Assembly (NCBI GenBank): GCA_045651985.1 | Contig: JAZRTK010000026.1 | Span: forward strand, 173,102 to 237,101 | Source: Eubacteriales bacterium | GTDB taxonomy: Bacteria; Bacillota; Clostridia; Oscillospirales; CAG-272 | Reading direction: 5' to 3' | Length of the DNA: 64,000 nt | Shown: one piece after another, positions 1 to 64,000 of the stretch | How positions within the stretch are numbered: position 1 is the first letter of the stretch | How the letters are laid out: every line of letters begins with the position of its first letter | Made by a program: the position numbers and the translations under genes | Notes under the pieces: generated by a model | What the model was told of the DNA's origin: nothing | The model's input: the letters and a program-made list of their open reading frames with translations, nothing else | Databases searched by the model: none

Positions 1-2
1 AG

Positions 3-1220
3 GCTGACCAGCAGGCTCCTTGGGACTATGCCGTTGCTAACGTTTCCGAAAAGAAGGAACTTATCAACACGACGGTTAAGGGCAGCCAGTTCAAGCAGCC
101 CCTCCTTGAGTTCTCCGGTTCTTGCGCAGGCTGTGCTGAGACATCTTACGCACGTCTTATCACACAGCTCTTCGGTGAGAGAATGTATATCTCCAATGCA
201 ACAGGATGCTCCTCCATCTGGGGCGGCTCCGCTCCCGCAACTCCTTACACAGTAAATAAGGAAAGCGGCAGAGGTCCCGCATGGGCTAACTCCCTGTTCG
301 AGGATAACGCTGAGCACGGTCTTGGTATTGCGCTGGGTCAGAAGACTATCCGCGAGAAGCTCATCGGCAAGGTTCGCGAGATGGCAGAGTCCGAGAAGGC
401 AACAGATTCCTTCAAGGCAGCAGCTAAGGCTTACCTTGATACAGTAAACGACGGTAAGGCAAACGGCGATGCGGCTGATGCTCTTATTGCAGAGCTTGAA
501 AAGGCTGCAAAGAAGGGCTGTCCCACAGCTCCCGCTATTCTTGCTGAAAAGGACTATCTGGCAAAGAAGTCCGTATGGATCTTCGGCGGTGACGGTTGGG
601 CATACGATATCGGTTTCGGCGGTCTTGACCACGTTCTGGCAACAGGCGAGGACGTAAACATCATGGTATTCGATACCGAGGTTTACTCCAACACGGGCGG
701 ACAGGCTTCCAAGGCTTCCAACATCGGTCAGGTTGCGCAGTTCGCGGCAGCAGGTAAGGCGATCGGCAAGAAGAACCTTGCAGAGATCGCTATGTCCTAC
801 GGCTACGTTTACGTTGCACAGGTTGCAATGGGCGCTGATATGAACCAGCTCCTCAAGGCACTGACAGAGGCTGAGGCTTATAACGGTCCTTCCATCATTA
901 TCGGTTACGCTCCTTGTGAGATGCACGGTATCAAGGGCACAATGGCTAACTGCCAGCTCGAGATGAAGAGAGCCGTTGAGGCAGGTTACTGGCAGACGTT
1001 CAGATACAACCCCACACTCAAGGCAGAGGGCAAGAATCCTCTTACCATTGATTGCAAGCCCGCAACAGCTGACTATAAGGAATTCATCACCAGCGAGACA
1101 CGTTACAGCCGTCTTGCACAGCAGTTCCCCGAAAGAGCGGCAGAGCTCTTCGATAAGGCTGAAAAGGCTGCAAAGGCTAAGTACGAGCGTCTGGAAAAGA
1201 TGGGCAAGCTTTACGAATAA
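3..1220 (+). CDS. nifJ: Pyruvate:ferredoxin (flavodoxin) oxidoreductase, C-terminal part (5' end outside window)
   Basis: Frame open from nt 3. EFSGSCAGCAETSY Cys motif, then the GGDGWAYDIGFGGLDH TPP-binding motif typical of PFOR. Confidence 0.9.
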   Translation, partial: ADQQAPWDYAVANVSEKKELINTTVKGSQFKQPLLEFSGSCAGCAETSYARLITQLFGERMYISNATGCSSIWGGSAPATPYTVNKESGRGPAWANSLFEDNAEHGLGIALGQKTIREKLIGKVREMAESEKATDSFKAAAKAYLDTVNDGKANGDAADALIAELEKAAKKGCPTAPAILAEKDYLAKKSVWIFGGDGWAYDIGFGGLDHVLATGEDVNIMVFDTEVYSNTGGQASKASNIGQVAQFAAAGKAIGKKNLAEIAMSYGYVYVAQVAMGADMNQLLKALTEAEAYNGPSIIIGYAPCEMHGIKGTMANCQLEMKRAVEAGYWQTFRYNPTLKAEGKNPLTIDCKPATADYKEFITSETRYSRLAQQFPERAAELFDKAEKAAKAKYERLEKMGKLYE

Positions 1221-1240
1221 TCTCATCGCAAATAAATTAC

Positions 1241-1270
1241 GGGGGACCCGAAAGGGTCCCCCGAACCTTT
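1241..1270 (+). terminator. Intrinsic terminator after PFOR
   Basis: GGGGGACCC-GAAA-GGGTCCCCC hairpin 21 nt after the stop; the following T-tract is weak. Confidence 0.6.
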
Positions 1271-1324
1271 TAAAATGAATGGACACACAAGACTCAAAAA
1301 GGTCTGAAGAATAATAAAACTCGG

Positions 1325-1353
1325 TTGACATATCTTTCAAAATGTGCTAAACT
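1325..1353 (+). promoter_or_regulatory. Sigma-A-type promoter for the YitT-like gene
   Basis: TTGACA-17 nt-TAAACT. Confidence 0.55.
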
Positions 1354-1496
1354 AACTTGGGGCGATGGAGCTTTCTTGCCGCGCTCTGAAAAGGGTATAA
1401 CCGCGTCCGAAAAGGAGAAAATATGAAAGAGATATACTCTCATACTGCCGAAAAGACTATAAAGGACGCGAGATAAACGCTTAAAACGGAGGAAAA

Positions 1497-2348
1497 ATGA
1501 AGAAAGATATTAAGGATTACGCATGGATGACCATAGGAGCTTTGCTGATGGGTCTTGGCGTCTACTTTTTCGAGTTCCCAAACCACTTTTCAACGGGAGG
1601 AGTGACGGGAATCGCGATTCTTTTGGCGGAGGTGTTCCCCGTTGTCAGCCCCGGACTTTTCATGCTTGTAATAAACGTTTTTCTGCTCATAATAGGGTTT
1701 ATTATAATCGGTCGGGATTTCGGCTTCAAGACCGTTTATTGCAGCCTGCTCATCTCGGGTGTGACCTACGTTCTTGAATTTATCTATCCCTTGTCGGCGC
1801 CGCTTACAAACGACACTCTGCTGGAGCTTGTTTTTGCGGTTTTTCTGCCCGGAGTTGGCGCGGCTATCATGTTCAACGTCAGCGCAAGCTCGGGCGGTAC
1901 CGATATAGTTGCCATGATAATCAAGAAGTACGCAAGGATAAACATTTCAAAAGCACTTTTCATGGCGGACATTGTGGTTGTCTGTCTGTCGGCGTTCGTG
2001 TTTAACATTCAGGTCTGGTTCTACTGTCTGGTGGGATTTTTGTGCCGAGTGCTTGTGGTGGACAATGTCATCGAGAGCATGAACACCTCAAAATATTTCA
2101 CCATAATCACCACCAAAGGCAAGGAAATAGCCGATTATATAACTATTGATCTGGATCAGGGCGCCACCATGTCAAACGCCTACACGGGCGTGTATACGGG
2201 TGAGCAGAAGACGGTCATTTTGACCGTTGTGCGCCGCCGAAACGCCGTGGCGCTTCGGCATCATATAAAGGAGATCGACCCCGACGCGTTCGTTATCATA
2301 AACAACAGCATGGATATTATCGGAAACGGTTTTCGAGAGGTCGTATAG
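1497..2348 (+). CDS. YitT-family membrane protein (DUF2179 C-terminal domain)
   Basis: 283 aa, polytopic N-terminal half, soluble C-terminal domain. RBS GGAGGA 5 nt upstream of ATG. Confidence 0.75.
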   Translation: MKKDIKDYAWMTIGALLMGLGVYFFEFPNHFSTGGVTGIAILLAEVFPVVSPGLFMLVINVFLLIIGFIIIGRDFGFKTVYCSLLISGVTYVLEFIYPLSAPLTNDTLLELVFAVFLPGVGAAIMFNVSASSGGTDIVAMIIKKYARINISKALFMADIVVVCLSAFVFNIQVWFYCLVGFLCRVLVVDNVIESMNTSKYFTIITTKGKEIADYITIDLDQGATMSNAYTGVYTGEQKTVILTVVRRRNAVALRHHIKEIDPDAFVIINNSMDIIGNGFREVV

Positions 2349-2357
2349 GAGGGAGAT

Positions 2358-3092
2358 ATGAATACAGTTCAGATCGCAAGAAAAAATGTAAAAATGATCG
2401 CGCATAGAGGACTGAGCGGAATTGAGACTGAGAACTCAAACGCCGCATTCGTGGCGGCTGGCAACCGTTCGTACTTTGGCATTGAGACAGACGTTCACGT
2501 AACCCGAGACGGCAGGTTTATCATTCACCACGATGACAACATCAAGCGCATGACGGGTGTTGACGTGGTTATCGAGGAGACCGACGCGGTGGAGCTTTCT
2601 CTTATCCGTCTCTACGACCGCAACTGCGAAAACCGCGAGAGCGAGGAACGCCGCTCCGACCTGTCCCTGCCAACCCTTGAGGAATACATCAGGATTTGCA
2701 AGAAGTACGGCAAAGCAGCGGTGCTTGAATTGAAGCGCAAAATGGCAACCGAGAGCATTGAGGGCATCGTTGAGGAGATCCGCCGTATTGATTACCTTGA
2801 CAACACGATCTTCATTTCATTCAGTCTTTTCAATATGCAGCAGATCCGCCGTATGCTGCCTTTACAGAAAGCGCAGTATCTTGTGAGCGCGTGGGATAAT
2901 GACCTGCTTCAAGTTCTCAAAAACCACAGGCTCGATCTTGACATCGCAGGAAGCGCGGTGACCCCCGAGCTTGTAAAGCTTCTTCATGAAAACGGTATTG
3001 AGATCAACTGCTGGACAATAGACAGCGCCGACACAGCGGCAAGGCTGGTTGAAATGGGCGTGGACTACATTACGAGCAATATTTTGGAATGA
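2358..3092 (+). CDS. Glycerophosphodiester phosphodiesterase family protein
   Basis: IAHRGLSG..ENS..AF and FGIETDVHVTRDGRFIIHHDD GDPD motifs. RBS AGGAGGGAG. Confidence 0.85.
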   Translation: MNTVQIARKNVKMIAHRGLSGIETENSNAAFVAAGNRSYFGIETDVHVTRDGRFIIHHDDNIKRMTGVDVVIEETDAVELSLIRLYDRNCENRESEERRSDLSLPTLEEYIRICKKYGKAAVLELKRKMATESIEGIVEEIRRIDYLDNTIFISFSLFNMQQIRRMLPLQKAQYLVSAWDNDLLQVLKNHRLDLDIAGSAVTPELVKLLHENGIEINCWTIDSADTAARLVEMGVDYITSNILE

Positions 3093-3589
3093 GCAAGATA
3101 AGAATAAGAGCCGCCGCGGCGGGAGAAGAAAAAAGAATAGGTGAGATCTACGAGGACGCGAAAAAATTTCAGCGTCGGACGGGAAACATGCACCAGTGGA
3201 CGGGCGCGTATCCGGGAGAGGAAAGTGCCCGCGAGGATATTGATAACGGCAAGCTATACGTTATTGAACAGGACGGTGAGATACACGGAGTGTTCTTCTT
3301 TGACTGCGGAATCGAACCGACCTATCTGAAAATATACGACGGCGCGTGGCCGTCCGATGAGCCATACGGCTTTATTCACCGCATCGCGGGGGACGGAGCT
3401 GTTCGCGGCGTCGTCCGTCTTGCCACCGAATGGGCATTGACTCGGTGCAGCCGCGTTCGCATCGACACTCACCGCGACAATGTAGTGATGCAGAGAGCCT
3501 TGGCTTCTGCGGGTTACCAATACTGCGGGATAATTTACTTACAATCGGGGGACGAGCGTCTGGCGTTTCAAAAAACAGGTCCCCTTTAA
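3089..3589 (+). CDS. GNAT-family N-acetyltransferase
   Basis: 166 aa, ATGA start/stop overlap with the GDPD gene, GNAT-like core by eye. The last codons and stop lie in repeat copy A. Confidence 0.7.
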   Translation: MSKIRIRAAAAGEEKRIGEIYEDAKKFQRRTGNMHQWTGAYPGEESAREDIDNGKLYVIEQDGEIHGVFFFDCGIEPTYLKIYDGAWPSDEPYGFIHRIAGDGAVRGVVRLATEWALTRCSRVRIDTHRDNVVMQRALASAGYQYCGIIYLQSGDERLAFQKTGPL

Positions 3590-3657
3590 AGGTGGTAGGA
3601 CACCCCAAACCAAAAACGAAAAACGACGGCTGAACACCGTCGTTTTTTGTTGTTTGG
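3581..3657 (+). repeat. Two-hairpin 3'-end cassette, copy A
   Basis: CCCCTTTAAAGG..CACCCCAAACCAAAA..AAAAACGACGG-CTGAACA-CCGTCGTTTTTTGTTGTTTGG. Collinear with copies at 16461, 26664, 33771 and 46188. Confidence 0.85.
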
Positions 3658-3663
3658 CAACTA

Positions 3664-3786
3664 TTATTTCTTAAATACTTTGTTGAGAAGTGCGGTCACA
3701 GCCATGATAACGCCGATAACCACGAAAATTGCCAGCATACCCTTGCCCATGTAGGGGAGGTTTGCCACGAAGTTCTGTGCGTTCAT
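3664..3786 (-). CDS. OadG-like small membrane subunit (40 aa; below the ORF-track cutoff)
   Basis: MNAQNFVANLPYMGKGMLAIFVVIGVIMAVTALLNKVFKK. RBS AAGGGAGGG 5 nt upstream. Starts 12 nt after the beta-subunit stop. Confidence 0.5.
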   Translation of the reverse strand: MNAQNFVANLPYMGKGMLAIFVVIGVIMAVTALLNKVFKK

Positions 3787-3798
3787 ATTATCCCTCCC

Positions 3799-4914
3799 TT
3801 ATTTTGCGCCAAAGAATGCGAGGATAAGACCGCCCGCGATAACAGACGCGATCTGACCCGATACGTTTACGCCGATAGAATGCATGAGCAGGAAGTTCTG
3901 GGGATCCTCGTCCTGACCCATCTTGTGAACGATACGGCCCGACATGGGGAATGCGGAGATACCTGCCGCGCCGATCATGGGGTTGATCTTTTCCTTTAAG
4001 AACAGGTTGAGGAACTTTGCAAAGAACACGCCGCCTGCCGTGTCGAAAATAAATGCGAAGAGACCGAGACCCAGGATCATTAAAGTGTTAAGAGACAGGA
4101 ACTTGTCCGCCTGCATCTGAGTCGCGACGGTGATTCCGAGGAAGATGGTAACCAGGTTTGCAAGGACCTTCTGTGCTGTCTCGGAAAGAGAATCAAGCAC
4201 GCCGCACTCGCGTATCAGGTTGCCGAACATAAGGAATCCCACAAGGGAAACCGATGCGGGAGCGATAAGACCTGCAACGATAGTGATAACGATGGGGAAC
4301 AGAATTCTGGTGGTCTTTGAAACCGACTTCTGGGTGTAGGGCATGCGGATCATACGCTCTTTCTTTGTGGTGCAGAGCTTGATGATCGGAGGCTGGATAA
4401 CGGGAACCAGAGCCATGTAAGAGTATGCCGCCACCATGATAGCGCCCAGGTACTTGGAGCCCAGCTGCTGTGCTACGACGATAGCCGTAGGACCGTCAGC
4501 CGCGCCGATGATGGCGATAGACGCCGCATCGTTGGGGTCAAAGAACATAGAAGCCGCGCAGAGGGTAAAAAATATACCGAACTGTGCCGCTGCGCCAAAC
4601 AGCATCAGCTTGGGATTTGAGAGCACGGGACCGAAGTCGATCATAGCACCGATACCGATAAAGAGTATCAGGGGGAAGAGCTCGTTTGCTATACCCGCCT
4701 CATAGAGCGTGGTAAGCGCGCCTTCTTCGCCGATAGCGCCCGACATAGGGATATTTACAACAAGCGCGCCAAAGCCCATGGGAAGCAGGAGAGTGGGCTC
4801 CATTTTCTTGGCAATGGCAAGGTAGATAAGTACTCCGCCTATCAGCCACATGACGATCATTTTCCAGTTGTCGCCGCTGAAAAGCAGTAGCAGGTTTTCG
4901 TAAAGAATTTCCAT
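3799..4914 (-). CDS. Sodium ion-translocating decarboxylase, beta subunit (OadB/MmdB/GcdB family)
   Basis: 371 aa polytopic protein with family-typical sequence throughout. RBS AAGGAG. Confidence 0.88.
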   Translation of the reverse strand: MEILYENLLLLFSGDNWKMIVMWLIGGVLIYLAIAKKMEPTLLLPMGFGALVVNIPMSGAIGEEGALTTLYEAGIANELFPLILFIGIGAMIDFGPVLSNPKLMLFGAAAQFGIFFTLCAASMFFDPNDAASIAIIGAADGPTAIVVAQQLGSKYLGAIMVAAYSYMALVPVIQPPIIKLCTTKKERMIRMPYTQKSVSKTTRILFPIVITIVAGLIAPASVSLVGFLMFGNLIRECGVLDSLSETAQKVLANLVTIFLGITVATQMQADKFLSLNTLMILGLGLFAFIFDTAGGVFFAKFLNLFLKEKINPMIGAAGISAFPMSGRIVHKMGQDEDPQNFLLMHSIGVNVSGQIASVIAGGLILAFFGAK

Positions 4915-4937
4915 TTTAGACTCCTTTTTTAAACTTC

Positions 4938-4964
4938 ACAATTATTTTAACACAAAATAATTGT
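4938..4964. promoter_or_regulatory. Perfect 11-bp AT-rich inverted repeat in the decarboxylase-beta leader
   Basis: ACAATTATTTT-AACAC-AAAATAATTGT, 24 to 50 nt upstream of the start codon at 4914. Confidence 0.35.
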
Positions 4965-4984
4965 TTTTTCAACATCTTTTTCAA

Positions 4985-5030
4985 ATAAAAAAGACTTTTG
5001 GGAGAGCATTTGTGCTTTCCCAAAAGTCTT
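4985..5030 (-). terminator. Intrinsic terminator after pyk
   Basis: 18-bp stem (one mismatch), 4-nt loop, T-run on the minus strand. Confidence 0.8.
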
Positions 5031-5130
5031 GCATTTTAATTTCCCGCCGAGAGACGGTGACCGCCTCTGTGATGACGCCGAGAACACGGACGCGTAAGGA
5101 TCCGTTTGCTACTCCCTTTTGGAGGGTATT

Positions 5131-6543
5131 TTAAACAGTTTCGACCTTTATCAGGTTTGTGTTGCCCGAGGCGCCGTTGATGTCGCCCGCGGTCATGACC
5201 ACGCTGTCGCCTTCTTTTAAGTGCAGCGCTTCCTTTGCCGCCTTTAATGCGTGGTAGAAAAGGACGTCGGTGGAGTTGAAATGCTCGGTTAGCACGGGAA
5301 GCACGCCCCAGGAAAGGGCAAGCTTATACCACACCTTCTTGTTTACCGCCATGCCCACGATGTCGGTAGGCGAGCGGAAGCGGGAGACCATTCGAACGGT
5401 CATTCCCGACATGGAGGTGACGACGATGGCCTTGGCTCCAATGTCGATCGCCATTCCGCAGGTGGCGTGGGAAATGGCATCGGCGCGGTTCTTTATCTTG
5501 AACTCGTTGTTCTTGAAGCGCGTTGCGTAGTGAATGTGCTTTTCGGTCTCCTCCACGATCTCAGCCATAGTCTTTACGGTCTGAACGGGGTATTTGCCCG
5601 CCGCGGACTCACCCGAGAGCATAACGGCGCTTGTGCCGTCGTAAACGGCGTTGGCAACGTCCGAAATCTCGGCTCTTGTGGGACGGGGATTCTGTATCAT
5701 GGATTCAAGCATTTCGGTTGCGGTAATGACTCTCTTGCCAAGCAGTCGGCACTTTGTAATAAGATATTTCTGCAAAGCAGGAAGCTCGGTAAAGGGGACT
5801 TCAACGCCAAGGTCGCCTCGACCTATCATGATGCCTGAGCATTCTTCGCATATCTGTTCGATATTGTCAATACCCGACCGGTTTTCTATTTTTGCGATAA
5901 TGTCGATGCTGTCGCCGCCGTGCTCGTGCAAAAACGCTTTGAGGTCAAGCAGGTCCTCGCGGCGGGAAACGAATGACGCGGCAATAAAATCCACCTCGTT
6001 TTCGATTCCGAAAAGGAGGTCGGCTTTGTCCTGCTCGCTCAGATAGGTCTGTTTTAAGACCTTTCCGGGAAAGCTCATGCTCTTTCTGTCAGACAGCTCA
6101 CCGCCGACCACAACTCGGCATATGACATCGGTGTGGGTGATCTCCTTTACCTCAAAGATGACCAGACCGTTGTTCACTAAAATTCTGTCGCCTATGGAAA
6201 GGTCGTTTACAAGTCCCCCGTAGTTGACCGAAACGCGGGTGCTGTCGCCCTCAACGTCGGAGACGGTAAAGGTAAACTCGTCGCCGTCGCAAAGGGTTAT
6301 CTTGTGATCGCGGAAGGTCTTTATACGGTATTCGGGGCCCTTGGTGTCAAGCATAATGGCGATGGGAAGATTCAGCTCTTCCCTCACCTTTTTTATCATT
6401 TCGATGTTTTCCTTGTGCTGTTCGTGTGAGCCGTGGGAGAAGTTGAGACGCGCCACGTTAAGACCCGCTCGGCACATAGAGGTGAACACCTTTTCGTCCC
6501 TGCTGGCAGGGCCTATGGTGCAAATAATCTTTGTCTTTCTCAT
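5131..6543 (-). CDS. pyk: Pyruvate kinase
   Basis: MRKTKIICTIGPAS..MLDTKGPE..IMIGRGDLGVE motifs, 470 aa. Confidence 0.95.
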   Translation of the reverse strand: MRKTKIICTIGPASRDEKVFTSMCRAGLNVARLNFSHGSHEQHKENIEMIKKVREELNLPIAIMLDTKGPEYRIKTFRDHKITLCDGDEFTFTVSDVEGDSTRVSVNYGGLVNDLSIGDRILVNNGLVIFEVKEITHTDVICRVVVGGELSDRKSMSFPGKVLKQTYLSEQDKADLLFGIENEVDFIAASFVSRREDLLDLKAFLHEHGGDSIDIIAKIENRSGIDNIEQICEECSGIMIGRGDLGVEVPFTELPALQKYLITKCRLLGKRVITATEMLESMIQNPRPTRAEISDVANAVYDGTSAVMLSGESAAGKYPVQTVKTMAEIVEETEKHIHYATRFKNNEFKIKNRADAISHATCGMAIDIGAKAIVVTSMSGMTVRMVSRFRSPTDIVGMAVNKKVWYKLALSWGVLPVLTEHFNSTDVLFYHALKAAKEALHLKEGDSVVMTAGDINGASGNTNLIKVETV

Positions 6544-6574
6544 TTTATAGCCTCAATTTTTTAAAATCCAAGGT

Positions 6575-6603
6575 ATTATACCTTATAATCCAAGTTTTTT
6601 CAA
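6575..6603 (-). promoter_or_regulatory. pyk promoter
   Basis: Minus strand TTGAAA-17 nt-TATAAT. The -10 sits inside the palindrome AAGGTA-TTA-TACCTT. Confidence 0.6.
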
Positions 6604-6639
6604 GGGGTTTTAAGAATTTTTGCGCCACTTAAACACAGT

Positions 6640-7212
6640 TTAGCGCAACAAGCCCCAAAATGCAATAATTATAAGGACAATACCGCCTGCAAGCTCGGCT
6701 TTTGACTTGTGCTTCGAACCAAAAACATTGCCCAGACCCACCCCCGCAAAGCTTGCGATAAACGTCACCAGACAAATGATAGCGCAGGCGCAAAGGATGT
6801 TTAGGAGAGGGGTCATGTGTGAGTTGAGAATAATAGGCTCCATGGCGAATGCTACGCCCACGGCAAAAGCATCGATGCTGGTCGCCACGGACATGGCGAG
6901 CATGGTGCCCGCGTCTAAGCGCGGGTCGGCTTTTTCTCCGAAAACAAAGGATTCGCGTATCATTTTTGCGCCGATAAAGGTCAGAATGACAAAAGCTATG
7001 AATGGCGCGGCGACTCGAACGTATTTTTCAAAGAACGCCCCGAGCAAATAGCCCAGAAAGGGCATCAGCCCCTGAAATCCGCCGAACCAAGCACCGCACA
7101 AAAGCGCACTTGACGTATCTACACGCCGCATGGAGAGTCCCTTGCAGACCGAGACCGCAAAGGCGTCGGCAGATAGGGCGACAGCTTCTATCAAAACAAG
7201 CAAAAGTCCCAT
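6640..7212 (-). CDS. mntP: Manganese efflux pump MntP family
   Basis: 190 aa, duplicated SxDAFAVxV motif (LSADAFAVSV, TSIDAFAVGV). Confidence 0.85.
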   Translation of the reverse strand: MGLLLVLIEAVALSADAFAVSVCKGLSMRRVDTSSALLCGAWFGGFQGLMPFLGYLLGAFFEKYVRVAAPFIAFVILTFIGAKMIRESFVFGEKADPRLDAGTMLAMSVATSIDAFAVGVAFAMEPIILNSHMTPLLNILCACAIICLVTFIASFAGVGLGNVFGSKHKSKAELAGGIVLIIIAFWGLLR

Positions 7213-7322
7213 TTGTCCTCCAGATTTTCAACTTTTTGTTTTCATTTTACCACTTGCTTGGTGCGAAGTTGGCATAATTTTGTCACCAAGTCAGTAAAAT
7301 TTTAAAAAGGAGGATTTTTGCC

Positions 7323-7856
7323 ATGTTTTTAGTAAAGCCTTACAACAGAGAACGGGCGGTAGAGTATGCCCGACGCTGGGCGCTGTCGAGAAACCCGCTT
7401 TTTGAGAATTTTTCGGGAATTGGCGGCGACTGCACCAATTTTGCTTCCCAATGCGTGCTGGCGGGATGCTGTCAGATGAATTACACTCCGACTTTTGGGT
7501 GGTATTACGTGTCGTCCTCTGACCGCACGCCCTCCTGGACGGGCGTGGAATTTTTCTACGACTTTATGACGACAAATGAGGCAGAGGGTCCCTTTGCCAC
7601 CGAGGTGCGCCGCCGTCAGATACGTCCGGGCGACCTTATTCAGCTGGCTGACTCATCGGGGGATTTTTACCATACGCTGGTGGTCAGTGAGATAACGGGT
7701 ATGCAGATCCTCGTCTGCGCCCACTCCCAGGACTCCCTTGACCGTCCGCTTTCTACATACGATTACGCCACCGCTCGATTCTTGCATATTGAGGGTGCGC
7801 GGGTAGAAGTCGAGGACGAGTGCTTTGAGGGGCTCATTGAGGGGACGTCATTATAA
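7323..7856 (+). CDS. Putative amidase-domain protein (Amidase_6-like)
   Basis: 177 aa; GGDCTNFASQCVLAG Cys motif and YHTLVV His motif. Confidence 0.55.
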   Translation: MFLVKPYNRERAVEYARRWALSRNPLFENFSGIGGDCTNFASQCVLAGCCQMNYTPTFGWYYVSSSDRTPSWTGVEFFYDFMTTNEAEGPFATEVRRRQIRPGDLIQLADSSGDFYHTLVVSEITGMQILVCAHSQDSLDRPLSTYDYATARFLHIEGARVEVEDECFEGLIEGTSL

Positions 7857-7860
7857 CAAA

Positions 7861-7897
7861 AACTCGGCGGTAATATACCGCCGAGTTGGCTTTTATT
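7861..7897. terminator. Bidirectional terminator between convergent genes
   Basis: AACTCGGCGG-TAATATA-CCGCCGAGTT followed by a T-rich tract. Confidence 0.8.
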
Positions 7898-9377
7898 TTC
7901 TGTGATATAACGAGCGATTTTCGTATTTGGGCTCGGAGCTTGTGTTAATGCCCAGCTTTTTGTAGGTCTTTTCGTCAACCGATGACAAAATAACCGAGAA
8001 GTGGGCATCGCAGGAACGCAGAAGCGGAAGCGCGTTCATAGCCGCCTTTGCTTTCTCGCTGTAAACCGAGCTTGCCGCCAAAGCTATGAGCACCTCGTCA
8101 GAATGGAGACGGGGATTCTTGTTGCCAAGGGCGCCTGTTTTAAGGGCACAGATGGGTTCAAGAGTTCGGGCGTCGATGAGGTCAATGCTGTCGTCGATGC
8201 CCGCCAGATATTTGATGGCGTTAAGAAGGAGCGCGGCGGAAGCGCCCAGAAGGCTGGAGGTCTTGCCTGTAACGATGGTACCGTCGGGAAGCTCCATGGC
8301 TCCTGCGGGCTTGCCCGTTTCCTCCGCCTTTTTCAGCGACGCGGCGATGGCGGGACACACATCGCGGGTCACGTGTGCCTGCTGCAGCAGCAGCTCGTGC
8401 TTTGCCAAGAGACTTGGGGGTGCGTTGTGGCCTGCCACGTCCTTTGCGGCGCCAAAGTAACGGCGAAGCATTTCCTTGCCTGCCGCCTCGTTGCACACGG
8501 CATCATCCGTGATGCAGAATCCGACCATATTTACGCCCATATCCGTGGGGGATTTGTAAGGACATTCGCCCAAGATTTCGGTCATCATTGCCTGAAGCAC
8601 GGGGAAGATCTCAACGTCGCGGTTGTAATTTACCGCTGTCTGACCGTAAGCCTCCAGATGAAAAGGATCGATCATATTTACGTCGTCAAGGTCGGCGGTT
8701 GCCGCCTCGTAGGCAATATTTACAGGGTGCTTCAAAGGCAGATTCCACACGGGGAAGGTCTCGAATTTTGCGTAGCCCGCCTTAACGCCTCGCTTGTTTT
8801 CGTGGTAAAGCTGTGACAGACAGGTTGCCATTTTTCCGCTGCCGGGTCCGGGGGCCGTAACGACCACCAAAGGACGTTCGGTCTCAATAAACTCGTTTTT
8901 GCCAAAGCCCTCGTCGCTGACTATCGTCTGCACATCCGAGGGGTAGCCGGGGATCGAATAGTGAAGGAAGCTCTTCATTGAAAGATCGCTCAGTCTGTGT
9001 CTGAACTTGTCGGCGCCCGACTGTCCCGCATAGCGGGTGATGACCACGCTTCCAACGTAAAATCCAAGGCTTCGGAAGATATCGATAAGGCGAAGGGTGT
9101 CGTCGTCGTAGCTGATGCCAAGGTCGCCGCGGAGCTTGTTTTTTTCTATATCGTCGGCGTTGATCGCGATGATTATCTCAACCTCGTCGCGGATCTTTGC
9201 CAGCATTTTGATCTTTGCGTCAGGTTCAAATCCCGGCAGAACTCGGGACGCGTGGTAATCGTCAAAAAGCTTGCCGCCAAACTCCAGATAGAGCTTGCCG
9301 CCAAAATCCTCAATGCGCTCCCTGATGTTTCGGGATTGTATCGTCATATATTTTTCGCAGTCAAAACCGATCTTCAT
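7893..9377 (-). CDS. DUF1846 / UPF0371 family protein
   Basis: MKIGFDCEKY..HASRVLPGF family N-terminus. Start moved to 9377 (RBS GAGG) because the predicted -10 at 9410-9415 puts the TSS at or after the ATG at 9404. Confidence 0.8.
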   Translation of the reverse strand: MKIGFDCEKYMTIQSRNIRERIEDFGGKLYLEFGGKLFDDYHASRVLPGFEPDAKIKMLAKIRDEVEIIIAINADDIEKNKLRGDLGISYDDDTLRLIDIFRSLGFYVGSVVITRYAGQSGADKFRHRLSDLSMKSFLHYSIPGYPSDVQTIVSDEGFGKNEFIETERPLVVVTAPGPGSGKMATCLSQLYHENKRGVKAGYAKFETFPVWNLPLKHPVNIAYEAATADLDDVNMIDPFHLEAYGQTAVNYNRDVEIFPVLQAMMTEILGECPYKSPTDMGVNMVGFCITDDAVCNEAAGKEMLRRYFGAAKDVAGHNAPPSLLAKHELLLQQAHVTRDVCPAIAASLKKAEETGKPAGAMELPDGTIVTGKTSSLLGASAALLLNAIKYLAGIDDSIDLIDARTLEPICALKTGALGNKNPRLHSDEVLIALAASSVYSEKAKAAMNALPLLRSCDAHFSVILSSVDEKTYKKLGINTSSEPKYENRSLYHRK

Positions 9378-9409
9378 AGCAAACCTCATATGAAAAAACT
9401 TCATTTTTT

Positions 9410-9438
9410 ATTATATCACATTATGGGGCTTGACGCAA
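9410..9438 (-). promoter_or_regulatory. Promoter of the DUF1846 gene
   Basis: TTGCGT-17 nt-TATAAT with extended TGaTATAAT. Confidence 0.6.
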
Positions 9439-9458
9439 GGCATTTTTAAAAAAATATC

Positions 9459-9486
9459 AAAAAACGGTGGCTTTTACCACCGTTTT
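9459..9486 (-). terminator. Terminator after the GT4-CsaB gene
   Basis: CGGTGG-loop-CCACCG flanked by an A-run and a T-run, abutting the stop codon. Confidence 0.8.
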
Positions 9487-11742
9487 TTATTTTTGGATAA
9501 ATTCCATTGCGCACTCCGCATCGCGCCGTGCGAGCTGTGAAAGCTCGCCTTGGCGAGCTCGGACCTTATTGCAAAGATCTTTTCGCACTTCCATTGTTCG
9601 TTCTGCGCGAGTGACGATGTCATCGGAAGTAAAATTGCTCATGTCGATAGGCTCGTCGTGTCCCGAATATTCAAGAAACGCGCTGATCTTGGGGTCGTAT
9701 GAGATTCCGATTGCGGGAATGCAGGCGTTTGTGGCGTAAATGAGCATGTGAAGTCTCATTCCGACGGCAAATTCCATGTGTGAAAGGAGTGCCGTAAGCT
9801 CACGGGCACTAAGACCTTGTGCTAATATTGTCTTTTTTCCGCTGAGCCGTTCAAATTCTCGGCAGACGGCTCGGCTGATCTCAAGGTCGGCAACATTCTG
9901 GACCGAGACCACCAAGGGCAAAAGTCCAAGTCGGCGGCAGATCTCGCTCATTGAGAGAGCGATCCGCCGAGTGAATTCGGATTTTGACATATCTCCGCCC
10001 GTTTTGAGGTTTTCGTATTCTCTTACGGAAAGGGCATAGTATTTGTTGTTCTTTGCGTCGATTCCCAGCTTATTCTCGATATAAGCCAGACGGCTGCCGT
10101 CAATAGGCTTTACCGTCAGAGCGGGGTCGGCGGTAACGGCTATCTCCTGTCGCGCCTCAAGTCCTATTTCGCGGAGAAATTCAAGGGAAGAAGGCTCGCG
10201 GAGACTGATAAGATCCGCCTCGCCCAGCACTTTTTTTACCTTTGCCACGCTTCGCTCGCCGTAGACCGGACCGATGCCGTTTGAATAGACCATGACGGGC
10301 AGTTTTATACGCACGGCCATTTTAATTATGGTGATATAGTAGTTTAAGGACTTTTCACTGGTGTTGTTTTGGAGGAGGGAGCCGCCGCCGCTTATAAGAA
10401 GCTTTGCGCGCCTCATCTCGCGGCAAATTGCAAAAACGTTCAGTCGGTTTATGCAGCGAACGCCGTATTTGAGCTGTGATTTTTTCGGGTCCCTTGTAAG
10501 AGCCGTTATTCTGACGTGGGGGTCAATCGCGCGAAGCTGGGCGGCTATAGACAGGAGCAGAGAATCGTCGCCCATGTTGCCAAAGCCGTAGTAGCCCGAC
10601 AGGATAACGTCGGATTCATTTCTGTACTCGTAAGGGCGAAGGCTTTCGTAGACTGCAAGACAGTCACAAGCCATGCGGTGTGCCGAATAATTTTCCTTAA
10701 TTATAGCTCTGTTGCCCTCGCCGATGCGCTCAAGCTCGGCATCCGATAAGTCCAGAAGCGCGGAAAGGTCGGAAAACAGCCTCTCGGGACTTGACTCCTC
10801 GCAGCCGCGGCAACAAAAGTTTGTGGCGACGGCAACATCAAGCCTGTCACCCTCGGGACGTCCGATGTAGCCCTCGTTTCCAGCGACGATCACGGGCTTT
10901 GATGCGCTCATGGCTTCAAGCGCGGCGCGTGAAACGCCCACGAACAGATCGCCAAGCGCCACCAAATTATTAATGTCGGTGCGACCGCCCGTCGCATGGA
11001 CGAATTTTTGACCCGCCGCCCTGTTCGCTTTTTTTGCAAGCTCACAAACGCTTTCAAGGTCGTCGCCGCCGCCGACAATAACCAGTTGCAGATCGGGGTG
11101 CTTTTTCTTCAGTGCAGGAGCAATCTCGCACAGCTGACGGGCAACCAAAGAGCGGTCTGCGTCCATGCGGCTGACGTAGACGATGGTTCTGCGCTGTTCG
11201 GGGAGACCAAGCTCCCGCGCAATATCATCTGACGGCGTGTCGGGGGAAAATTTCTCCATATCGACGCCGTTTATGGTCACCGAAATATTGTCCGAATAAA
11301 CGCCGTAGGAGTCGATGAGATACTGCTTTATGTCCTCGCTGACCGCCACCGTTTTCTCGCCCCAGAAGGCTATCTTGCGCCAAAGGGCGTTTACGTCAAA
11401 GACCCAGTGTGCGGTGGTAACAAAGCGGAATTTCAAAACGGGTTGAAGCAGACCGCACACGAACGCGGGAATTCGCGCATGGGCGTGGACTATATCATAT
11501 TTTTCTTTTTTTATCAGCTTTTTCAGGGCAAAATACGACTTTGTGACTCCGGTTGGCATCTTTGTGTGGAGCGGAATCTTCACGTGCTTTATGTTGCAAG
11601 CCTCAAGCTCGCGCACGTAAACGCCGCCGTTTGATGCCACCGTCACGTCGTGACCCATGCTGCGGAGCGCTCTTGACAGCTCAAGAACGTGTGTCTCCGC
11701 GCCTCCGATGTCAAGCGCCATCGCGCACATTAATATTTTCAT
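9487..11742 (-). CDS. csaB: Fusion: family-4 glycosyltransferase (N) + polysaccharide pyruvyl transferase CsaB (C)
   Basis: N-terminus MKILMCAMALDIGGAETHV (GT4). C-terminal half ILSGYYGFGNMGDDSLL (CsaB-like). The track's start at 11784 is a TTG inside pgsA, so ATG 11742 is preferred. Confidence 0.75.
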   Translation of the reverse strand: MKILMCAMALDIGGAETHVLELSRALRSMGHDVTVASNGGVYVRELEACNIKHVKIPLHTKMPTGVTKSYFALKKLIKKEKYDIVHAHARIPAFVCGLLQPVLKFRFVTTAHWVFDVNALWRKIAFWGEKTVAVSEDIKQYLIDSYGVYSDNISVTINGVDMEKFSPDTPSDDIARELGLPEQRRTIVYVSRMDADRSLVARQLCEIAPALKKKHPDLQLVIVGGGDDLESVCELAKKANRAAGQKFVHATGGRTDINNLVALGDLFVGVSRAALEAMSASKPVIVAGNEGYIGRPEGDRLDVAVATNFCCRGCEESSPERLFSDLSALLDLSDAELERIGEGNRAIIKENYSAHRMACDCLAVYESLRPYEYRNESDVILSGYYGFGNMGDDSLLLSIAAQLRAIDPHVRITALTRDPKKSQLKYGVRCINRLNVFAICREMRRAKLLISGGGSLLQNNTSEKSLNYYITIIKMAVRIKLPVMVYSNGIGPVYGERSVAKVKKVLGEADLISLREPSSLEFLREIGLEARQEIAVTADPALTVKPIDGSRLAYIENKLGIDAKNNKYYALSVREYENLKTGGDMSKSEFTRRIALSMSEICRRLGLLPLVVSVQNVADLEISRAVCREFERLSGKKTILAQGLSARELTALLSHMEFAVGMRLHMLIYATNACIPAIGISYDPKISAFLEYSGHDEPIDMSNFTSDDIVTRAERTMEVRKDLCNKVRARQGELSQLARRDAECAMEFIQK

Positions 11743-11767
11743 GCGTTGATTTTCGCCCTCGCAAATA

Positions 11768-12373
11768 TTATTTTTGGGGATCAAGGAATTTCCAGTAGGA
11801 TTTGAGGTAATTTACGCCCGAAAGAACGGCGAAGAAGGTAGAGACCGCCATGGAGAGGTAGGTAAGCACGTGGTAATCGTATTTGACCAGATCCATGCCC
11901 GATACGAGGGATGCCACCTCAAATATAACAGGCTCAAGAAGCGCGCAGAGAATAAAGATTATCTGGGAGACGGTCTTGATCTTGCCCAGCATATTTGCCG
12001 CAACCACAACTCCGCTTCCGCTTGCGACCAAACGGATAGAGGTGACCGCCAGCTCGCGGAAAACGACTACTGTCGCGGCGATGGTAAGGCAGATCTGCAA
12101 AATTCCGTCGAAACGGAAAATGAGCATCATCATAGCGCCGATCACCATAAACTTATCGGCCAGAGGGTCAAGGAACTTGCCGAAATCCGTAATAAGGTTG
12201 TGGCGGCGGGCGATTTTGCCGTCAAGCATGTCGGTGAAAGAAGCCGCGCCGAAAATAAGTGCGGAGATGACGCCCCACGCAATAGTATTCAGGGGCAGGA
12301 GCATAACGACCATGATTACGGGGACCATAATAAGACGGAGCACCGTCAGCTTGTTGGGTAAATTCATCTTCAT
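11768..12373 (-). CDS. pgsA: CDP-diacylglycerol--glycerol-3-phosphate 3-phosphatidyltransferase
   Basis: DMLDGKIARRHN..FGKFLDPLADK CDP-alcohol phosphatidyltransferase motif. Confidence 0.9.
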   Translation of the reverse strand: MKMNLPNKLTVLRLIMVPVIMVVMLLPLNTIAWGVISALIFGAASFTDMLDGKIARRHNLITDFGKFLDPLADKFMVIGAMMMLIFRFDGILQICLTIAATVVVFRELAVTSIRLVASGSGVVVAANMLGKIKTVSQIIFILCALLEPVIFEVASLVSGMDLVKYDYHVLTYLSMAVSTFFAVLSGVNYLKSYWKFLDPQK

Positions 12374-12394
12374 TTTATTTAACTTCCTTTCTTA

Positions 12395-13714
12395 TTACAG
12401 AGCGTGACCCAGAAGGTCGTAGTCGCCGATCTCGTCAATCTTAACCTGCACGAACGTGCCGGCTTTCAGCTTCTTTTTCGACGAGAAATATATCTTTCCG
12501 TCGATCTCGGGGGCGTCCATATAGGATCGACCATAGTAGGTCTCCGCCACCACGTCGTAGTCCTCGACCAGAACTTTCAGAGTCTTGTTCAGGAATCGTT
12601 GATTTCTTTCCTCATTTATGCGGTACTGCTGAGCCATGATGATGTCGGCTCTGTCCTGCTTTACCTGCTCGTCTATCTGATCCTCGAAATTATACGCGGG
12701 AGTGTCCTCTTCGCGGGAGTAAGCAAAGGTGCCCATGCGGTCGAATTTCACTTCGTCCACAAAGGCGCAAAGCTCCTGGAAATCCTCCTCGGTCTCCCCC
12801 GGGAAGCCCACGATAAAGGTAGTGCGGATAACGATGTCGGGAATTTCACGGCGAAGTTTTCCCAAGACCTCACGGATGGTTTTGCTGTCCCCGTGGCGGT
12901 TCATGCGATGGAGCACCTTGTCCGAAATGTGCTGGAGCGGCAGGTCTATGTATTTTACCACTCTGTCGTTGTCGCGAATCTCGGCGACAAGCTCGTCCGT
13001 TATCTTGTCGGGGTAGCAGTAGAGCAGACGGAACCACTCTATCTTCGTCTCTTTTGCAAGACGGCGCAGAAGCTCGGGGAGCTTATATTCGCCGTAAAGG
13101 TCGATGCCGTACCGCGTGGTGTCCTGTGCTACGATGGTAAGCTCCTTTACGCCCAGATCTTCAAGGTCTTTTGCTTCGCGTATAAGGTCGTCCATGGGAC
13201 GGGAGCGGAATTTTCCGCGAATGTCGGGAATTGCGCAGTAAGTGCAGCGGTTGTCGCAGCCCTCGGCAATCTTTAAGTACGCCGCGTGGTCGGGAGTGGT
13301 CAAGACCCTGTCGCCGCCAAGCTCTACGGTATTCTTATCCTCGTAGGATGAATATTTTTTGCTCTCGGCAACGGATTTGACCGCGTCAACAATGTTGTGG
13401 ATACTGCCCACACCCAGCACCGCGTCCACCTCGGGAAGCTCCTCAAAGATCGAGTCGCGGTAGCGCTCGGACAGACAGCCTGTGACGATGATACCCTTCA
13501 GATTTTTGTTTTCCTTGAGCCAACCGATGTCGATAATGTTGTCGATAGACTCCTTTTTTGCGCTTTCGATAAATGCGCAGGTGTTTATGATTACGATGTC
13601 TGCCTCGGTCTCTTCGGCGGTTATTTCATATCCCGCCTGAGCCACGTGGTAGAGCATTACCTCGGTGTCCAGCTGATTTTTGGGACAGCCGAGTGATACA
13701 AATCCTATTTTCAA
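12395..13714 (-). CDS. rimO: Ribosomal protein S12 methylthiotransferase
   Basis: MKIGFVSLGCPKNQLDTE, radical-SAM CDNRCTYC, C-terminal TRAM domain. TTG start. Confidence 0.9.
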   Translation of the reverse strand: MKIGFVSLGCPKNQLDTEVMLYHVAQAGYEITAEETEADIVIINTCAFIESAKKESIDNIIDIGWLKENKNLKGIIVTGCLSERYRDSIFEELPEVDAVLGVGSIHNIVDAVKSVAESKKYSSYEDKNTVELGGDRVLTTPDHAAYLKIAEGCDNRCTYCAIPDIRGKFRSRPMDDLIREAKDLEDLGVKELTIVAQDTTRYGIDLYGEYKLPELLRRLAKETKIEWFRLLYCYPDKITDELVAEIRDNDRVVKYIDLPLQHISDKVLHRMNRHGDSKTIREVLGKLRREIPDIVIRTTFIVGFPGETEEDFQELCAFVDEVKFDRMGTFAYSREEDTPAYNFEDQIDEQVKQDRADIIMAQQYRINEERNQRFLNKTLKVLVEDYDVVAETYYGRSYMDAPEIDGKIYFSSKKKLKAGTFVQVKIDEIGDYDLLGHAL

Positions 13715-13754
13715 TTTGATATCTGCCTTTCTGGTGAAAATATTTTTTCACTTT

Positions 13755-13783
13755 ATCATAACACATTTTAATGTCAGTGTCAA
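13755..13783 (-). promoter_or_regulatory. rimO-pgsA-csaB promoter
   Basis: TTGACA-17 nt-TATGAT on the minus strand. Confidence 0.55.
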
Positions 13784-13815
13784 CTCAAAAACACAAATTG
13801 AGAGCGGATTCGCAC

Positions 13816-13844
13816 TTGATAAATCTCCCCAAATAGTGTATAAT
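13816..13844 (+). promoter_or_regulatory. Promoter of the GTPase-NYN gene
   Basis: TTGATA-17 nt-TATAAT. Confidence 0.6.
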
Positions 13845-13876
13845 TGACCTATTAAGAGAAAAGGGGGAGAAATGCC

Positions 13877-16474
13877 GTGGAAAACAACAGAAAAAAGGCG
13901 GCAGTTGGCATACTCGCCCACGTTGACGCGGGAAAGACCACGCTTTCCGAGGCTCTGCTTTTTTGCGCGGGAGCGTTGCGTAAGATCGGCCGCGTGGACC
14001 GCGGCGACGCTTTCCTTGACAATAATGATATTGAGAGGGAGCGCGGGATAACCGTTTTTTCAAAGCAGGCGATGCTTTCATTTCCCGAAACGGATATTAC
14101 CCTCATCGACACTCCCGGTCACGTTGACTTTTCGGGCGAGGCGGAGAGAACCCTGGCGGTTCTTGACTACGCGGTTCTCGTGGTAAGCGGCAGCGAGGGC
14201 GTGCAGTCACATACCAAGACTATCTGGAATCTGCTTTGCCACCACGGTGTGCCCACGTTTGTCTTTGTTAACAAGATGGATATTTCGTTTTATGAGACCG
14301 CCGCTATTATGAGGAGCCTGCGCAACGCGCTGGATAGCGCATGCGTGGATTTTTCCGACACGTCGTCTTCCGAATTTTGCGAGGAGGCGGCAAGCCTTGA
14401 CGAGAATATTCTTGAGAGCTTTCTTGACAGCGGCGAGGTCAAGACGGAGGATCTGCAGAATGCAATTCTGGGCAGACGCATAATTCCCTGTTTTTTCGGA
14501 TCGGCGCTGAAAAACGAGGGTGTTGAGGAGTTTGCCGCGGGGCTTTGTAAGTATATTAAAGCGAAAAAGTACCCCGACACCTTTGGCGCGCGGGTTTATA
14601 AGATCACGAGAGATGCGAAAAACGCAAGACTGACTCACTTGAAAATTACGGGCGGCACGTTGGCGTCAAAGATGATGATAGGCGAAGAAAAGATCGACCG
14701 GATCAGATTTTACTCGGGCGAAAAATTCACCACCGTCGAAAAAGCGGAAGCGGGGGATATCTGCACCGTCACGGGGCTTAACTTGACCTACGCGGGTCAA
14801 GGTCTTGGCTTTGAAATGGAGGGGGGACGCCCGAAAATCGAGCCGATTTTGGCTTATAGCGTCAAAATTCTTGACGGCACTGCGCCCGCAATAGCTTACG
14901 ACCGCTTAAAGCTGCTCTGCGAGGAGGATCCGCTTTTGGCAGTCAATTGGGACGAACGAGCGCAGGAGAGCGGAGTTCGTGTCATGGGCGAGATCCAGCT
15001 GCAGGTGCTTCGCCGCACGGTCCGTGACCGATTTGGTATCGAGATAGACTTTGGCGCGGGGCGCATTGTATATAAGGAAACTATTCGCGGGTCGGTTGAA
15101 GGCGTGGGACATTTTGAGCCTTTGCGACACTACGCCGAGGTACACCTGCTCCTTGAAGAAGGGGACGAGGGCAGCGGACTTGTTTTTGACACCCTATGCT
15201 CGGATAAGATCCTGACACAGAATCTCCAGCGACTTGTGCTGACGCACCTAGCGGAAAAGACCCACCGCGGCGTTTTGACAGGCGCACCCATTACAGACAT
15301 GAAAATCACCTTGATTTCGGGCAAGGCGCACTTGAAGCACACCGAGGGCGGCGACTTCAGACAGGCGACATACCGCGCGGTGCGTCAAGGGTTGATGAAG
15401 GCGGAAAGTGTGCTTCTTGAGCCATATTACGACTTTGAAATAACCGTCCCCGCCGACGCGGTGGGGCGTCTCATGAATGACATAAACCGTATGGGCGGAG
15501 ATTTTGAAATAAAGGATGCGGGCGAATGTGAGACCACCTTGACGGGAAGCGCGGCGGTGTCCGAGCTTCGGGAATACCCCCGTGAGCTGACCGCATATAC
15601 CCGTGGCGAGGGCAGAATTCTTCTGACACTTTCGGGCTATCGACCTGCTGTACGTCAGGACGAGATCGTGGCGGCGTCGGGCTACGACCCCGAATCGGAC
15701 CTGCGAAACAGTCCCGATTCGGTCTTCTGCTCGGGCGGTGCGGGCTTTAACGTAAAATGGGATCAGGTTGAGGAATATATGCACATAGAGGGCTGCGATG
15801 GCAGCGAGCCCGAGCCCGTGGAAAGCGCTGATGCGCTTCCCGCGACCCGACGCCGCCGAGGTGTGTCCTACGCCGACGCGTTGGCGCTTGACAAAGAATT
15901 GGTTAGCATTTTTGAGCGGACCTACGGGCCCATTCGGCGTAAAAAAGTCAGCGACGGCCCCACCAGACGGGATTACGACGAAAAAAAACCGCCGAAAAAG
16001 CCTAAAAAAGAGGCTTCTGTCCTGCCAGAATTCGTTCTGGTGGACGGTTACAATATAATTTTCGCTTGGGACGACCTGAAAAAGATCGCCCAGGACAATC
16101 TGAACCTGGCTCGCAAGCTTCTGACCGACATTCTCTGCAACTATCAGGGCTATCGGGGCTGCGGCTTGATTCTTGTCTTTGACGCCTACAAGGTGGCAGG
16201 CGGACGGGGCTCGGTTGAAAAAGAGGGCGGGATAAGCGTGGTCTACACCAAGGAGGCGGAGACCGCCGATGCGTACATCGAACGCGTGACCTACGAGATC
16301 GGCAAGAAGTATCGCGTGCGCGTTGCGACCTCTGACAATCTGGAGCAGATAATCGTCTTGGGTCACGGCGCGGAGAGAGTTTCGGCCAGGGCCTTTTATG
16401 ACGAGGTGAGGAAAGTTGCCTCGGAGATATCCGACGAGGTGGAAAAATTGAATCGCTCCGCCAAGCCCCTTTAA
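13877..16474 (+). CDS. Translational GTPase (TetM/TetO/EF-G-like, aa 1-~640) fused to a YacP/Rae1-type NYN ribonuclease domain (aa 718-865)
   Basis: GTG start with RBS AAGGGGGAGA. G motifs AHVDAGKTT, DTPGH, NKMD. C-terminus VLVDGYNIIFAW..LILVFDAY..ETADAYIE..VATSDNLEQ matches Rae1/YacP. Confidence 0.85.
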   Translation: MENNRKKAAVGILAHVDAGKTTLSEALLFCAGALRKIGRVDRGDAFLDNNDIERERGITVFSKQAMLSFPETDITLIDTPGHVDFSGEAERTLAVLDYAVLVVSGSEGVQSHTKTIWNLLCHHGVPTFVFVNKMDISFYETAAIMRSLRNALDSACVDFSDTSSSEFCEEAASLDENILESFLDSGEVKTEDLQNAILGRRIIPCFFGSALKNEGVEEFAAGLCKYIKAKKYPDTFGARVYKITRDAKNARLTHLKITGGTLASKMMIGEEKIDRIRFYSGEKFTTVEKAEAGDICTVTGLNLTYAGQGLGFEMEGGRPKIEPILAYSVKILDGTAPAIAYDRLKLLCEEDPLLAVNWDERAQESGVRVMGEIQLQVLRRTVRDRFGIEIDFGAGRIVYKETIRGSVEGVGHFEPLRHYAEVHLLLEEGDEGSGLVFDTLCSDKILTQNLQRLVLTHLAEKTHRGVLTGAPITDMKITLISGKAHLKHTEGGDFRQATYRAVRQGLMKAESVLLEPYYDFEITVPADAVGRLMNDINRMGGDFEIKDAGECETTLTGSAAVSELREYPRELTAYTRGEGRILLTLSGYRPAVRQDEIVAASGYDPESDLRNSPDSVFCSGGAGFNVKWDQVEEYMHIEGCDGSEPEPVESADALPATRRRRGVSYADALALDKELVSIFERTYGPIRRKKVSDGPTRRDYDEKKPPKKPKKEASVLPEFVLVDGYNIIFAWDDLKKIAQDNLNLARKLLTDILCNYQGYRGCGLILVFDAYKVAGGRGSVEKEGGISVVYTKEAETADAYIERVTYEIGKKYRVRVATSDNLEQIIVLGHGAERVSARAFYDEVRKVASEISDEVEKLNRSAKPL

Positions 16475-16541
16475 AAAGGGGCTTGGACTCCCCAAACTAA
16501 AAGGACAAAAACGATGGCTAAATGCCATCGTTTTTTGTTTG
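16461..16541 (+). repeat. Two-hairpin 3'-end cassette, copy B
   Basis: CCAAGCCCCTTTAAAAAGGGGCTTGG..CCCCAAACTAAAA..AAAAACGATGGC-TAAAT-GCCATCGTTTTTTGTTTG. Contains the stop codon of the GTPase-NYN gene. Confidence 0.9.
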
Positions 16542-16665
16542 ACAGGAATATTCGCCCCTTTTCGTCGAAATCCTACCTTTTTATCATATATACGCGCGTA
16601 AGATCGGCGTCGCAATATTAAACCCTATTTATTATTACGCTAAAATTACACATAAGAAAAACCTA

Positions 16666-16694
16666 TTGCCAAATAAATGCAGATGTGGTAAGAT
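16666..16694 (+). promoter_or_regulatory. S-layer gene promoter (predicts a ~160-nt leader)
   Basis: TTGCCA-17 nt-TAAGAT. Confidence 0.5.
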
Positions 16695-16859
16695 GTAAGC
16701 ACAGTGAAAGACTGCCGGATGTTCATGCCATCGGAACGGATTGATATCCGATGACAGCTAAGTCGGGTATGAGCGACAATACGGACCGACGTGGCGGCAG
16801 ATTGAAGGCAGCCGACTTCACTTAAAAAAAATATATTTTTTTGAAGGAGAAACAAAACT

Positions 16860-19800
16860 ATGAAGAATTTTAACAAAATTCTTGCTCTGGTGCTCGCTCT
16901 CATGATGCTCATCAGTGTAGTTGTAGTAGTTCCTGCAAGCGCTGCAGAAGTTACATTCAACACAACTGCTCTTGAGCGTCTTGTAAAGCTCGGCATCTAC
17001 AAGGGTTACGGCGCTAACGAGCTTGGCGAGAATGACGACGTAACTCGTGAGCAGATGGCAATGTTTGTTGCACGTGTTTCCACCGGTAAGGTTGCAAACG
17101 ACGCATGGGCAAACTTTGTTAACGACACACCTTTCAAGGACATCGCTGATCGTCCTGCAGTAAACATCGCAGCAATCGCTTACGCTTATGATGAGGGTAT
17201 CATCATCGGTAGATCCGCTGACGTGTTCGATCCTAAGGGCAACGTATCCTACCAGGAAGCGCTCACAATGGTAGTTCGTGCACTCGTTGGTTACGAAGAG
17301 ACAAAGAATCTCAAGTATCCTGAAGGCTTCATCAACGCAGCTATTAAGATGGGTCTCACAGAGGGCATCTCCGGCGTTGCATACGCTGACAAGGCAATCC
17401 GTGGCGTAACAGCTACAATCCTCTACAATGCACTCAATGTTGAGTATGTTGAGTGGAGCTGGGGTCCTTGGGAGCAGATCAACACATTTGCTAACAAGTT
17501 CAACCTTTCCACAGGTAAGTACATGCTCACATCTGTAACAGAGGAGCGTTACCTTACTTCTCTTGACGTTAAGAACGATAAGAAGCAGGAGTTCACTCAG
17601 ACATTCCCCGGCACAAACGCTTGTGTTGACGGCGACTACGTTGTATTCACAACTCTTAATGACGATGTAACTCTCGATGCAACAGCTGACAGAGTCGTTC
17701 TTGCAGCTGAGCTTGCTGATGACCTTGGTGCAGACCTCGCAAAGAAGATCGGCTACGTTTACGACCTCACATTCGAGGGCGAAAAGCTCGCATGGGTTGA
17801 CGAGTACGCTGGTACAACATACAAGGACTATGGTAAGACAGAGAACAAGATTACAACAACAACCGTTAAGGACGAGGGCGTTAACAAGACAGTTCTCGTT
17901 GTAGACAATCAGAAGTATGACAATACTGTTGATAAGGTTGATCTTGAGTCCAAGAACCCCACAAAGGTTTATGACCTCCGTCTCTTCGAGTACAACAAGA
18001 CCGCTATGGCGGACGGCGTTGCATTCGTAGCTAAGACTACTCTTGACGGCGTTAATGACAACAAGTTCCAGGAAGTTACTCTCTTCGATACCAACAAGGA
18101 CGGCATGTACGACTACGGTATCTATGCTCCTTACTACATTGGTAACCGTACCACAAAGAAGGATGGCAACAGCGTAGAGCACTTCAATATGCCTACAGCT
18201 GCTGATTATGATTTCCAGACAAAGACAAGCTCTTCTGTTGATACTAACTCTGCATACAACATGACAAAGAGCTGGAACCTCCAGGGCAACCTTACAAAGG
18301 TTTCCACATGGGATAGACTCTATGTTTACAAGGTTAACCCCGTTTCCATGGACATTGACGTTATCCAGGAACTTAAGCGTACAACTGTTGGTAGCCTGAC
18401 AAAGATCGTTAACGACGCTCTTACAGGCGCTCTTAAGACCGTTACAGTTGGCGGCAAGGAGTTTGCTAACATCAACGTGCTCACAGACGTTGACCTTAAG
18501 GGTGTTGAAGGCGCTATCGCGTTCGAATACGCTGACAGAATGCCTACAGAGCTTCGTGCTGCGAACCCTGTTGCAAGCTGGGAGGGCATTTTCGAGGATA
18601 TCATCGGTAATCCCGGATACGGCGAAATGCAGATCCACGAGCTCGCAGGCTACACTCTCATCGGCTGGCCTACTTTCGTTCGCAACTACAAGTTCGTAGC
18701 ATTCGACTGGGCTGACGCTGTATTCTCTATGGAGGATAATATCCTCGTTGTAGACCGCGCTCTTACAGATGCATCCGGTAACTACAAGAAGATCAAGATC
18801 GCTTCTATCGACAACGGTATAGGCGGTGTTGCATGCAAGACCTTCGACGCAATGGAGATCGAAGCATTCTTCAACACTATTGATGTTCTCTACGGTCCTC
18901 AGGCCGATCTCAACCAGTACAACATGTACTACAACGAAGCAAGACGTGCAGCTATCATGGCTACTGAAGAGTACGCTAAGCAGCTCCGTCTCAACATCAT
19001 GGAAGAGATCAACGGTGCAGTTGACGGAACACCTGAGTTCTATGCAATCACAGGTCAGGACGCAGCCGGCAACCTCAAGCTCACAGACGTTGACTATGAT
19101 AACCTCGCTCTCGTAAGCTACGCTACGAGCAAGCAGAACAACAATAGCACAGTTAAGACAAATACTATTGAGTTCATCAATGGTATTGCTAAGGGCCAGT
19201 TTGCTACAGATTCCCAGGATACAAAGATTGTTTCTAAGTCTTCCAACATCGTTGTTACAGATTCTACTGTATTCACGATCGTTGCAGCTGACGGTATCTT
19301 CACATTCACAGGTAAGCCCGACAACGGCGATAAGCTCGATCTCGTGAAGGCTACAACATTCCTTATCGCAGCTAACACTTCCGAGATCATGCTTGTTGAT
19401 ACAACTCGTTCCATCAACCAGATCGCTCAGGGCGACGTTGAGTACGTTGGCAAGTTCCTCACTGTTGACAACCAGTTCGAGAAGAAGGTAATCACAGACA
19501 CATGGGCATTCAACGCTAACACTAACAACTGTCCTCAGGGCTTCAAGTGGCTCGTTGACAACGCTTACCTCATCACATCTGATACTAAGCTTGAGACTGT
19601 TACACTTGACGGTGTAGTTATCTACACATACACTAACCTCTATGACCTCGTAGCTTGCAAGAATGTTGAAAAGACATTCACAAAGGCGCTTGACCTCACG
19701 ATCGGTAAGGTTGTTGTAGTTGACAGAGTTGCTGGTATCGTTGAAAACGCAACTCTCGCAAGCGTATTCCACGAATACGGTGCAAACAACGTTAACTGGA

Positions 19801-20021
19801 CAGAAGACACTTACGTTGGTAAGTTCGTATCCGGTTCTACTGTTGGTTACTACGAGTTCGCTAATGCTGGTAAGCTCATCGGCGTAACTCCCAGCTTCGT
19901 AATCATCACACGTACTTCCAGCAAGGTAACTGTTTCCACAACGATCGGTGACCTTAAGGAAGACGCAACCGTTTACTACACATTGGTTAACGGTGTTCCC
20001 ACAGGTTACGCTATCCAGTAA
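16860..20021 (+). CDS. S-layer protein with signal peptide and three N-terminal SLH domains
   Basis: Signal peptide ..VPASA/AE. SLH-like segments at aa ~33-195. Strong codon bias. RBS GAAGGAGA. Confidence 0.85.
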   Translation: MKNFNKILALVLALMMLISVVVVVPASAAEVTFNTTALERLVKLGIYKGYGANELGENDDVTREQMAMFVARVSTGKVANDAWANFVNDTPFKDIADRPAVNIAAIAYAYDEGIIIGRSADVFDPKGNVSYQEALTMVVRALVGYEETKNLKYPEGFINAAIKMGLTEGISGVAYADKAIRGVTATILYNALNVEYVEWSWGPWEQINTFANKFNLSTGKYMLTSVTEERYLTSLDVKNDKKQEFTQTFPGTNACVDGDYVVFTTLNDDVTLDATADRVVLAAELADDLGADLAKKIGYVYDLTFEGEKLAWVDEYAGTTYKDYGKTENKITTTTVKDEGVNKTVLVVDNQKYDNTVDKVDLESKNPTKVYDLRLFEYNKTAMADGVAFVAKTTLDGVNDNKFQEVTLFDTNKDGMYDYGIYAPYYIGNRTTKKDGNSVEHFNMPTAADYDFQTKTSSSVDTNSAYNMTKSWNLQGNLTKVSTWDRLYVYKVNPVSMDIDVIQELKRTTVGSLTKIVNDALTGALKTVTVGGKEFANINVLTDVDLKGVEGAIAFEYADRMPTELRAANPVASWEGIFEDIIGNPGYGEMQIHELAGYTLIGWPTFVRNYKFVAFDWADAVFSMEDNILVVDRALTDASGNYKKIKIASIDNGIGGVACKTFDAMEIEAFFNTIDVLYGPQADLNQYNMYYNEARRAAIMATEEYAKQLRLNIMEEINGAVDGTPEFYAITGQDAAGNLKLTDVDYDNLALVSYATSKQNNNSTVKTNTIEFINGIAKGQFATDSQDTKIVSKSSNIVVTDSTVFTIVAADGIFTFTGKPDNGDKLDLVKATTFLIAANTSEIMLVDTTRSINQIAQGDVEYVGKFLTVDNQFEKKVITDTWAFNANTNNCPQGFKWLVDNAYLITSDTKLETVTLDGVVIYTYTNLYDLVACKNVEKTFTKALDLTIGKVVVVDRVAGIVENATLASVFHEYGANNVNWTEDTYVGKFVSGSTVGYYEFANAGKLIGVTPSFVIITRTSSKVTVSTTIGDLKEDATVYYTLVNGVPTGYAIQ

Positions 20022-20054
20022 TCAAAAACAGTTAAAGTTAGTTAAATAACTTTG

Positions 20055-20090
20055 GGGCAGTCCCTTCGGGGACTGCCCTTTTGCCTTTTG
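20055..20090 (+). terminator. Terminator of the S-layer gene
   Basis: GGGCAGTCCC-TTCG-GGGACTGCCC followed by TTTT. Confidence 0.85.
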
Positions 20091-20122
20091 ATTTTGGGGT
20101 ACGCCCCCTTTTCAACGGGGCA

Positions 20123-20156
20123 TGAAAAGTCCCCCGAGGGATCAGTCCCTCGGGGG
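20123..20156 (-). terminator. Terminator of feoAB
   Basis: CCCCCGAGGG-loop-CCCTCGGGGG with a T-run on the minus strand. Confidence 0.7.
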
Positions 20157-20188
20157 ATAAATTTTATTTTCCAACTTGAAAGTAAGAA

Positions 20189-22525
20189 TCAGGTACTTCC
20201 TATAACATATACGCCGTAGGCGCAGATCCACGCCAAAGCGCACTGAAGAATTACGACTCCCGCCGACCATTTCGCGCCAAGCTCACGCTTAATGGAGGCA
20301 ACAGCCGCCACGCAAGGGGTGTAGAGCAGACAGAAGGTAAGAAGTGCGGCGGCAGCCGCAGGAGTAAGTACGGCTTTGAGAGCTTCTCCCGAGCCGAAAA
20401 GTACCGTCAGGGTCGAAACAACGCTCTCCTTTGCCATAAATCCTGTAACAAGAGCCGTGGAGAACCGCCAGTCCCCAAAGCCGAGAGGTGCGAATATGGG
20501 GGCGACGAAGCCGGAAAGTACGGCTAAAATACTGTCCCTTGAGTCCTGGACCACGCGGAATGTGGGGCTGAAAGACTGCAAGAACCAGATAAGAACGGTG
20601 GCAACAAAAATGAACGTAAATGCCCTCTGCAAAAAGTCCTTTGCTTTCTCCCAAAGGAGTCGGAGGACGTTTTTGGCGGCGGGCATACGGTAGTTGGGAA
20701 GCTCCATTACAAAGGGGACTGCCTCGCCGCGAAAAAGCGTACCGCGAAAGACCAGTGCTGTCAAAATGCCCACGACGATTCCGCCGAAGTAAAGAATGAT
20801 CACTGCCGCGGCTGTGTACCCGGGGAAGAACGTATTTGCAAGAAAGCCGTAAATGGGAAGCTTTGCACTGCAACTCATAAAAGGCGTGAGCAGTACGGTC
20901 ATTTTACGGTCGCGTTCAGAGGGAAGTGTGCGGCTCGCCATGACACCGGGAACGGTACAGCCAAAGCCGATGAGCATGGGGACGATGCTTCGCCCCGAAA
21001 GACCGATCTTGCGCAAAAGTTTGTCCATGATAAAGGCAACCCGAGCCATGTAGCCGCTGTCTTCAAGTATGGAAAGGAAGAAAAACAGGGTGACTATGGT
21101 CGGCAGGAAGGAAAGCACGCTTCCCACACCTCCGAAAATGGCGTCGATCACCAGAGAATGTATTGTTTCGTTTACTTTAAGCGAGGTCAAAAGACTGTCT
21201 GTGGCGTCTGTCAGCGCGCTGATGCCAAGCTCGGTCAGATTTGACAGAGCCAGACCCAAAACGCCAAACGTTAAGTAGAACACCGTCGCCATAATTGCGA
21301 CAAAGCAGGGGATAGCGGTGTATTTGCCCGTGAGCACTCGGTCGATACGGCGGCTTCGCAGGTGGGACTTGCTTTCCTTGGGCTTTACTACCGTATCGAC
21401 GCAAATCTTGTTGATAAACGAGAATCTCATATCGGCAATTGCCGCCGCGCGGTCAAGACCGCGTTCCTGCTCCATCTGACAGATGATGTGCTCGATCATT
21501 TCCTTCTCGTTTTCATCAAGGGACAACTGCTCGGCAATAAGCGTCTCGCCCTCTGCCAGCTTGGTTGCGGCAAATCGAACGGGAATACCCGCCGCCTGTG
21601 CGTGGTCTTCGATCAAATGCATGATTCCGTGAAGACAGCGGTGTACGGCACCTCCCTTGTCGGTGGCATCGCAAAAGTCCTGTCTGCCCGGTCTTTCCTG
21701 GTAACGCGTAACGTGGAGCGCGTGTGAGACCAGCTCGTCGATACCCTCGTTTTTCGCCGCCGAAATGGGAACTACGGGAATGCCGAGGGCGGATTCCATC
21801 TCATTTATGCGAATGGCACCGCCGTTTTCCCTTACCTCGTCCATCATATTAAGAGCCAGCACCATAGGAATGTCAAGCTCCATTAACTGCATGGTCAGAT
21901 AGAGGTTACGCTCAATGTTGGTAGCGTCAACAATGTTTATAATGCCTTTTGGGTGGCTTTCAAGTATAAAATTCCGCGAGACTATCTCCTCGCTTGAATA
22001 AGGGGACATTGAGTATATTCCGGGGAGGTCTGTAACGAGCGTGTCGGGCTTTCCCTTGATGGCTCCGTCCTTGCGGTCGACTGTCACGCCCGGGAAATTG
22101 CCCACGTGCTGGTTTGAGCCTGTGAGTTGGTTAAAAAGAGTGGTCTTTCCGCAGTTCTGGTTACCCGCTAAAGCAAAGGACAGCACCGAGCCGTCGGGTA
22201 AGGGGTCTCCGTCGCCCTTGACGTGGTACTTTCCGTCCTCCCCAAGACCCGGGTGGTGTATCAGACGTTTTCTTTGGGGAGCAGACTCGTGTACTTCGTC
22301 CTCGGCAGGCTCAATTTTGATGTTTTCCGCCTCAGCCAGACGCAGGGTCAGCTCGTAGCTGTTCACACGAACTTCCACGGGGTCGCCCATGGGGGCGTAT
22401 TTCACCATGGTAAGGCGTGCGCTCGGGATAAGACCCATGTCAAGAAGGTGCTGGCGCAGAGCGCCCTCGCCTTCTACCGACAGAATTCTGCCGGATTTTC
22501 CGATTTCCAGTTCTTTCAGTGTCAT
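20189..22525 (-). CDS. feoB: Ferrous iron transporter, FeoA domain fused to FeoB
   Basis: N-terminal ~75 aa is FeoA-like. Then the G domain GNQNCGKTTLFNQLTG and a polytopic C-terminus. Confidence 0.9.
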   Translation of the reverse strand: MTLKELEIGKSGRILSVEGEGALRQHLLDMGLIPSARLTMVKYAPMGDPVEVRVNSYELTLRLAEAENIKIEPAEDEVHESAPQRKRLIHHPGLGEDGKYHVKGDGDPLPDGSVLSFALAGNQNCGKTTLFNQLTGSNQHVGNFPGVTVDRKDGAIKGKPDTLVTDLPGIYSMSPYSSEEIVSRNFILESHPKGIINIVDATNIERNLYLTMQLMELDIPMVLALNMMDEVRENGGAIRINEMESALGIPVVPISAAKNEGIDELVSHALHVTRYQERPGRQDFCDATDKGGAVHRCLHGIMHLIEDHAQAAGIPVRFAATKLAEGETLIAEQLSLDENEKEMIEHIICQMEQERGLDRAAAIADMRFSFINKICVDTVVKPKESKSHLRSRRIDRVLTGKYTAIPCFVAIMATVFYLTFGVLGLALSNLTELGISALTDATDSLLTSLKVNETIHSLVIDAIFGGVGSVLSFLPTIVTLFFFLSILEDSGYMARVAFIMDKLLRKIGLSGRSIVPMLIGFGCTVPGVMASRTLPSERDRKMTVLLTPFMSCSAKLPIYGFLANTFFPGYTAAAVIILYFGGIVVGILTALVFRGTLFRGEAVPFVMELPNYRMPAAKNVLRLLWEKAKDFLQRAFTFIFVATVLIWFLQSFSPTFRVVQDSRDSILAVLSGFVAPIFAPLGFGDWRFSTALVTGFMAKESVVSTLTVLFGSGEALKAVLTPAAAAALLTFCLLYTPCVAAVASIKRELGAKWSAGVVILQCALAWICAYGVYVIGST

Positions 22526-22545
22526 AAATGACTCTCCGTTTCTAT

Positions 22546-22561
22546 GTATGCGCCCGCATAC
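22546..22561. promoter_or_regulatory. 7+2+7 palindrome in the feoAB leader
   Basis: GTATGCG-CC-CGCATAC between the predicted -10 and the RBS. Confidence 0.35.
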
Positions 22562-22567
22562 GCGTAG

Positions 22568-22596
22568 ATTATATCACAATTTAGTTGAATTTACAA
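22568..22596 (-). promoter_or_regulatory. feoAB promoter
   Basis: TTGTAA-17 nt-TATAAT with TGaTATAAT. Confidence 0.6.
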
Positions 22597-22625
22597 CTAT
22601 TTTAGACTCTAATTGAGAAAATTTA

Positions 22626-22654
22626 TTGACAATTTTTTACTAAAATGATATAAT
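22626..22654 (+). promoter_or_regulatory. Consensus promoter of the DMT-like gene
   Basis: TTGACA-17 nt-TATAAT. Confidence 0.7.
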
Positions 22655-22688
22655 TTGTCTTGAATTCCACAAAGGAGGTACAAAATTT

Positions 22689-23621
22689 ATGTGGTTTTTT
22701 TTCGTAATCTTCACGACCGTTATGTGGGGCGTAGCCGACCTGTTCTACAAAAAGGGTGCTGACGAGTCCGACAGATACAGTCATCTGAAAACAACGATGG
22801 CAGTGGGCGTTGTGATGGGTCTTTACGCCACCTACATGATAACTCTCGGCGGCGTTGATTTCCACCCCGTGAATTTGCTTATGTACCTGCCCGTTTCCGC
22901 CATGTATATCCTTTCGATGGCAATAGGATATTTTGGCTTGCGTTATCTTGACCTTTCTATTTCGTCACCGATTCAAAACGCTTCGGGCGCGGTATCTGCA
23001 ATTCTCTGTCTTGTTTTCTTGCAGCAGGTACCCGACATACCTACGTCGATCGCGATAGTAGTGATTTGTATAGGCGTTATCATGCTGGGCGTTTTTGAAA
23101 AGCAGGATATTGACAAGTGCGCCCTTGAGGGTGAGAAAAAGTACAGAATCGGCATCGTTGCTTTCTTTATGCCCATTCTTTACTGCATCATCGACTCTTT
23201 GGGCACGTTCTTTGACGCCTACTACCTTGACGACGTGACAACGACGCCTTTGCGGCACGTGACCGAGGACAACTTTGAGGACGTTGCAAACGTAGCTTAT
23301 ATGTATACGTTCTTTATCGTTGCGGTCGTTATCTTTGTATTCCTGAAGATCAAGGGCGAGAAGATCTCCCTGCCAAAGGGTAAGAACCGAATTTTTGCTG
23401 CGGTAGCCGAGACGGCAGGTCAGGTGACCTACGTTTACGCTATCGGCGGCAGCGGTGTTGTGGCAGGTCCCGTTATCGCGTCCTACTGCATCGTTTCCAT
23501 GATACTGTCTCGCATTTTCTTAAAGGAAAAGCTGACTCTAAAGCAGTACGCTATGATAGCCCTCGTTGTTCTTGGTATCATCACTCTTGGTGTCATCGAC
23601 GGCATCAACGGCGACCTTTAA
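22689..23621 (+). CDS. DMT-superfamily (EamA-like) membrane transporter
   Basis: 310 aa, ~10 hydrophobic segments in two halves. RBS AAAGGAGG. Confidence 0.5.
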   Translation: MWFFFVIFTTVMWGVADLFYKKGADESDRYSHLKTTMAVGVVMGLYATYMITLGGVDFHPVNLLMYLPVSAMYILSMAIGYFGLRYLDLSISSPIQNASGAVSAILCLVFLQQVPDIPTSIAIVVICIGVIMLGVFEKQDIDKCALEGEKKYRIGIVAFFMPILYCIIDSLGTFFDAYYLDDVTTTPLRHVTEDNFEDVANVAYMYTFFIVAVVIFVFLKIKGEKISLPKGKNRIFAAVAETAGQVTYVYAIGGSGVVAGPVIASYCIVSMILSRIFLKEKLTLKQYAMIALVVLGIITLGVIDGINGDL

Positions 23622-23676
23622 AAAAAGAATATTTTTGCCATTTCAAGGGAAAACTGTCTGACAGACGAGGTATTTT

Positions 23677-24531
23677 ATGAGTATATCCGTAAAACTGATT
23701 AAGATGTCAAATAAAATATTCAAGAAACAGCTCCACCCGTTTAACATGCAGAACGACGGGGTCATGACCTACGCCCGCTGGCAGTTTGAAAAGGGTCACG
23801 AAACGGTGAAGCACTTTATGTCAAAGTACACCGAGAAAGAAATGTTCGAGGGCAAGGACGTTCTTGACATGGGCTGCGGCGCGGCGGGAAAGAGCCTTTA
23901 CTACGTAAAGTGCGGGGCTCGCCACGTAACGGGTGCGGAAATTGTTGCTCATTACGAGTCCGAGGCAAACGATCTGGCATCACAGCTTGGATACGGCGAC
24001 AGATTTACCTTTGTATGCGCATCGGCTTATAAATTACCTTTTGAGGATAATTCCTTTGACACTATAATCATGAACGATTTCATGGAGCACGTTGACCGTC
24101 CCGAGGCGGCATTAAGTGAGGCTCTGCGGCTCATTCGTTCGGACGGAAGGATATATATAAACTTCCCGCCTTACTATCATCCCTTCGGCTTCCATATGAG
24201 TGACGCTGTAAATATGCCCTGGTGCCATGCTTTTTTCTCGGAAAAAGCGTTGATTGAGGCTTATAAAGAGCTGGTGGACGACCTGCCCGACCGCGACACA
24301 CGCCTTGCGTTCCGATTCACCGAGGGAGAGGACGGGGTCACAAGGTACACTTATATCAACAAAATGACCTTGAAACGCTTTAAAAAGATGCTGAAGACAA
24401 TGGGAATTAAGCCCGTTTGGTACAGCGAAGTCCCCCTGCGCTCGGTGCTCAAACCTCTTGCAAGGTTGCCATTTTTGCGGGAATTTTTTGTAAAAATGGC
24501 GGTCTGCGCCATTTCAGGCGAAAGTAAATAA
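23677..24531 (+). CDS. Class I SAM-dependent methyltransferase
   Basis: VLDMGCGAAGKS motif I, IIMNDFMEHV motif. Confidence 0.7.
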   Translation: MSISVKLIKMSNKIFKKQLHPFNMQNDGVMTYARWQFEKGHETVKHFMSKYTEKEMFEGKDVLDMGCGAAGKSLYYVKCGARHVTGAEIVAHYESEANDLASQLGYGDRFTFVCASAYKLPFEDNSFDTIIMNDFMEHVDRPEAALSEALRLIRSDGRIYINFPPYYHPFGFHMSDAVNMPWCHAFFSEKALIEAYKELVDDLPDRDTRLAFRFTEGEDGVTRYTYINKMTLKRFKKMLKTMGIKPVWYSEVPLRSVLKPLARLPFLREFFVKMAVCAISGESK

Positions 24532-24532
24532 T

Positions 24533-24564
24533 AAAAAAGAGACTGCGTTGCAGTCTCTTTTTTA
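24533..24564. terminator. Bidirectional terminator
   Basis: AGAGACTGC-loop-GCAGTCTCT flanked by an A-run and a T-run. Confidence 0.75.
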
Positions 24565-25311
24565 TATAAGCACCGAGATGAGTATCATTGAGCAAAATCC
24601 GAAAAGCAATGCGTAGGCAGGAGACTTGTCGCTTCCGTCGGCGTGAATTTCGGGGATCATCTCGTCGCTGATAACGTGGAGCATCGTGCCGCCCGCAAAG
24701 GCAAGAATGAACGGGAGCGCTGTGCTGGCGATACCAATGGTGAAGTACCCAAGAAAAGTGCCGACGACCTCAACCGCGCCCGTAAAAAGCGCGATTGCAA
24801 GAGTTTTGCCGCGGCTTGTTCCCGCCGCCAAAAGCGGCGCAATTATGACCATTCCCTCGGGAATGTTTTGCAGGGCTATTCCCCATACCACCGCCAGAGC
24901 GTCGGCGGTGTTGCCCGTACCAAAGCTTACCCCCGCCGCAATTCCTTCGGGCAGGTTGTGGACGGCGATAGCAAGCACGAAAAGCATTACAGAATCGAGC
25001 TGTTCGGACGGCTTCGCGCTCGTCTGCCCCAAGGCAAAGCGCTCAAGGCAAGGTACAAAGCGATTTACCGCATTGAGAAAAAAAGCGCCTGTCAGAATGC
25101 CAGCCGTTACCGCGGCGGCAATCAAAAGCCCGCCGCCCTCAAGGGCGGGCTGAATAAGTCCAAAGGCTGATGCCGAGAGCATGACTCCTGCCGCAAAGCC
25201 TAAAATTATGTTGTTGAAACGGCTCGGGATCTTTTTGAAAATAAAGCCCGCCAAGGCTCCCGCCATAGTGGCGCCGCCTACCCCGAATGCCGCTAAAATT
25301 ACGATTATCAT
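24562..25311 (-). CDS. ZIP-family metal cation transporter (ZupT-like)
   Basis: 249 aa. HNLPEGIA and QNIPEGM motifs. Confidence 0.8.
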   Translation of the reverse strand: MIIVILAAFGVGGATMAGALAGFIFKKIPSRFNNIILGFAAGVMLSASAFGLIQPALEGGGLLIAAAVTAGILTGAFFLNAVNRFVPCLERFALGQTSAKPSEQLDSVMLFVLAIAVHNLPEGIAAGVSFGTGNTADALAVVWGIALQNIPEGMVIIAPLLAAGTSRGKTLAIALFTGAVEVVGTFLGYFTIGIASTALPFILAFAGGTMLHVISDEMIPEIHADGSDKSPAYALLFGFCSMILISVLI

Positions 25312-25461
25312 TTAAAACCTCCGCGGTGAGAAGTCACCGCTCATTACATTTTATGCCTGAGTGCGGGGCGGTGTCACGCGAGGGTCGAATTTTGTCTATT
25401 TTGACATTCAAATGTGCCGAGGCAGGGTAAAAGTTTGGCAGATTTTGAGTGCAAATTTGTG

Positions 25462-25490
25462 TTGCAAAAACCCGTTGGCGGTTGTATAAT
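25462..25490 (+). promoter_or_regulatory. Promoter of the permease gene
   Basis: TTGCAA-17 nt-TATAAT. It lies inside the track's extended ORF. Confidence 0.6.
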
Positions 25491-25530
25491 ATCACAGGAT
25501 AAAAAATTGAATTTTAAAAGAGGAAAAGGC

Positions 25531-26652
25531 ATGAATCGCGCTACGGCTTACAAGAAAATAGTTGAGTTTGAGAAAAAGAACGCTGTGACCGTTATCGCTT
25601 TCATAGCGGCGGTGCTGACAATGCTTATCGTTCCTCCTGACCGCACCTATTCGGGGTATTTTGATTTCAAGACCCTCACCTGCCTTTTCTGCACCCTTGC
25701 CATCGTCTGCGCTCTAAAAAACATACGATTCTTCTATATGCTCGCGCGTAAAATTGTTCAGCTTTGCAGGACCGCAAGACTTTCCGTGCTTGCGTTGACA
25801 TACATTACTTTTATCGGGTCGATGCTGATAGCAAACGACATGGCGCTCCTGACCTTTTTGCCGCTGGGATACATCGTTCTGACCACCACCGACAAGCAGA
25901 AATACATGGCATTCACATTCGTTATGCAGAATATTGCCGCCAATCTCGGGGGTATGCTGACACCCTTCGGAAATCCCCAAAACCTTTATCTTTATACGAA
26001 GTTCAACATTCCTACGGGCGACTTTATGTCGATCATGGCCCTTCCCTTTGCCGTTTCGGTGGCACTTATCACCCTTTGCTGTATAATTTTCGTGCGTCCC
26101 GAGCCGCTGGAAATCTCGGATGAGGCAATAACGCTTGAGCCCCGCAGAACGGCTCTTTATCTGGCACTTTTCGCTTTTTCTATCATTATCGTGTTTCGGA
26201 TCGTGCCCTATTGGCTGGGGCTTGTCATAATCCCTCTGGCGCTTCTGTTCTTTGACAGAAAAGCACTTGAAATGGTGGATTATCCTCTGCTTTTGACCTT
26301 CGTTTTCTTCTTTGTTTTCGCGGGAAACATGGCACGCATAGGTGTTGTGAGAGACCTTCTGTCCTCGCTTCTTGAAAAAAGCACCCTGCTTTTCAGCACC
26401 CTTTCCTGCCAGTTTATTTCAAACGTACCTTCGGCGATCTTGCTCTCGCAGTTTACTGATAATTACCGCGAGCTCCTTTTAGGTGTTAACATCGGCGGCA
26501 CGGGAACGCTTATATCATCCCTTGCAAGCCTTATTACCTTCCGCGAATATATTCGCCACAATCCCCAGCGTGCAGGTTATTACATTGCCGTTTTCTCGGC
26601 GTTTAATTTTGCTTTTTTGATAATTCTTACCGCTGTGGCGTATTTTATGTAA
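25531..26652 (+). CDS. ArsB/NhaD-superfamily anion permease (YbiR/citrate-transporter-like)
   Basis: Polytopic protein. ATG 25531 with RBS AAGAGGAAAAGG; the upstream GTG 25414 lies before the promoter. Confidence 0.5.
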   Translation: MNRATAYKKIVEFEKKNAVTVIAFIAAVLTMLIVPPDRTYSGYFDFKTLTCLFCTLAIVCALKNIRFFYMLARKIVQLCRTARLSVLALTYITFIGSMLIANDMALLTFLPLGYIVLTTTDKQKYMAFTFVMQNIAANLGGMLTPFGNPQNLYLYTKFNIPTGDFMSIMALPFAVSVALITLCCIIFVRPEPLEISDEAITLEPRRTALYLALFAFSIIIVFRIVPYWLGLVIIPLALLFFDRKALEMVDYPLLLTFVFFFVFAGNMARIGVVRDLLSSLLEKSTLLFSTLSCQFISNVPSAILLSQFTDNYRELLLGVNIGGTGTLISSLASLITFREYIRHNPQRAGYYIAVFSAFNFAFLIILTAVAYFM

Positions 26653-26663
26653 AATACCCAGCA

Positions 26664-26799
26664 CCAAACTATAAATCAAAAAACGATGGCTGAGCGCCAT
26701 CGTTTTTTATATGGATCTTATGAAGACAAAACGTCTGTACCAAATCCCCTTTTTTAAAGGTTTTGGGGGTTAAAGGGGGCTTTTTCAAAAGCCCCCTTG
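26664..26799 (-). repeat. Two-hairpin 3'-end cassette, copy C (expanded)
   Basis: Minus strand: GGGGGCTTTTGAAAAAGCCCCC..CCCCCAAAAC..~45-nt insert..AAAAAACGATGGC-GCTCA-GCCATCGTTTTTT. Starts 6 nt after the tpiA stop. Confidence 0.8.
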
Positions 26800-26804
26800 T
26801 TATT

Positions 26805-27572
26805 TTACTGTGCAGCGTCAACGATCGCTGTGAACTTGGAAGCAACCAGAGAAGCGCCGCCGATAAGGCCGCCGTCAACGTTGACCTTGTCAAGAAGCTC
26901 TTTTGCGTTTGCGTCGTTCATAGAACCGCCGTACTGAATGGTCATAGCCTCAGCTGCGTCAGCACCGTAGAGAGATGCGATTGTCTGGCGGATAACTCCG
27001 CAAGTCTCGTCAGCCTGCTCGGGAGTAGCGGTCAGACCTGTGCCGATAGCCCAAACGGGCTCGTATGCGATGATAACGTTCTTCAGCTCCTCGGCTGTAA
27101 CGTCCTTTAAGTCAAGCTTTGTCTGCATGGAAACGACCTCGTTTGTAATGCCCGAAAGTCTCTCCTCCTTAACCTCGCCCAGGCAAAGGATAACCTTCAT
27201 ACCTGCAGCAAGAGCTGCCTTTGTTCTCTTGTTTACGGTCTCGTCTGTCTCAGCGAAGTACTGACGTCTCTCGGAGTGACCGATGATAACGTACTCAACG
27301 CCCATAGATGTGAGCATCTTTGCGGAGACCTCTCCCGTGTAAGCGCCCTTTTCCTCGAAATGTACGTTTTCTGCGCCGATCTTGATGTTGGAGCCCTTTG
27401 CAGCCTCCATTGCGGGAGCGATGTCCACGTAAGGAGCGCAGAAGATGATGTCGCAGTTGTCCTTGCCCTCGACCATGGGCTTGATCTCGTTGATGAATGC
27501 TACGGCCTCAGCGGGTGTGAAGTTCATTTTCCAGTTGCCCGCGATGACAGTGCGTCTGTTGGGATTGTTCAT
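26805..27572 (-). CDS. tpiA: Triose-phosphate isomerase
   Basis: AGNWKMN, IIGHSERR, AYEPVWAIGTG motifs. Confidence 0.95.
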   Translation of the reverse strand: MNNPNRRTVIAGNWKMNFTPAEAVAFINEIKPMVEGKDNCDIIFCAPYVDIAPAMEAAKGSNIKIGAENVHFEEKGAYTGEVSAKMLTSMGVEYVIIGHSERRQYFAETDETVNKRTKAALAAGMKVILCLGEVKEERLSGITNEVVSMQTKLDLKDVTAEELKNVIIAYEPVWAIGTGLTATPEQADETCGVIRQTIASLYGADAAEAMTIQYGGSMNDANAKELLDKVNVDGGLIGGASLVASKFTAIVDAAQ

Positions 27573-27656
27573 TTTTCAGATTCCTTTCAATATATAAATG
27601 TCAAAAACATCATTTTGCAGGGTCACCGTCAGGCGACCCTGCAAATCGTTTTAAAA

Positions 27657-28964
27657 TTACTTGCTCTCCAGGCAGCTGATACCGGGAAGGTCGCGGCCCT
27701 CAAGGAACTCAAGAGAAGCACCGCCGCCGGTTGAGATATGAGTGATCTTGTCAGCAAAGCCCAGCTGCTCGCAAGCAGCCGCGGAGTCGCCGCCGCCAAC
27801 GATAGAGATAGCGTCGGACTCGGCAAGAGCCTTTGCAACAGCCATAGTACCCTTTGCAAGTGTGGGGTTCTCGAAGACGCCCATAGGACCGTTCCAAACA
27901 ACAGTCTTTGCGTTCTTTACAGCGTCAGCAAAGATCTCGACAGTCTTATCGCCAATGTCAAGACCCTCCATGTCAGCGGGGATCTCGCTGGAGGGAACGA
28001 CCTTAACGTCAACGGGACCGTCGATGGGGTTGGGGAAGGAAGCTGCAACAGTGGTATCAACAGGGAGAAGGAGCTTTACGCCCTTTTCCTCAGCAAGCTT
28101 CATCATGTCCTTACAATAATCGATCTTCTCGGAGTCGAGCAGGGAGTTACCTACGCCGTAGCCTTTTGCTGCAAGGAATGTGTAAGCCATACCGCCGCCG
28201 ATGATAAGCGTGTCAACCTTTGTGAGGAGGTTGTTGATAACGTTGAGCTTGTCGGAGACCTTAGCACCGCCAAGGATAGCAACGAAGGGACGCTCGGGAG
28301 CCTCAAGAGCCTTACCCATAACGCCGATCTCCTTCTGAATGAGGTATCCGCAAACAGCGGGCAGGTAGTCAGCAACGCCTGCAGTTGTAGCATGAGCGCG
28401 GTGAGCCGTTCCGAAAGCGTCGTTTACGAAAATGTCAGCCATGGAAGCGAGTTCGCGTGCAAATTCGGGGTCGTTCTTTGTCTCGCGTGCGTCAAAACGA
28501 ACGTTCTCGAGAAGAACAGCCTCGCCTTCCTTCAGTGCCGCAACCTTTGCCTTTGCGTCGGGACCGATAATGTCCTCTGCAAATGTGACCTTGCCTGCAA
28601 GGTCCTCGTTGAGTCTGTCAGCTACGGGCTTGAGTGTGAGCTTCTTCTTGTCGCCCAGAGCCTTTTCGAGGTAAGCAGCCTTTGCCGCTGCCTGCTCGGA
28701 CTCGGGAAGAGCTTCAACTGCCTTCTTTTCTTTCTTTGTAAGACCGAAGCCCTCTGTAAAGATGCTGTGGGGCTTGCCCATGTGAGAGCAGAGGATAACC
28801 TTTGCACCGCGGTCAAGAAGGTACTTGATGGTGGGGAGAGCACCGACGATTCTCTTGTCGGAGGTGATCTTACCGTCCTTCATGGGAACGTTGAAGTCGC
28901 AACGAACCAGGCAAGTTTTACCGGCAACGTCGATGTCTTCGATTGTTTTCTTGTTATAAGTCAT
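27657..28964 (-). CDS. pgk: Phosphoglycerate kinase
   Basis: [23 protein letters not shown] motifs. Start at MTYNKK (28964), since the predicted TSS is ~29000. Confidence 0.95.
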
Positions 28965-29006
28965 TTTAAAAGTCCGCCTTTCAAATAAATTATTTTTCAA
29001 TTAGAT

Positions 29007-29035
29007 ATTTTACCACAAAAAATACGCTTTGACAA
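29007..29035 (-). promoter_or_regulatory. pgk-tpiA promoter
   Basis: TTGTCA-17 nt-TAAAAT with TGgTAAAAT. Confidence 0.6.
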
Positions 29036-29082
29036 TAGCTTTGTGTTAAATTTTTGTCATTTCACAAAAATTTACCTGAAAT

Positions 29083-30780
29083 TTATCCCTGATTGTTTAT
29101 ACTGTCTACTTTTGCGCGGTTCTGATTATGCTCTGGCAAAGTTTTTGCGTAATAAGTGTTTCCGTAGTTGTCGGAAACGAAGAAATAGTAGTTTGATTTT
29201 GCGGGGTAAAGTGCGCAGGTGATAGCTTCGTAGCCGGGATTTGCGATGGGTCCGGGAGGAAGTCCGTCGTAGAGGTAGGAGTTGTAGGGGGTATCGTATT
29301 CAAGGTCCTCCTTTGTAAGGAAGCCCTTTCTCTCGCCGTCACGAACCTGAATAGCGTACATTATGGTGGCGTCACTTTCAAGCTTGGGGAATTTTCCCGG
29401 GTTATTGAGACGGTTGTGGAAGACCGAGGAGATCATCTCGTAGTCTGCCGAATAGCGGCCCTCTTTTTCGATAAGGGAAGCAAGATTCATGACCTGATCT
29501 GTGGTCAGTCCCATTTCGTCGGCTTTGGCCTTGAGGGAGTCCGAGAAGATCTGGTCGAATCGTCGGAGCATCTTGTTTATTACCACCGATTCCTTACTGC
29601 TCACGTAAAAGTCGTAGGTGTCGGGATAAAGGTAACCCTCCAAACGGTATATTCTGCCGGGATTTTCGCTCATGTTGATAGCGCGGACGAAATCGTAATC
29701 AAAATCGTAGTTGTTGATGACGTCGATAAATCCCTGGCGTGTGCCGATGCCGTTTTCGGTGAAAAGGGTTATCATCTCGTCCACCGTATATCCCTCGGGG
29801 ATGGTTATGCGGACTGTTTCCGTGGACGGCTTTTCAACGAACTCAAGCAGAAGCTCGTCGTAGTTCATCATACCGTTGACGGTGTATATTCCCGCTTTAA
29901 AATTGTAGGTCTCGTCGATTTTTTTGAGCTTGGAGTAGATTATCATGAGGTTGGGGTATTTTATAACACCGCTGTCGCCCAAAAGGGTAGAAATTTCCTC
30001 GACCGTTGCATATTCGGGGATCTCGATCTCCACCTGCTCGTCGCTTTTTACGAAGGCGTACATATCGTTTCCGAACTCGATCACGTAAAAGGAAAGGATC
30101 CCTGCAACAAGAGCCACCAAAATGACGTATACCACTGCTTTGATAATGCTCTTTACGGCGTTTGACGCGGATGATTCGTATACCTCGTCGTCATCGTCCT
30201 CGTTTTCCTCCTGCTCGGCGCTTCTCTGACGCGCCTGTTTTAGCAGAAGTGCCTGTTGGCGTTCGATCTCTGCCTTTTCGATCACTCGCGTGCTGGAAGA
30301 AGCCTTTGGCTCTGTCCTCTCGGACTTTGCCGACTGATTGACCGCGGCGCGGCGTATCTTGGGGGCTTCGGGCTTGCCCTGCATGGGACGAGGCTGAACG
30401 GGTCTTTGAACGGGCTGCTGCATACCGCTCTGCACGGGTCGCCGAACTGTTCCGTTTTGAACGGGTCTTGACTGGACGGGCTGTCCCTGCATAGGGACGG
30501 AGTGCTGAGGCACATAAGGCCGTTCCTGACGGGGCGCGTTTTGCTGTGCGCTCATCTGAGGCGGAGTTTGCGCGGGGCGCTGAGGTGCACGTGGCTGTGT
30601 GCTGTTTGGATGCATGGGTCTTGCCTGCACGGGCTGCCCCTGTACGGGTGCAAACGGACCGTTTTGCGGGGGCGCGGATCGTTTGGGCATTTGTCTGCCC
30701 GCTCGACCGTTCTGCCCTATTCCGTTGTTTTGGTTGTTCATAATATCAACGTCTTTGCTATGGCAAAGGTCTCCTTTCAA
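29083..30780 (-). CDS. mltG: Endolytic transglycosylase MltG (YceG-like) with a long Pro/Gln-rich N-terminal region
   Basis: C-terminus YDTPYNSYLYDGLPPGPIANPG is YceG-like. The start is uncertain (TTG 30780 or ATG 30741). Confidence 0.8.
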   Translation of the reverse strand: MKGDLCHSKDVDIMNNQNNGIGQNGRAGRQMPKRSAPPQNGPFAPVQGQPVQARPMHPNSTQPRAPQRPAQTPPQMSAQQNAPRQERPYVPQHSVPMQGQPVQSRPVQNGTVRRPVQSGMQQPVQRPVQPRPMQGKPEAPKIRRAAVNQSAKSERTEPKASSSTRVIEKAEIERQQALLLKQARQRSAEQEENEDDDDEVYESSASNAVKSIIKAVVYVILVALVAGILSFYVIEFGNDMYAFVKSDEQVEIEIPEYATVEEISTLLGDSGVIKYPNLMIIYSKLKKIDETYNFKAGIYTVNGMMNYDELLLEFVEKPSTETVRITIPEGYTVDEMITLFTENGIGTRQGFIDVINNYDFDYDFVRAINMSENPGRIYRLEGYLYPDTYDFYVSSKESVVINKMLRRFDQIFSDSLKAKADEMGLTTDQVMNLASLIEKEGRYSADYEMISSVFHNRLNNPGKFPKLESDATIMYAIQVRDGERKGFLTKEDLEYDTPYNSYLYDGLPPGPIANPGYEAITCALYPAKSNYYFFVSDNYGNTYYAKTLPEHNQNRAKVDSINNQG

Positions 30781-30800
30781 TAGGAATATGCTGTCTTATA

Positions 30801-31715
30801 TCAGCGATAGATGAAGACTGCAACGAAGAAGATAAGATAACAAACGATAGCCGCGGGCGCGAGAAAAACTTCGGGGAAATAGAGATCCCCCGCGCGCTTT
30901 TTAGGCGGCAGATAATCCGAGGGGAGATTTCGCTCGGCGTATCTTTTATATATTCTCGCCGCCTGACCGCAGAAAAAGATCAAAAAGACGGCAAAGAAGG
31001 TTGCAAGGATTATTAAAAACAGCTCGGTGCTTCCCGTGGTATTGAAAATCTCGCCCACAAAGGACTGACCGAAAAGACCGTACAGATTAAAGAAGAAATG
31101 GACGATCATAGATGCGACACATGAACGGCAGGCGTACATGACCGCAAAAAGAAGCAGCCCCGCAAAGAAATAGACGGGGAAAAGAGCCAGCCTGAAATGA
31201 AGCATGGCAAAAAAGGTTGAGGTGATCACTGCCGCCGTGCCGATGCCGAAACGTTCGTACTCGGCGCAAAGTATTGCACGGAAGAAAAATTCTTCGCAAA
31301 GAGCGGGTAAAAGAGCGTAAGCAAGGATAGACACTGCCAATCCGTCTGCCCCCTGATTTTTAACCGTGTATGCGTCGTAGAGAGAAAAACTTTTTTCGGA
31401 AAGCCCGTCGGCAAAGATTATGTTCAGCAGAAGCGAACCGCATATGAGAAGTAAAGTGCCCCATATGACAAGCACCGCTCGGTCGCCGCCAAAGCCCTTT
31501 ATGCGTAACTTACCCTTCAAGGCGTTGCCCCGAAGCTTTGTGTAAAGGATAGCGGGAAACGCAAGGATAAGCAGCTGCAAGATAATAACGCTCAGATGAT
31601 CGTTGCCCGAGCCGTCTGCCACGCCCGTGATTCTGGCGAGCAGCAATAATCCAAAGGATAAAGCCGCGAGCACGGGCGCCGTTATATTCGGTTTGAATCT
31701 TTCAAGCATAGGCAC
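30801..31715 (-). CDS. CPBP-family intramembrane glutamic endopeptidase
   Basis: EEFFFR and FAMLHF motifs, polytopic. Confidence 0.75.
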   Translation of the reverse strand: MPMLERFKPNITAPVLAALSFGLLLLARITGVADGSGNDHLSVIILQLLILAFPAILYTKLRGNALKGKLRIKGFGGDRAVLVIWGTLLLICGSLLLNIIFADGLSEKSFSLYDAYTVKNQGADGLAVSILAYALLPALCEEFFFRAILCAEYERFGIGTAAVITSTFFAMLHFRLALFPVYFFAGLLLFAVMYACRSCVASMIVHFFFNLYGLFGQSFVGEIFNTTGSTELFLIILATFFAVFLIFFCGQAARIYKRYAERNLPSDYLPPKKRAGDLYFPEVFLAPAAIVCYLIFFVAVFIYR

Positions 31716-31738
31716 CTCGTGTCCGTTTTGGCTGAATT

Positions 31739-32281
31739 TTATCTGTCTGCGATGACCGCGTGGCGGAGCTCCTCTGCAGTCGTTTCGCCGCGAATGGCGG
31801 ATACCAGCATAAGTCCGAAGTCAAGAGCGGCACCCATTCCCGCGCCCGTTATAATATTTCCGTCGCGGACTGCGGGCACGTTCAGGATCTCGCTTTCGGG
31901 GAGATACTCCTCAAAGCCGGGATAGCAAACGGCTTTTTTGCCCTTCAGCATACCAAGCTGACCCAAGATCATGGGTGCAGCGCAGATGGCGGCAATTGTT
32001 GCGTTTGCCTCTGCGGCGTGACCAATGGCGGTCATAACGGTCTCACTTGCCTGCAAATTTTTCGTTCCGGGCATTCCGCCGGGAAGTATTATCATGTCGG
32101 GCATGGTGTCACAAAATTCGCTTTCGTCCATGTCTGCCTCAACAGCTATTCCGTGTGAGCCGAGCACTCTTTTTCCGCCGATCCCGACGGTTTTTACTTC
32201 CACCCCTGCACGACGCAAAAGGTCGAGAGGGCAGAGGGCTTCGATCTCCTCAAAGCCCGTCGCGAGAAAAATGTAGGTCAT
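31739..32281 (-). CDS. DJ-1/PfpI family protein
   Basis: 180 aa; nucleophile-elbow AICAAP motif. Confidence 0.85.
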   Translation of the reverse strand: MTYIFLATGFEEIEALCPLDLLRRAGVEVKTVGIGGKRVLGSHGIAVEADMDESEFCDTMPDMIILPGGMPGTKNLQASETVMTAIGHAAEANATIAAICAAPMILGQLGMLKGKKAVCYPGFEEYLPESEILNVPAVRDGNIITGAGMGAALDFGLMLVSAIRGETTAEELRHAVIADR

Positions 32282-32302
32282 ATTTTCTTCCTTTCGGAGA
32301 GA

Positions 32303-33595
32303 TTAGTTAAAGTATTCGCCGATCTTGTGGAGAGGGCATTCGATCTCCTCGTGAGTGGACAGGTTCTTTATTTTTGCGATACCGATCTCAAGCTCGTTTC
32401 CGCCGATGATGACAACGTGTGTGTATTTGCCCTTAATGGCGTAGTCAAGCTGCTTTCCGAACTTCTTTGTACCAATGTAAAGGCTGCTTACGACGCCGTT
32501 TGCGCGGAGTGTGTCAACGATGCCCGTGTACTTTTCAACGGGGACATCTTCAAAGCGCGCAACAAGCACCTTTTTGCCCACGTTGTAGATATCGGGAATG
32601 AGCTTGTGAGTGACGAGGAAGTTTTCAAGGGTCACGTCGCCAAATCCAAATCCCACGCCGCTGACGTTGGTCTTTTTGAGGAAAAGCCCGACCAGATTGT
32701 CGTAGCGGCCGCCGCCGAACATGGCGCGGTTATTTTCGGGCGCCTCGTCGAACACCTCAAATACGGTACCTGTGTAGTAGTCAAGACCGCGAATGATGCC
32801 GAAATCAAACACGCAGTATTTTTCGATACCCATAGCGCGTACTGCCTCAAAGAGGGAGAGCAGCTCCTCGGAGCCCTTTGACTCGGGGCAGAGGGCGGTT
32901 GCTTCCTCTACTGTCATTGTATATAATGCGTCGATCTTGGCAATTTTATCCTCGGAGATCCCAAGCTCGGTCAGGTCTTTGATATACGCCTCTCTCGTGA
33001 CCTTGTTGCGGCGGTCAACGACTTTTGAGACACGGCGGCTTCCCTCGCTGTCCGTTCCGCAGATGGCGGAGATAACGTCGTTGAAGAAGCGGCGGTTGTT
33101 GATGTGAACGCGGAACATGGTCTCGTCAGCATTAAACGACTTCATGAGGTTGATAGCCGTGGAGATCACCTCCAGGTCCGCGTCATACGTGTCGCAGCCG
33201 AAGATGTCAACGTTCACCTGCCAGTGCTCGCGGAGACGGCCGCGCTGGGGTCTTTCGTATCGGTAGAGGTTGGGGATACTGAACCACTTGAGAGGCATGT
33301 TCAGCTCGGCGCACTTTGCCGCGACGAGGCGTGCCACGGTCGGTGTCATTTCAGGTCTGATAGCCAGACGGCGGCCGCCGCGGTCCTCAAAATTATAGGT
33401 CTGTTCGCAGGCGATCTCCTCACCGCTCTTTGCTATATAAAGGTCGAGATTTTCAACCATGGGGCCGTTGTATTCGTCAAATGCCGCAAGCTCAAGGGCG
33501 TGTCTGATCTTGCCAAAGAACCAGTTGCGGAGCTTCATGTCGTCGGGGTAAAAGTCTCTTGTGCCCTTGTAAGGCTGTGTTGATAAAAGTTCCAT
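32303..33595 (-). CDS. hisS: Histidine--tRNA ligase
   Basis: KGTRDFYPDD, RRLAIRPEMTPTVAR, GGGRYD motifs. Confidence 0.9.
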   Translation of the reverse strand: MELLSTQPYKGTRDFYPDDMKLRNWFFGKIRHALELAAFDEYNGPMVENLDLYIAKSGEEIACEQTYNFEDRGGRRLAIRPEMTPTVARLVAAKCAELNMPLKWFSIPNLYRYERPQRGRLREHWQVNVDIFGCDTYDADLEVISTAINLMKSFNADETMFRVHINNRRFFNDVISAICGTDSEGSRRVSKVVDRRNKVTREAYIKDLTELGISEDKIAKIDALYTMTVEEATALCPESKGSEELLSLFEAVRAMGIEKYCVFDFGIIRGLDYYTGTVFEVFDEAPENNRAMFGGGRYDNLVGLFLKKTNVSGVGFGFGDVTLENFLVTHKLIPDIYNVGKKVLVARFEDVPVEKYTGIVDTLRANGVVSSLYIGTKKFGKQLDYAIKGKYTHVVIIGGNELEIGIAKIKNLSTHEEIECPLHKIGEYFN

Positions 33596-33634
33596 TTTTC
33601 ATTTCCTCGCGTGAAAATATTTACTCAATTTAAT

Positions 33635-33663
33635 ATTATATCACAAATTGTCGCGTTTGTCTA
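33635..33663 (-). promoter_or_regulatory. hisS promoter (short leader, no T-box)
   Basis: TAGACA-17 nt-TATAAT with TGaTATAAT, about 40 nt upstream of the ATG. Confidence 0.55.
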
Positions 33664-33770
33664 TACCGCATTGTAAATTTTTAGTAGTTAAATACGGGGT
33701 ACCTTTGAAAATTAGGTTATATACTCCTGCGAAACCATTGAAAAAGAATTTCAAAGGAACATATCGCCAT

Positions 33771-33853
33771 CACAAACAAAAAACGATGGTGGTCAGCCAT
33801 CGTTTTTTGTTTGTGTTTGGAGTGTTGGCGCCTTTTTCAAAGGGGAAAGGCGG
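33771..33853 (-). repeat. Two-hairpin 3'-end cassette, copy D
   Basis: Minus strand: CCCCTTTGAAAAAGGCGCC..ACTCCAAACACAAAC..AAAAAACGATGG-CTGACCA-CCATCGTTTTTTGTTTGTG. Confidence 0.8.
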
Positions 33854-33863
33854 TCTTGCGGAC

Positions 33864-33892
33864 GAAAAAATAAGAGCGGTGCTACCGCTCTT
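33864..33892 (-). terminator. secG terminator
   Basis: AAGAGCGG-loop-CCGCTCTT with a T-run on the minus strand. Confidence 0.8.
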
Positions 33893-33896
33893 ATTT

Positions 33897-34130
33897 TTAT
33901 TTTACAATGATATTCATTACAAGAATAAGCACACCGAAAGCTGCAGAGGCGATCGCTGTTGCTATGAAAAGCGCCTTGTCCTTCTTCTTTTCCTTGCCCT
34001 TGCCAAAAAACGACTCGGAGCCGCCGACGATGGTTCCGGAGAGACCGTCCTCGCCGCCCTGCTGGAACATACCTGCAACGATAAGGAAAACTGCAAGCGC
34101 AAGAAGAATGATACCCAATGCTATCTCCAT
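33897..34130 (-). CDS. secG: Preprotein translocase subunit SecG
   Basis: 77 aa, two TM segments flanking the Gly-rich loop QQGGEDGLSGTIVGGSESFFG. Confidence 0.85.
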   Translation of the reverse strand: MEIALGIILLALAVFLIVAGMFQQGGEDGLSGTIVGGSESFFGKGKEKKKDKALFIATAIASAAFGVLILVMNIIVK

Positions 34131-34427
34131 AATAATTTAAACCTCCAAAAAGATGTTGTTTCTTTCATTTGACGCGCCGAATGGCACAATAACCACTTAT
34201 ACCACGGTAGTATATCATACTTTTTCCAAAAAAGCAAGAGGAAAATTGATTTTTCTGAAAATATTTTTGATTTTACTCGCTTTGAGGCGTATTTTCCGTC
34301 GGATATGAAGGATTTTGGCCGTGAGAGCTGATTCGTACACCGAGCGGACTATCCGAACGAGCTTCTGCTGTGAAGCCTATATCAAATAGTCTGTAAATAA
34401 AAAAGTGTCAATCGAACTCTGTTTTGC

Positions 34428-35459
34428 TTATTTCAGTGCAAGCTCTACGATCTTCTGGCAAAGCTCGCCGTAGGAGATGCCCACGGCTGCCGCCGCCTGA
34501 GGCAGAAGGCTTGTGGGAGTCATGCCGGGGAGGGTATTTGCTTCGAGACAGTAAGCCTCACCGTCGGGAGTGAGAATGTAGTCCATCCTGGCGAGACTGC
34601 GCAAATGAAGCGCGTCAAATGCCAGGCGGGTGTACTTTTCAAGCTTTGCAACAGTCTCCGCAGGAATGTTCGCGGGGCAGATCTCCTCGGTAAGACCGCT
34701 TTGATATTTGTTTTTGTAGTCGTAGTAGCCGCTTTTCGGAATGATCTCAATTGGAGGAAGCACCTGACCGTCAAGGATCGCAACCGTCAGCTCGCGCCCT
34801 GCGATGCGCTTTTCAATGAGGATCTTGTCTTCCCACTTCGCCGCCGCGGAAAGAGCCTCGTCAAGCTGATCCTCGCGGTCTATCATTGAGATCCCAACGC
34901 TTGAGCCGCAGCTGCAGGGTTTTATAACGCAGGGAAGGCCGACTGACAGAGCGATCTTTTTCGCTTCGGGGGAACGGGGGTCGCAGACCTCGCCCGTGGG
35001 TACGGGAACGCCTGCGTTTTTCATAAGTATTTTTGCCACGTCCTTGTCCATGGCAAGCAGAGAGCCCGCGTAGCCCGAGCCTGTGTACTTGATGTTGAAA
35101 TTGTCAAGGGTGGCTTGAAGCTGACCGTTTTCGCCCATGGCTCCGTGGAGACCGATATAGACCACGTCCGCCGCACGGCAAAGCTCCAGAATACCCGGAC
35201 CGATAAGCTCCCTTCTGCCGCCGTTTTTCGCTATGACGGCTTCAAGATCGGGGACGTTTTCCCTGACCTTGTGGGAATAGCTGTAGTCGGAGCGGAAAAG
35301 ACTTTTATCTATTACCGTTCCCGCGGGAACGCCCTCGTAAACGTCCGCAAGATACACGTTGTTGCCGTTTTTCATAAGTGCCGCGGCAATAAGACTTGCC
35401 GAGGAGAGGGAAACGTCCCGTTCGGGGCTGATACCGCCCGCCAAGATTGCTATGTTCAT
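34428..35459 (-). CDS. ddl: D-alanine--D-alanine ligase
   Basis: ATP-grasp protein; GGISPERDVS, GLHGAMGENG, EANTLPGMT motifs. Confidence 0.9.
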   Translation of the reverse strand: MNIAILAGGISPERDVSLSSASLIAAALMKNGNNVYLADVYEGVPAGTVIDKSLFRSDYSYSHKVRENVPDLEAVIAKNGGRRELIGPGILELCRAADVVYIGLHGAMGENGQLQATLDNFNIKYTGSGYAGSLLAMDKDVAKILMKNAGVPVPTGEVCDPRSPEAKKIALSVGLPCVIKPCSCGSSVGISMIDREDQLDEALSAAAKWEDKILIEKRIAGRELTVAILDGQVLPPIEIIPKSGYYDYKNKYQSGLTEEICPANIPAETVAKLEKYTRLAFDALHLRSLARMDYILTPDGEAYCLEANTLPGMTPTSLLPQAAAAVGISYGELCQKIVELALK

Positions 35460-35481
35460 GTTAGTCCTCCAAAAATATGTT

Positions 35482-36309
35482 TTAAGCTCTTTTCAGGACG
35501 GCTGTGCGATCGTTGCCCGAAAGGTCGGAGAGGATCTTGCAACAAAATCCGTTTGTCTCGGCAAGATCCTTCAGATCCTGCCCCTGATCGTAGCCGATCT
35601 CAAAGGCAAAAAAACCGTCGGGAGTGAGCAGGGGAGTGTAAAATTTCAGTATTGCGCGGTAAAAATCAAGACCGTCATCACCGCCGTCAAGCGCCGCCGC
35701 GGGCTCGTATTTGACCTCGGGGGAAAGGGCCTTTACCACGTGACTTTGAATGTACGGCGGATTTGACAGAACCGCATCAAACGGCGCGTGTGATCTTATT
35801 TCTGCGCTCGGCTCTGCGAGAACGTCTGCCAAAACGGGATAAAATCTGTCCGTGACGCCGTTTTTTTCAGCGTTCTCTTTTGCCAGCTCAAGTGTTTTTG
35901 GAAAAAAGTCAAGGGCTGTGGCGCGGCAATCGCGCCTTGCGGCAAGAGTTGATACGGCAATGCACCCGCTTCCCGTGCAAAGGTCGGCAAATTTAGCGTT
36001 TTTGGGTAGCATCTCGATTGCCGTTTCAACCAGAAGCTCGGTGTCCTGACGGGGTATGAGACAGTGCTCGTTTACCTTGTATTCCTCGGTCATAAAAGAC
36101 CATGAGCCGATAATATACTGAAGTGGGTAGCGGTTCGCTCGTTTTTTTACTGCCGAGAGCAGCTCGACCGAGTCAAAATCCTTTTCCCGCAGGAAAGGAA
36201 GTTCGTGCGGACGCACCGAGCAGAAGTGCTCCAGCAAGATCTGCGCGTCTCTTTGGGGGGATTCGACGCCCGCTTTCCCCAAAGTTATGACTATGTCGTT
36301 GAATCTCAA
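35482..36309 (-). CDS. prmC: Release-factor glutamine N5-methyltransferase PrmC (HemK)
   Basis: DLCTGSGCIA and LSNPPYI motifs. TTG start uncertain. Confidence 0.8.
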   Translation of the reverse strand: MRFNDIVITLGKAGVESPQRDAQILLEHFCSVRPHELPFLREKDFDSVELLSAVKKRANRYPLQYIIGSWSFMTEEYKVNEHCLIPRQDTELLVETAIEMLPKNAKFADLCTGSGCIAVSTLAARRDCRATALDFFPKTLELAKENAEKNGVTDRFYPVLADVLAEPSAEIRSHAPFDAVLSNPPYIQSHVVKALSPEVKYEPAAALDGGDDGLDFYRAILKFYTPLLTPDGFFAFEIGYDQGQDLKDLAETNGFCCKILSDLSGNDRTAVLKRA

Positions 36310-36430
36310 AAAATCACATCCAAAATCAAATTCTTATAAATAATACCACAAGATGACGAAAATTAAAAGGCTTTTTCCGAAATATTTATAATTTTTAATA
36401 AAAAATTAGTAATTTTTTCTAAATTACCTA

Positions 36431-36459
36431 TTGCAATTCGGAAAAAAATATGGTAAAAT
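36431..36459 (+). promoter_or_regulatory. Promoter of the small Cys/acidic protein transcript
   Basis: TTGCAA-17 nt-TAAAAT. It coincides with the track's TTG start, which is therefore rejected. Confidence 0.6.
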
Positions 36460-36538
36460 GAAGACGGAAAAAGGAATAGATATTACCAATAGACGGAATA
36501 CTAATCCCGAAATCTTAGAAACACGGAGGTATTTTGAA

Positions 36539-36778
36539 ATGTTTTTCATCGAAAAGAAAAAAGAGAAGCCCAACGTAGGCAAGATCGTAGCAATTTCCGT
36601 TGCCGTTACGTTTGCCGTTGCGGCTGCTATTTACGGCGTATATATTTTCTGTCGCAAGTATTGCAGACTGTGTGATTGCGGTGACGAGCTGTTTGACGAG
36701 GATTTTGACATAGGCTGCGACGATTGCACTTGTGATTTCGCTGACGAAGACGAAGAGGACGACGTAGTAGAGCTTTGA
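36539..36778 (+). CDS. Small single-pass membrane protein with a Cys- and Asp/Glu-rich tail (79 aa)
   Basis: MFFIEKKKEKPNVGKIVAISVAVTFAVAAAIYGVYIF then CRKYCRLCDCG..GCDDCTCDF..DEDEEDD. RBS GGAGG 8 nt upstream. Confidence 0.45.
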   Translation: MFFIEKKKEKPNVGKIVAISVAVTFAVAAAIYGVYIFCRKYCRLCDCGDELFDEDFDIGCDDCTCDFADEDEEDDVVEL

Positions 36779-36820
36779 TCATCTAAAGCACCAAAGAGAT
36801 CCCGCCCGTGACAGGGTATC

Positions 36821-37045
36821 GGATAAAAAATCTCGGAAAAGGAGAACAGGCCGATGGAAGGACCAAACCACCGTGGCCCAAAATCTTGAAAGGAGATCAA
36901 AAAGACAAACCGATGGAGACTCTTAACTTTTAACCGAAGCAGGACCAAAATTTCAGAAGAGGAGTTTTACGCCAATGGCAAAGTAAAGATCGGCCCGAAA
37001 ATCTTATAAGGAGAAAACAGACCGATGGAAACTCACATTTTGTAA
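36821..37045 (+). repeat. Tandem array of four degenerate 50-62-nt repeats, each with an SD-like AAGGAG/GAGGAG plus ATG mini-ORF
   Basis: Unit core (G)GNCC(A/G)AAAATCT..AAGGAGA..CCGATGGA. Mini-ORFs: 36854-36889 (11 aa), 36913-36933 (6 aa), 36975-36986 (3 aa), 37025-37045 (6 aa). Confidence 0.7.
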
Positions 37046-37099
37046 GCTGAATTTTGAAAGAAATATCGGGTACAAGGAAATGTGCAATTTAAATTACGA

Positions 37100-37127
37100 C
37101 TGACCGGCTTTGCCGGTCAGTTTTTTT
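37100..37127 (+). terminator. Terminator of the small-protein/repeat-array transcript
   Basis: CTGACCGG-CTTTG-CCGGTCAG followed by TTTTTTT. Confidence 0.85.
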
Positions 37128-37130
37128 GTA

Positions 37131-37162
37131 TGCAAAACACCCCCGAGTAATCTCGGGGGTGT
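37131..37162 (-). terminator. aspS terminator
   Basis: ACACCCCCGAG-TAAT-CTCGGGGGTGT with a short T-run on the minus strand. Confidence 0.7.
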
Positions 37163-37173
37163 CGTTTTATCTC

Positions 37174-38958
37174 TTATTTTTCTTCCTTGAGCGCGATGCA
37201 GAGCTCGTCCAGGGACTTGGGGTCGGCGGGAGCGGGTGCGCCCGACATCAGCTCGGATGCGTTCTGTACTTTTGGGAAAGCGATAACGTCGCGCAAGCTG
37301 TCAGCTCCGCACATAACCATGGCAAGGCGGTCAAGACCCATACCGGAGCCTCCGTGCGGCGGTGCGCCGTACTTATAGGCATCCACAAGGAAGCCGAATT
37401 TTGCGTCGATTTCTTCCTTAGTCAGACCCAGCGCATTGAACATTCTCTCCTGCAGCTGCCAATCGGTAATACGGATAGAGCCTGAAAGAAGCTCGGTGCC
37501 GTTAAGAACCATATCGTAGCACTTGGCGCGTACAGAGCCGGGGTCGGACTCAAGGCTGTCAAGACATTCATCAAGGGGCATGGTGAAGGGATGGTGCATA
37601 GCATCCCAATGCTCTGTTTCCTCGTTCCACTCAAAGAATGGGAATTCGGTGATCCACAGGAAGTTGAATTTACCTTCGGGAATGATATCCAGCTTCTTGG
37701 CAACGATGGTGCGGAGTGCGCCAAGGGTAGGAAGTGTGACCTTGTTCTTGTCGGCAACAATGAGGACCACGTCGCCGCGCTTCATGCCCAGTGCGGCAAT
37801 GATATTTGCAAGCTCGTCCTCGGTGAGGAATTTTGCAAAGGAGCAGTTGGGTGCGTCATCTGCCCAGCGGATATAGGCGAGACCGCGGGCACCGATGCCG
37901 CGAGCGTGCTCGGTCAACTTGTCGATCTCCTTGCGGGTAAGGACAGCGGCGGCGTTTTCGGCTACAATACCGCGCACGCTTCCGCCGTTTGCGATAGCGT
38001 CGGTAAATACGCCGAATCCGCAGGACTTGACCGTGTCCGAAATGTCCTTTATAAGCATATCGTAACGGGCATCGGGCTTGTCGCTTCCGTAATTTTCCAT
38101 AGCCTCGGCAAAGGTCATGCGGCGCATGGGCGTTTCGATATCAATATCCAGAACTTCTTTAAAGCAACGCTTTATAAAGCCCTCGTTCATCTGCATAATA
38201 TCTTCCTGTGTCACAAAGGACATCTCAAGGTCGATCTGCGTAAATTCGGGCTGTCTGTCCGCGCGTAAATCCTCGTCGCGGAAGCAACGGGCGATCTGAA
38301 TATAGCGGTCAAAGCCCGAAAGCATCAGAAGCTGCTTGTAGATCTGAGGGGACTGGGGGAGTGCGTACATACAGCCGTGATGGATACGGGAAGGTACTAC
38401 GTAGTCGCGGGCTCCTTCGGGCGTGGGTTTAATGAGCATAGGAGTTTCGATCTCCATAAAGCCGTTTTCGTAGTAGTATTCGCGGGCAACGCGAGCGATC
38501 TCGTGACGAATGCGGATGTTTCTCTGCAGCTCGGGACGGCGAAGGTCAAGGTAACGGTGGCGAAGGGCGATGTCGTCGCCCACCTTCTTGCCCGTGCCAA
38601 CCTCAAATGGAGGAGTCTGCGCCGCGGAGAAGATCTTCAATTTATCTACCGCGATCTCCACCATACCCGTCGGAATATTAGGATTCACAGAGGAACGTGC
38701 GCGTACAAAACCTTCGGCGCAGAGCACGAACTCGGAGCGGACGGTGAACGCCTTGTCAAATATCTCCTTGTCGGTGTCGTCGTCAAAAGCCAACTGAACG
38801 ATGCCTGTTCTGTCGCGCAGGTCGATGAAGATAAGACCGCCAAGGTCTCTCTGTCTCTGGGTCCAGCCGAGAACGCAGGCTCTTTTTCCTATATCACTCT
38901 CGGAAAGCTCACCGCAATAGTGGGTGCGCTTGTCCGTTTTTTCAAAAATTTCTGCCAT
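37174..38958 (-). CDS. aspS: Aspartate--tRNA ligase
   Basis: 594 aa; class II motifs incl. FRDEDLRADRQPEFTQID and GGSGMGLDR. Confidence 0.95.
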   Translation of the reverse strand: MAEIFEKTDKRTHYCGELSESDIGKRACVLGWTQRQRDLGGLIFIDLRDRTGIVQLAFDDDTDKEIFDKAFTVRSEFVLCAEGFVRARSSVNPNIPTGMVEIAVDKLKIFSAAQTPPFEVGTGKKVGDDIALRHRYLDLRRPELQRNIRIRHEIARVAREYYYENGFMEIETPMLIKPTPEGARDYVVPSRIHHGCMYALPQSPQIYKQLLMLSGFDRYIQIARCFRDEDLRADRQPEFTQIDLEMSFVTQEDIMQMNEGFIKRCFKEVLDIDIETPMRRMTFAEAMENYGSDKPDARYDMLIKDISDTVKSCGFGVFTDAIANGGSVRGIVAENAAAVLTRKEIDKLTEHARGIGARGLAYIRWADDAPNCSFAKFLTEDELANIIAALGMKRGDVVLIVADKNKVTLPTLGALRTIVAKKLDIIPEGKFNFLWITEFPFFEWNEETEHWDAMHHPFTMPLDECLDSLESDPGSVRAKCYDMVLNGTELLSGSIRITDWQLQERMFNALGLTKEEIDAKFGFLVDAYKYGAPPHGGSGMGLDRLAMVMCGADSLRDVIAFPKVQNASELMSGAPAPADPKSLDELCIALKEEK

Positions 38959-38992
38959 AACTAAAAATCAGTCCTTTCCTTAGCATAGGTAT

Positions 38993-39021
38993 ATTATACA
39001 CTTCTTTGTATTTTGTGTCAA
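38993..39021 (-). promoter_or_regulatory. aspS consensus promoter (short leader, no T-box)
   Basis: TTGACA-17 nt-TATAAT. Confidence 0.7.
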
Positions 39022-39036
39022 GAGTTTTGTTGCTTG

Positions 39037-39837
39037 TCAGCGGCCCCACAAAAAGAGCTTGCAGTAGGACATATATTCACGTACAAGAGTTATGTAAAGC
39101 ATAAATGGGGTGGAATCGGGTGCGCCGTAAAAGGTGGCGTCGATGCCCATGCGCGAACAGAGAAATTGAGCTCTTGGGGTGTGAAATTTTGAGGTTATGA
39201 CCGCCATTTGATAGTCTGTCAGACCTTTTTCCTTAATCAAAGCGGTGGAATACCGAAGATTTTCTATTGTGTCTGTTGCTTTGTCTTCCAATATGATGCG
39301 GTCGGCGTCGATTCCCTTTGAAATCAGGTAATCACGCATGCATTGAGCTTCGGAGACAGGCTCGTTTGAGCCCTGACCCCCGCTTACGATGCAAAGAGCC
39401 TCGGGGCATTTTTGCATCAGCTCGGCGGTACGGTCGAGACGGCGGCGAAGGACGATCCCGGGGCTTTTATCCGCTGAGACCTTGGCGCCCAAGGTCACGA
39501 AAACAGTTTTGTCGGGGAGTTCCTTGGCAGGGGTCTCATTTACGCTGCTGAACGCGATGAATCCGCACAAAAACAGGAAGGAAGCAACGTAAAAGCAAAG
39601 CCCGAAGCACCATATTCCTTTCATTATTGCAAAAAGCTTTTTGGGAAGCTTTTTAAACACGCCTTTTCTGTAAAGAATTATGACGGCGGGAAGGATAGTG
39701 ATGACCAAAAGGCAAATAAGCACGGGCAAAAATCCCTCACTCCAGATAAACTGCTTGAAAAGGTAAAGTATATAATTTGTCACCATGAAAAGCGACGCAA
39801 AGAATATTGTTTTGTCAATAAATTTTGTTTTATTCAA
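39037..39837 (-). CDS. YdcF/DUF218 (SanA/ElyC-like) membrane-anchored protein
   Basis: DUF218 core VSGGQGSNEPVSEAQCMRDYL. TTG start 39837 with RBS AAAGGAGAG; the track start 39861 lies at the predicted TSS. Confidence 0.7.
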   Translation of the reverse strand: MNKTKFIDKTIFFASLFMVTNYILYLFKQFIWSEGFLPVLICLLVITILPAVIILYRKGVFKKLPKKLFAIMKGIWCFGLCFYVASFLFLCGFIAFSSVNETPAKELPDKTVFVTLGAKVSADKSPGIVLRRRLDRTAELMQKCPEALCIVSGGQGSNEPVSEAQCMRDYLISKGIDADRIILEDKATDTIENLRYSTALIKEKGLTDYQMAVITSKFHTPRAQFLCSRMGIDATFYGAPDSTPFMLYITLVREYMSYCKLFLWGR

Positions 39838-39865
39838 AGGCTCTCTCCTTTCTTGTTTCAAGGAT

Positions 39866-39894
39866 ATTTTACATCTTCATAAGAAAATTGTCAA
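39866..39894 (-). promoter_or_regulatory. Consensus promoter of the DUF218 gene
   Basis: TTGACA-17 nt-TAAAAT. Confidence 0.65.
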
Positions 39895-40043
39895 CAGTTT
39901 TTCCGTCACAGACGCACCATGAAACTCCAAAGCTGCTCGGCATAGGTGTTTTATGTTGGAGAGGAATTTTAATTCAAGGAGATTTCCCTGCTCTGTCAAG
40001 TATTTTGAGCATATTTCTGCCAACTTTATTTTGCCCATTTTGC

Positions 40044-40072
40044 TTGATTTCTCCGTTGATTTGTGGTAAAAT
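40044..40072 (+). promoter_or_regulatory. rlmH promoter
   Basis: TTGATT-17 nt-TAAAAT. Confidence 0.55.
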
Positions 40073-40113
40073 TAGTAAAGATTTTTTGCTTTTCTTTTGT
40101 GGAGGAATTTTAG

Positions 40114-40593
40114 ATGCTTTCAATAAAGATCGTAGTTGTGGGAAGTCTTAAAGAGGAATTTTTTCGCGCCGCCGAGGCTGAATATTTGAAGCGCTTGGGC
40201 GGATTTTGCAAGATAGAGGTCGTGCAGATCAAAGAAGAACGGGTCCCCGACAAACCGTCGGCGGGTGAGATCGAGGCTGTGCTTAACAAAGAATCCAAGA
40301 CTATCCTCGCCGCCGTACCTGCAAAGGCATACAAAATAGCCATGTGCGTGGAGGGGAAGCAGCTTTCCTCGGAGGAATTGGCGGCGCAGATCGACCGCTT
40401 TGCAGCTACCCACGGCGAAATTTGCTTTATTATCGGCTCGTCCCACGGACTTGCGGAAGCGGTGAAAAGCGCCTGTGACCTGCGTCTGTCGGTGTCAAAG
40501 CTCACCTTTCCTCACCAGCTTATGCGAGTGATGATGTGCGAGATCATCTACCGCTCTATGAATATTCTCCGCGGAACGGGGTATCACAAATAA
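40114..40593 (+). CDS. rlmH: 23S rRNA (pseudouridine1915-N3)-methyltransferase
   Basis: 159 aa; SPOUT-family sequence typical of RlmH (IIGSSHGL..LTFPHQLMRV). Confidence 0.9.
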   Translation: MLSIKIVVVGSLKEEFFRAAEAEYLKRLGGFCKIEVVQIKEERVPDKPSAGEIEAVLNKESKTILAAVPAKAYKIAMCVEGKQLSSEELAAQIDRFAATHGEICFIIGSSHGLAEAVKSACDLRLSVSKLTFPHQLMRVMMCEIIYRSMNILRGTGYHK

Positions 40594-40603
40594 ACGTCTT
40601 TGT

Positions 40604-40636
40604 GCGCGAGTCCTTTGATAAAGACTCGCGCTTTTT
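40604..40636 (+). terminator. rlmH terminator
   Basis: GCGCGAGTC-loop-GACTCGCGC followed by TTTTT. Confidence 0.85.
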
Positions 40637-40709
40637 GGTCGCCTTTGACAGAATTTTTTGTTGCGTTTTGTTTATATCTCCGAAAACGAAAAGAGGTCCC
40701 TTTATTTCC

Positions 40710-40738
40710 TTGACAGTAATCTGAAAACATGGTAAAAT
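40710..40738 (+). promoter_or_regulatory. Consensus promoter of the large secreted protein gene
   Basis: TTGACA-17 nt-TAAAAT. It lies inside the track's extended ORF start. Confidence 0.7.
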
Positions 40739-40767
40739 ATAATGCATGTCTTTTTAAGGAGGATAAT

Positions 40768-43700
40768 ATGAAAAACACAGCAAAAAAGTTACTGTCCATC
40801 GCTCTTGCTTTGACGATGATAGTACCAATGTTCGCTATGCCTTCCGAGGCCGCTGATACAGCTCCCGAGCTGATCACATCCACCTCAGGCTATTCGAACA
40901 TCGAGGTTCGTGTCACCACCGACAAGGACCCCGTAAGTTACAGTATAGGGGACCCGGTTACCTTCACCATGAAGGTCTACGCCGACAACAAGCACGTTTC
41001 CGTGCCCATGATCAAGTGCAAGCTTGAGGGCGACGGCAGTGACGCGCTGGGCGTTGATAAGTTCTCTAAGGAGTATACGCTCACTCCCGATGCAAACGGC
41101 GTGTTCACTCTCACTGAAACCGTCATCTCTATCCCGGGCTATATGCGTCTTGAGGGTGACATTTACAGTGCAGACGGCACAACTAAGTGGGCAGAAACTC
41201 CCAACAACGATCGTGCAAAGGCGCTGGGCGCAGGTATTCTCGTAAATTACGAGGATATCACCACAGTTATGCCCGAGCCTGATGACTTTGACACCGTTTG
41301 GGCAAAGCGTCTGGCTGAGCTTGAAGCTGTTGAGCCCAAGATCGCTCGTATCGATAAGGTAACGAAGTGGTACAACGGCTCTACTCAAAAGACCGCGAAC
41401 TCAAGCTACGATGTTTACGCCATTTATATCGACTGTATCGGTAACGCAGGCGACATTATCAAGGGCGACGACCTCGGAAACGAAGTGGGCGCTACCTGGG
41501 CGGTTGCATACCTGACAGTCCCAAAGAATAAGACCGACGGCTCCATGAGCATTTCTCAGGGCTATCAGGGCTACGGTATCAACACGGCAACGCCTACGGA
41601 ATCCTACAGCAACATTGCCGTAAATATGTCTACTCACGCCCTCGTTCTTCTCAACAATGATAACGCGGCAACGTCGAGTACCTATAAGTCAACGTACACA
41701 TCCTACATCAAGGGCGGTTCAAATTACGGATATGATGCGACAGACAACTCCGCAATCGAGACCTGCTACTTTGCAAATATGCTTCTCCGTGACCTGCAGG
41801 TGCTTCGCTTCGTAAAGCAGGCATTCGGCACAGAGGGCGGCGCGGCTCTGGTTGACGAAAACACCGATATCCGCAATATGACTTCTTCCGAACTGACGAC
41901 TGCCATGGAATACTGGAAGGGTCTTTACAACGGTAAGATTATTGTTCAGGGTGGCTCTCAGGGCGGCTTCCAGGCTATTGGTGTGGCTGCTTTTGAGGAG
42001 GATGTTGTATCCGTCAACGCAAACATTCCGTGGATGGGTGATACACATATCGACACGGACTCCCAGAGACTTCACGGCGGCAGCAACCGTCCCACTCCCG
42101 GTGATGGTATCAGATACTGCGACACGGCGTTCCTTGTACGTCGTGTGGAAGCACCCATTACTATTAACGCCAGACTTGTGGATAAGTCTTGCGTCCCCTC
42201 CGGAACTATTTCCATTTGGAACAATCTGGTTGATTCCAAAAAGAACGTAGAGGGTTATATGGGCTCTATTAACTTTGCCCAGTCGGGAACACACAGTTAT
42301 ACACCGACTTACCCCGAAAACCAGGTACAGACTCTCCGTACCTACGAGCTCAACGAGCCTACGGGTGTGCCAAACAGTGAGGACGGCTTTGCAACGTCCG
42401 GATTTACCGACATTGACGGCGTGGTCGTTAACCAGGACGCGCCTCCTTCCGACACGGGTTACGTTCAGATCGGTACGAGCACGAAGTCGTCGGCAACGGT
42501 TGCCTCCGGCACTACTCCCAAGTTCTACTATATGCCGGGCGCTGATGTATATTACAACGCCGACCTGAAGAAGCTGGTGTTCGTCTCCAAGTCAAGCGCC
42601 AAGATTGCCCCGAACTGGGAACATCATGTCATAAAAGACGGTCAGAACTCAAATGTAGACGGCAACGTTTGGTATCTTGCATACTGGGCATCTCAGAACA
42701 AGCTTAACGTCAAGGACGTAGAATTCCGCTGCACCTCCAGCGGCACCAACTCCTTTAATCTGCTCGGCTATCTTACCGCTCAGCTCGCGGGTGTTGAGAC
42801 TGTAAAGTTTGATGCGAAACTTACGGGCGGATCATGGTCACCAAGTAAATCCAGTGAAGGCTTCATAGTTGGTATGGCCTCCCTCAAGACCGCGGGTCAC
42901 GGCACGTTTGATGCCGACGGTAATTTTATCGCAACTACCTATAATAACGGTGTCGTAGACCTTACGGGCTTTACGAACTGTGGCACGAACGTTTGGAAGT
43001 ACATGCTTTATAACTGCTCGTCGGTCACAGAGGTTGTAATTCCCACTCTGACAGGCGCTAACATGTTTGAGGGATGCTCAAGTCTGGAGACAGTTACGAT
43101 TCCCGCAAGTGCAACACTTACATCTATTGGTGCAAACGGCTTCAAGAATTGCAACAGACTTGGAGAAATAAATATTGAATGTAATCTTTCCTCGCTCAGT
43201 ATCGGAAGTGCGGCTTTCAGCGGCAAGGCTATCACGATCAACGTAAAGACCGATGCAGATAAGACGATCGTTACGAACGCGCTCTCCGCCGCGAGCATTA
43301 CCAACGTTACGGTTCTCTCTGCCGGCGAGGAGCCCCCCATAGTGGAAGAACCCGAAGAGCCTGAGTTCACCGAGGGTATTGCGTATGGCGAAGACGGATA
43401 TACCAATTCGAAATACTCGGATATCGACAGCGCAGATTCCGGCTTCGTCCAGATCGGAACGAGCAGCACAACTAAGGCAAAGGTGACCGAGACCTTCAAA
43501 CCCAAGCTTTATTATTTAAAGAACACAAACGCATATTATAATGCAATGCAGAAAAAGCTTGTATTCGTTATGGCCAGCAGCGGCGGAATCACCGGAGCCT
43601 CCGGAGAGAATAAAGAGACCACAACGAAGAACCAAGACACCGTGGGTGCTACCTGGTATCTTGCATATTGGATAATGCAGAACACATCCGACATAAAGGA

Positions 43701-45981
43701 AGTTGAATTCCGCGGCGGTGCCGGAGGCACCAAGCTTCGTTGGATCGGATACTTTACGGCTCCTCTGGAAAATGTCGTTTCTGTAAAGATTGCTTCGGAA
43801 ATCAATGCTCTCGACAGCAATAAGAGCGGCTACGCCGACTCCGTCTTCAATGGTATGTCCGCACTTAAGAGCGCGGGACACGGAACCTTTGCTTCAAACG
43901 GAGATTTTACACCTACCACATATACGGAAGGAATCGTCGATATTAGCGGATTCAGCGCAGCTGCCGCCGGAACCCTGAAATACTGCCTCTACAACAAGCC
44001 GTATATCACGACCGCAAAGACTCACACTCTTGCAGACATCAACATGTTTGACGGATGTTCCGCGCTGACAACTGTTGTCGTTCCCACAGGCGCAACACTG
44101 ACATCTATCGGCACATCTGTTTTCAACGATTGCTCGGCTCTTGAAACAATCCAGATTCTCGGCACTGTTGATTCTACTCTCGCAATCAATGCCTCTGCAT
44201 TTACAGGCACGGGCGACGTTAACGTAATTGTCAACACCTTGGCGGAAAAGGGCTATTTTGAGACCGCGCTTAATGAAGCGAGCATCACAAACGTTACAGT
44301 TACTTCTGTTGAGGTTGATGAGCCCGATGAACCCGACGAACCCGACGACTCCGATGTACCCTCTGTGCCCGATGGACCCATCGCGCCCATAGACGTGCCG
44401 AACGCTATCACAGCCGACGGCTTCCAGGTAAGAATGGAGGAATACACCGGTCTGAGAGCGCTTTTCACCTTTAAACAGAGCATTGCTAACCAAAACAAAG
44501 GCAACGGCTATACTCTTGTTTCTTACGGTGCTATCGCTTCTTCTTACAAGAAATTGATAGAAGATTTCGGCGGTGACGAAGACGCACTCTTTGCAGCGGC
44601 AAGAGAAGTAACGGACAACACACAAAGTGCCATCAAGTATATTCCCGTTTATAACGCAGACGGCACGGGTGCGAACAGATACGTTGATATCGACAAAAAG
44701 CAATTCTGTATCTCTCTGACAAGTATTGCTCCCGAAAACGCACTTTCCGATATCTACTTAGCAGGCTACGTTATCTGGGCGGATTCCGAGGGCAACCTGG
44801 GCTACACCCTCACTACTTACGACATGGCAGACGGCGAAAAGGCTGTCAACCTCTATGAGATCACACTCGGTCTCACAAAGAACGGTCTTATCAACAGTGA
44901 AAACACCGAGGACGTTTGCTTCTGGCAGATCCTCAAGAACGGTGCGCTGAAGACCGACTCTTTCAACACCGCAAATGATTCTTACGTTACGAAGGGATAC
45001 ACGCTTGACAACGGCTATTTCACCTACTGCGATATCGATTGGTACGCGTACGAGGGTAACAGCACCACGTCTTGGTGGAGCAGCACGAAGCCTACGGGTG
45101 TAGCTGACAGCGCAAGCGGACTTGTCTGGTCTGTGCTTAAATACTCGGACAGCGAGTACGTTATGATCTATCGTAACAAGAATAAGAGCACCTATCAAGA
45201 TCTTCAGATCCCCATGCATTCCGTAACTGCTCTGGCATATGCGCCTTACGATTACAGATACGGAGCCAACGTTGGTACGACCCTCAAGACCTACAACCCT
45301 GCGCTGACTCAGACGGACTTTAACAAGATCCTGACTGTTGTAATCGACCACGGCGTTGCGGGTATGAATCACGGTGGTCTCTCGGCTATAGATAAGGTTA
45401 CTACGATCGTTTATCCCTCCTCGTTCAGTGCCAAGAACCAAGCGTTCATTAACACAAAGAACCTTAAGAACGTTATCTGGTGCCATACCGACTCTAATGG
45501 CAACCCTGTTGCTCATATGTCCGAATTCTCGGGCATTACCTCGCTCGTTGACCTGAGAGGCTTCACGGCAATTGGTTTCACCGAGACGTTCAATGCGGAT
45601 TGGCCCATTGAAAATGTCGTATTTGGTTCAACCACCTCCGGAGGAACGTCGAAAACCTTCAACGGACTGACTCAGCTTAAGAGAGTTTGGAGTGCAGATC
45701 AGAGCATGCCTGCATCGGGTGTTCTGGATCTTTCCGAGCTTAATATTACGTCTATCGGTCAGCAGACGTTCAATAATGTAGGAATGGCTACAACCGTCAA
45801 GCTTCCCGATACAATTACAAAGATCAGCGGTACTCAGGCTCTCGGTAATAAAAAGACTATTGACTTTATCTGCAGTGATACCGTTGCGGAGATAGTTGCT
45901 GTATTTGCTCGTGATACAGATAGCACTAACACTGTGAACATCTCTGTAAACGGAACACCGATTGCCGATCTGGTTAGCTAA
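40768..45981 (+). CDS. Large secreted multidomain protein: CE7 acetyl-xylan-esterase-like domain, two duplicated ~320-aa modules ending in BspA-type leucine-rich repeats, and a further C-terminal LRR-containing region
   Basis: Signal peptide MKNTAKKLLSIALALTMIVPMFAMPSEA. GGSQGG nucleophile motif at 41950-41967. Repeated FEGCSSLETVTIP / FDGCSALTTVVVP LRR units. Acidic Pro-rich linkers. Confidence 0.8.
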   Translation: MKNTAKKLLSIALALTMIVPMFAMPSEAADTAPELITSTSGYSNIEVRVTTDKDPVSYSIGDPVTFTMKVYADNKHVSVPMIKCKLEGDGSDALGVDKFSKEYTLTPDANGVFTLTETVISIPGYMRLEGDIYSADGTTKWAETPNNDRAKALGAGILVNYEDITTVMPEPDDFDTVWAKRLAELEAVEPKIARIDKVTKWYNGSTQKTANSSYDVYAIYIDCIGNAGDIIKGDDLGNEVGATWAVAYLTVPKNKTDGSMSISQGYQGYGINTATPTESYSNIAVNMSTHALVLLNNDNAATSSTYKSTYTSYIKGGSNYGYDATDNSAIETCYFANMLLRDLQVLRFVKQAFGTEGGAALVDENTDIRNMTSSELTTAMEYWKGLYNGKIIVQGGSQGGFQAIGVAAFEEDVVSVNANIPWMGDTHIDTDSQRLHGGSNRPTPGDGIRYCDTAFLVRRVEAPITINARLVDKSCVPSGTISIWNNLVDSKKNVEGYMGSINFAQSGTHSYTPTYPENQVQTLRTYELNEPTGVPNSEDGFATSGFTDIDGVVVNQDAPPSDTGYVQIGTSTKSSATVASGTTPKFYYMPGADVYYNADLKKLVFVSKSSAKIAPNWEHHVIKDGQNSNVDGNVWYLAYWASQNKLNVKDVEFRCTSSGTNSFNLLGYLTAQLAGVETVKFDAKLTGGSWSPSKSSEGFIVGMASLKTAGHGTFDADGNFIATTYNNGVVDLTGFTNCGTNVWKYMLYNCSSVTEVVIPTLTGANMFEGCSSLETVTIPASATLTSIGANGFKNCNRLGEINIECNLSSLSIGSAAFSGKAITINVKTDADKTIVTNALSAASITNVTVLSAGEEPPIVEEPEEPEFTEGIAYGEDGYTNSKYSDIDSADSGFVQIGTSSTTKAKVTETFKPKLYYLKNTNAYYNAMQKKLVFVMASSGGITGASGENKETTTKNQDTVGATWYLAYWIMQNTSDIKEVEFRGGAGGTKLRWIGYFTAPLENVVSVKIASEINALDSNKSGYADSVFNGMSALKSAGHGTFASNGDFTPTTYTEGIVDISGFSAAAAGTLKYCLYNKPYITTAKTHTLADINMFDGCSALTTVVVPTGATLTSIGTSVFNDCSALETIQILGTVDSTLAINASAFTGTGDVNVIVNTLAEKGYFETALNEASITNVTVTSVEVDEPDEPDEPDDSDVPSVPDGPIAPIDVPNAITADGFQVRMEEYTGLRALFTFKQSIANQNKGNGYTLVSYGAIASSYKKLIEDFGGDEDALFAAAREVTDNTQSAIKYIPVYNADGTGANRYVDIDKKQFCISLTSIAPENALSDIYLAGYVIWADSEGNLGYTLTTYDMADGEKAVNLYEITLGLTKNGLINSENTEDVCFWQILKNGALKTDSFNTANDSYVTKGYTLDNGYFTYCDIDWYAYEGNSTTSWWSSTKPTGVADSASGLVWSVLKYSDSEYVMIYRNKNKSTYQDLQIPMHSVTALAYAPYDYRYGANVGTTLKTYNPALTQTDFNKILTVVIDHGVAGMNHGGLSAIDKVTTIVYPSSFSAKNQAFINTKNLKNVIWCHTDSNGNPVAHMSEFSGITSLVDLRGFTAIGFTETFNADWPIENVVFGSTTSGGTSKTFNGLTQLKRVWSADQSMPASGVLDLSELNITSIGQQTFNNVGMATTVKLPDTITKISGTQALGNKKTIDFICSDTVAEIVAVFARDTDSTNTVNISVNGTPIADLVS

Positions 45982-45995
45982 GCGGAAGGAAGAAA

Positions 45996-46115
45996 ATATT
46001 AAATAAAAAAACATATGTAACTCCCGAAGTTGAGGTTATCGCTTCTGATGCCATCAATGTTCTCGCAGTATCATCTGTCGGAGATATTGAGATAGGCGCA
46101 GGCGGAATATTCTAA
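45996..46115 (+). CDS. Possible 39-aa peptide ORF with no canonical start codon (ATA after GGAAGGA)
   Basis: Open frame ..(I)LNKKTYVTPEVEVIASDAINVLAVSSVGDIEIGAGGIF*, between the large gene's stop and its terminator. Confidence 0.25.
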   Translation: MLNKKTYVTPEVEVIASDAINVLAVSSVGDIEIGAGGIF

Positions 46116-46125
46116 CTAAACAAAT

Positions 46126-46155
46126 AAAACCCCCGCTTCGGCGGGGGTTTTATTT
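46126..46155 (+). terminator. Terminator of the large secreted protein transcript
   Basis: CCCCCGC-TTCG-GCGGGGG followed by TTTTATTT. Confidence 0.9.
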
Positions 46156-46187
46156 AAGAGTGGATCATTGGGGGTGTCAGCTTCTGA

Positions 46188-46272
46188 CCAATACTAAAAC
46201 AAAAAACGATGGCTCAACGCCATCGTTTTTTTTTAGTTTGGGGGCGTACGCCCCATTTTTAAAGGGGCTTGG
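46188..46272 (-). repeat. Two-hairpin 3'-end cassette, copy E
   Basis: Minus strand: CCAAGCCCCTTTAAAAATGGGGCGTACGCCCCCAAACTAAAA..AAAAACGATGGC-GTTGA-GCCATCGTTTTTTGTTTTAG. Contains the ntpD stop codon. Confidence 0.9.
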
Positions 46273-46909
46273 TCTGAATCTGTGCCTTCACCATCATATC
46301 CTTGACCTTCATCAGTCGGGTCAGGTTTCCGCGCTCGTTTTCCTCAAGCTTCATCTTTATGGACTTGATTCCTGCTACGTAGCGGGGGATCATGATGTGC
46401 TCAAGAGCATTTACGCGGCGTCTGGTCTGCTCGATCTCCTGTGCCATGAGCTGTGCGGTCTTTTCAAGCTCCGCCAGCCTTACCATGTCCTCAAGTACCT
46501 CGCCCAGCGCTCCGATCGCGCCGTCAAGCTCTGCCGTAGTGAATGCGAGACCGTAATTTATACTGTCTCCCGACTCTCTCACGTCAAGCTTGAACTCGGG
46601 CACCATAACGCTCATCACGTTCTTCTGTGCGACCTCAACGCTTCCCTCTCTGCGGGGCAGAATAAGTGCGCTTTTAAGCATCTTCGGGGAAGAAACAGCC
46701 GCCGCCACCGAAAAATCGGCATAATATTCAGATAATTTTCTCTCAACTCGCTCGCGCAAAATCTTGTCCTGACGGACAATGTCAAGAAACTGTCTCATAA
46801 GCTCGTCGCGCTTGTCCTTGAGCAATTTATGACCTCTGTGCGAGGTGAGCAGTCTCGTTTGAAGCTTTTTCAGCTCCATCCGAGTGGGATTCACACGAAT
46901 CTCAGCCAT
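46259..46909 (-). CDS. ntpD: V-type ATP synthase subunit D
   Basis: 216 aa; N-terminus MAEIRVNPTRMELKKL is typical of this subunit. Confidence 0.9.
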   Translation of the reverse strand: MAEIRVNPTRMELKKLQTRLLTSHRGHKLLKDKRDELMRQFLDIVRQDKILRERVERKLSEYYADFSVAAAVSSPKMLKSALILPRREGSVEVAQKNVMSVMVPEFKLDVRESGDSINYGLAFTTAELDGAIGALGEVLEDMVRLAELEKTAQLMAQEIEQTRRRVNALEHIMIPRYVAGIKSIKMKLEENERGNLTRLMKVKDMMVKAQIQTKPL

Positions 46910-46935
46910 TTTCTTTTCCTCCGTGGTGGTGACCC

Positions 46936-48309
46936 TTATTTACCCTGCCAATATTTTTCTACAAGCTCGGGCTTGATACGCTTCATTTCGGACTTTGGAA
47001 GCATTGAAAGAAGCTTCCAGCCAAGATCGAGAGTTTCCTCGATGGTGCGGTTCTCATAGAAGCCCTGATTGATGTACTCGGCTTCAAATGCGTCCGCAAA
47101 CTGCGCGTAAAGTCGGTCAACGGGCGACAGAGCCGCCTCGCCAAGAACCACCATAAGCTCTTTTGCTTCCTTTCCTCTTGCGTAAGAGGAGAAAAGCTGG
47201 TTCAGAGTGCCCGAATGGTCCTCTCTTGTCTTGCCCTCGCCGATACCCTTGTCCTTCAAACGGGACAGAGAGGGAAGAACGTCAACGGGAGGCATATAGC
47301 CCTTGCGGTACATCTCACGGGAAAGAATGATCTGTCCCTCGGTTATATAACCCGTAAGGTCGGGAATGGGGTGGGTCTTGTCGTCCTCGGGCATGGTCAG
47401 GATCGGGATCATGGTGATAGAGCCCTCGCTTCCCGCTTTTCTGCCCGCACGCTCGTACATGGTAGCCAAGTCGGTGTAGAGGTAACCGGGATATCCGCGT
47501 CTGCCGGGAACTTCCTTTCTTGCTGCCGAAACCTCACGCAAAGCCTCTGCGTAGTTGGTAATATCGGTCATAATGACAAGCACGTGCATATCGCACTCAA
47601 AAGCCAGATATTCAGCCGCCGTCAGCGCCATACGGGGCGTGGATATACGCTCAATGGCGGGGTCGGAAGCAAGGTTGACAAAGAGGACGGTACGGTCGAT
47701 AGCGCCCGTCTTTTTAAAGTCGGAAATGAAGAAGTCCGCTTCCTCAAAGGTGATACCGATAGCCGCGAAAACAACGGCGAACTTACCGTCGGTACCTCTT
47801 ACCTTCGCCTGTCTTGCGATTTGCGCCGCAAGGTTGGCGTGGGGCATACCCGAGCCCGAGAAAATAGGAAGCTTCTGTCCGCGAACCAGGGTGTTCAGAC
47901 CGTCGATTGTGGAAATACCCGTCTGAATGAACTCGGAGGGGTAGATTCTTGCGGCGGGATTGATAGGAGTGCCGTTGATGTCGAGCTTTTTGTCAGCGAT
48001 GATCTTTGCGCCGCCATCGATAGGCTCGCCCATGCCGCTGAAAACTCGTCCCAGCATATTTGGGGATACGGGGAGCTGAACGCCGTGACCCGTAAAGCGC
48101 ACCTTACTTTCCGCCAAATTCAAGCCCGCCGAGCTTTCGAAAAGCTGCACGAGAACGTCCCGTCCGTTTACCTCAAGGACTCTGCAACGGCGCACGTCGC
48201 CGTTTGGAAGCCGGATCTCTCCCAGCTCGTCGTATTTTACGCCGTCCACCTGACGCACGAGCATCAAAGGACCGGCAACTTCTTCGATAGTTTTATATTC
48301 TCTTATCAT
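46936..48309 (-). CDS. ntpB: V-type ATP synthase subunit B
   Basis: 457 aa, highly conserved B-subunit sequence. Confidence 0.95.
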
Positions 48310-48323
48310 GTTCCGTCCTCCTT

Positions 48324-50102
48324 TTATGCTTCATTTGCGCGTCTCACAGCTTCGTCCAACTGCTGTGTGATCTCGGTCTCTATCTTCTTGAATTCTTCCT
48401 TGAAAATGGCGGCGGGAACGGATTTTGCGCGTCCGATCTTCTCGCGGACGGGAAGAGATGCGATGTCGTTTATGTCCGCGCCTGCTGCAATTGCCTCCTT
48501 TGCCTTGTCCTCGAATACGAAGACCAGACGGAGCAGCTCATACTGCTTGTCAAGAGGAGTGTAGCCGTCCACGTCGTCAAAGGCGAACTGTTGCAAGAAG
48601 TCTTCGCGCACGGAGCGCGCGACCTCAAGCGTCAGTCTGTCCTCGGGGGACAGGGCATCGAGACCGACAAGCTTTACGATCTCCTCAAGCTCGTTTTCTA
48701 CCTGCAGTATCTTCAAGCTTCTGCCTGTCAAGGCCATCCATTCGTCCGAAACGTTTTGAGCAAACCAATTGTCAAGTCTGTCGCGGTAAAGCGAATAGGA
48801 GTTGAGCCAGTTGATGGCGGGGAAGTGACGTCGGTATGCCAGGGAGGAATCAAGTCCCCAGAATACTTTTACTATACGGAGTGTCGCCTGAGTTACGGGC
48901 TCTGAGATATCACCGCCCTGAGGGGAAACGGCGCCGATAGCGGAAAGAGTTCCGATACGGCTGTCATCACCCAGACAAACGACTTTACCCGCACGTTCGT
49001 AGAACTGGGCCAAGCGAGACGTAAGATAAGCGGGGTAGCCCTCCTCACCGGGCATTTCCTCAAGTCTTCCCGACATCTCTCGCAGAGCCTCTGCCCAACG
49101 GGAGGTGGAGTCGGCAATAACGGCTACGCTGTAGCCCATGTCGCGGTAGTACTCCGCGATAGTGATACCCGTGTAAATGGACGCCTCGCGAGCCGCAACG
49201 GGCATATCCGAGGTGTTTGCGATAAGAACAGTCCTGTCCATTAAGGACTTGCCCGTTCTTGGGTCGGTCAGCTCGGGGAACTCGCGCAAAACGTCGGTCA
49301 TCTCGTTTCCGCGCTCGCCGCAACCGATGTAAACAACAAGGTCAACGTCGCTCCACTTTGCAAGCTGGTGCTGAACTACCGTCTTTCCGCTTCCAAAAGG
49401 TCCGGGAACGCAGGCAGTACCGCCCTTTGCGATGGGGAATAGCGCGTCAATAGAACGCTGACCCGTTATCATAGGCTCAACAGGGGGCAGCTTTTCTTTA
49501 TAGGGACGGGAAACACGAACGGGCCACTTCTGAATAAGTGTGAGAGGCTCAACGTCGCCGCCGTCCAGCTTTATTTTACCAATAGAATCGGTAACTCTGA
49601 ATTTTCCGCTTGAAATGGTCACAAGTATTCCGCTCTTTCCCGGAGGGACCATGATCTTGTGACGGATAACGTCGGTCTCCTGAACATAGCCCAGAACGTC
49701 ACCCTCGTAAACGCGCTCGCCCGCGCCCTTTGCGGGCTCGAACTCCCACATACGCTCGCGGTCAAGAGCGGGTTCGTCAATACCCTTTGCGATATTGGAG
49801 CCAAACTTGGCGCACAGCGTCTCCAGAGGACGCTGAATGCCGTCGTAAATGTTCTTTATGAGACCGGGACCCAGCTCTACAGAAAGGGGCGCGCCCGTGG
49901 AGACGACCTCGTCTCCTCTTCCAAGACCTGCCGTTTCCTCGTAGACCTGGATAGACGCGCGGTCGCCGTGTATCTCAATGATCTCGCCGATCAGCTTTTT
50001 CTCGCCGACTCTTACGACGTCGAACATATTGGCCTCTCTCATGCCCTCGGCAATGACCAGAGGACCCGAGACCTTAAGTATCTTTCCTGTTACATTTTCC
50101 AT
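48324..50102 (-). CDS. ntpA: V-type ATP synthase catalytic subunit A
   Basis: 592 aa; P-loop GPFGSGKT. Confidence 0.95.
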
Positions 50103-50140
50103 TTGGAAAATCTCCTTAATTTCAACGTTATACAGTGTTT

Positions 50141-50458
50141 TTAATCAAACAGTACGTTTGACCCCGTGGCACGCAAAGCGGCGTTCTTGAGGTTCGCCAT
50201 TCCGTAGCCCGTGCTGCCCTGACGGCCCGGGATAGGTACTACTGCCGGGGTCAGCTTGTCCTTGTATTTTGCAATATCTTCTTCGATGCTATGGGCGATG
50301 TCTTCGGTTACAAATATAACACCTACGTCCCCTGCACGCGCAAGAGCGTGGAGAGCGGACGCCGCCTCCTCGGGCGATGATACCGCGCGAGCCGCAAATC
50401 CCAGCGCCATATACCCGAGCACGCTGTCGCGGTCGCCTATAACTGCTATCTTATACAT
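50141..50458 (-). CDS. V-type ATP synthase subunit F
   Basis: 105 aa; [16 protein letters not shown] is typical of this subunit. Confidence 0.85.
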
Positions 50459-51461
50459 AGCTGCCCCTCACTCTCTGTGCTATCTTTTCGGGTGTAAGCC
50501 CCGCCGCCTTTGCCGCCAGGATTATGCGGATATTTTTGATCTCGTATTCAAGCCCGCACAAAAACGCAAGTACGATCGGGATACCGAAGGGGATATACTT
50601 TGACTGACGCAACTTTTCTTCTATCAGGCTGTCGCAAAGATTTTCAAGATCTTCGACGTCCGACGTCAATGCTTCGAAAATGCGGGGGTATTTTTCTCTT
50701 GCAAGCTCTGCCACGCGGTCTATAGTCATGCCGTCCTCGGTGTCGGTAAGAGCACGGAGCGCTTGAGTTTCGATATAGCCGCCGTCGATGACCGCGTCAT
50801 AAAGCAGTGCTTTGGCCGAATCTCCGTTCATGTTGATGATTCGGAATATCATCATAAGATTGGTCATGTCGATCTTTGTTTTCACGAAATCCACGGCGAA
50901 AGCGTCGCCCGTTCTTTCTGCCGCTTCAAGCATATCGGCAAAGCATGCACGGTCAAGGGGAAGATCGATCTTAAGCGGGTCGCAGGTGACAGCATAGTCG
51001 GTCTTTGCCTTCTCTGATGCCGCCGCAAGGTTTTGTGGTAAGAGGGAAAAGTCCCCTTGCTCCACCATCTCACCGTACCGCTCCGCAGGAACGCTTCCCA
51101 CATCGAAAAGCAGGTCGGAGAAATCTATTCCGTGAGGAATACACCGCAGAGCCGCCTTTATATTGGCGCAATCGTAGGTAATGCGGACGATGGGGGTTAT
51201 GAGCTTTCCGCCCTCGTCGGCTTCAACCGTATCAAGTGCGTCCTTCAGCCTTTTCATCAGCGGAGTGTCAAGGCTGTCGGGGTTCAACGACTGCGAAACG
51301 GACGGCAAAACGCCACCTTCAACGGCAAGTGCCGCCGCGCTTTCCCTGTCCTGCGCTCCGATCATGCGCCCGATCAATTCTCTACCCGGCATTGTTGCTT
51401 CAATGGCGCGAATTCGGGCGGAGATATACATATATTCGGTTGATCTGTCCTTTATACTCAT
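50451..51461 (-). CDS. ntpC: V-type ATP synthase subunit C (V0 d-like)
   Basis: 336 aa; operon position, and an 8-nt overlap with the F gene. Confidence 0.8.
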   Translation of the reverse strand: MSIKDRSTEYMYISARIRAIEATMPGRELIGRMIGAQDRESAAALAVEGGVLPSVSQSLNPDSLDTPLMKRLKDALDTVEADEGGKLITPIVRITYDCANIKAALRCIPHGIDFSDLLFDVGSVPAERYGEMVEQGDFSLLPQNLAAASEKAKTDYAVTCDPLKIDLPLDRACFADMLEAAERTGDAFAVDFVKTKIDMTNLMMIFRIINMNGDSAKALLYDAVIDGGYIETQALRALTDTEDGMTIDRVAELAREKYPRIFEALTSDVEDLENLCDSLIEEKLRQSKYIPFGIPIVLAFLCGLEYEIKNIRIILAAKAAGLTPEKIAQRVRGSYV

Positions 51462-51500
51462 CTTTTACAACTTTCTTTCAGATTTTGAGGGGTGTCAAAA

Positions 51501-52163
51501 TTATCCGAACAGGATCTTTGCCACGTCCCCTTCAAGTCTTTCCTTTGCGGAATCGATCAGAGCTCCCACCGAGCAGTTGATATCAAGATCGCCTATGCGG
51601 ACTATCATTCCGCCGTCGATCCTGGCCGCATCTACCGAAACGCCTGTACGACCAAGAAGCTCCGATACGGGCTTGCCGGCCGCCAATTTCTTTGCCACAG
51701 GAATAATTTGTGCGCCGACCCTTGCGATATCCTCCTGTGCCAGAAGAATGTCGATGGGTTCTTGACGGCTTTCCTCGCCGTAAAGGGCGAAATTGGTCTT
51801 CTCAATCTCGATCTGCGTGTTCAGCGCGGACACAAGCAGCTTTGCCAGAAATTCGGCATATTGCTCTGTGGGAAGCGAAAGAATTTCCTTTCTTGCCGTC
51901 TCGAAAGCCAAGTCGGTGGCGTGGCTCTTTGCTTGAGCTATAATGTTCCGTTTTTCCAGCGCGGCGCCCGATTTGGCTCTTGAAATGATGCTCTCGGCTT
52001 CACGGTGGGCGGCAACGTCAAGCTCCGCTTTAATATTGTCCGCATCCCCGCTTGCGCGCAAAAATATCTCGTTGCACTTTTTCTGTGCGTCCTCGATGAT
52101 TTTCGTCGCGTCCAGCTTGGCTTCGGCTATGATTTTGTCTTTTATTTTATCAAGACCGGTCAT
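51501..52163 (-). CDS. ntpE: V-type ATP synthase subunit E
   Basis: 220 aa, coiled-coil N-terminus; operon position. Confidence 0.8.
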   Translation of the reverse strand: MTGLDKIKDKIIAEAKLDATKIIEDAQKKCNEIFLRASGDADNIKAELDVAAHREAESIISRAKSGAALEKRNIIAQAKSHATDLAFETARKEILSLPTEQYAEFLAKLLVSALNTQIEIEKTNFALYGEESRQEPIDILLAQEDIARVGAQIIPVAKKLAAGKPVSELLGRTGVSVDAARIDGGMIVRIGDLDINCSVGALIDSAKERLEGDVAKILFG

Positions 52164-52189
52164 TTATTGAATCTCCGTTACGTTTCAGA

Positions 52190-52684
<495 letters not shown>

Positions 52685-54610
52685 TTATTTGTCTGTTGTA
52701 TATTTGTCCGAGGGTTTTAGGGGTGCGAAGGGCACGCCGCCGTCCTCAAAAAACTTACTGAAAAATTCGATATACTGAAGTCTGCTGGTGTGAACGAAGG
52801 TGCCCAGCACGTTTATGGCGAGATTGAGCAGATGTCCGACCGTGAAGATGAGGATCATCGTAATAAATCCTATCACGCTTGGACCACCCATTGTGCTCAT
52901 GGTGTTTACCACCTGACCGATAACGCTCGCCGCCAAGCCGAGCGCCAATATTCTGGAATATGATAGCAGGTCGGCGGCATAATTTATTGTGCCGTAGAGA
53001 CTGCCAACACCTTTGAATATTTTCATAAAGATTGATTTTTCACGTCGTCCCTGGGTGACAATAAGGGAAAGGGCACCGCAAAGCGCTACGTATTTGCCCC
53101 AAGGGAAGAAGAACATAAGTCCCAGTCCCGCAAAGAAGAGCCACCAGGTGGGAATGTCGCAAACGGCATCGAACCATTGACCTTTTTTGCAGAGCGCGTA
53201 GAACTGCACCGCCATACCCGCCGCCATGTGGACCGCGCCCGTACCAAGCGATATTATGAGAAATCCCATGGGGTCTTGAATTGGATCGAGTATTACCGCG
53301 AGATTGACGTTTGTCGTCGCTCCCTCAATTCCCATCATGTTTTCCATAAACGCCTGCGGAATGTTTCCGAAGTATGCGCCGAACAGTATGCCTCCTATAA
53401 TACAGAAGATCCCGCAGTATCCGAACATGGCGAGGAAGTTTCTCATACCCTCTCTCGGATTGAGCAACAAAATTCCGCCAAAGCACGCCACCGCAAGTAT
53501 CGCTCCGTATCCAACGTCCGCGAACATGAGACCGAAGATTATGACGTAGAAAAGACTCATTATTGCCGTGGGGTCATAGGTGCCGTATTTGGGGTAGGCG
53601 TACATTCCCATTACCCACTCAAAGCTTCGGGAGATAGGGTTGTTTTTTAGCAATACGGGGGGCTCGTCTCCTTCTTCGGGCTCGGACATCTCGTAGGCGC
53701 ACTCAAATTTCGAAAGGACCCTTTCAACCGCTTCCTGTCTCTGCTCGGGCACCCAGCCGCAAAGCACCGTGCAGTTTTCCGTACCGAAAAGCTGCATTTT
53801 CGCTTCGGCTTGACGCGCGTTTGTGACGAGCAGGTCGTAGTAACATTCCATAAGATCGGTGTTCTCCGCGATCTTTTTCAGCCTGTCGTCGATTTTTTCG
53901 CCGCGGATTTCTGTCTCGCGGAGCTTTTCTTTTGTTTTTGCTATGGCTTCTTTTGCCGTGCCCGCGTCCTCGAAGATCGCCTTGACAAATCCAAGCTTTG
54001 TTAGCCCTCGCATGACCTCGGGCTCGTTTTGGCGAAGATAAGTGACCGACAAAAGACAGGTTGTTTGAGTGTTGTTTATTATCTCGGCATACCCGCCCTG
54101 CTCTGCGATCTCGCCGTCTATCTTTGACAGCTCCGTTCCGCCCGGCAGGGAGCCAAGTATGACATCGGTCCTCTCGGTACCCGCAAATCCAAGCTCAAGA
54201 TCGTAGTCCCGCCAAGCCACAAGGGAAGCAAGCTTAGTCTGCCATGCCGCCGTATCCGTTATGCACTTTGACCGCTCATTTTCAAGCGAGAGGGTCTCGT
54301 TTACAAGCTCCTCTGCCTGCTTATTGCTTGAGTTTTTGCCGAAGGCGTCAAGGTCGAGGGGTATGGGCTTTGCGCCAAGGCCCTTTTTCTTTCCGTATTT
54401 TCGCAACGCGGAAAGTGCCCAATCAGCAGCTTGAATTTTTCTTTCAAGCTCTGCCCTTTTGCCCTGCAGGTCGGAAAACACGGGGGAAAGCTCCCATTCG
54501 TCCTCCTGCCGCAGCTCAACGGCTCGCAGCCGCATCAGCCTTGACAGAAGCGCGTCCGTATCCCGTTTGTGAGCCAGGACAGTCAGCTTTTTCATTTTAC
54601 AAACCGACAT
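52685..54610 (-). CDS. ntpI: V-type ATP synthase subunit I (a-subunit)
   Basis: 641 aa; conserved stator Arg context SYSRILALGLA. Confidence 0.9.
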   Translation of the reverse strand: MSVCKMKKLTVLAHKRDTDALLSRLMRLRAVELRQEDEWELSPVFSDLQGKRAELERKIQAADWALSALRKYGKKKGLGAKPIPLDLDAFGKNSSNKQAEELVNETLSLENERSKCITDTAAWQTKLASLVAWRDYDLELGFAGTERTDVILGSLPGGTELSKIDGEIAEQGGYAEIINNTQTTCLLSVTYLRQNEPEVMRGLTKLGFVKAIFEDAGTAKEAIAKTKEKLRETEIRGEKIDDRLKKIAENTDLMECYYDLLVTNARQAEAKMQLFGTENCTVLCGWVPEQRQEAVERVLSKFECAYEMSEPEEGDEPPVLLKNNPISRSFEWVMGMYAYPKYGTYDPTAIMSLFYVIIFGLMFADVGYGAILAVACFGGILLLNPREGMRNFLAMFGYCGIFCIIGGILFGAYFGNIPQAFMENMMGIEGATTNVNLAVILDPIQDPMGFLIISLGTGAVHMAAGMAVQFYALCKKGQWFDAVCDIPTWWLFFAGLGLMFFFPWGKYVALCGALSLIVTQGRREKSIFMKIFKGVGSLYGTINYAADLLSYSRILALGLAASVIGQVVNTMSTMGGPSVIGFITMILIFTVGHLLNLAINVLGTFVHTSRLQYIEFFSKFFEDGGVPFAPLKPSDKYTTDK

Positions 54611-54631
54611 TTTTATCCGTGCCTTTCTTTT

Positions 54632-54946
54632 TTAGATATCGGTAATGTCCGAAATTATAAGAGAGACGGCTTCCTTCATGTTTTCCAGTGCCGTCTGGGA
54701 GATGACTTGCGCGTCGTCCTTTGCCGCCGAGCGGTTTTTCTCGGTCAGGTCCTCGGACTTTTTGCGCATTGCCGAAAGATCGCTTGCAAGCGCCTTTTGT
54801 GCGTCGTCTTTTACGTTTGAACGAAGCTCGTCTGCCTGTGCTTCCGCTTCGGCTATCATACTTCTTGCCTTGCTTACGGCGTCAAGACGGATCTGCTCTG
54901 CCATATCTTCCGTTTCCTTTATCTGGCGGATCGCTTCTTTTGACAT
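54632..54946 (-). CDS. V-type ATPase peripheral-stalk subunit (G/H-like), first gene of the operon
   Basis: 104 aa, charged coiled-coil protein; operon position. Confidence 0.55.
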   Translation of the reverse strand: MSKEAIRQIKETEDMAEQIRLDAVSKARSMIAEAEAQADELRSNVKDDAQKALASDLSAMRKKSEDLTEKNRSAAKDDAQVISQTALENMKEAVSLIISDITDI

Positions 54947-54994
54947 TTTACGCCTCCTTATATTGAGGTATATAAATTATAACCACTATGTTTT

Positions 54995-55023
54995 ATTCTA
55001 CCACATTTTGCTTATGTTTGCAA
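54995..55023 (-). promoter_or_regulatory. V-ATPase operon promoter
   Basis: TTGCAA-17 nt-TAGAAT with TGgTAGAAT. Confidence 0.55.
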
Positions 55024-55037
55024 GCGGTTTTGACTTA

Positions 55038-55095
55038 TTTTTTGACTATTTTTTCTTATTTTTTCTACATTTTTAGCATTTTTGTGTATATTTTT
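55038..55095. other. Six helically phased T5-6 tracts (predicted curved DNA) upstream of the V-ATPase promoter
   Basis: T-runs start at 55038, 55049, 55059, 55070, 55079 and 55091; the mean spacing is about 10.6 bp. Confidence 0.7.
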
Positions 55096-55251
55096 CACAA
55101 GTCAAAAAATTAACGATTTATTGTGGTAATTCTACCCTCCGTTAATCTTGAGTTGATGTTTTCGGAGTATAATGATTGAGTATAATGGGAAGTTTGCCCC
55201 AAACCTTGCTGTTAAAGTGACGGCAAGAAAATTTATGAAAGTGAGATAATT

Positions 55252-58215
55252 ATGCTTACACTCAAAAATATCGTCAAAAAATACCCCGCAGGCGATACTA
55301 CGGTCGACGCACTGAGAGGCGTAGATATTGAATTCAGAAAGAGCGAATTCGTGGCGATACTTGGTCCCTCGGGCTGTGGAAAGACCACGTTGCTCAACAT
55401 TGTGGGCGGTCTTGACAAGTACACCGACGGCGACCTTATCATCAACGGAGTTTCGACGAAGAAATACAAGGACGCAGACTGGGACACCTACCGCAACCAT
55501 TCAATCGGCTTCGTTTTCCAAAGCTACAACCTTATTCCTCACCAGACGGTGCTTTCAAACGTAGAGCTTGCGCTGACCCTTTCGGGCGTTTCCAAGGCGG
55601 AAAGAAGAAGACGCGCAAAGGAGGCTCTTGAAAAGGTGGGTCTGGGCGACCAGCTTACAAAGCGTCCAAATCAGATGTCGGGCGGTCAGATGCAGAGAGT
55701 GGCGATCGCACGCGCGCTTGTAAACGACCCCGAGATAATCTTAGCCGACGAGCCCACGGGTGCACTTGACAGCCAGACCAGCGTTCAGATAATGGAGCTT
55801 CTAAAGGAGATTTCCAAGGATAAGCTCATTATCATGGTAACCCACAACCCCGACCTGGCAGAGCAGTACGCAACCCGCACGGTTAAGCTTATCGACGGTC
55901 TGGTGGTTGAGGATTCCGCACCTTACAGCGGGGGAACGGTGGAGTTTGAATCCGAGGAGTGCAAGAAGAATAAAAAGAAGAAAGACAAGGAAAAGCGTGC
56001 GCAAATGTCCTTCTTTACAGCACTTTCTCTGTCGCTGAATAACCTCCTTACAAAGAAGACAAGAACCGTGTTGACCAGCTTCGCAGGTTCTATCGGTATT
56101 ATCGGTATCGCCCTTATCCTGTCTGTTTCCTACGGCGTGAAGGCATACATCGACCAGGTGCAAAAGGACACATTGGCAAGCTATCCCATCATGCTTCAGC
56201 ATGAAACGGTTGACATGACCGAGCTTGTCATGTCGGTGGCGGGCACGACGGGCGGTACGGGCGCGAACGGTGAGCCTCACGAGCTTGACCGTGTTTACGC
56301 AAACAATATGCTCTACGAGCTGATGAACAAGATGAACAATATGGAGACCGAGAAGAACGATCTCAAGTCCTTCAAGAAATACCTTGAGACCGACGAGCGG
56401 TTTAAGGACTTCGTTTCGGCGGTGCAGTATTCCTACGATCTTGACATGAACGTCTTCACAAAGGACGCCGATGGAAAGATAATCCGTGGAACTTTTGAGG
56501 AGCTTATGGACACCGTCTACGGTCAGGAGATGACCGCACTCATGCAGACAAATCCCATGATGGCAAGCTTTTCCGTATGGCAGGAGCTGCTTTCGGGCGA
56601 GGACGACGAGCTTATCACACCCCTGCTCCACGAGCAGTACGACGTGATCTACGGCGAGTGGCCCAAGGCTTATGACGAAATAGTTCTGGTCGTTGACAAG
56701 AACAACGAGATCACCGACATTACTCTTTACCAGCTTGGTTTAAAGACCGGCGATGAGCTGAAGGCTCACCTTGACACAATGCAGAAGGGCGAGGATTTCG
56801 ACCTTTCACAAGACACAAGCTGGAGCTACGAGGATATCTGTTCAAAGGAATTCAAGCTGGTGCTCTCTCCCGATATGTTCCAGAAGCAGTCGAACGGACA
56901 TTTCGTTGACCTGAGTGCCACCGACGCGGGTCTCGACTTCCTCTACCACGACGAAAAGGCGGTTACCCTCAAGATAACGGGTATTATTCGTCCCAACGGC
57001 GATGCGGTATCCAACATGATAACGGGCTCTATCGGCTATACCAAGGCTCTGACCGAGCACATAATAAATGAAACGGCGAAGCGGGAAATCGTAACACAGC
57101 AGCTTGCCGACACCGCAACCGACGTGTTCACGGGTCTGCCATTTGCAACGGGCGACGAGGTTGAGCCTACTGCACAAGAAAAGGCTGCGGCTTTTGCCGA
57201 GTACGCCGCATCAAAAGACGCCGCAACAAAGGCGGCATTCTACAAGGCGATGAAGTCCGAGCCTTCCGCACAGTATTTGATGCAGGCTTTGGGCGCAGCC
57301 ATGATGCAGATGACCGACGAGCAAAAGGATGCGACGCTGATCGCAGCTATCTCCGCCCAGATGAACGTTGATGCCGAGCAGGTGCAGAGCTACATCACGC
57401 AGATGACGCCCGAGGAAAAAGAGGGCTATCTTGCGCAAATTCTCACCGCGACGATCAAGGAGCAGTACAAGAGCGAGGTGCTGGCGGCTATCGAAATGAT
57501 GCCCGAGGCACAGCTTGCTATGGCATTCGATGCGGAGCCTATCACAAAGGAGCAGTACGTGTTCCTTTACGACGCCTTTATGCCCGCGACCGTATCCGAG
57601 TCCACCTACGAGGAAAATCTCAAGGTGCTTGGCTACGTTGACATCGAGTCTCCCTCTGCCATCAGCATTTTCGCCAACACCTTCGAGGACAAGGACGAGA
57701 TCGCCGCGCTCATCACCGAATACAACCGTGACAAGAACGAGGAGGAACAGATCAACTACACCGATTACGTAGCTCTCCTCATGTCTTCGATCACCACCAT
57801 AATCGACGCTATTTCCTACGTTCTTATTGCGTTCGTTGCCATTTCTCTGGTGGTCTCCTCTATCATGATAGGTATTATTACCTACATTTCGGTTCTGGAG
57901 CGTACCAAGGAAATAGGGATCCTGCGTTCTATCGGCGCGTCCAAGAAGGATATCTCGCGCGTGTTTAACGCTGAGACCTTGATCGTTGGCTTTGGCGCGG
58001 GTGCTATCGGTATCGTGATAACCTATGTCTTTGACGCTATCATCACAGCTATTTTGCACGCTCTGACGGGCATAAATACCCTCAATGCAATTCTCCTGCC
58101 CGAATATGCGGTAATTCTGGTTGCGATAAGTATGTTCCTGACCTTTATTGCGGGACTTATCCCCTCGGGTATCGCCGCAAAGAAGGACCCTGTTGTGGCA
58201 TTGAGAACAGAATAA
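55252..58215 (+). CDS. Fused ABC transporter ATP-binding protein / FtsX-type permease (MacB-like)
   Basis: GPSGCGKTT, MSGGQMQR, ILADEPTGALD motifs. Large extracytoplasmic region and C-terminal FtsX-like TMs. Confidence 0.9.
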   Translation: MLTLKNIVKKYPAGDTTVDALRGVDIEFRKSEFVAILGPSGCGKTTLLNIVGGLDKYTDGDLIINGVSTKKYKDADWDTYRNHSIGFVFQSYNLIPHQTVLSNVELALTLSGVSKAERRRRAKEALEKVGLGDQLTKRPNQMSGGQMQRVAIARALVNDPEIILADEPTGALDSQTSVQIMELLKEISKDKLIIMVTHNPDLAEQYATRTVKLIDGLVVEDSAPYSGGTVEFESEECKKNKKKKDKEKRAQMSFFTALSLSLNNLLTKKTRTVLTSFAGSIGIIGIALILSVSYGVKAYIDQVQKDTLASYPIMLQHETVDMTELVMSVAGTTGGTGANGEPHELDRVYANNMLYELMNKMNNMETEKNDLKSFKKYLETDERFKDFVSAVQYSYDLDMNVFTKDADGKIIRGTFEELMDTVYGQEMTALMQTNPMMASFSVWQELLSGEDDELITPLLHEQYDVIYGEWPKAYDEIVLVVDKNNEITDITLYQLGLKTGDELKAHLDTMQKGEDFDLSQDTSWSYEDICSKEFKLVLSPDMFQKQSNGHFVDLSATDAGLDFLYHDEKAVTLKITGIIRPNGDAVSNMITGSIGYTKALTEHIINETAKREIVTQQLADTATDVFTGLPFATGDEVEPTAQEKAAAFAEYAASKDAATKAAFYKAMKSEPSAQYLMQALGAAMMQMTDEQKDATLIAAISAQMNVDAEQVQSYITQMTPEEKEGYLAQILTATIKEQYKSEVLAAIEMMPEAQLAMAFDAEPITKEQYVFLYDAFMPATVSESTYEENLKVLGYVDIESPSAISIFANTFEDKDEIAALITEYNRDKNEEEQINYTDYVALLMSSITTIIDAISYVLIAFVAISLVVSSIMIGIITYISVLERTKEIGILRSIGASKKDISRVFNAETLIVGFGAGAIGIVITYVFDAIITAILHALTGINTLNAILLPEYAVILVAISMFLTFIAGLIPSGIAAKKDPVVALRTE

Positions 58216-58228
58216 AAACAAAAAATCA

Positions 58229-58257
58229 AAGCCTCCCTTGAAAAAGGGAGGCTTTTT
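58229..58257. terminator. Bidirectional terminator between the ABC and BlaR1-like genes
   Basis: AAGCCTCCCTT-GAAA-AAGGGAGGCTT followed by TTT. Confidence 0.85.
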
Positions 58258-58260
58258 GGC

Positions 58261-60636
58261 TTAATTGTATTCAATTTCCGTGTAATAGTGAGGTGTGAAA
58301 ACGTCTCCGTCGTCAAAGGGGGGCTTCCATAAGCCCTCGTCGGTGGCGGTGTAGATCATGTTTTCGCCTTCTTGTCTGAAGCGAAGAACGTATTTTTCGT
58401 CGTGCGTCCGCAAGGTCAAAAGACCGCCCTCCCAGGTGTAATTTCCAAAGCCGATATAACTGCTTGTGGGAGTCCAATGAAAAGAGAACGTGCCGTTGTC
58501 AAAAAGCCCAAAGCCCGTCATGGTGCCGCCAACAAGATCGTATGAGCGAAAGGTCTTTACTCTTGAGGTCACGGGGGTGTCGAGTCCCTGATGACCCCAG
58601 TAGGAGGTGTGTTCGTCGCCGTCAAGGACTATATTGCCGTTGACAACACTTATTTTCATGAATTTAACGTTCTCGCCGTTGCGGCCCACGAGCACGGTCT
58701 CGCCGTTCTCGTTTTTGTCAAAGCCAAGCTCCATGTAGGACGTGGTGAATACGTTGTAATATTCGGGATTGCCGTTTTCGGAGGCTGTGATGGTGAAAGA
58801 GAACAGACCCGAGGTGGGGCCGTAGCCGATCACGCAGTTTTCATCACGGCCGTCACCGTCAATATCAAAGGTCGAGGCGGCGATGTAGCCGTTGTACTTG
58901 GGATTTTCGATTATGGGGAAATCCTCCCAGAAAAGCTCCCTTACTCTTTTTTTGTACCCTTCATCCAAGGTGTATGCGTAGCTGGAGTGATACATTTGTG
59001 TTCCTATGATTGACACTTCGTCCTTGGTCACCGCACCGATGGCGAGATAATACGCGATGATTATTCTCATCTCGTACAGAGTGGCGGGGTTTTGTGCCAG
59101 CTTCAAAAGCTCGTTGTTCTGATACACCCGATTGACACCCGGCATAACTCCGCAGCTGTAGACGTTGTGCGCCATCTGCCAAACGTAGACCTCAAGACCT
59201 TTTGAGGTCTCGCAGGAAAAATATTCGGGGAATTTCTTCTTTAAACTGTCAATTTTTTTGTCTGTGATCGCCTCGATCGGCGTGTCAGAGCTGCCATACC
59301 CGAACTGATCGGATTTGTGGTCCAAAATGCTCTCAAAAACAGCTTTTGCCGCTTTGGGGTCCTTTACCTTGTAAGTGAGTGTAGGCTCTGCGTCACCGTC
59401 CAGAAATACCGTCTTGAAATCCTCGTCGAAGTTGATGTAAATGCCGAACATAGCAGAGGAGGTGGGGCTAAACTCGGTCTGACGGGGTTGAAGAACGAGG
59501 GAGTGCGCGCCCTTGCGGCCGTCTCGGCTTTTGGACACCTCGCGCTTTGAAATTCTGATATCCGCCAGATCCCGAAGCAGGTCGCGGGGAACGGTGCCGA
59601 TATAAGAGTAGCCTTCGCCGTCTTCCGTTGCCGCCCACGTTCGGGAGGTGTCAACGATGGACTCTGTCAGTCCCAAGCCTTCGATGTTGCCGAGTGTAGT
59701 CGTGGCGGGGTTTGTGAGGAAGCAGACCGCCGCGGCAACGCTCAGTACAATAGCAACAATAATTATCCAAAAGGCAGGCTTTTTGTAGCTGAGAACAGAT
59801 TTGATTCTGCTCTTTACCGCCACCTCGCCGAATGCCAGAGGGCAAGCGGCAATTGCTCGGCGGCTTACGCTGCAAGAAAGGAGCGCTTGGGAATAGTCGG
59901 CTTTTTGCACGCTGTCAAGAGAGGAAATGACCTTTTCGTCGCATGCAAGCTCGATGTCACGGCAGAGGATCACATAACCCACCCACATAAGCGGATTGAA
60001 CCAATGAAGGGTCAAAAGCAGAAAGCCCAGAGGCTTCCAAAGGTGGTCGCGGCGGCGAATATGCGCTTTTTCGTGGGCGATAACGTGGGCACTGTCCTGC
60101 TCGCTTAAGTTAAAGGGCAGGTAAATTTTCGGCTTAATAAGCCCGAGCACGAAAGGCGAAGAAACCCGCTCGCTCTGATAAATATTGTCGCGCAGAAGGA
60201 CCGCCGTGCCGATCCTGCTCTTTACTCTTAAATAGCTGACGGCGGTGTAGATAAGCATGGCTATGATGCCAAGTATCCACAAATTTGCCGCAACGGGAAC
60301 AAGTATCTGCAAAGGATTTGCGCTCGCCATGGGATCGGGAGCAAGAGAACCGACCAAAACGGGATTGAGCGCGTTGTTTATCATGGGAACGCCCGTATTC
60401 ACGGTGGGCGTTCTGTCAAGCATAATGTCGGGGCTGACCGTCTCGGCACTTGGGATAAGGCTCAAAACGCTTTCGACGGTAAACGGGCAGAGCGCTCGCA
60501 ATGCAACGATCCCCCAGAGCAGGACTGTTATCCACTTGGGTGCTTTTTTGAGCAGAAGCCTCAAGACCAGAACGGCTATGACTATCCAGCCCGCCGAGAT
60601 GCTCATGTTTATTACGGAAAGAAAAAAATCACTCAT
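58261..60636 (-). CDS. BlaR1/MecR1-family M56 peptidase signal transducer with a ~490-aa non-PBP C-terminal domain
   Basis: HEKAHIRRRDH zinc motif in the N-terminal membrane domain. No SxxK penicillin-binding motif context seen in the C-terminal part. Confidence 0.75.
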   Translation of the reverse strand: MSDFFLSVINMSISAGWIVIAVLVLRLLLKKAPKWITVLLWGIVALRALCPFTVESVLSLIPSAETVSPDIMLDRTPTVNTGVPMINNALNPVLVGSLAPDPMASANPLQILVPVAANLWILGIIAMLIYTAVSYLRVKSRIGTAVLLRDNIYQSERVSSPFVLGLIKPKIYLPFNLSEQDSAHVIAHEKAHIRRRDHLWKPLGFLLLTLHWFNPLMWVGYVILCRDIELACDEKVISSLDSVQKADYSQALLSCSVSRRAIAACPLAFGEVAVKSRIKSVLSYKKPAFWIIIVAIVLSVAAAVCFLTNPATTTLGNIEGLGLTESIVDTSRTWAATEDGEGYSYIGTVPRDLLRDLADIRISKREVSKSRDGRKGAHSLVLQPRQTEFSPTSSAMFGIYINFDEDFKTVFLDGDAEPTLTYKVKDPKAAKAVFESILDHKSDQFGYGSSDTPIEAITDKKIDSLKKKFPEYFSCETSKGLEVYVWQMAHNVYSCGVMPGVNRVYQNNELLKLAQNPATLYEMRIIIAYYLAIGAVTKDEVSIIGTQMYHSSYAYTLDEGYKKRVRELFWEDFPIIENPKYNGYIAASTFDIDGDGRDENCVIGYGPTSGLFSFTITASENGNPEYYNVFTTSYMELGFDKNENGETVLVGRNGENVKFMKISVVNGNIVLDGDEHTSYWGHQGLDTPVTSRVKTFRSYDLVGGTMTGFGLFDNGTFSFHWTPTSSYIGFGNYTWEGGLLTLRTHDEKYVLRFRQEGENMIYTATDEGLWKPPFDDGDVFTPHYYTEIEYN

Positions 60637-61003
60637 TTTTGTCTCCTTTCCTGTAATCGTCTATCATTTTCTGAATGGCGTCTATTTCATTTTCGGAGAG
60701 CTTTGGGTGGCGGGTAAAGGCAGCTACGAATGCGGGCAGGGAGCCTTCAAAGGTCTTTTCCACCATTTCGTCAAGCTCCGCTGCCTGCACCTCGTCCTTT
60801 GTGACCAATGATGTCACCACGGAATTCTCGTTCTTCAAGACCCCCCGCTCAAAAAGACGCTTTATGACCGTGTAAGTGGTGGTTGGCTTCCAGCCAAGCT
60901 GCTCTCGGCAAAGCTCAACCAAAGCACTGCTCTTTACAGGCTCGTGTTCCCATAAAATAAGGCAAAATCGGTATTCGCTCTCGAAAATTTTCGGTGTGCT
61001 CAT
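60629..61003 (-). CDS. BlaI/MecI/CopY-family transcriptional repressor
   Basis: 124 aa winged-helix protein; 8-nt overlap with the M56 gene. Confidence 0.85.
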   Translation of the reverse strand: MSTPKIFESEYRFCLILWEHEPVKSSALVELCREQLGWKPTTTYTVIKRLFERGVLKNENSVVTSLVTKDEVQAAELDEMVEKTFEGSLPAFVAAFTRHPKLSENEIDAIQKMIDDYRKGDKNE

Positions 61004-61017
61004 AGGGTTTCTCCTTT

Positions 61018-61059
61018 CTCTAATGCGTTAGAGTGCATCTATACTCTAACACATTAGAG
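61018..61059 (-). promoter_or_regulatory. Two operator-like dyads CTCTAA-N4-TTAGAG overlapping the blaI-like promoter
   Basis: 61018-61033 CTCTAATGCGTTAGAG and 61044-61059 CTCTAACACATTAGAG. TTGACA at 61066-61071 (minus strand). Confidence 0.6.
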
Positions 61060-61082
61060 CGAGTTTGTCAAGAGGTTTTTGT

Positions 61083-61113
61083 AAAAAAGCGGCAGAGATT
61101 TTTTCTCTGCCGC
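61083..61113 (-). terminator. Terminator of the padR-DUF1700-DUF4097 operon
   Basis: GCGGCAGAG-loop-CTCTGCCGC with TTTTTT on the minus strand. Confidence 0.85.
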
Positions 61114-61120
61114 GTGGGGG

Positions 61121-62086
61121 TTATTTGATTGTGATTCTGATATCGCCCGTGTCGGTCTTGATATCGCAGACACCGCCCGTGGTCGTATGGGGGATTTTTA
61201 CGTTGCCCGTGTCGGTCTCTGTGAAGAAGACCTTCGGGGTTTTAAGGCTTCCCTTCACGTCACCCGTGTCGGTGACGATATAAATGCTCGCCGCGTCCGA
61301 GTGCTCAAATTCAATGTCGCCCGTGGAACGCTCTATCCGAAGAGTTCCGTACGCGGTCGCGTTTTCAAGGCTTATCTCACCCGTGCTGCCCATGGAAGTG
61401 AAGTTGTTGCAGCTCACGTTTTCAAGCTCAACGTCGCCGGTGCTGACGCGGATGGAAATATTGTCGGTGCAGACGAGGGAGGAGACCTCGATGTCGCCTG
61501 TGTCGGTGGTCAGATTAAGAGAGCCGACCTTTATTCCGACGATATCAATGTCGCCCGTGGAGCGTCTGATCTTTGCCTCGCCCGTAACCGTTGAGCGCAC
61601 GTCGACCTCGCCCGTAGACCCCCAAAGATCAATAGCAGAAAATGCGAGATCCGACGGGAGCTTTATATCGCCCGTATCCTGCTTGACTTTCAGCGCACCG
61701 TAAGCGGTTTCGGGCAGATAAACGGTTATTTTCGTTCTGCCAAAGGAGAAGAGCATGATGTGCTCGTACCATTTTCTGTCATCCCTGATGCTTATTTTGA
61801 GAGTGTTGCCCTCAAGTCCTACCGCGTGCTTTTCCTTTGCGGACTCGTGCAGGACCACCTTGCACTCGTCGTTCTCGGATCTTACGACAATGACGTCGGC
61901 GGTGTCGGTGTCGATTGAAATATCGGTAAAATCATCACTTATATAGTGTGTGTTCAGTTCGAATTTGATGCTGTTGAGCTTTGAAAAATCCCAGCCGCCC
62001 GCCGCCAGCGTTATGGCGAACATTATAATGCCCGTAAGAGAAAGTATTGCTGCAACGATGAGCCAAATTTTAGTTCTTTTCTTCAT
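61121..62086 (-). CDS. DUF4097-family beta-strand repeat protein with an N-terminal TM anchor
   Basis: At least nine (S/D)TG(D/E/N)(I/V) repeats spaced about 20-25 aa apart. Confidence 0.8.
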   Translation of the reverse strand: MKKRTKIWLIVAAILSLTGIIMFAITLAAGGWDFSKLNSIKFELNTHYISDDFTDISIDTDTADVIVVRSENDECKVVLHESAKEKHAVGLEGNTLKISIRDDRKWYEHIMLFSFGRTKITVYLPETAYGALKVKQDTGDIKLPSDLAFSAIDLWGSTGEVDVRSTVTGEAKIRRSTGDIDIVGIKVGSLNLTTDTGDIEVSSLVCTDNISIRVSTGDVELENVSCNNFTSMGSTGEISLENATAYGTLRIERSTGDIEFEHSDAASIYIVTDTGDVKGSLKTPKVFFTETDTGNVKIPHTTTGGVCDIKTDTGDIRITIK

Positions 62087-62692
62087 TCATTCTTCCTCCT
62101 TACGCTTAAATTTACCTATGAGCCATACGAAAAATTTCTTTGTAAGTATCACCGTCCACTTGCCCGCAAGCAGAGCTGCAAAAAAGGCGAAGATCGAAAG
62201 TCCTGCTGCAAAGATCGCTGTGGCGATCGCTGCAAGACCCCCAATGGGTGCGCCTGTGCATATCATGCCAAGGCCCGCGGCAATACCTCCCAGCACCACG
62301 CCCCAAAGTGCCACTACACAAGCCCACAGAGAGATTATCATCGCCCAGATGCCTGCGTAAACGGACACGATAGTCGACAAAACGCCCGACGCCAGCGATA
62401 TAAGCAGGGGAGCGGCTAAGATAAGAAGGACTATCTCCCAAGGACCCCAATGCAGCTTGGTCTTTTTCTTTTCTTCCTTCATTTTATTATTTATGGGCGC
62501 GAAGTCCGCCTTTATCTGCGCGGCAATATCCTGTGGGGGTCCGATGCCTTCTATAACTTCTTCCTCCGAAAGTCCATCCTCGATGCGGTCGTCTATCATC
62601 TCGGAGTAAAAGGATATGCGCTCCTCCAGGTCGGCCTGCGGCAGACCCGAAAGAGAACGGCGCAGTTCAGATAAAAATTCTGTTTTACGCAT
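62087..62692 (-). CDS. DUF1700-domain membrane protein
   Basis: N-terminus MRKTEFLSELRRSLSGLPQADLEERISFYSEMIDD; C-terminal TM segments. Confidence 0.8.
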   Translation of the reverse strand: MRKTEFLSELRRSLSGLPQADLEERISFYSEMIDDRIEDGLSEEEVIEGIGPPQDIAAQIKADFAPINNKMKEEKKKTKLHWGPWEIVLLILAAPLLISLASGVLSTIVSVYAGIWAMIISLWACVVALWGVVLGGIAAGLGMICTGAPIGGLAAIATAIFAAGLSIFAFFAALLAGKWTVILTKKFFVWLIGKFKRKEEE

Positions 62693-63005
62693 CTTCTGAT
62701 TCCTCCTTGCAAACGAATTTGTATATGGAAACTATCTCTTTCCATTCTTCCTTGAATTCTTTGAGACGGTCAAGCCCGGGACCTGTGATGTGGTAGTATT
62801 TGCGGAGTCTGCCTCCGTGTTCAACGGTATGTACCGTCAGCATGTTCGCCCCTTCAAGACGCTTCAAAATGGTGTATAGGGTGGATTCCGACATTTCCAT
62901 GTACGGCTTCATGTCTTTGATTATCTTGTAACCGTAGGAATCGCCGCTCTTGATCGACGCCAGAACGCAGACGTCAAGAAGCCCTCTTTTGAGTTGTATG
63001 TCCAT
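62685..63005 (-). CDS. PadR-family transcriptional regulator
   Basis: 106 aa; GDSYGYKIIKD..STLYTILKRLE winged-helix motif. Confidence 0.9.
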   Translation of the reverse strand: MDIQLKRGLLDVCVLASIKSGDSYGYKIIKDMKPYMEMSESTLYTILKRLEGANMLTVHTVEHGGRLRKYYHITGPGLDRLKEFKEEWKEIVSIYKFVCKEESEDA

Positions 63006-63029
63006 AATATACCTCCTCTCGTGTAATAC

Positions 63030-63058
63030 ATCATATCACGAAGTATTGCGCTTGTCAA
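63030..63058 (-). promoter_or_regulatory. padR operon promoter
   Basis: TTGACA-17 nt-TATGAT with TGaTATGAT. Confidence 0.6.
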
Positions 63059-63078
63059 GAGGTTTTATAAAAAATGTA

Positions 63079-63113
63079 AAAAGACCGAATTCAAAATGAA
63101 CTCGGTCTTTTTT
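63079..63113 (-). terminator. Terminator after the ThrH-like gene
   Basis: AAGACCGA-13-nt loop-TCGGTCTT flanked by an A-run and a T-run. Confidence 0.55.
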
Positions 63114-63138
63114 ATAAATGGATGATCTGTGCAGGCGG

Positions 63139-63738
63139 TCAAAGAACCTTTTTAATCGCCTCCAGAAGGTCGTCAAAGCTTTCAAATGCTCGGTACTGGG
63201 GGTAATCACGCTTTATCTGCTCGGTTGAGCGGAACAGGAAGCCTGCTTTTGAGATCTTGATCATGCCAAGATCGTTGAAGCTGTCGCCGGCGGCGATAGT
63301 TTCAAAGCCCATTGCCTGCAGGTGCGTTACGGTGGTGTGCTTTGAGTTGGGGCAGCGCATCTTGTAATCGGTGATAGTGCCGTCCTTTTCTACCACGAGC
63401 TCGTTGCAGAAAATGGTTGGCATACCCAGCTTTTCCATCAAGGGCTGCGCGAACTGTGTAAAGGTGTCGCTGATAATTATGGTCTGAGTCAGGCTGCGGA
63501 GCTTGTCGAGAAATTCCTTTGCACCGGGGAGCGGATCGATCTTTGCAATGGTGGCCTGAATGTCCGAGAGGGTCATGCCATGCTCACGCAAAACGCTCAA
63601 GCGCCACTTCATCAGCTTATCGTAATCGGGCTCGTCACGGGTGGTGCGGGACAGCTCGCTGATGCCGCTCTCGCGCGCGAAAGCGATCCAGATTTCGGGG
63701 ACAAGAACTCCCTCAAGGTCTAAACAAACTATATTCAT
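63139..63738 (-). CDS. thrH: HAD-family phosphoserine phosphatase / homoserine phosphotransferase (ThrH-like)
   Basis: MNIVCLDLEGVLVPEIW N-terminus, AAGDSFND motif. Confidence 0.75.
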   Translation of the reverse strand: MNIVCLDLEGVLVPEIWIAFARESGISELSRTTRDEPDYDKLMKWRLSVLREHGMTLSDIQATIAKIDPLPGAKEFLDKLRSLTQTIIISDTFTQFAQPLMEKLGMPTIFCNELVVEKDGTITDYKMRCPNSKHTTVTHLQAMGFETIAAGDSFNDLGMIKISKAGFLFRSTEQIKRDYPQYRAFESFDDLLEAIKKVL

Positions 63739-63853
63739 AACAAATCTCCCTTATCTAGTTCTGTTTTTCGGGGGTATTATATCACAACAGGACCGAAAAA
63801 TCAATATGTTTTTTAACTTTACCCCCATTGATTTGCGATCCCGAATTTTTTAT

Positions 63854-64000
63854 TACGATCGACGGTTTTGTCTGTATTGCGTAGGGGTCTTTCCGATTTC
63901 CCTTTTGAACATGGCGGAAAATTTTGAACAGTTTTCAAAGCCGCACATGGTTGCCACTTCGGATATGGGGAGCGTGGTAGTCTCAAGCAGTTCGGCGGAT
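63854..64000 (-). pseudogene. AraC-family regulator 3' end (5' end outside window) with an apparent 1-nt frameshift in the last HTH helix
   Basis: ..LPISEVATMCGFENCSKFSAMFKR continues as the consensus-like EIGKTPTQYRQNRRS* only after shifting frame at the A/G run near 63900-63907. Confidence 0.45.

Follow-up and report, generated by a model that had tools for sequence, protein, structure and literature searches.

This work describes, in the window (the whole 64,000-nucleotide stretch of DNA that was analysed), a gene whose product joins an EF-G/Tet-like translational GTPase to a C-terminal Rae1/YacP NYN endoribonuclease. As judged from comparative data, this fusion is real and ancient, and it would, on balance probably, work as a Rae1 that docks on the ribosome, is gated by GTP and cuts the mRNA of stalled or collided ribosomes. 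It is already known and is not a discovery: fusions of TetM-like proteins and NYN_YacP domains in Clostridia have been in the literature since 2015 (Atkinson 2015, PMC4342817, with the sequences in Additional file 8) and were also reported by Matelska 2017 (PMC5499597). The published proteins, found in Ruminococcus albus 7, Eubacterium rectale, C. thermocellum, Desulfitobacterium hafniense and others, belong to the same family and have in common with the window protein their architecture, both domain IV loops (GHFEPLRHYAE and AHxKHTEGGDFR), the mini-domain with SVFC, the helix with FERTYG and the motifs of the NYN domain. Compared to them, the window protein is a new orthologue, which comes from a Clostridia lineage that is uncultured, and nothing about its structure differs. 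No functional study of such a fusion was found in the literature, in agreement with the preliminary description of this DNA, which knew of no characterised example.

The gene is, according to the signals predicted around it, a monocistronic unit with its own promoter-like site, RBS and terminator-like hairpin (Table 1). The single uninterrupted 865-codon ORF with a GTG start and an RBS that had been claimed was borne out by a new reading of the ORF (865 aa, no internal stop, AAGGGGGAGA located 6 nt upstream of the start), and all the motifs that had been quoted (AHVDAGKTT, DTPGH, NKMD, ATRRRRG and KKPPKKPKK) are there. The 5′ UTR predicted from the promoter-like site is about 26 nt long, too short to hold a leader peptide or an attenuator like that of tet(M). 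Near positions 16000-16045, the sequence has no in-frame start codon with a plausible RBS for a separate NYN protein. The neighbour genes in the window encode a RimO/MiaB-like protein, a CDP-alcohol phosphatidyltransferase (PgsA-like) and an SLH protein. Among the 80 best genome loci carrying the fusion, the upstream RimO-like and PgsA-like genes are common to the two closest MAGs only, and neither tblastn of the window ORFs nor all-against-all clustering of three neighbours per side revealed any operon partner conserved across these loci. The genes around the fusion gene are housekeeping ones, no mobile element was found in its surroundings, and no Rfam family reached the gathering score anywhere in the 64-kb window. 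Overall, this is a chromosomal, housekeeping-type gene from a large, vertically inherited Clostridia family. An anti-phage defence system was also considered and was rejected, as PADLOC defence-protein models gave no family match at E ≤ 0.001.

Table 1. Features of the fusion gene and of its product, with their positions in the window.
Feature	Residues	Position	Strand	Evidence or comment
Sigma-70-type promoter-like site, TTGATA-17 nt-TATAAT		13816..13844	+	11/12 matches
RBS AAGGGGGAGA		13861-13870	+	6 nt 5′ of the GTG start; read from sequence
Complete fusion gene	1-865	13877..16474	+	865 codons plus stop; ORF and Pfam
G domain	9-228	13901..14560	+	Pfam GTP_EFTU (E 1.2e-47); P-loop AHVDAGKTT, switch I T59, DTPGH82, NKMD and GSALK intact
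Domain II	238-308	14588..14800	+	Pfam EF-G_D2
Domain III	339-393	14891..15055	+	Pfam EFG_III and AF2 model
Domain IV	395-510	15059..15406	+	Pfam EFG_IV and alignments
Domain V	512-591	15410..15649	+	Pfam EFG_C
C-terminal mini-domain	594-636	15656..15784	+	Helix, beta-hairpin, helix; conserved
Linker 1	638-664	15788..15868	+	Sequence variable; predicted disordered, pLDDT about 30
Linker helix	665-686	15869..15934	+	Conserved motif DKELxxIFERTYGPI
Linker 2	687-717	15935..16027	+	Lys/Pro-rich; predicted disordered
NYN_YacP / Rae1-type endoribonuclease domain	718-861	16028..16459	+	Pfam, phmmer and alignment
Hairpin flanked by an A-run and a T-run, resembling a terminator in both directions		16507..16535	.	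Sequence

The N-terminal part has the five-domain layout of EF-G/EF2 (G, II, III, IV and V), with all five Pfam domains over their gathering cut-offs, and the G′ insert of its G domain is short, as in Tet proteins. The G1-G5 motifs, including the catalytic His of DxxGH, are present and 94-100% conserved in 145 relatives; K20, T59, DTPGH, K133 and D135 reach 99-100% in the 145 diverse fused representatives (41-59% identity). The two tip loops of domain IV, GHFEPLRHYAE (residues 411-421) and G-x-AH-x-KHTEGGDFR (residues 482-495), are family-specific and near-invariant, and in the same representatives no other 20-residue blocks of the protein are as conserved as those that contain them; in the alignment, H485 corresponds to the His within the loop 'SYHEVDSS' of EF-G. 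In the AF2 model, domains G to V and the NYN domain are confident and two linker stretches are disordered, the model being uninformative on the position of the NYN domain relative to the GTPase body. A Foldseek search with this model returned ribosome-bound EF-G as top matches (E 8e-50, TM 0.69-0.75 by target length). By sequence and modelled fold, the N-terminal part belongs with the EF-G/Tet-like translational GTPases and forms its own clade apart from resistance determinants, and ribosome-dependent GTP hydrolysis is predicted for it.

The C-terminal part matches Pfam NYN_YacP (PF05991) over residues 720-861 (E 1.6e-47, 162.1 bits versus a cut-off of 24.6, profile positions 1-144 of 166); together with the five EF-G domains, this match upholds the earlier identification of an EF-G-type GTPase joined to a YacP NYN domain, for which a profile search had been proposed as a check. 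With phmmer, the C-terminus aligns with chain residues 3-146 of B. subtilis Rae1 in PDB 5MQ8/5MQ9 (E 1.3e-22), and the four motif pairs that had been quoted for B. subtilis YacP match residue for residue. Residues D7, D53, D81 and D104 of B. subtilis Rae1 correspond to D723, D769, D798 and D820 of the fusion, which are 99-100% conserved in the 145 fused representatives; the acidic catalytic positions are thus kept, as had been stated. The published catalytic-dead Rae1 is D7N D81N (D723 and D798 of the fusion). From these profile and alignment data, the C-terminal part is a Rae1/YacP NYN endoribonuclease with intact catalytic residues, and mRNA cleavage at stalled ribosomes is its predicted activity. 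Since the GTP motifs, the NYN aspartates and the domain IV tips are so conserved in the 145 representatives, the predicted GTPase and nuclease activities are both under selection.

Between these two parts lie a mini-domain with the motif YDPExDxxNxxDSVFCxxGAGxxVxWxxVxxxxH, which is present in an unfused homologue from Ligilactobacillus salivarius and absent from Tet(M/O/W/B(P)), and a linker of about 80 residues that is successively disordered, a conserved helix, and basic and disordered. Neither the mini-domain nor the linker has a Pfam match, residues 592-717 have no meaningful PDB sequence match, and residues 638-865 have no NCBIfam match. The DKELxxIFERTYGPI helix is seen in fused proteins only, and the stretch between its FERTYG motif and the start of the NYN domain, linker 2 included, has a median net charge of +4 in 121 homologues.

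The preliminary description took it as known that Rae1 cleaves mRNA in the ribosomal A site, a claim that was withdrawn in 2025 by the laboratory that had made it. Cleavage by Rae1 depends on translation and lies 12 nt upstream of the A-site codon at which the ribosome stalls; on collided ribosomes, it feeds tmRNA. A 2026 preprint places Rae1 on collided ribosomes, and the authors of the 2025 and 2026 papers state that structural work is still under way. According to the mechanism that we favour, the GTP-bound EF-G-like body would dock at the ribosomal factor-binding site and its domain IV would probe the 30S A site of a ribosome unable to progress. The tethered NYN domain would then cut the mRNA outside the A site, GTP hydrolysis would free the factor and the truncated mRNA would pass to tmRNA/SmpB. 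In the established ribosome structures of EF-G and TetM, domain IV fills the A site; therefore, the tethered NYN domain would not be located there while the GTPase is docked. The most plausible target would be exposed mRNA at the entry/exit edge of the stalled ribosome, or between collided ribosomes, because free Rae1 cuts there in B. subtilis, and geometric reasoning suggests that an 80-residue tether could reach the mRNA exit side. The GTPase-delivered, ribosome-targeted nuclease that had been predicted is thus retained in part: delivery is the most economical reading, but the NYN domain could not share the A site with the docked GTPase.

A further proposal, which we put forward tentatively and consider doubtful, is that the fusion is the only Rae1 homologue in these Clostridia and acts as a GTP-gated collision sensor. 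Its EF-G-like body would sit on the trailing ribosome of a collision, which would be locked before translocation and could not be resolved by EF-G, and the length-constrained tether would set the NYN domain on the inter-ribosome mRNA. No second NYN domain was found in the 64-kb window or in the 80 loci, where only about 0.6 would be expected by chance, so that this count is uninformative; Monoglobus and Agathobacter records in the plasmid collection carry the fusion alone, but are partial genomes. Should a stand-alone rae1 persist in the carriers, the fusion would be a specialised paralogue and not the Rae1 equivalent.

It is unlikely that the nuclease acts instead on rRNA or tRNA, in which case the GTPase would bring it to ribosomes that are immature, damaged or in excess, for rRNA maturation, quality control or ribosome turnover. 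The sarcin-ricin loop, h44 and H69 are close to an EF-G-like body on the ribosome, and such a body would set a tethered nuclease near functionally critical rRNA. Furthermore, rRNA/tRNA processing was the function first predicted for NYN_YacP, from an operon with mrnC and rlmB (PMC4342817, PMC5499597), which is gltX-cysS-mrnC-rlmB-yacP in B. subtilis (PMC5499597). However, linkage to rRNA-processing genes was found at 0 of the 80 loci carrying the fusion, and stand-alone YacP/Rae1 proteins share 37-45% identity with its NYN domain and have the same arrangement of catalytic residues. Whereas the Rae1 locus of Firmicutes typically associates with mrnC and rlmB upstream of sigH, the fusion gene is monocistronic and lies elsewhere.

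Even less probable is a hand-over within the A site, a modified form of the idea in the preliminary description, in which the GTPase would clear or probe this site, domain IV would withdraw after hydrolysis, and the NYN domain would enter and cut the A-site codon. The high local concentration and the flexible tether of about 80 residues would permit such an exchange, docking of the Rae1 crystal structure into the A site proved feasible, and the basic linker could follow mRNA or rRNA. However, simultaneous occupancy of the A site by domain IV and the NYN domain would be excluded, given the EF-G and TetM ribosome structures.

We regard as very improbable that the fusion is a TetM-type ribosomal protection protein against tetracycline or another antibiotic, in which the RNase domain was gained as a new resistance mechanism, as Atkinson 2015 suggested (PMC4342817), a suggestion that stands in the literature (PMC4342817, PMC5499597). 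The best NCBIfam match is indeed the general tet_protect model NF012153 (E 5e-118), many members bear the RefSeq name 'TetM/TetW/TetO/TetS family', and the protein has the five-domain layout and the short G′ region of Tet(M) and Tet(O), with which it aligns co-linearly in a single stretch of about 590 residues. However, its score is 395 bits versus a cut-off of 775 for NF012153 and 238 bits versus 1100 for NF033148, its identity to Tet(M), Tet(O), Tet(S), Tet(W) and TetB(P) is only 27-29%, and EF-G is equally similar (228 bits versus 224 bits for TetM). Domain IV loop III of TetM and TetO contacts the drug site. In the fusion, the Tet domain IV loop 'GLYYSPVSTPADFR' is swapped for the family-invariant 'GKAHxKHTEGGDFR'; in the alignment with Tet(M), Tet(O), Tet(W) and TetB(P), GKAHLKHTEGG takes the place of the YSPVS / 'YYSPVST' loop III motif. 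Both kinds of proteins have an extension after domain V, but these extensions differ. Moreover, in contrast to Tet(M)/Tet(O), the fusion gene is chromosomal, lacks any leader peptide or attenuator and has no mobile-element context, and its family shows the broad divergence (41-60% identity), both inside and between Clostridia orders, that goes with vertical inheritance. The label 'TetM-like' given earlier therefore suits only the layout of the protein, which falls outside the resistance families in every membership test run. By these comparisons, the fusion GTPase is most likely not a true tetracycline-resistance protein. It should be emphasized that the gene is named as a TetM/TetW/TetO/TetS tetracycline-resistance protein in hundreds of gut-Clostridia genomes, and resistome surveys that trust these names would count too many resistance genes.

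The fusion is read through its junction in 80 of the 80 best genome loci, and the same fusion is found in 146 of the 150 best 50%-identity cluster representatives. At least 594 GTDB species matches were returned for it, and its carriers include Oscillospirales, Lachnospiraceae, Monoglobus, Acetivibrio thermocellus and Desulfitobacterium, with isolate genomes that also carry the continuous ORF. The family diverges broadly within and across orders, in the manner of vertical inheritance, and the nearest MAGs encode proteins with 94-95% identity to the window protein (about 85% at the DNA level). The spacing between SVFC and DGYN is 104-111 residues in 121/121 homologues, which, with the reading through at all 80 loci, settles the worry about a stop or frameshift at 15790-16030 raised in the preliminary description. 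The C. thermocellum orthologue Cthe_0033 is transcribed and its protein has been detected by proteomics; a literature search with the locus tags Cthe_0033 and DSY1131 gave no match. An assembly or annotation artefact joining two adjacent genes via a lost stop or frameshift, in favour of which nothing was found, is refuted by these independent loci, isolate genomes and cluster representatives, by a junction of constant length with a conserved helix and by the protein detected in C. thermocellum, and is virtually excluded. One record with the label 'UNVERIFIED Bacteriophage sp.' also contains a full-length fusion; it most likely represents bacterial DNA present in a virome and was rejected as evidence for a phage origin.

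The unfused homologue of L. salivarius, a megaplasmid-borne 'translation factor GTPase family protein' of 639 aa, is 47% identical over residues 3-638 and has the same domain IV loops and SVFC/W..H mini-domain, which places it in the same GTPase clade; it stops right after the mini-domain and has neither linker helix nor NYN domain. A quick NJ tree built on the GTPase part groups L. salivarius with P0269, without resolving their position relative to the fused proteins. EF-G provides the top structural matches, is about as similar in sequence as TetM and has its tip histidine at the position of H485, but the fusion has a shorter G′ subdomain, another domain IV loop I and the additional mini-domain, linker and nuclease. 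Rae1/YacP of B. subtilis, which is ribosome-associated, belongs to the same NYN_YacP fold family and aligns end to end with all four aspartates; it is a single domain of about 170-180 residues, whereas the window nuclease is the C-terminus of an 865-residue GTPase, and it lacks the factor-site binder that is covalently attached in the fusion. SmrB of E. coli and Cue2/NONU-1 of eukaryotes are nucleases recruited to stalled or collided ribosomes, and Hbs1 is a translational GTPase bringing the A-site factor Dom34/Pelota to stalled ribosomes. All these are functional analogues only: the nuclease folds are unrelated (SMR versus NYN), and GTPase and effector are separate polypeptides or recruitment relies on other domains.

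A large natural family in which a factor-site GTPase is covalently attached to Rae1 provides a 'Rosetta stone' clue to how this nuclease recognizes stalled or collided ribosomes. The fusion suggests where on the ribosome Rae1 works and that GTP may gate the nuclease, and it offers a single polypeptide suited to cryo-EM and cleavage assays. If the collision-sensor proposal is true, Rae1-type nucleases would act from the factor-binding side of the ribosome, and the unfused GTPase of the L. salivarius type would provide the free Rae1 of other Firmicutes with its missing recruitment partner.

The preliminary description of a single GTG-started open reading frame (ORF) joining an EF-G/Tet-like translational GTPase to a YacP/Rae1 NYN nuclease was upheld in full. 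The profile searches that it had suggested assigned EF-G-type GTPase domains to the N-terminal part and NYN_YacP to the C-terminal part, and the crystal-structure sequences of Bacillus subtilis YacP/Rae1 (5MQ8/5MQ9, residues 3-146) align to the C-terminus (E 1.3e-22). Every one of the four YacP motif pairs quoted in the description is right in this alignment. Since the gene is preceded by a promoter and followed by a hairpin, it is read as a monocistronic unit, and the promoter position implies a short 5′ UTR devoid of leader peptide.

Table. Features of the fusion gene, of its product and of other genes of the window (nt positions refer to the window, residues in the position column to the fusion protein, and residues in the details column to the protein of that row).
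Feature	Position	Strand	Details
Fusion ORF	13877-16474	+	865 codons, GTG start, uninterrupted
Motif AAGGGGGAGA	6 nt upstream of the GTG start		
Promoter, near-consensus	13816-13844		TTGATA-17-TATAAT
Hairpin flanked by A/T	16507-16535		
GTP_EFTU	residues 9-228		Pfam
EF-G domain II	residues 238-308		Pfam
EF-G domain III	residues 339-393		Pfam
EF-G domain IV	residues 395-510		Pfam
EF-G domain V	residues 512-591		Pfam
NYN_YacP	residues 720-861		Pfam, E 1.6e-47, 162 bits vs cut-off 24.6
Fusion of GT4 glycosyltransferase and polysaccharide pyruvyl transferase	9487-11784	-	765 aa; GT4 ~25-304, pyruvyl transferase 402-697
SLH-domain protein	16860-20021		1053 aa
Frame antisense to SLH gene	16818-19772	-	984 aa, Cys- and Val-rich translation
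FeoA + FeoB in one polypeptide	20189-22525	-	778 aa; FeoA domain 1-72
BspA-type leucine-rich repeat protein	40729-45981	+	1750 aa
MacB-like ABC ATPase fused to FtsX-type permease	55252-58215	+	987 aa
BlaR1-type M56 peptidase sensor	58261-61003	-	791 aa; 124-aa ORF overlaps its start

The AlphaFold2 model of the protein (50 sequences as input, mean pLDDT 75.9) is confident for domains G to V, for a small helix, hairpin, helix element at residues 594-634 and for the NYN domain (718-861). The linker is disordered at residues 638-665 and 688-715, the latter being Lys- and Pro-rich, and forms a helix of modest confidence at residues 665-683. Foldseek places EF-G structures bound to the ribosome at the top of its matches to the model (E 8e-50; TM 0.69-0.75 by target length). 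Among 145 diverse fused representatives, GTPase residues K20, T59, D78-H82, K133 and D135 are 99-100% conserved, and so are the NYN aspartates D723 (100%), D769 (100%), D798 (99%) and D820 (99%), the counterparts of Rae1 D7, D53, D81 and D104; the published catalytic-dead Rae1 is D7N D81N. No 20-residue blocks of the protein are better conserved than the two carrying the domain IV tip loops. Purifying selection therefore acts on the GTPase and nuclease halves alike and on the tip that probes the A site.

On the ribosome, domain IV of EF-G and TetM fills the 30S A site while their body occupies the factor-binding site; a tethered NYN domain therefore cannot share the A site with the GTPase. The factor site lies near the mRNA entry side, and we infer that the tether of about 80 residues (56 disordered, about 19 helical) can let the NYN domain sweep the nearby 30S surface. 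When ribosomes collide, the mRNA entry of the trailing one abuts the exit of its leading neighbour, and it is there that free Rae1 cuts. The A-site cleavage by Rae1 that served as a premise for the preliminary description has since been revised in the Rae1 literature, the present proposal being that Rae1 acts on collided ribosomes and feeds trans-translation. The GTPase-delivered, ribosome-targeted nuclease put forward in that description is reasonable. In the preferred model, the GTP form would dock on a ribosome unable to progress, the tethered nuclease would cut exposed mRNA at the ribosome edge or between ribosomes, GTP hydrolysis would release the factor, and ribosomes on the truncated mRNA would be rescued by tmRNA. 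The near-constant tether length and the conserved mid-tether helix are consistent with a spacer of possible geometric role. Among the alternatives, rRNA or tRNA as substrate ranks first, followed by a hand-over in which the NYN domain enters the A site once this has been vacated.

Tetracycline resistance, ranked third, is poorly supported. The top NCBIfam model is indeed the general Tet ribosomal-protection model, which the protein matches with 395 bits (cut-off 775; for the TetM/W/O/S model, 238 bits and cut-off 1100), and PDB sequences score about equally for EF-G (228 bits) and TetM/TetO (224 bits). TetM aligns in one co-linear stretch, so the GTPase is laid out like a Tet protein, its G′ region being short. 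However, genuine plasmid-borne Tet(M), Tet(O), Tet(S), Tet(W) and TetB(P) are only 27-29% identical to the fusion GTPase. Joint alignment shows the family-invariant 'GKAHLKHTEGGDFR' where Tet proteins have the loop 'GLYYSPVSTPADFR', and the EF-G tip histidine aligns with H485. The family also has its own conserved mini-domain after domain V (YDPExDxxNxxDSVFCxxGAGxxVxWxxVxxxxH), which Tet proteins lack. An unfused homologue from Ligilactobacillus salivarius megaplasmids (639 residues, 47% identical over residues 3-638) shares these loops and the mini-domain and ends directly after the latter. The GTPase is therefore a distinct EF-G/Tet-like clade, free and fused, and on sequence grounds fails to enter the resistance family. 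In L. salivarius (NZ_CP114507.1, record L081, 3741-7926), the unfused GTPase adjoins an ArsR/SmtB metalloregulator, a DsbA-family protein, an extra ribosomal protein S14 gene (rpsN) and a 'putative metal homeostasis protein', a setting that may point to a connection with metal limitation.

Scanning a single genome for each GTDB species gave at least 594 confirmed relatives; in all of the best 80 loci, roughly residues 3 to 860 of the query were covered in a single frame. A word-indexed protein search found at least 120 full-length homologues (55-95% identical), all with PF05991 and EF-G domains, and an exhaustive search of 50%-identity clusters found the NYN domain in 146 of the best 150 representatives. 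Fusion cluster representatives have 655-1156 residues (median 884), with identity to the query down to 41%. The junction includes a conserved helix, and 104-111 residues separate the SVFC motif from the nuclease motif DGYN in 121 of 121 close homologues. The Clostridium thermocellum orthologue, Cthe_0033, was detected by transcript and proteomics (PMC5327387, supplement). The single frame and kept spacing rule out the earlier worry about a collapsed stop or frameshift; with the NYN-bearing representatives and the detection of Cthe_0033 as protein, they refute an artefactual fusion, the lowest-ranked alternative. The same supplement reports three Cthe_0033 peptides and a biofilm versus planktonic difference of about 2.5-fold (log2 1.3, adjusted p 2e-18).

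Most carriers belong to the Oscillospiraceae or to other Oscillospirales; further ones are Lachnospiraceae, Monoglobus, Acetivibrio thermocellus and Desulfitobacterium. The 933-aa Agathobacter rectalis orthologue (record L082, 5989-8790) has an extra low-complexity stretch (TADTAHTADVACTADTART-like) of about 24 residues in its G domain, placed after the switch I region and before DTPGH, and also a longer linker. A full-length homologue (52% identical over residues 6-841) in MT835563.1 (5421-7967), labelled 'UNVERIFIED: Bacteriophage sp.' and from human faeces, probably represents bacterial sequence within a virome data set and not a gene of a phage.

The window is ordinary chromosomal DNA, with genes for pyruvate kinase, a RimO/MiaB-like radical-SAM enzyme, a CDP-alcohol phosphatidyltransferase (PgsA-like), an SLH protein, FeoAB, triose-phosphate isomerase, phosphoglycerate kinase, MltG, HisS, AspS, Ddl, PrmC, RlmH and a V-type ATPase operon; its search revealed no mobile element, Rfam element or PADLOC match. 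Only the two MAGs closest to the window, at about 85% DNA identity, share the neighbours of the fusion gene, and no neighbour is conserved across the best 80 of the at least 594 loci. In 15 of 80 loci, distant relatives of the MacB-like protein (about 36% identity) lie no more than 10 kb from the fusion gene, with distance and side differing among loci, probably by coincidence since the family is abundant. The glycosyltransferase/pyruvyl transferase gene, about 5 kb from the SLH gene, suggests synthesis of a pyruvylated cell-wall polymer for SLH anchoring. The antisense frame is most likely a shadow ORF due to sense-gene codon composition. The BspA-type protein has a short acetyl-xylan-esterase-like segment, its remainder being devoid of Pfam match, and the BlaR1-type sensor and overlapping ORF are arranged as is typical of BlaR1/BlaI-like sensor-repressor pairs.

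Such fusions of TetM-like and NYN_YacP domains were previously reported by Atkinson (2015, PMC4342817), who put forward their RNase activity for testing, and by Matelska et al. (2017, PMC5499597); the sequences of Atkinson's Additional file 8 plainly belong to the family studied here. The fusion is absent from both the 2025 and the 2026 Rae1 papers, and our literature search found no functional study. The earlier statement that no characterised example is known holds for function; the architecture is already described and widely annotated, the window copy having no special feature. In annotation, the gene is often mislabelled as a tetracycline-resistance gene. This family may offer an attractive handle on the ribosome targeting of Rae1-type nucleases.
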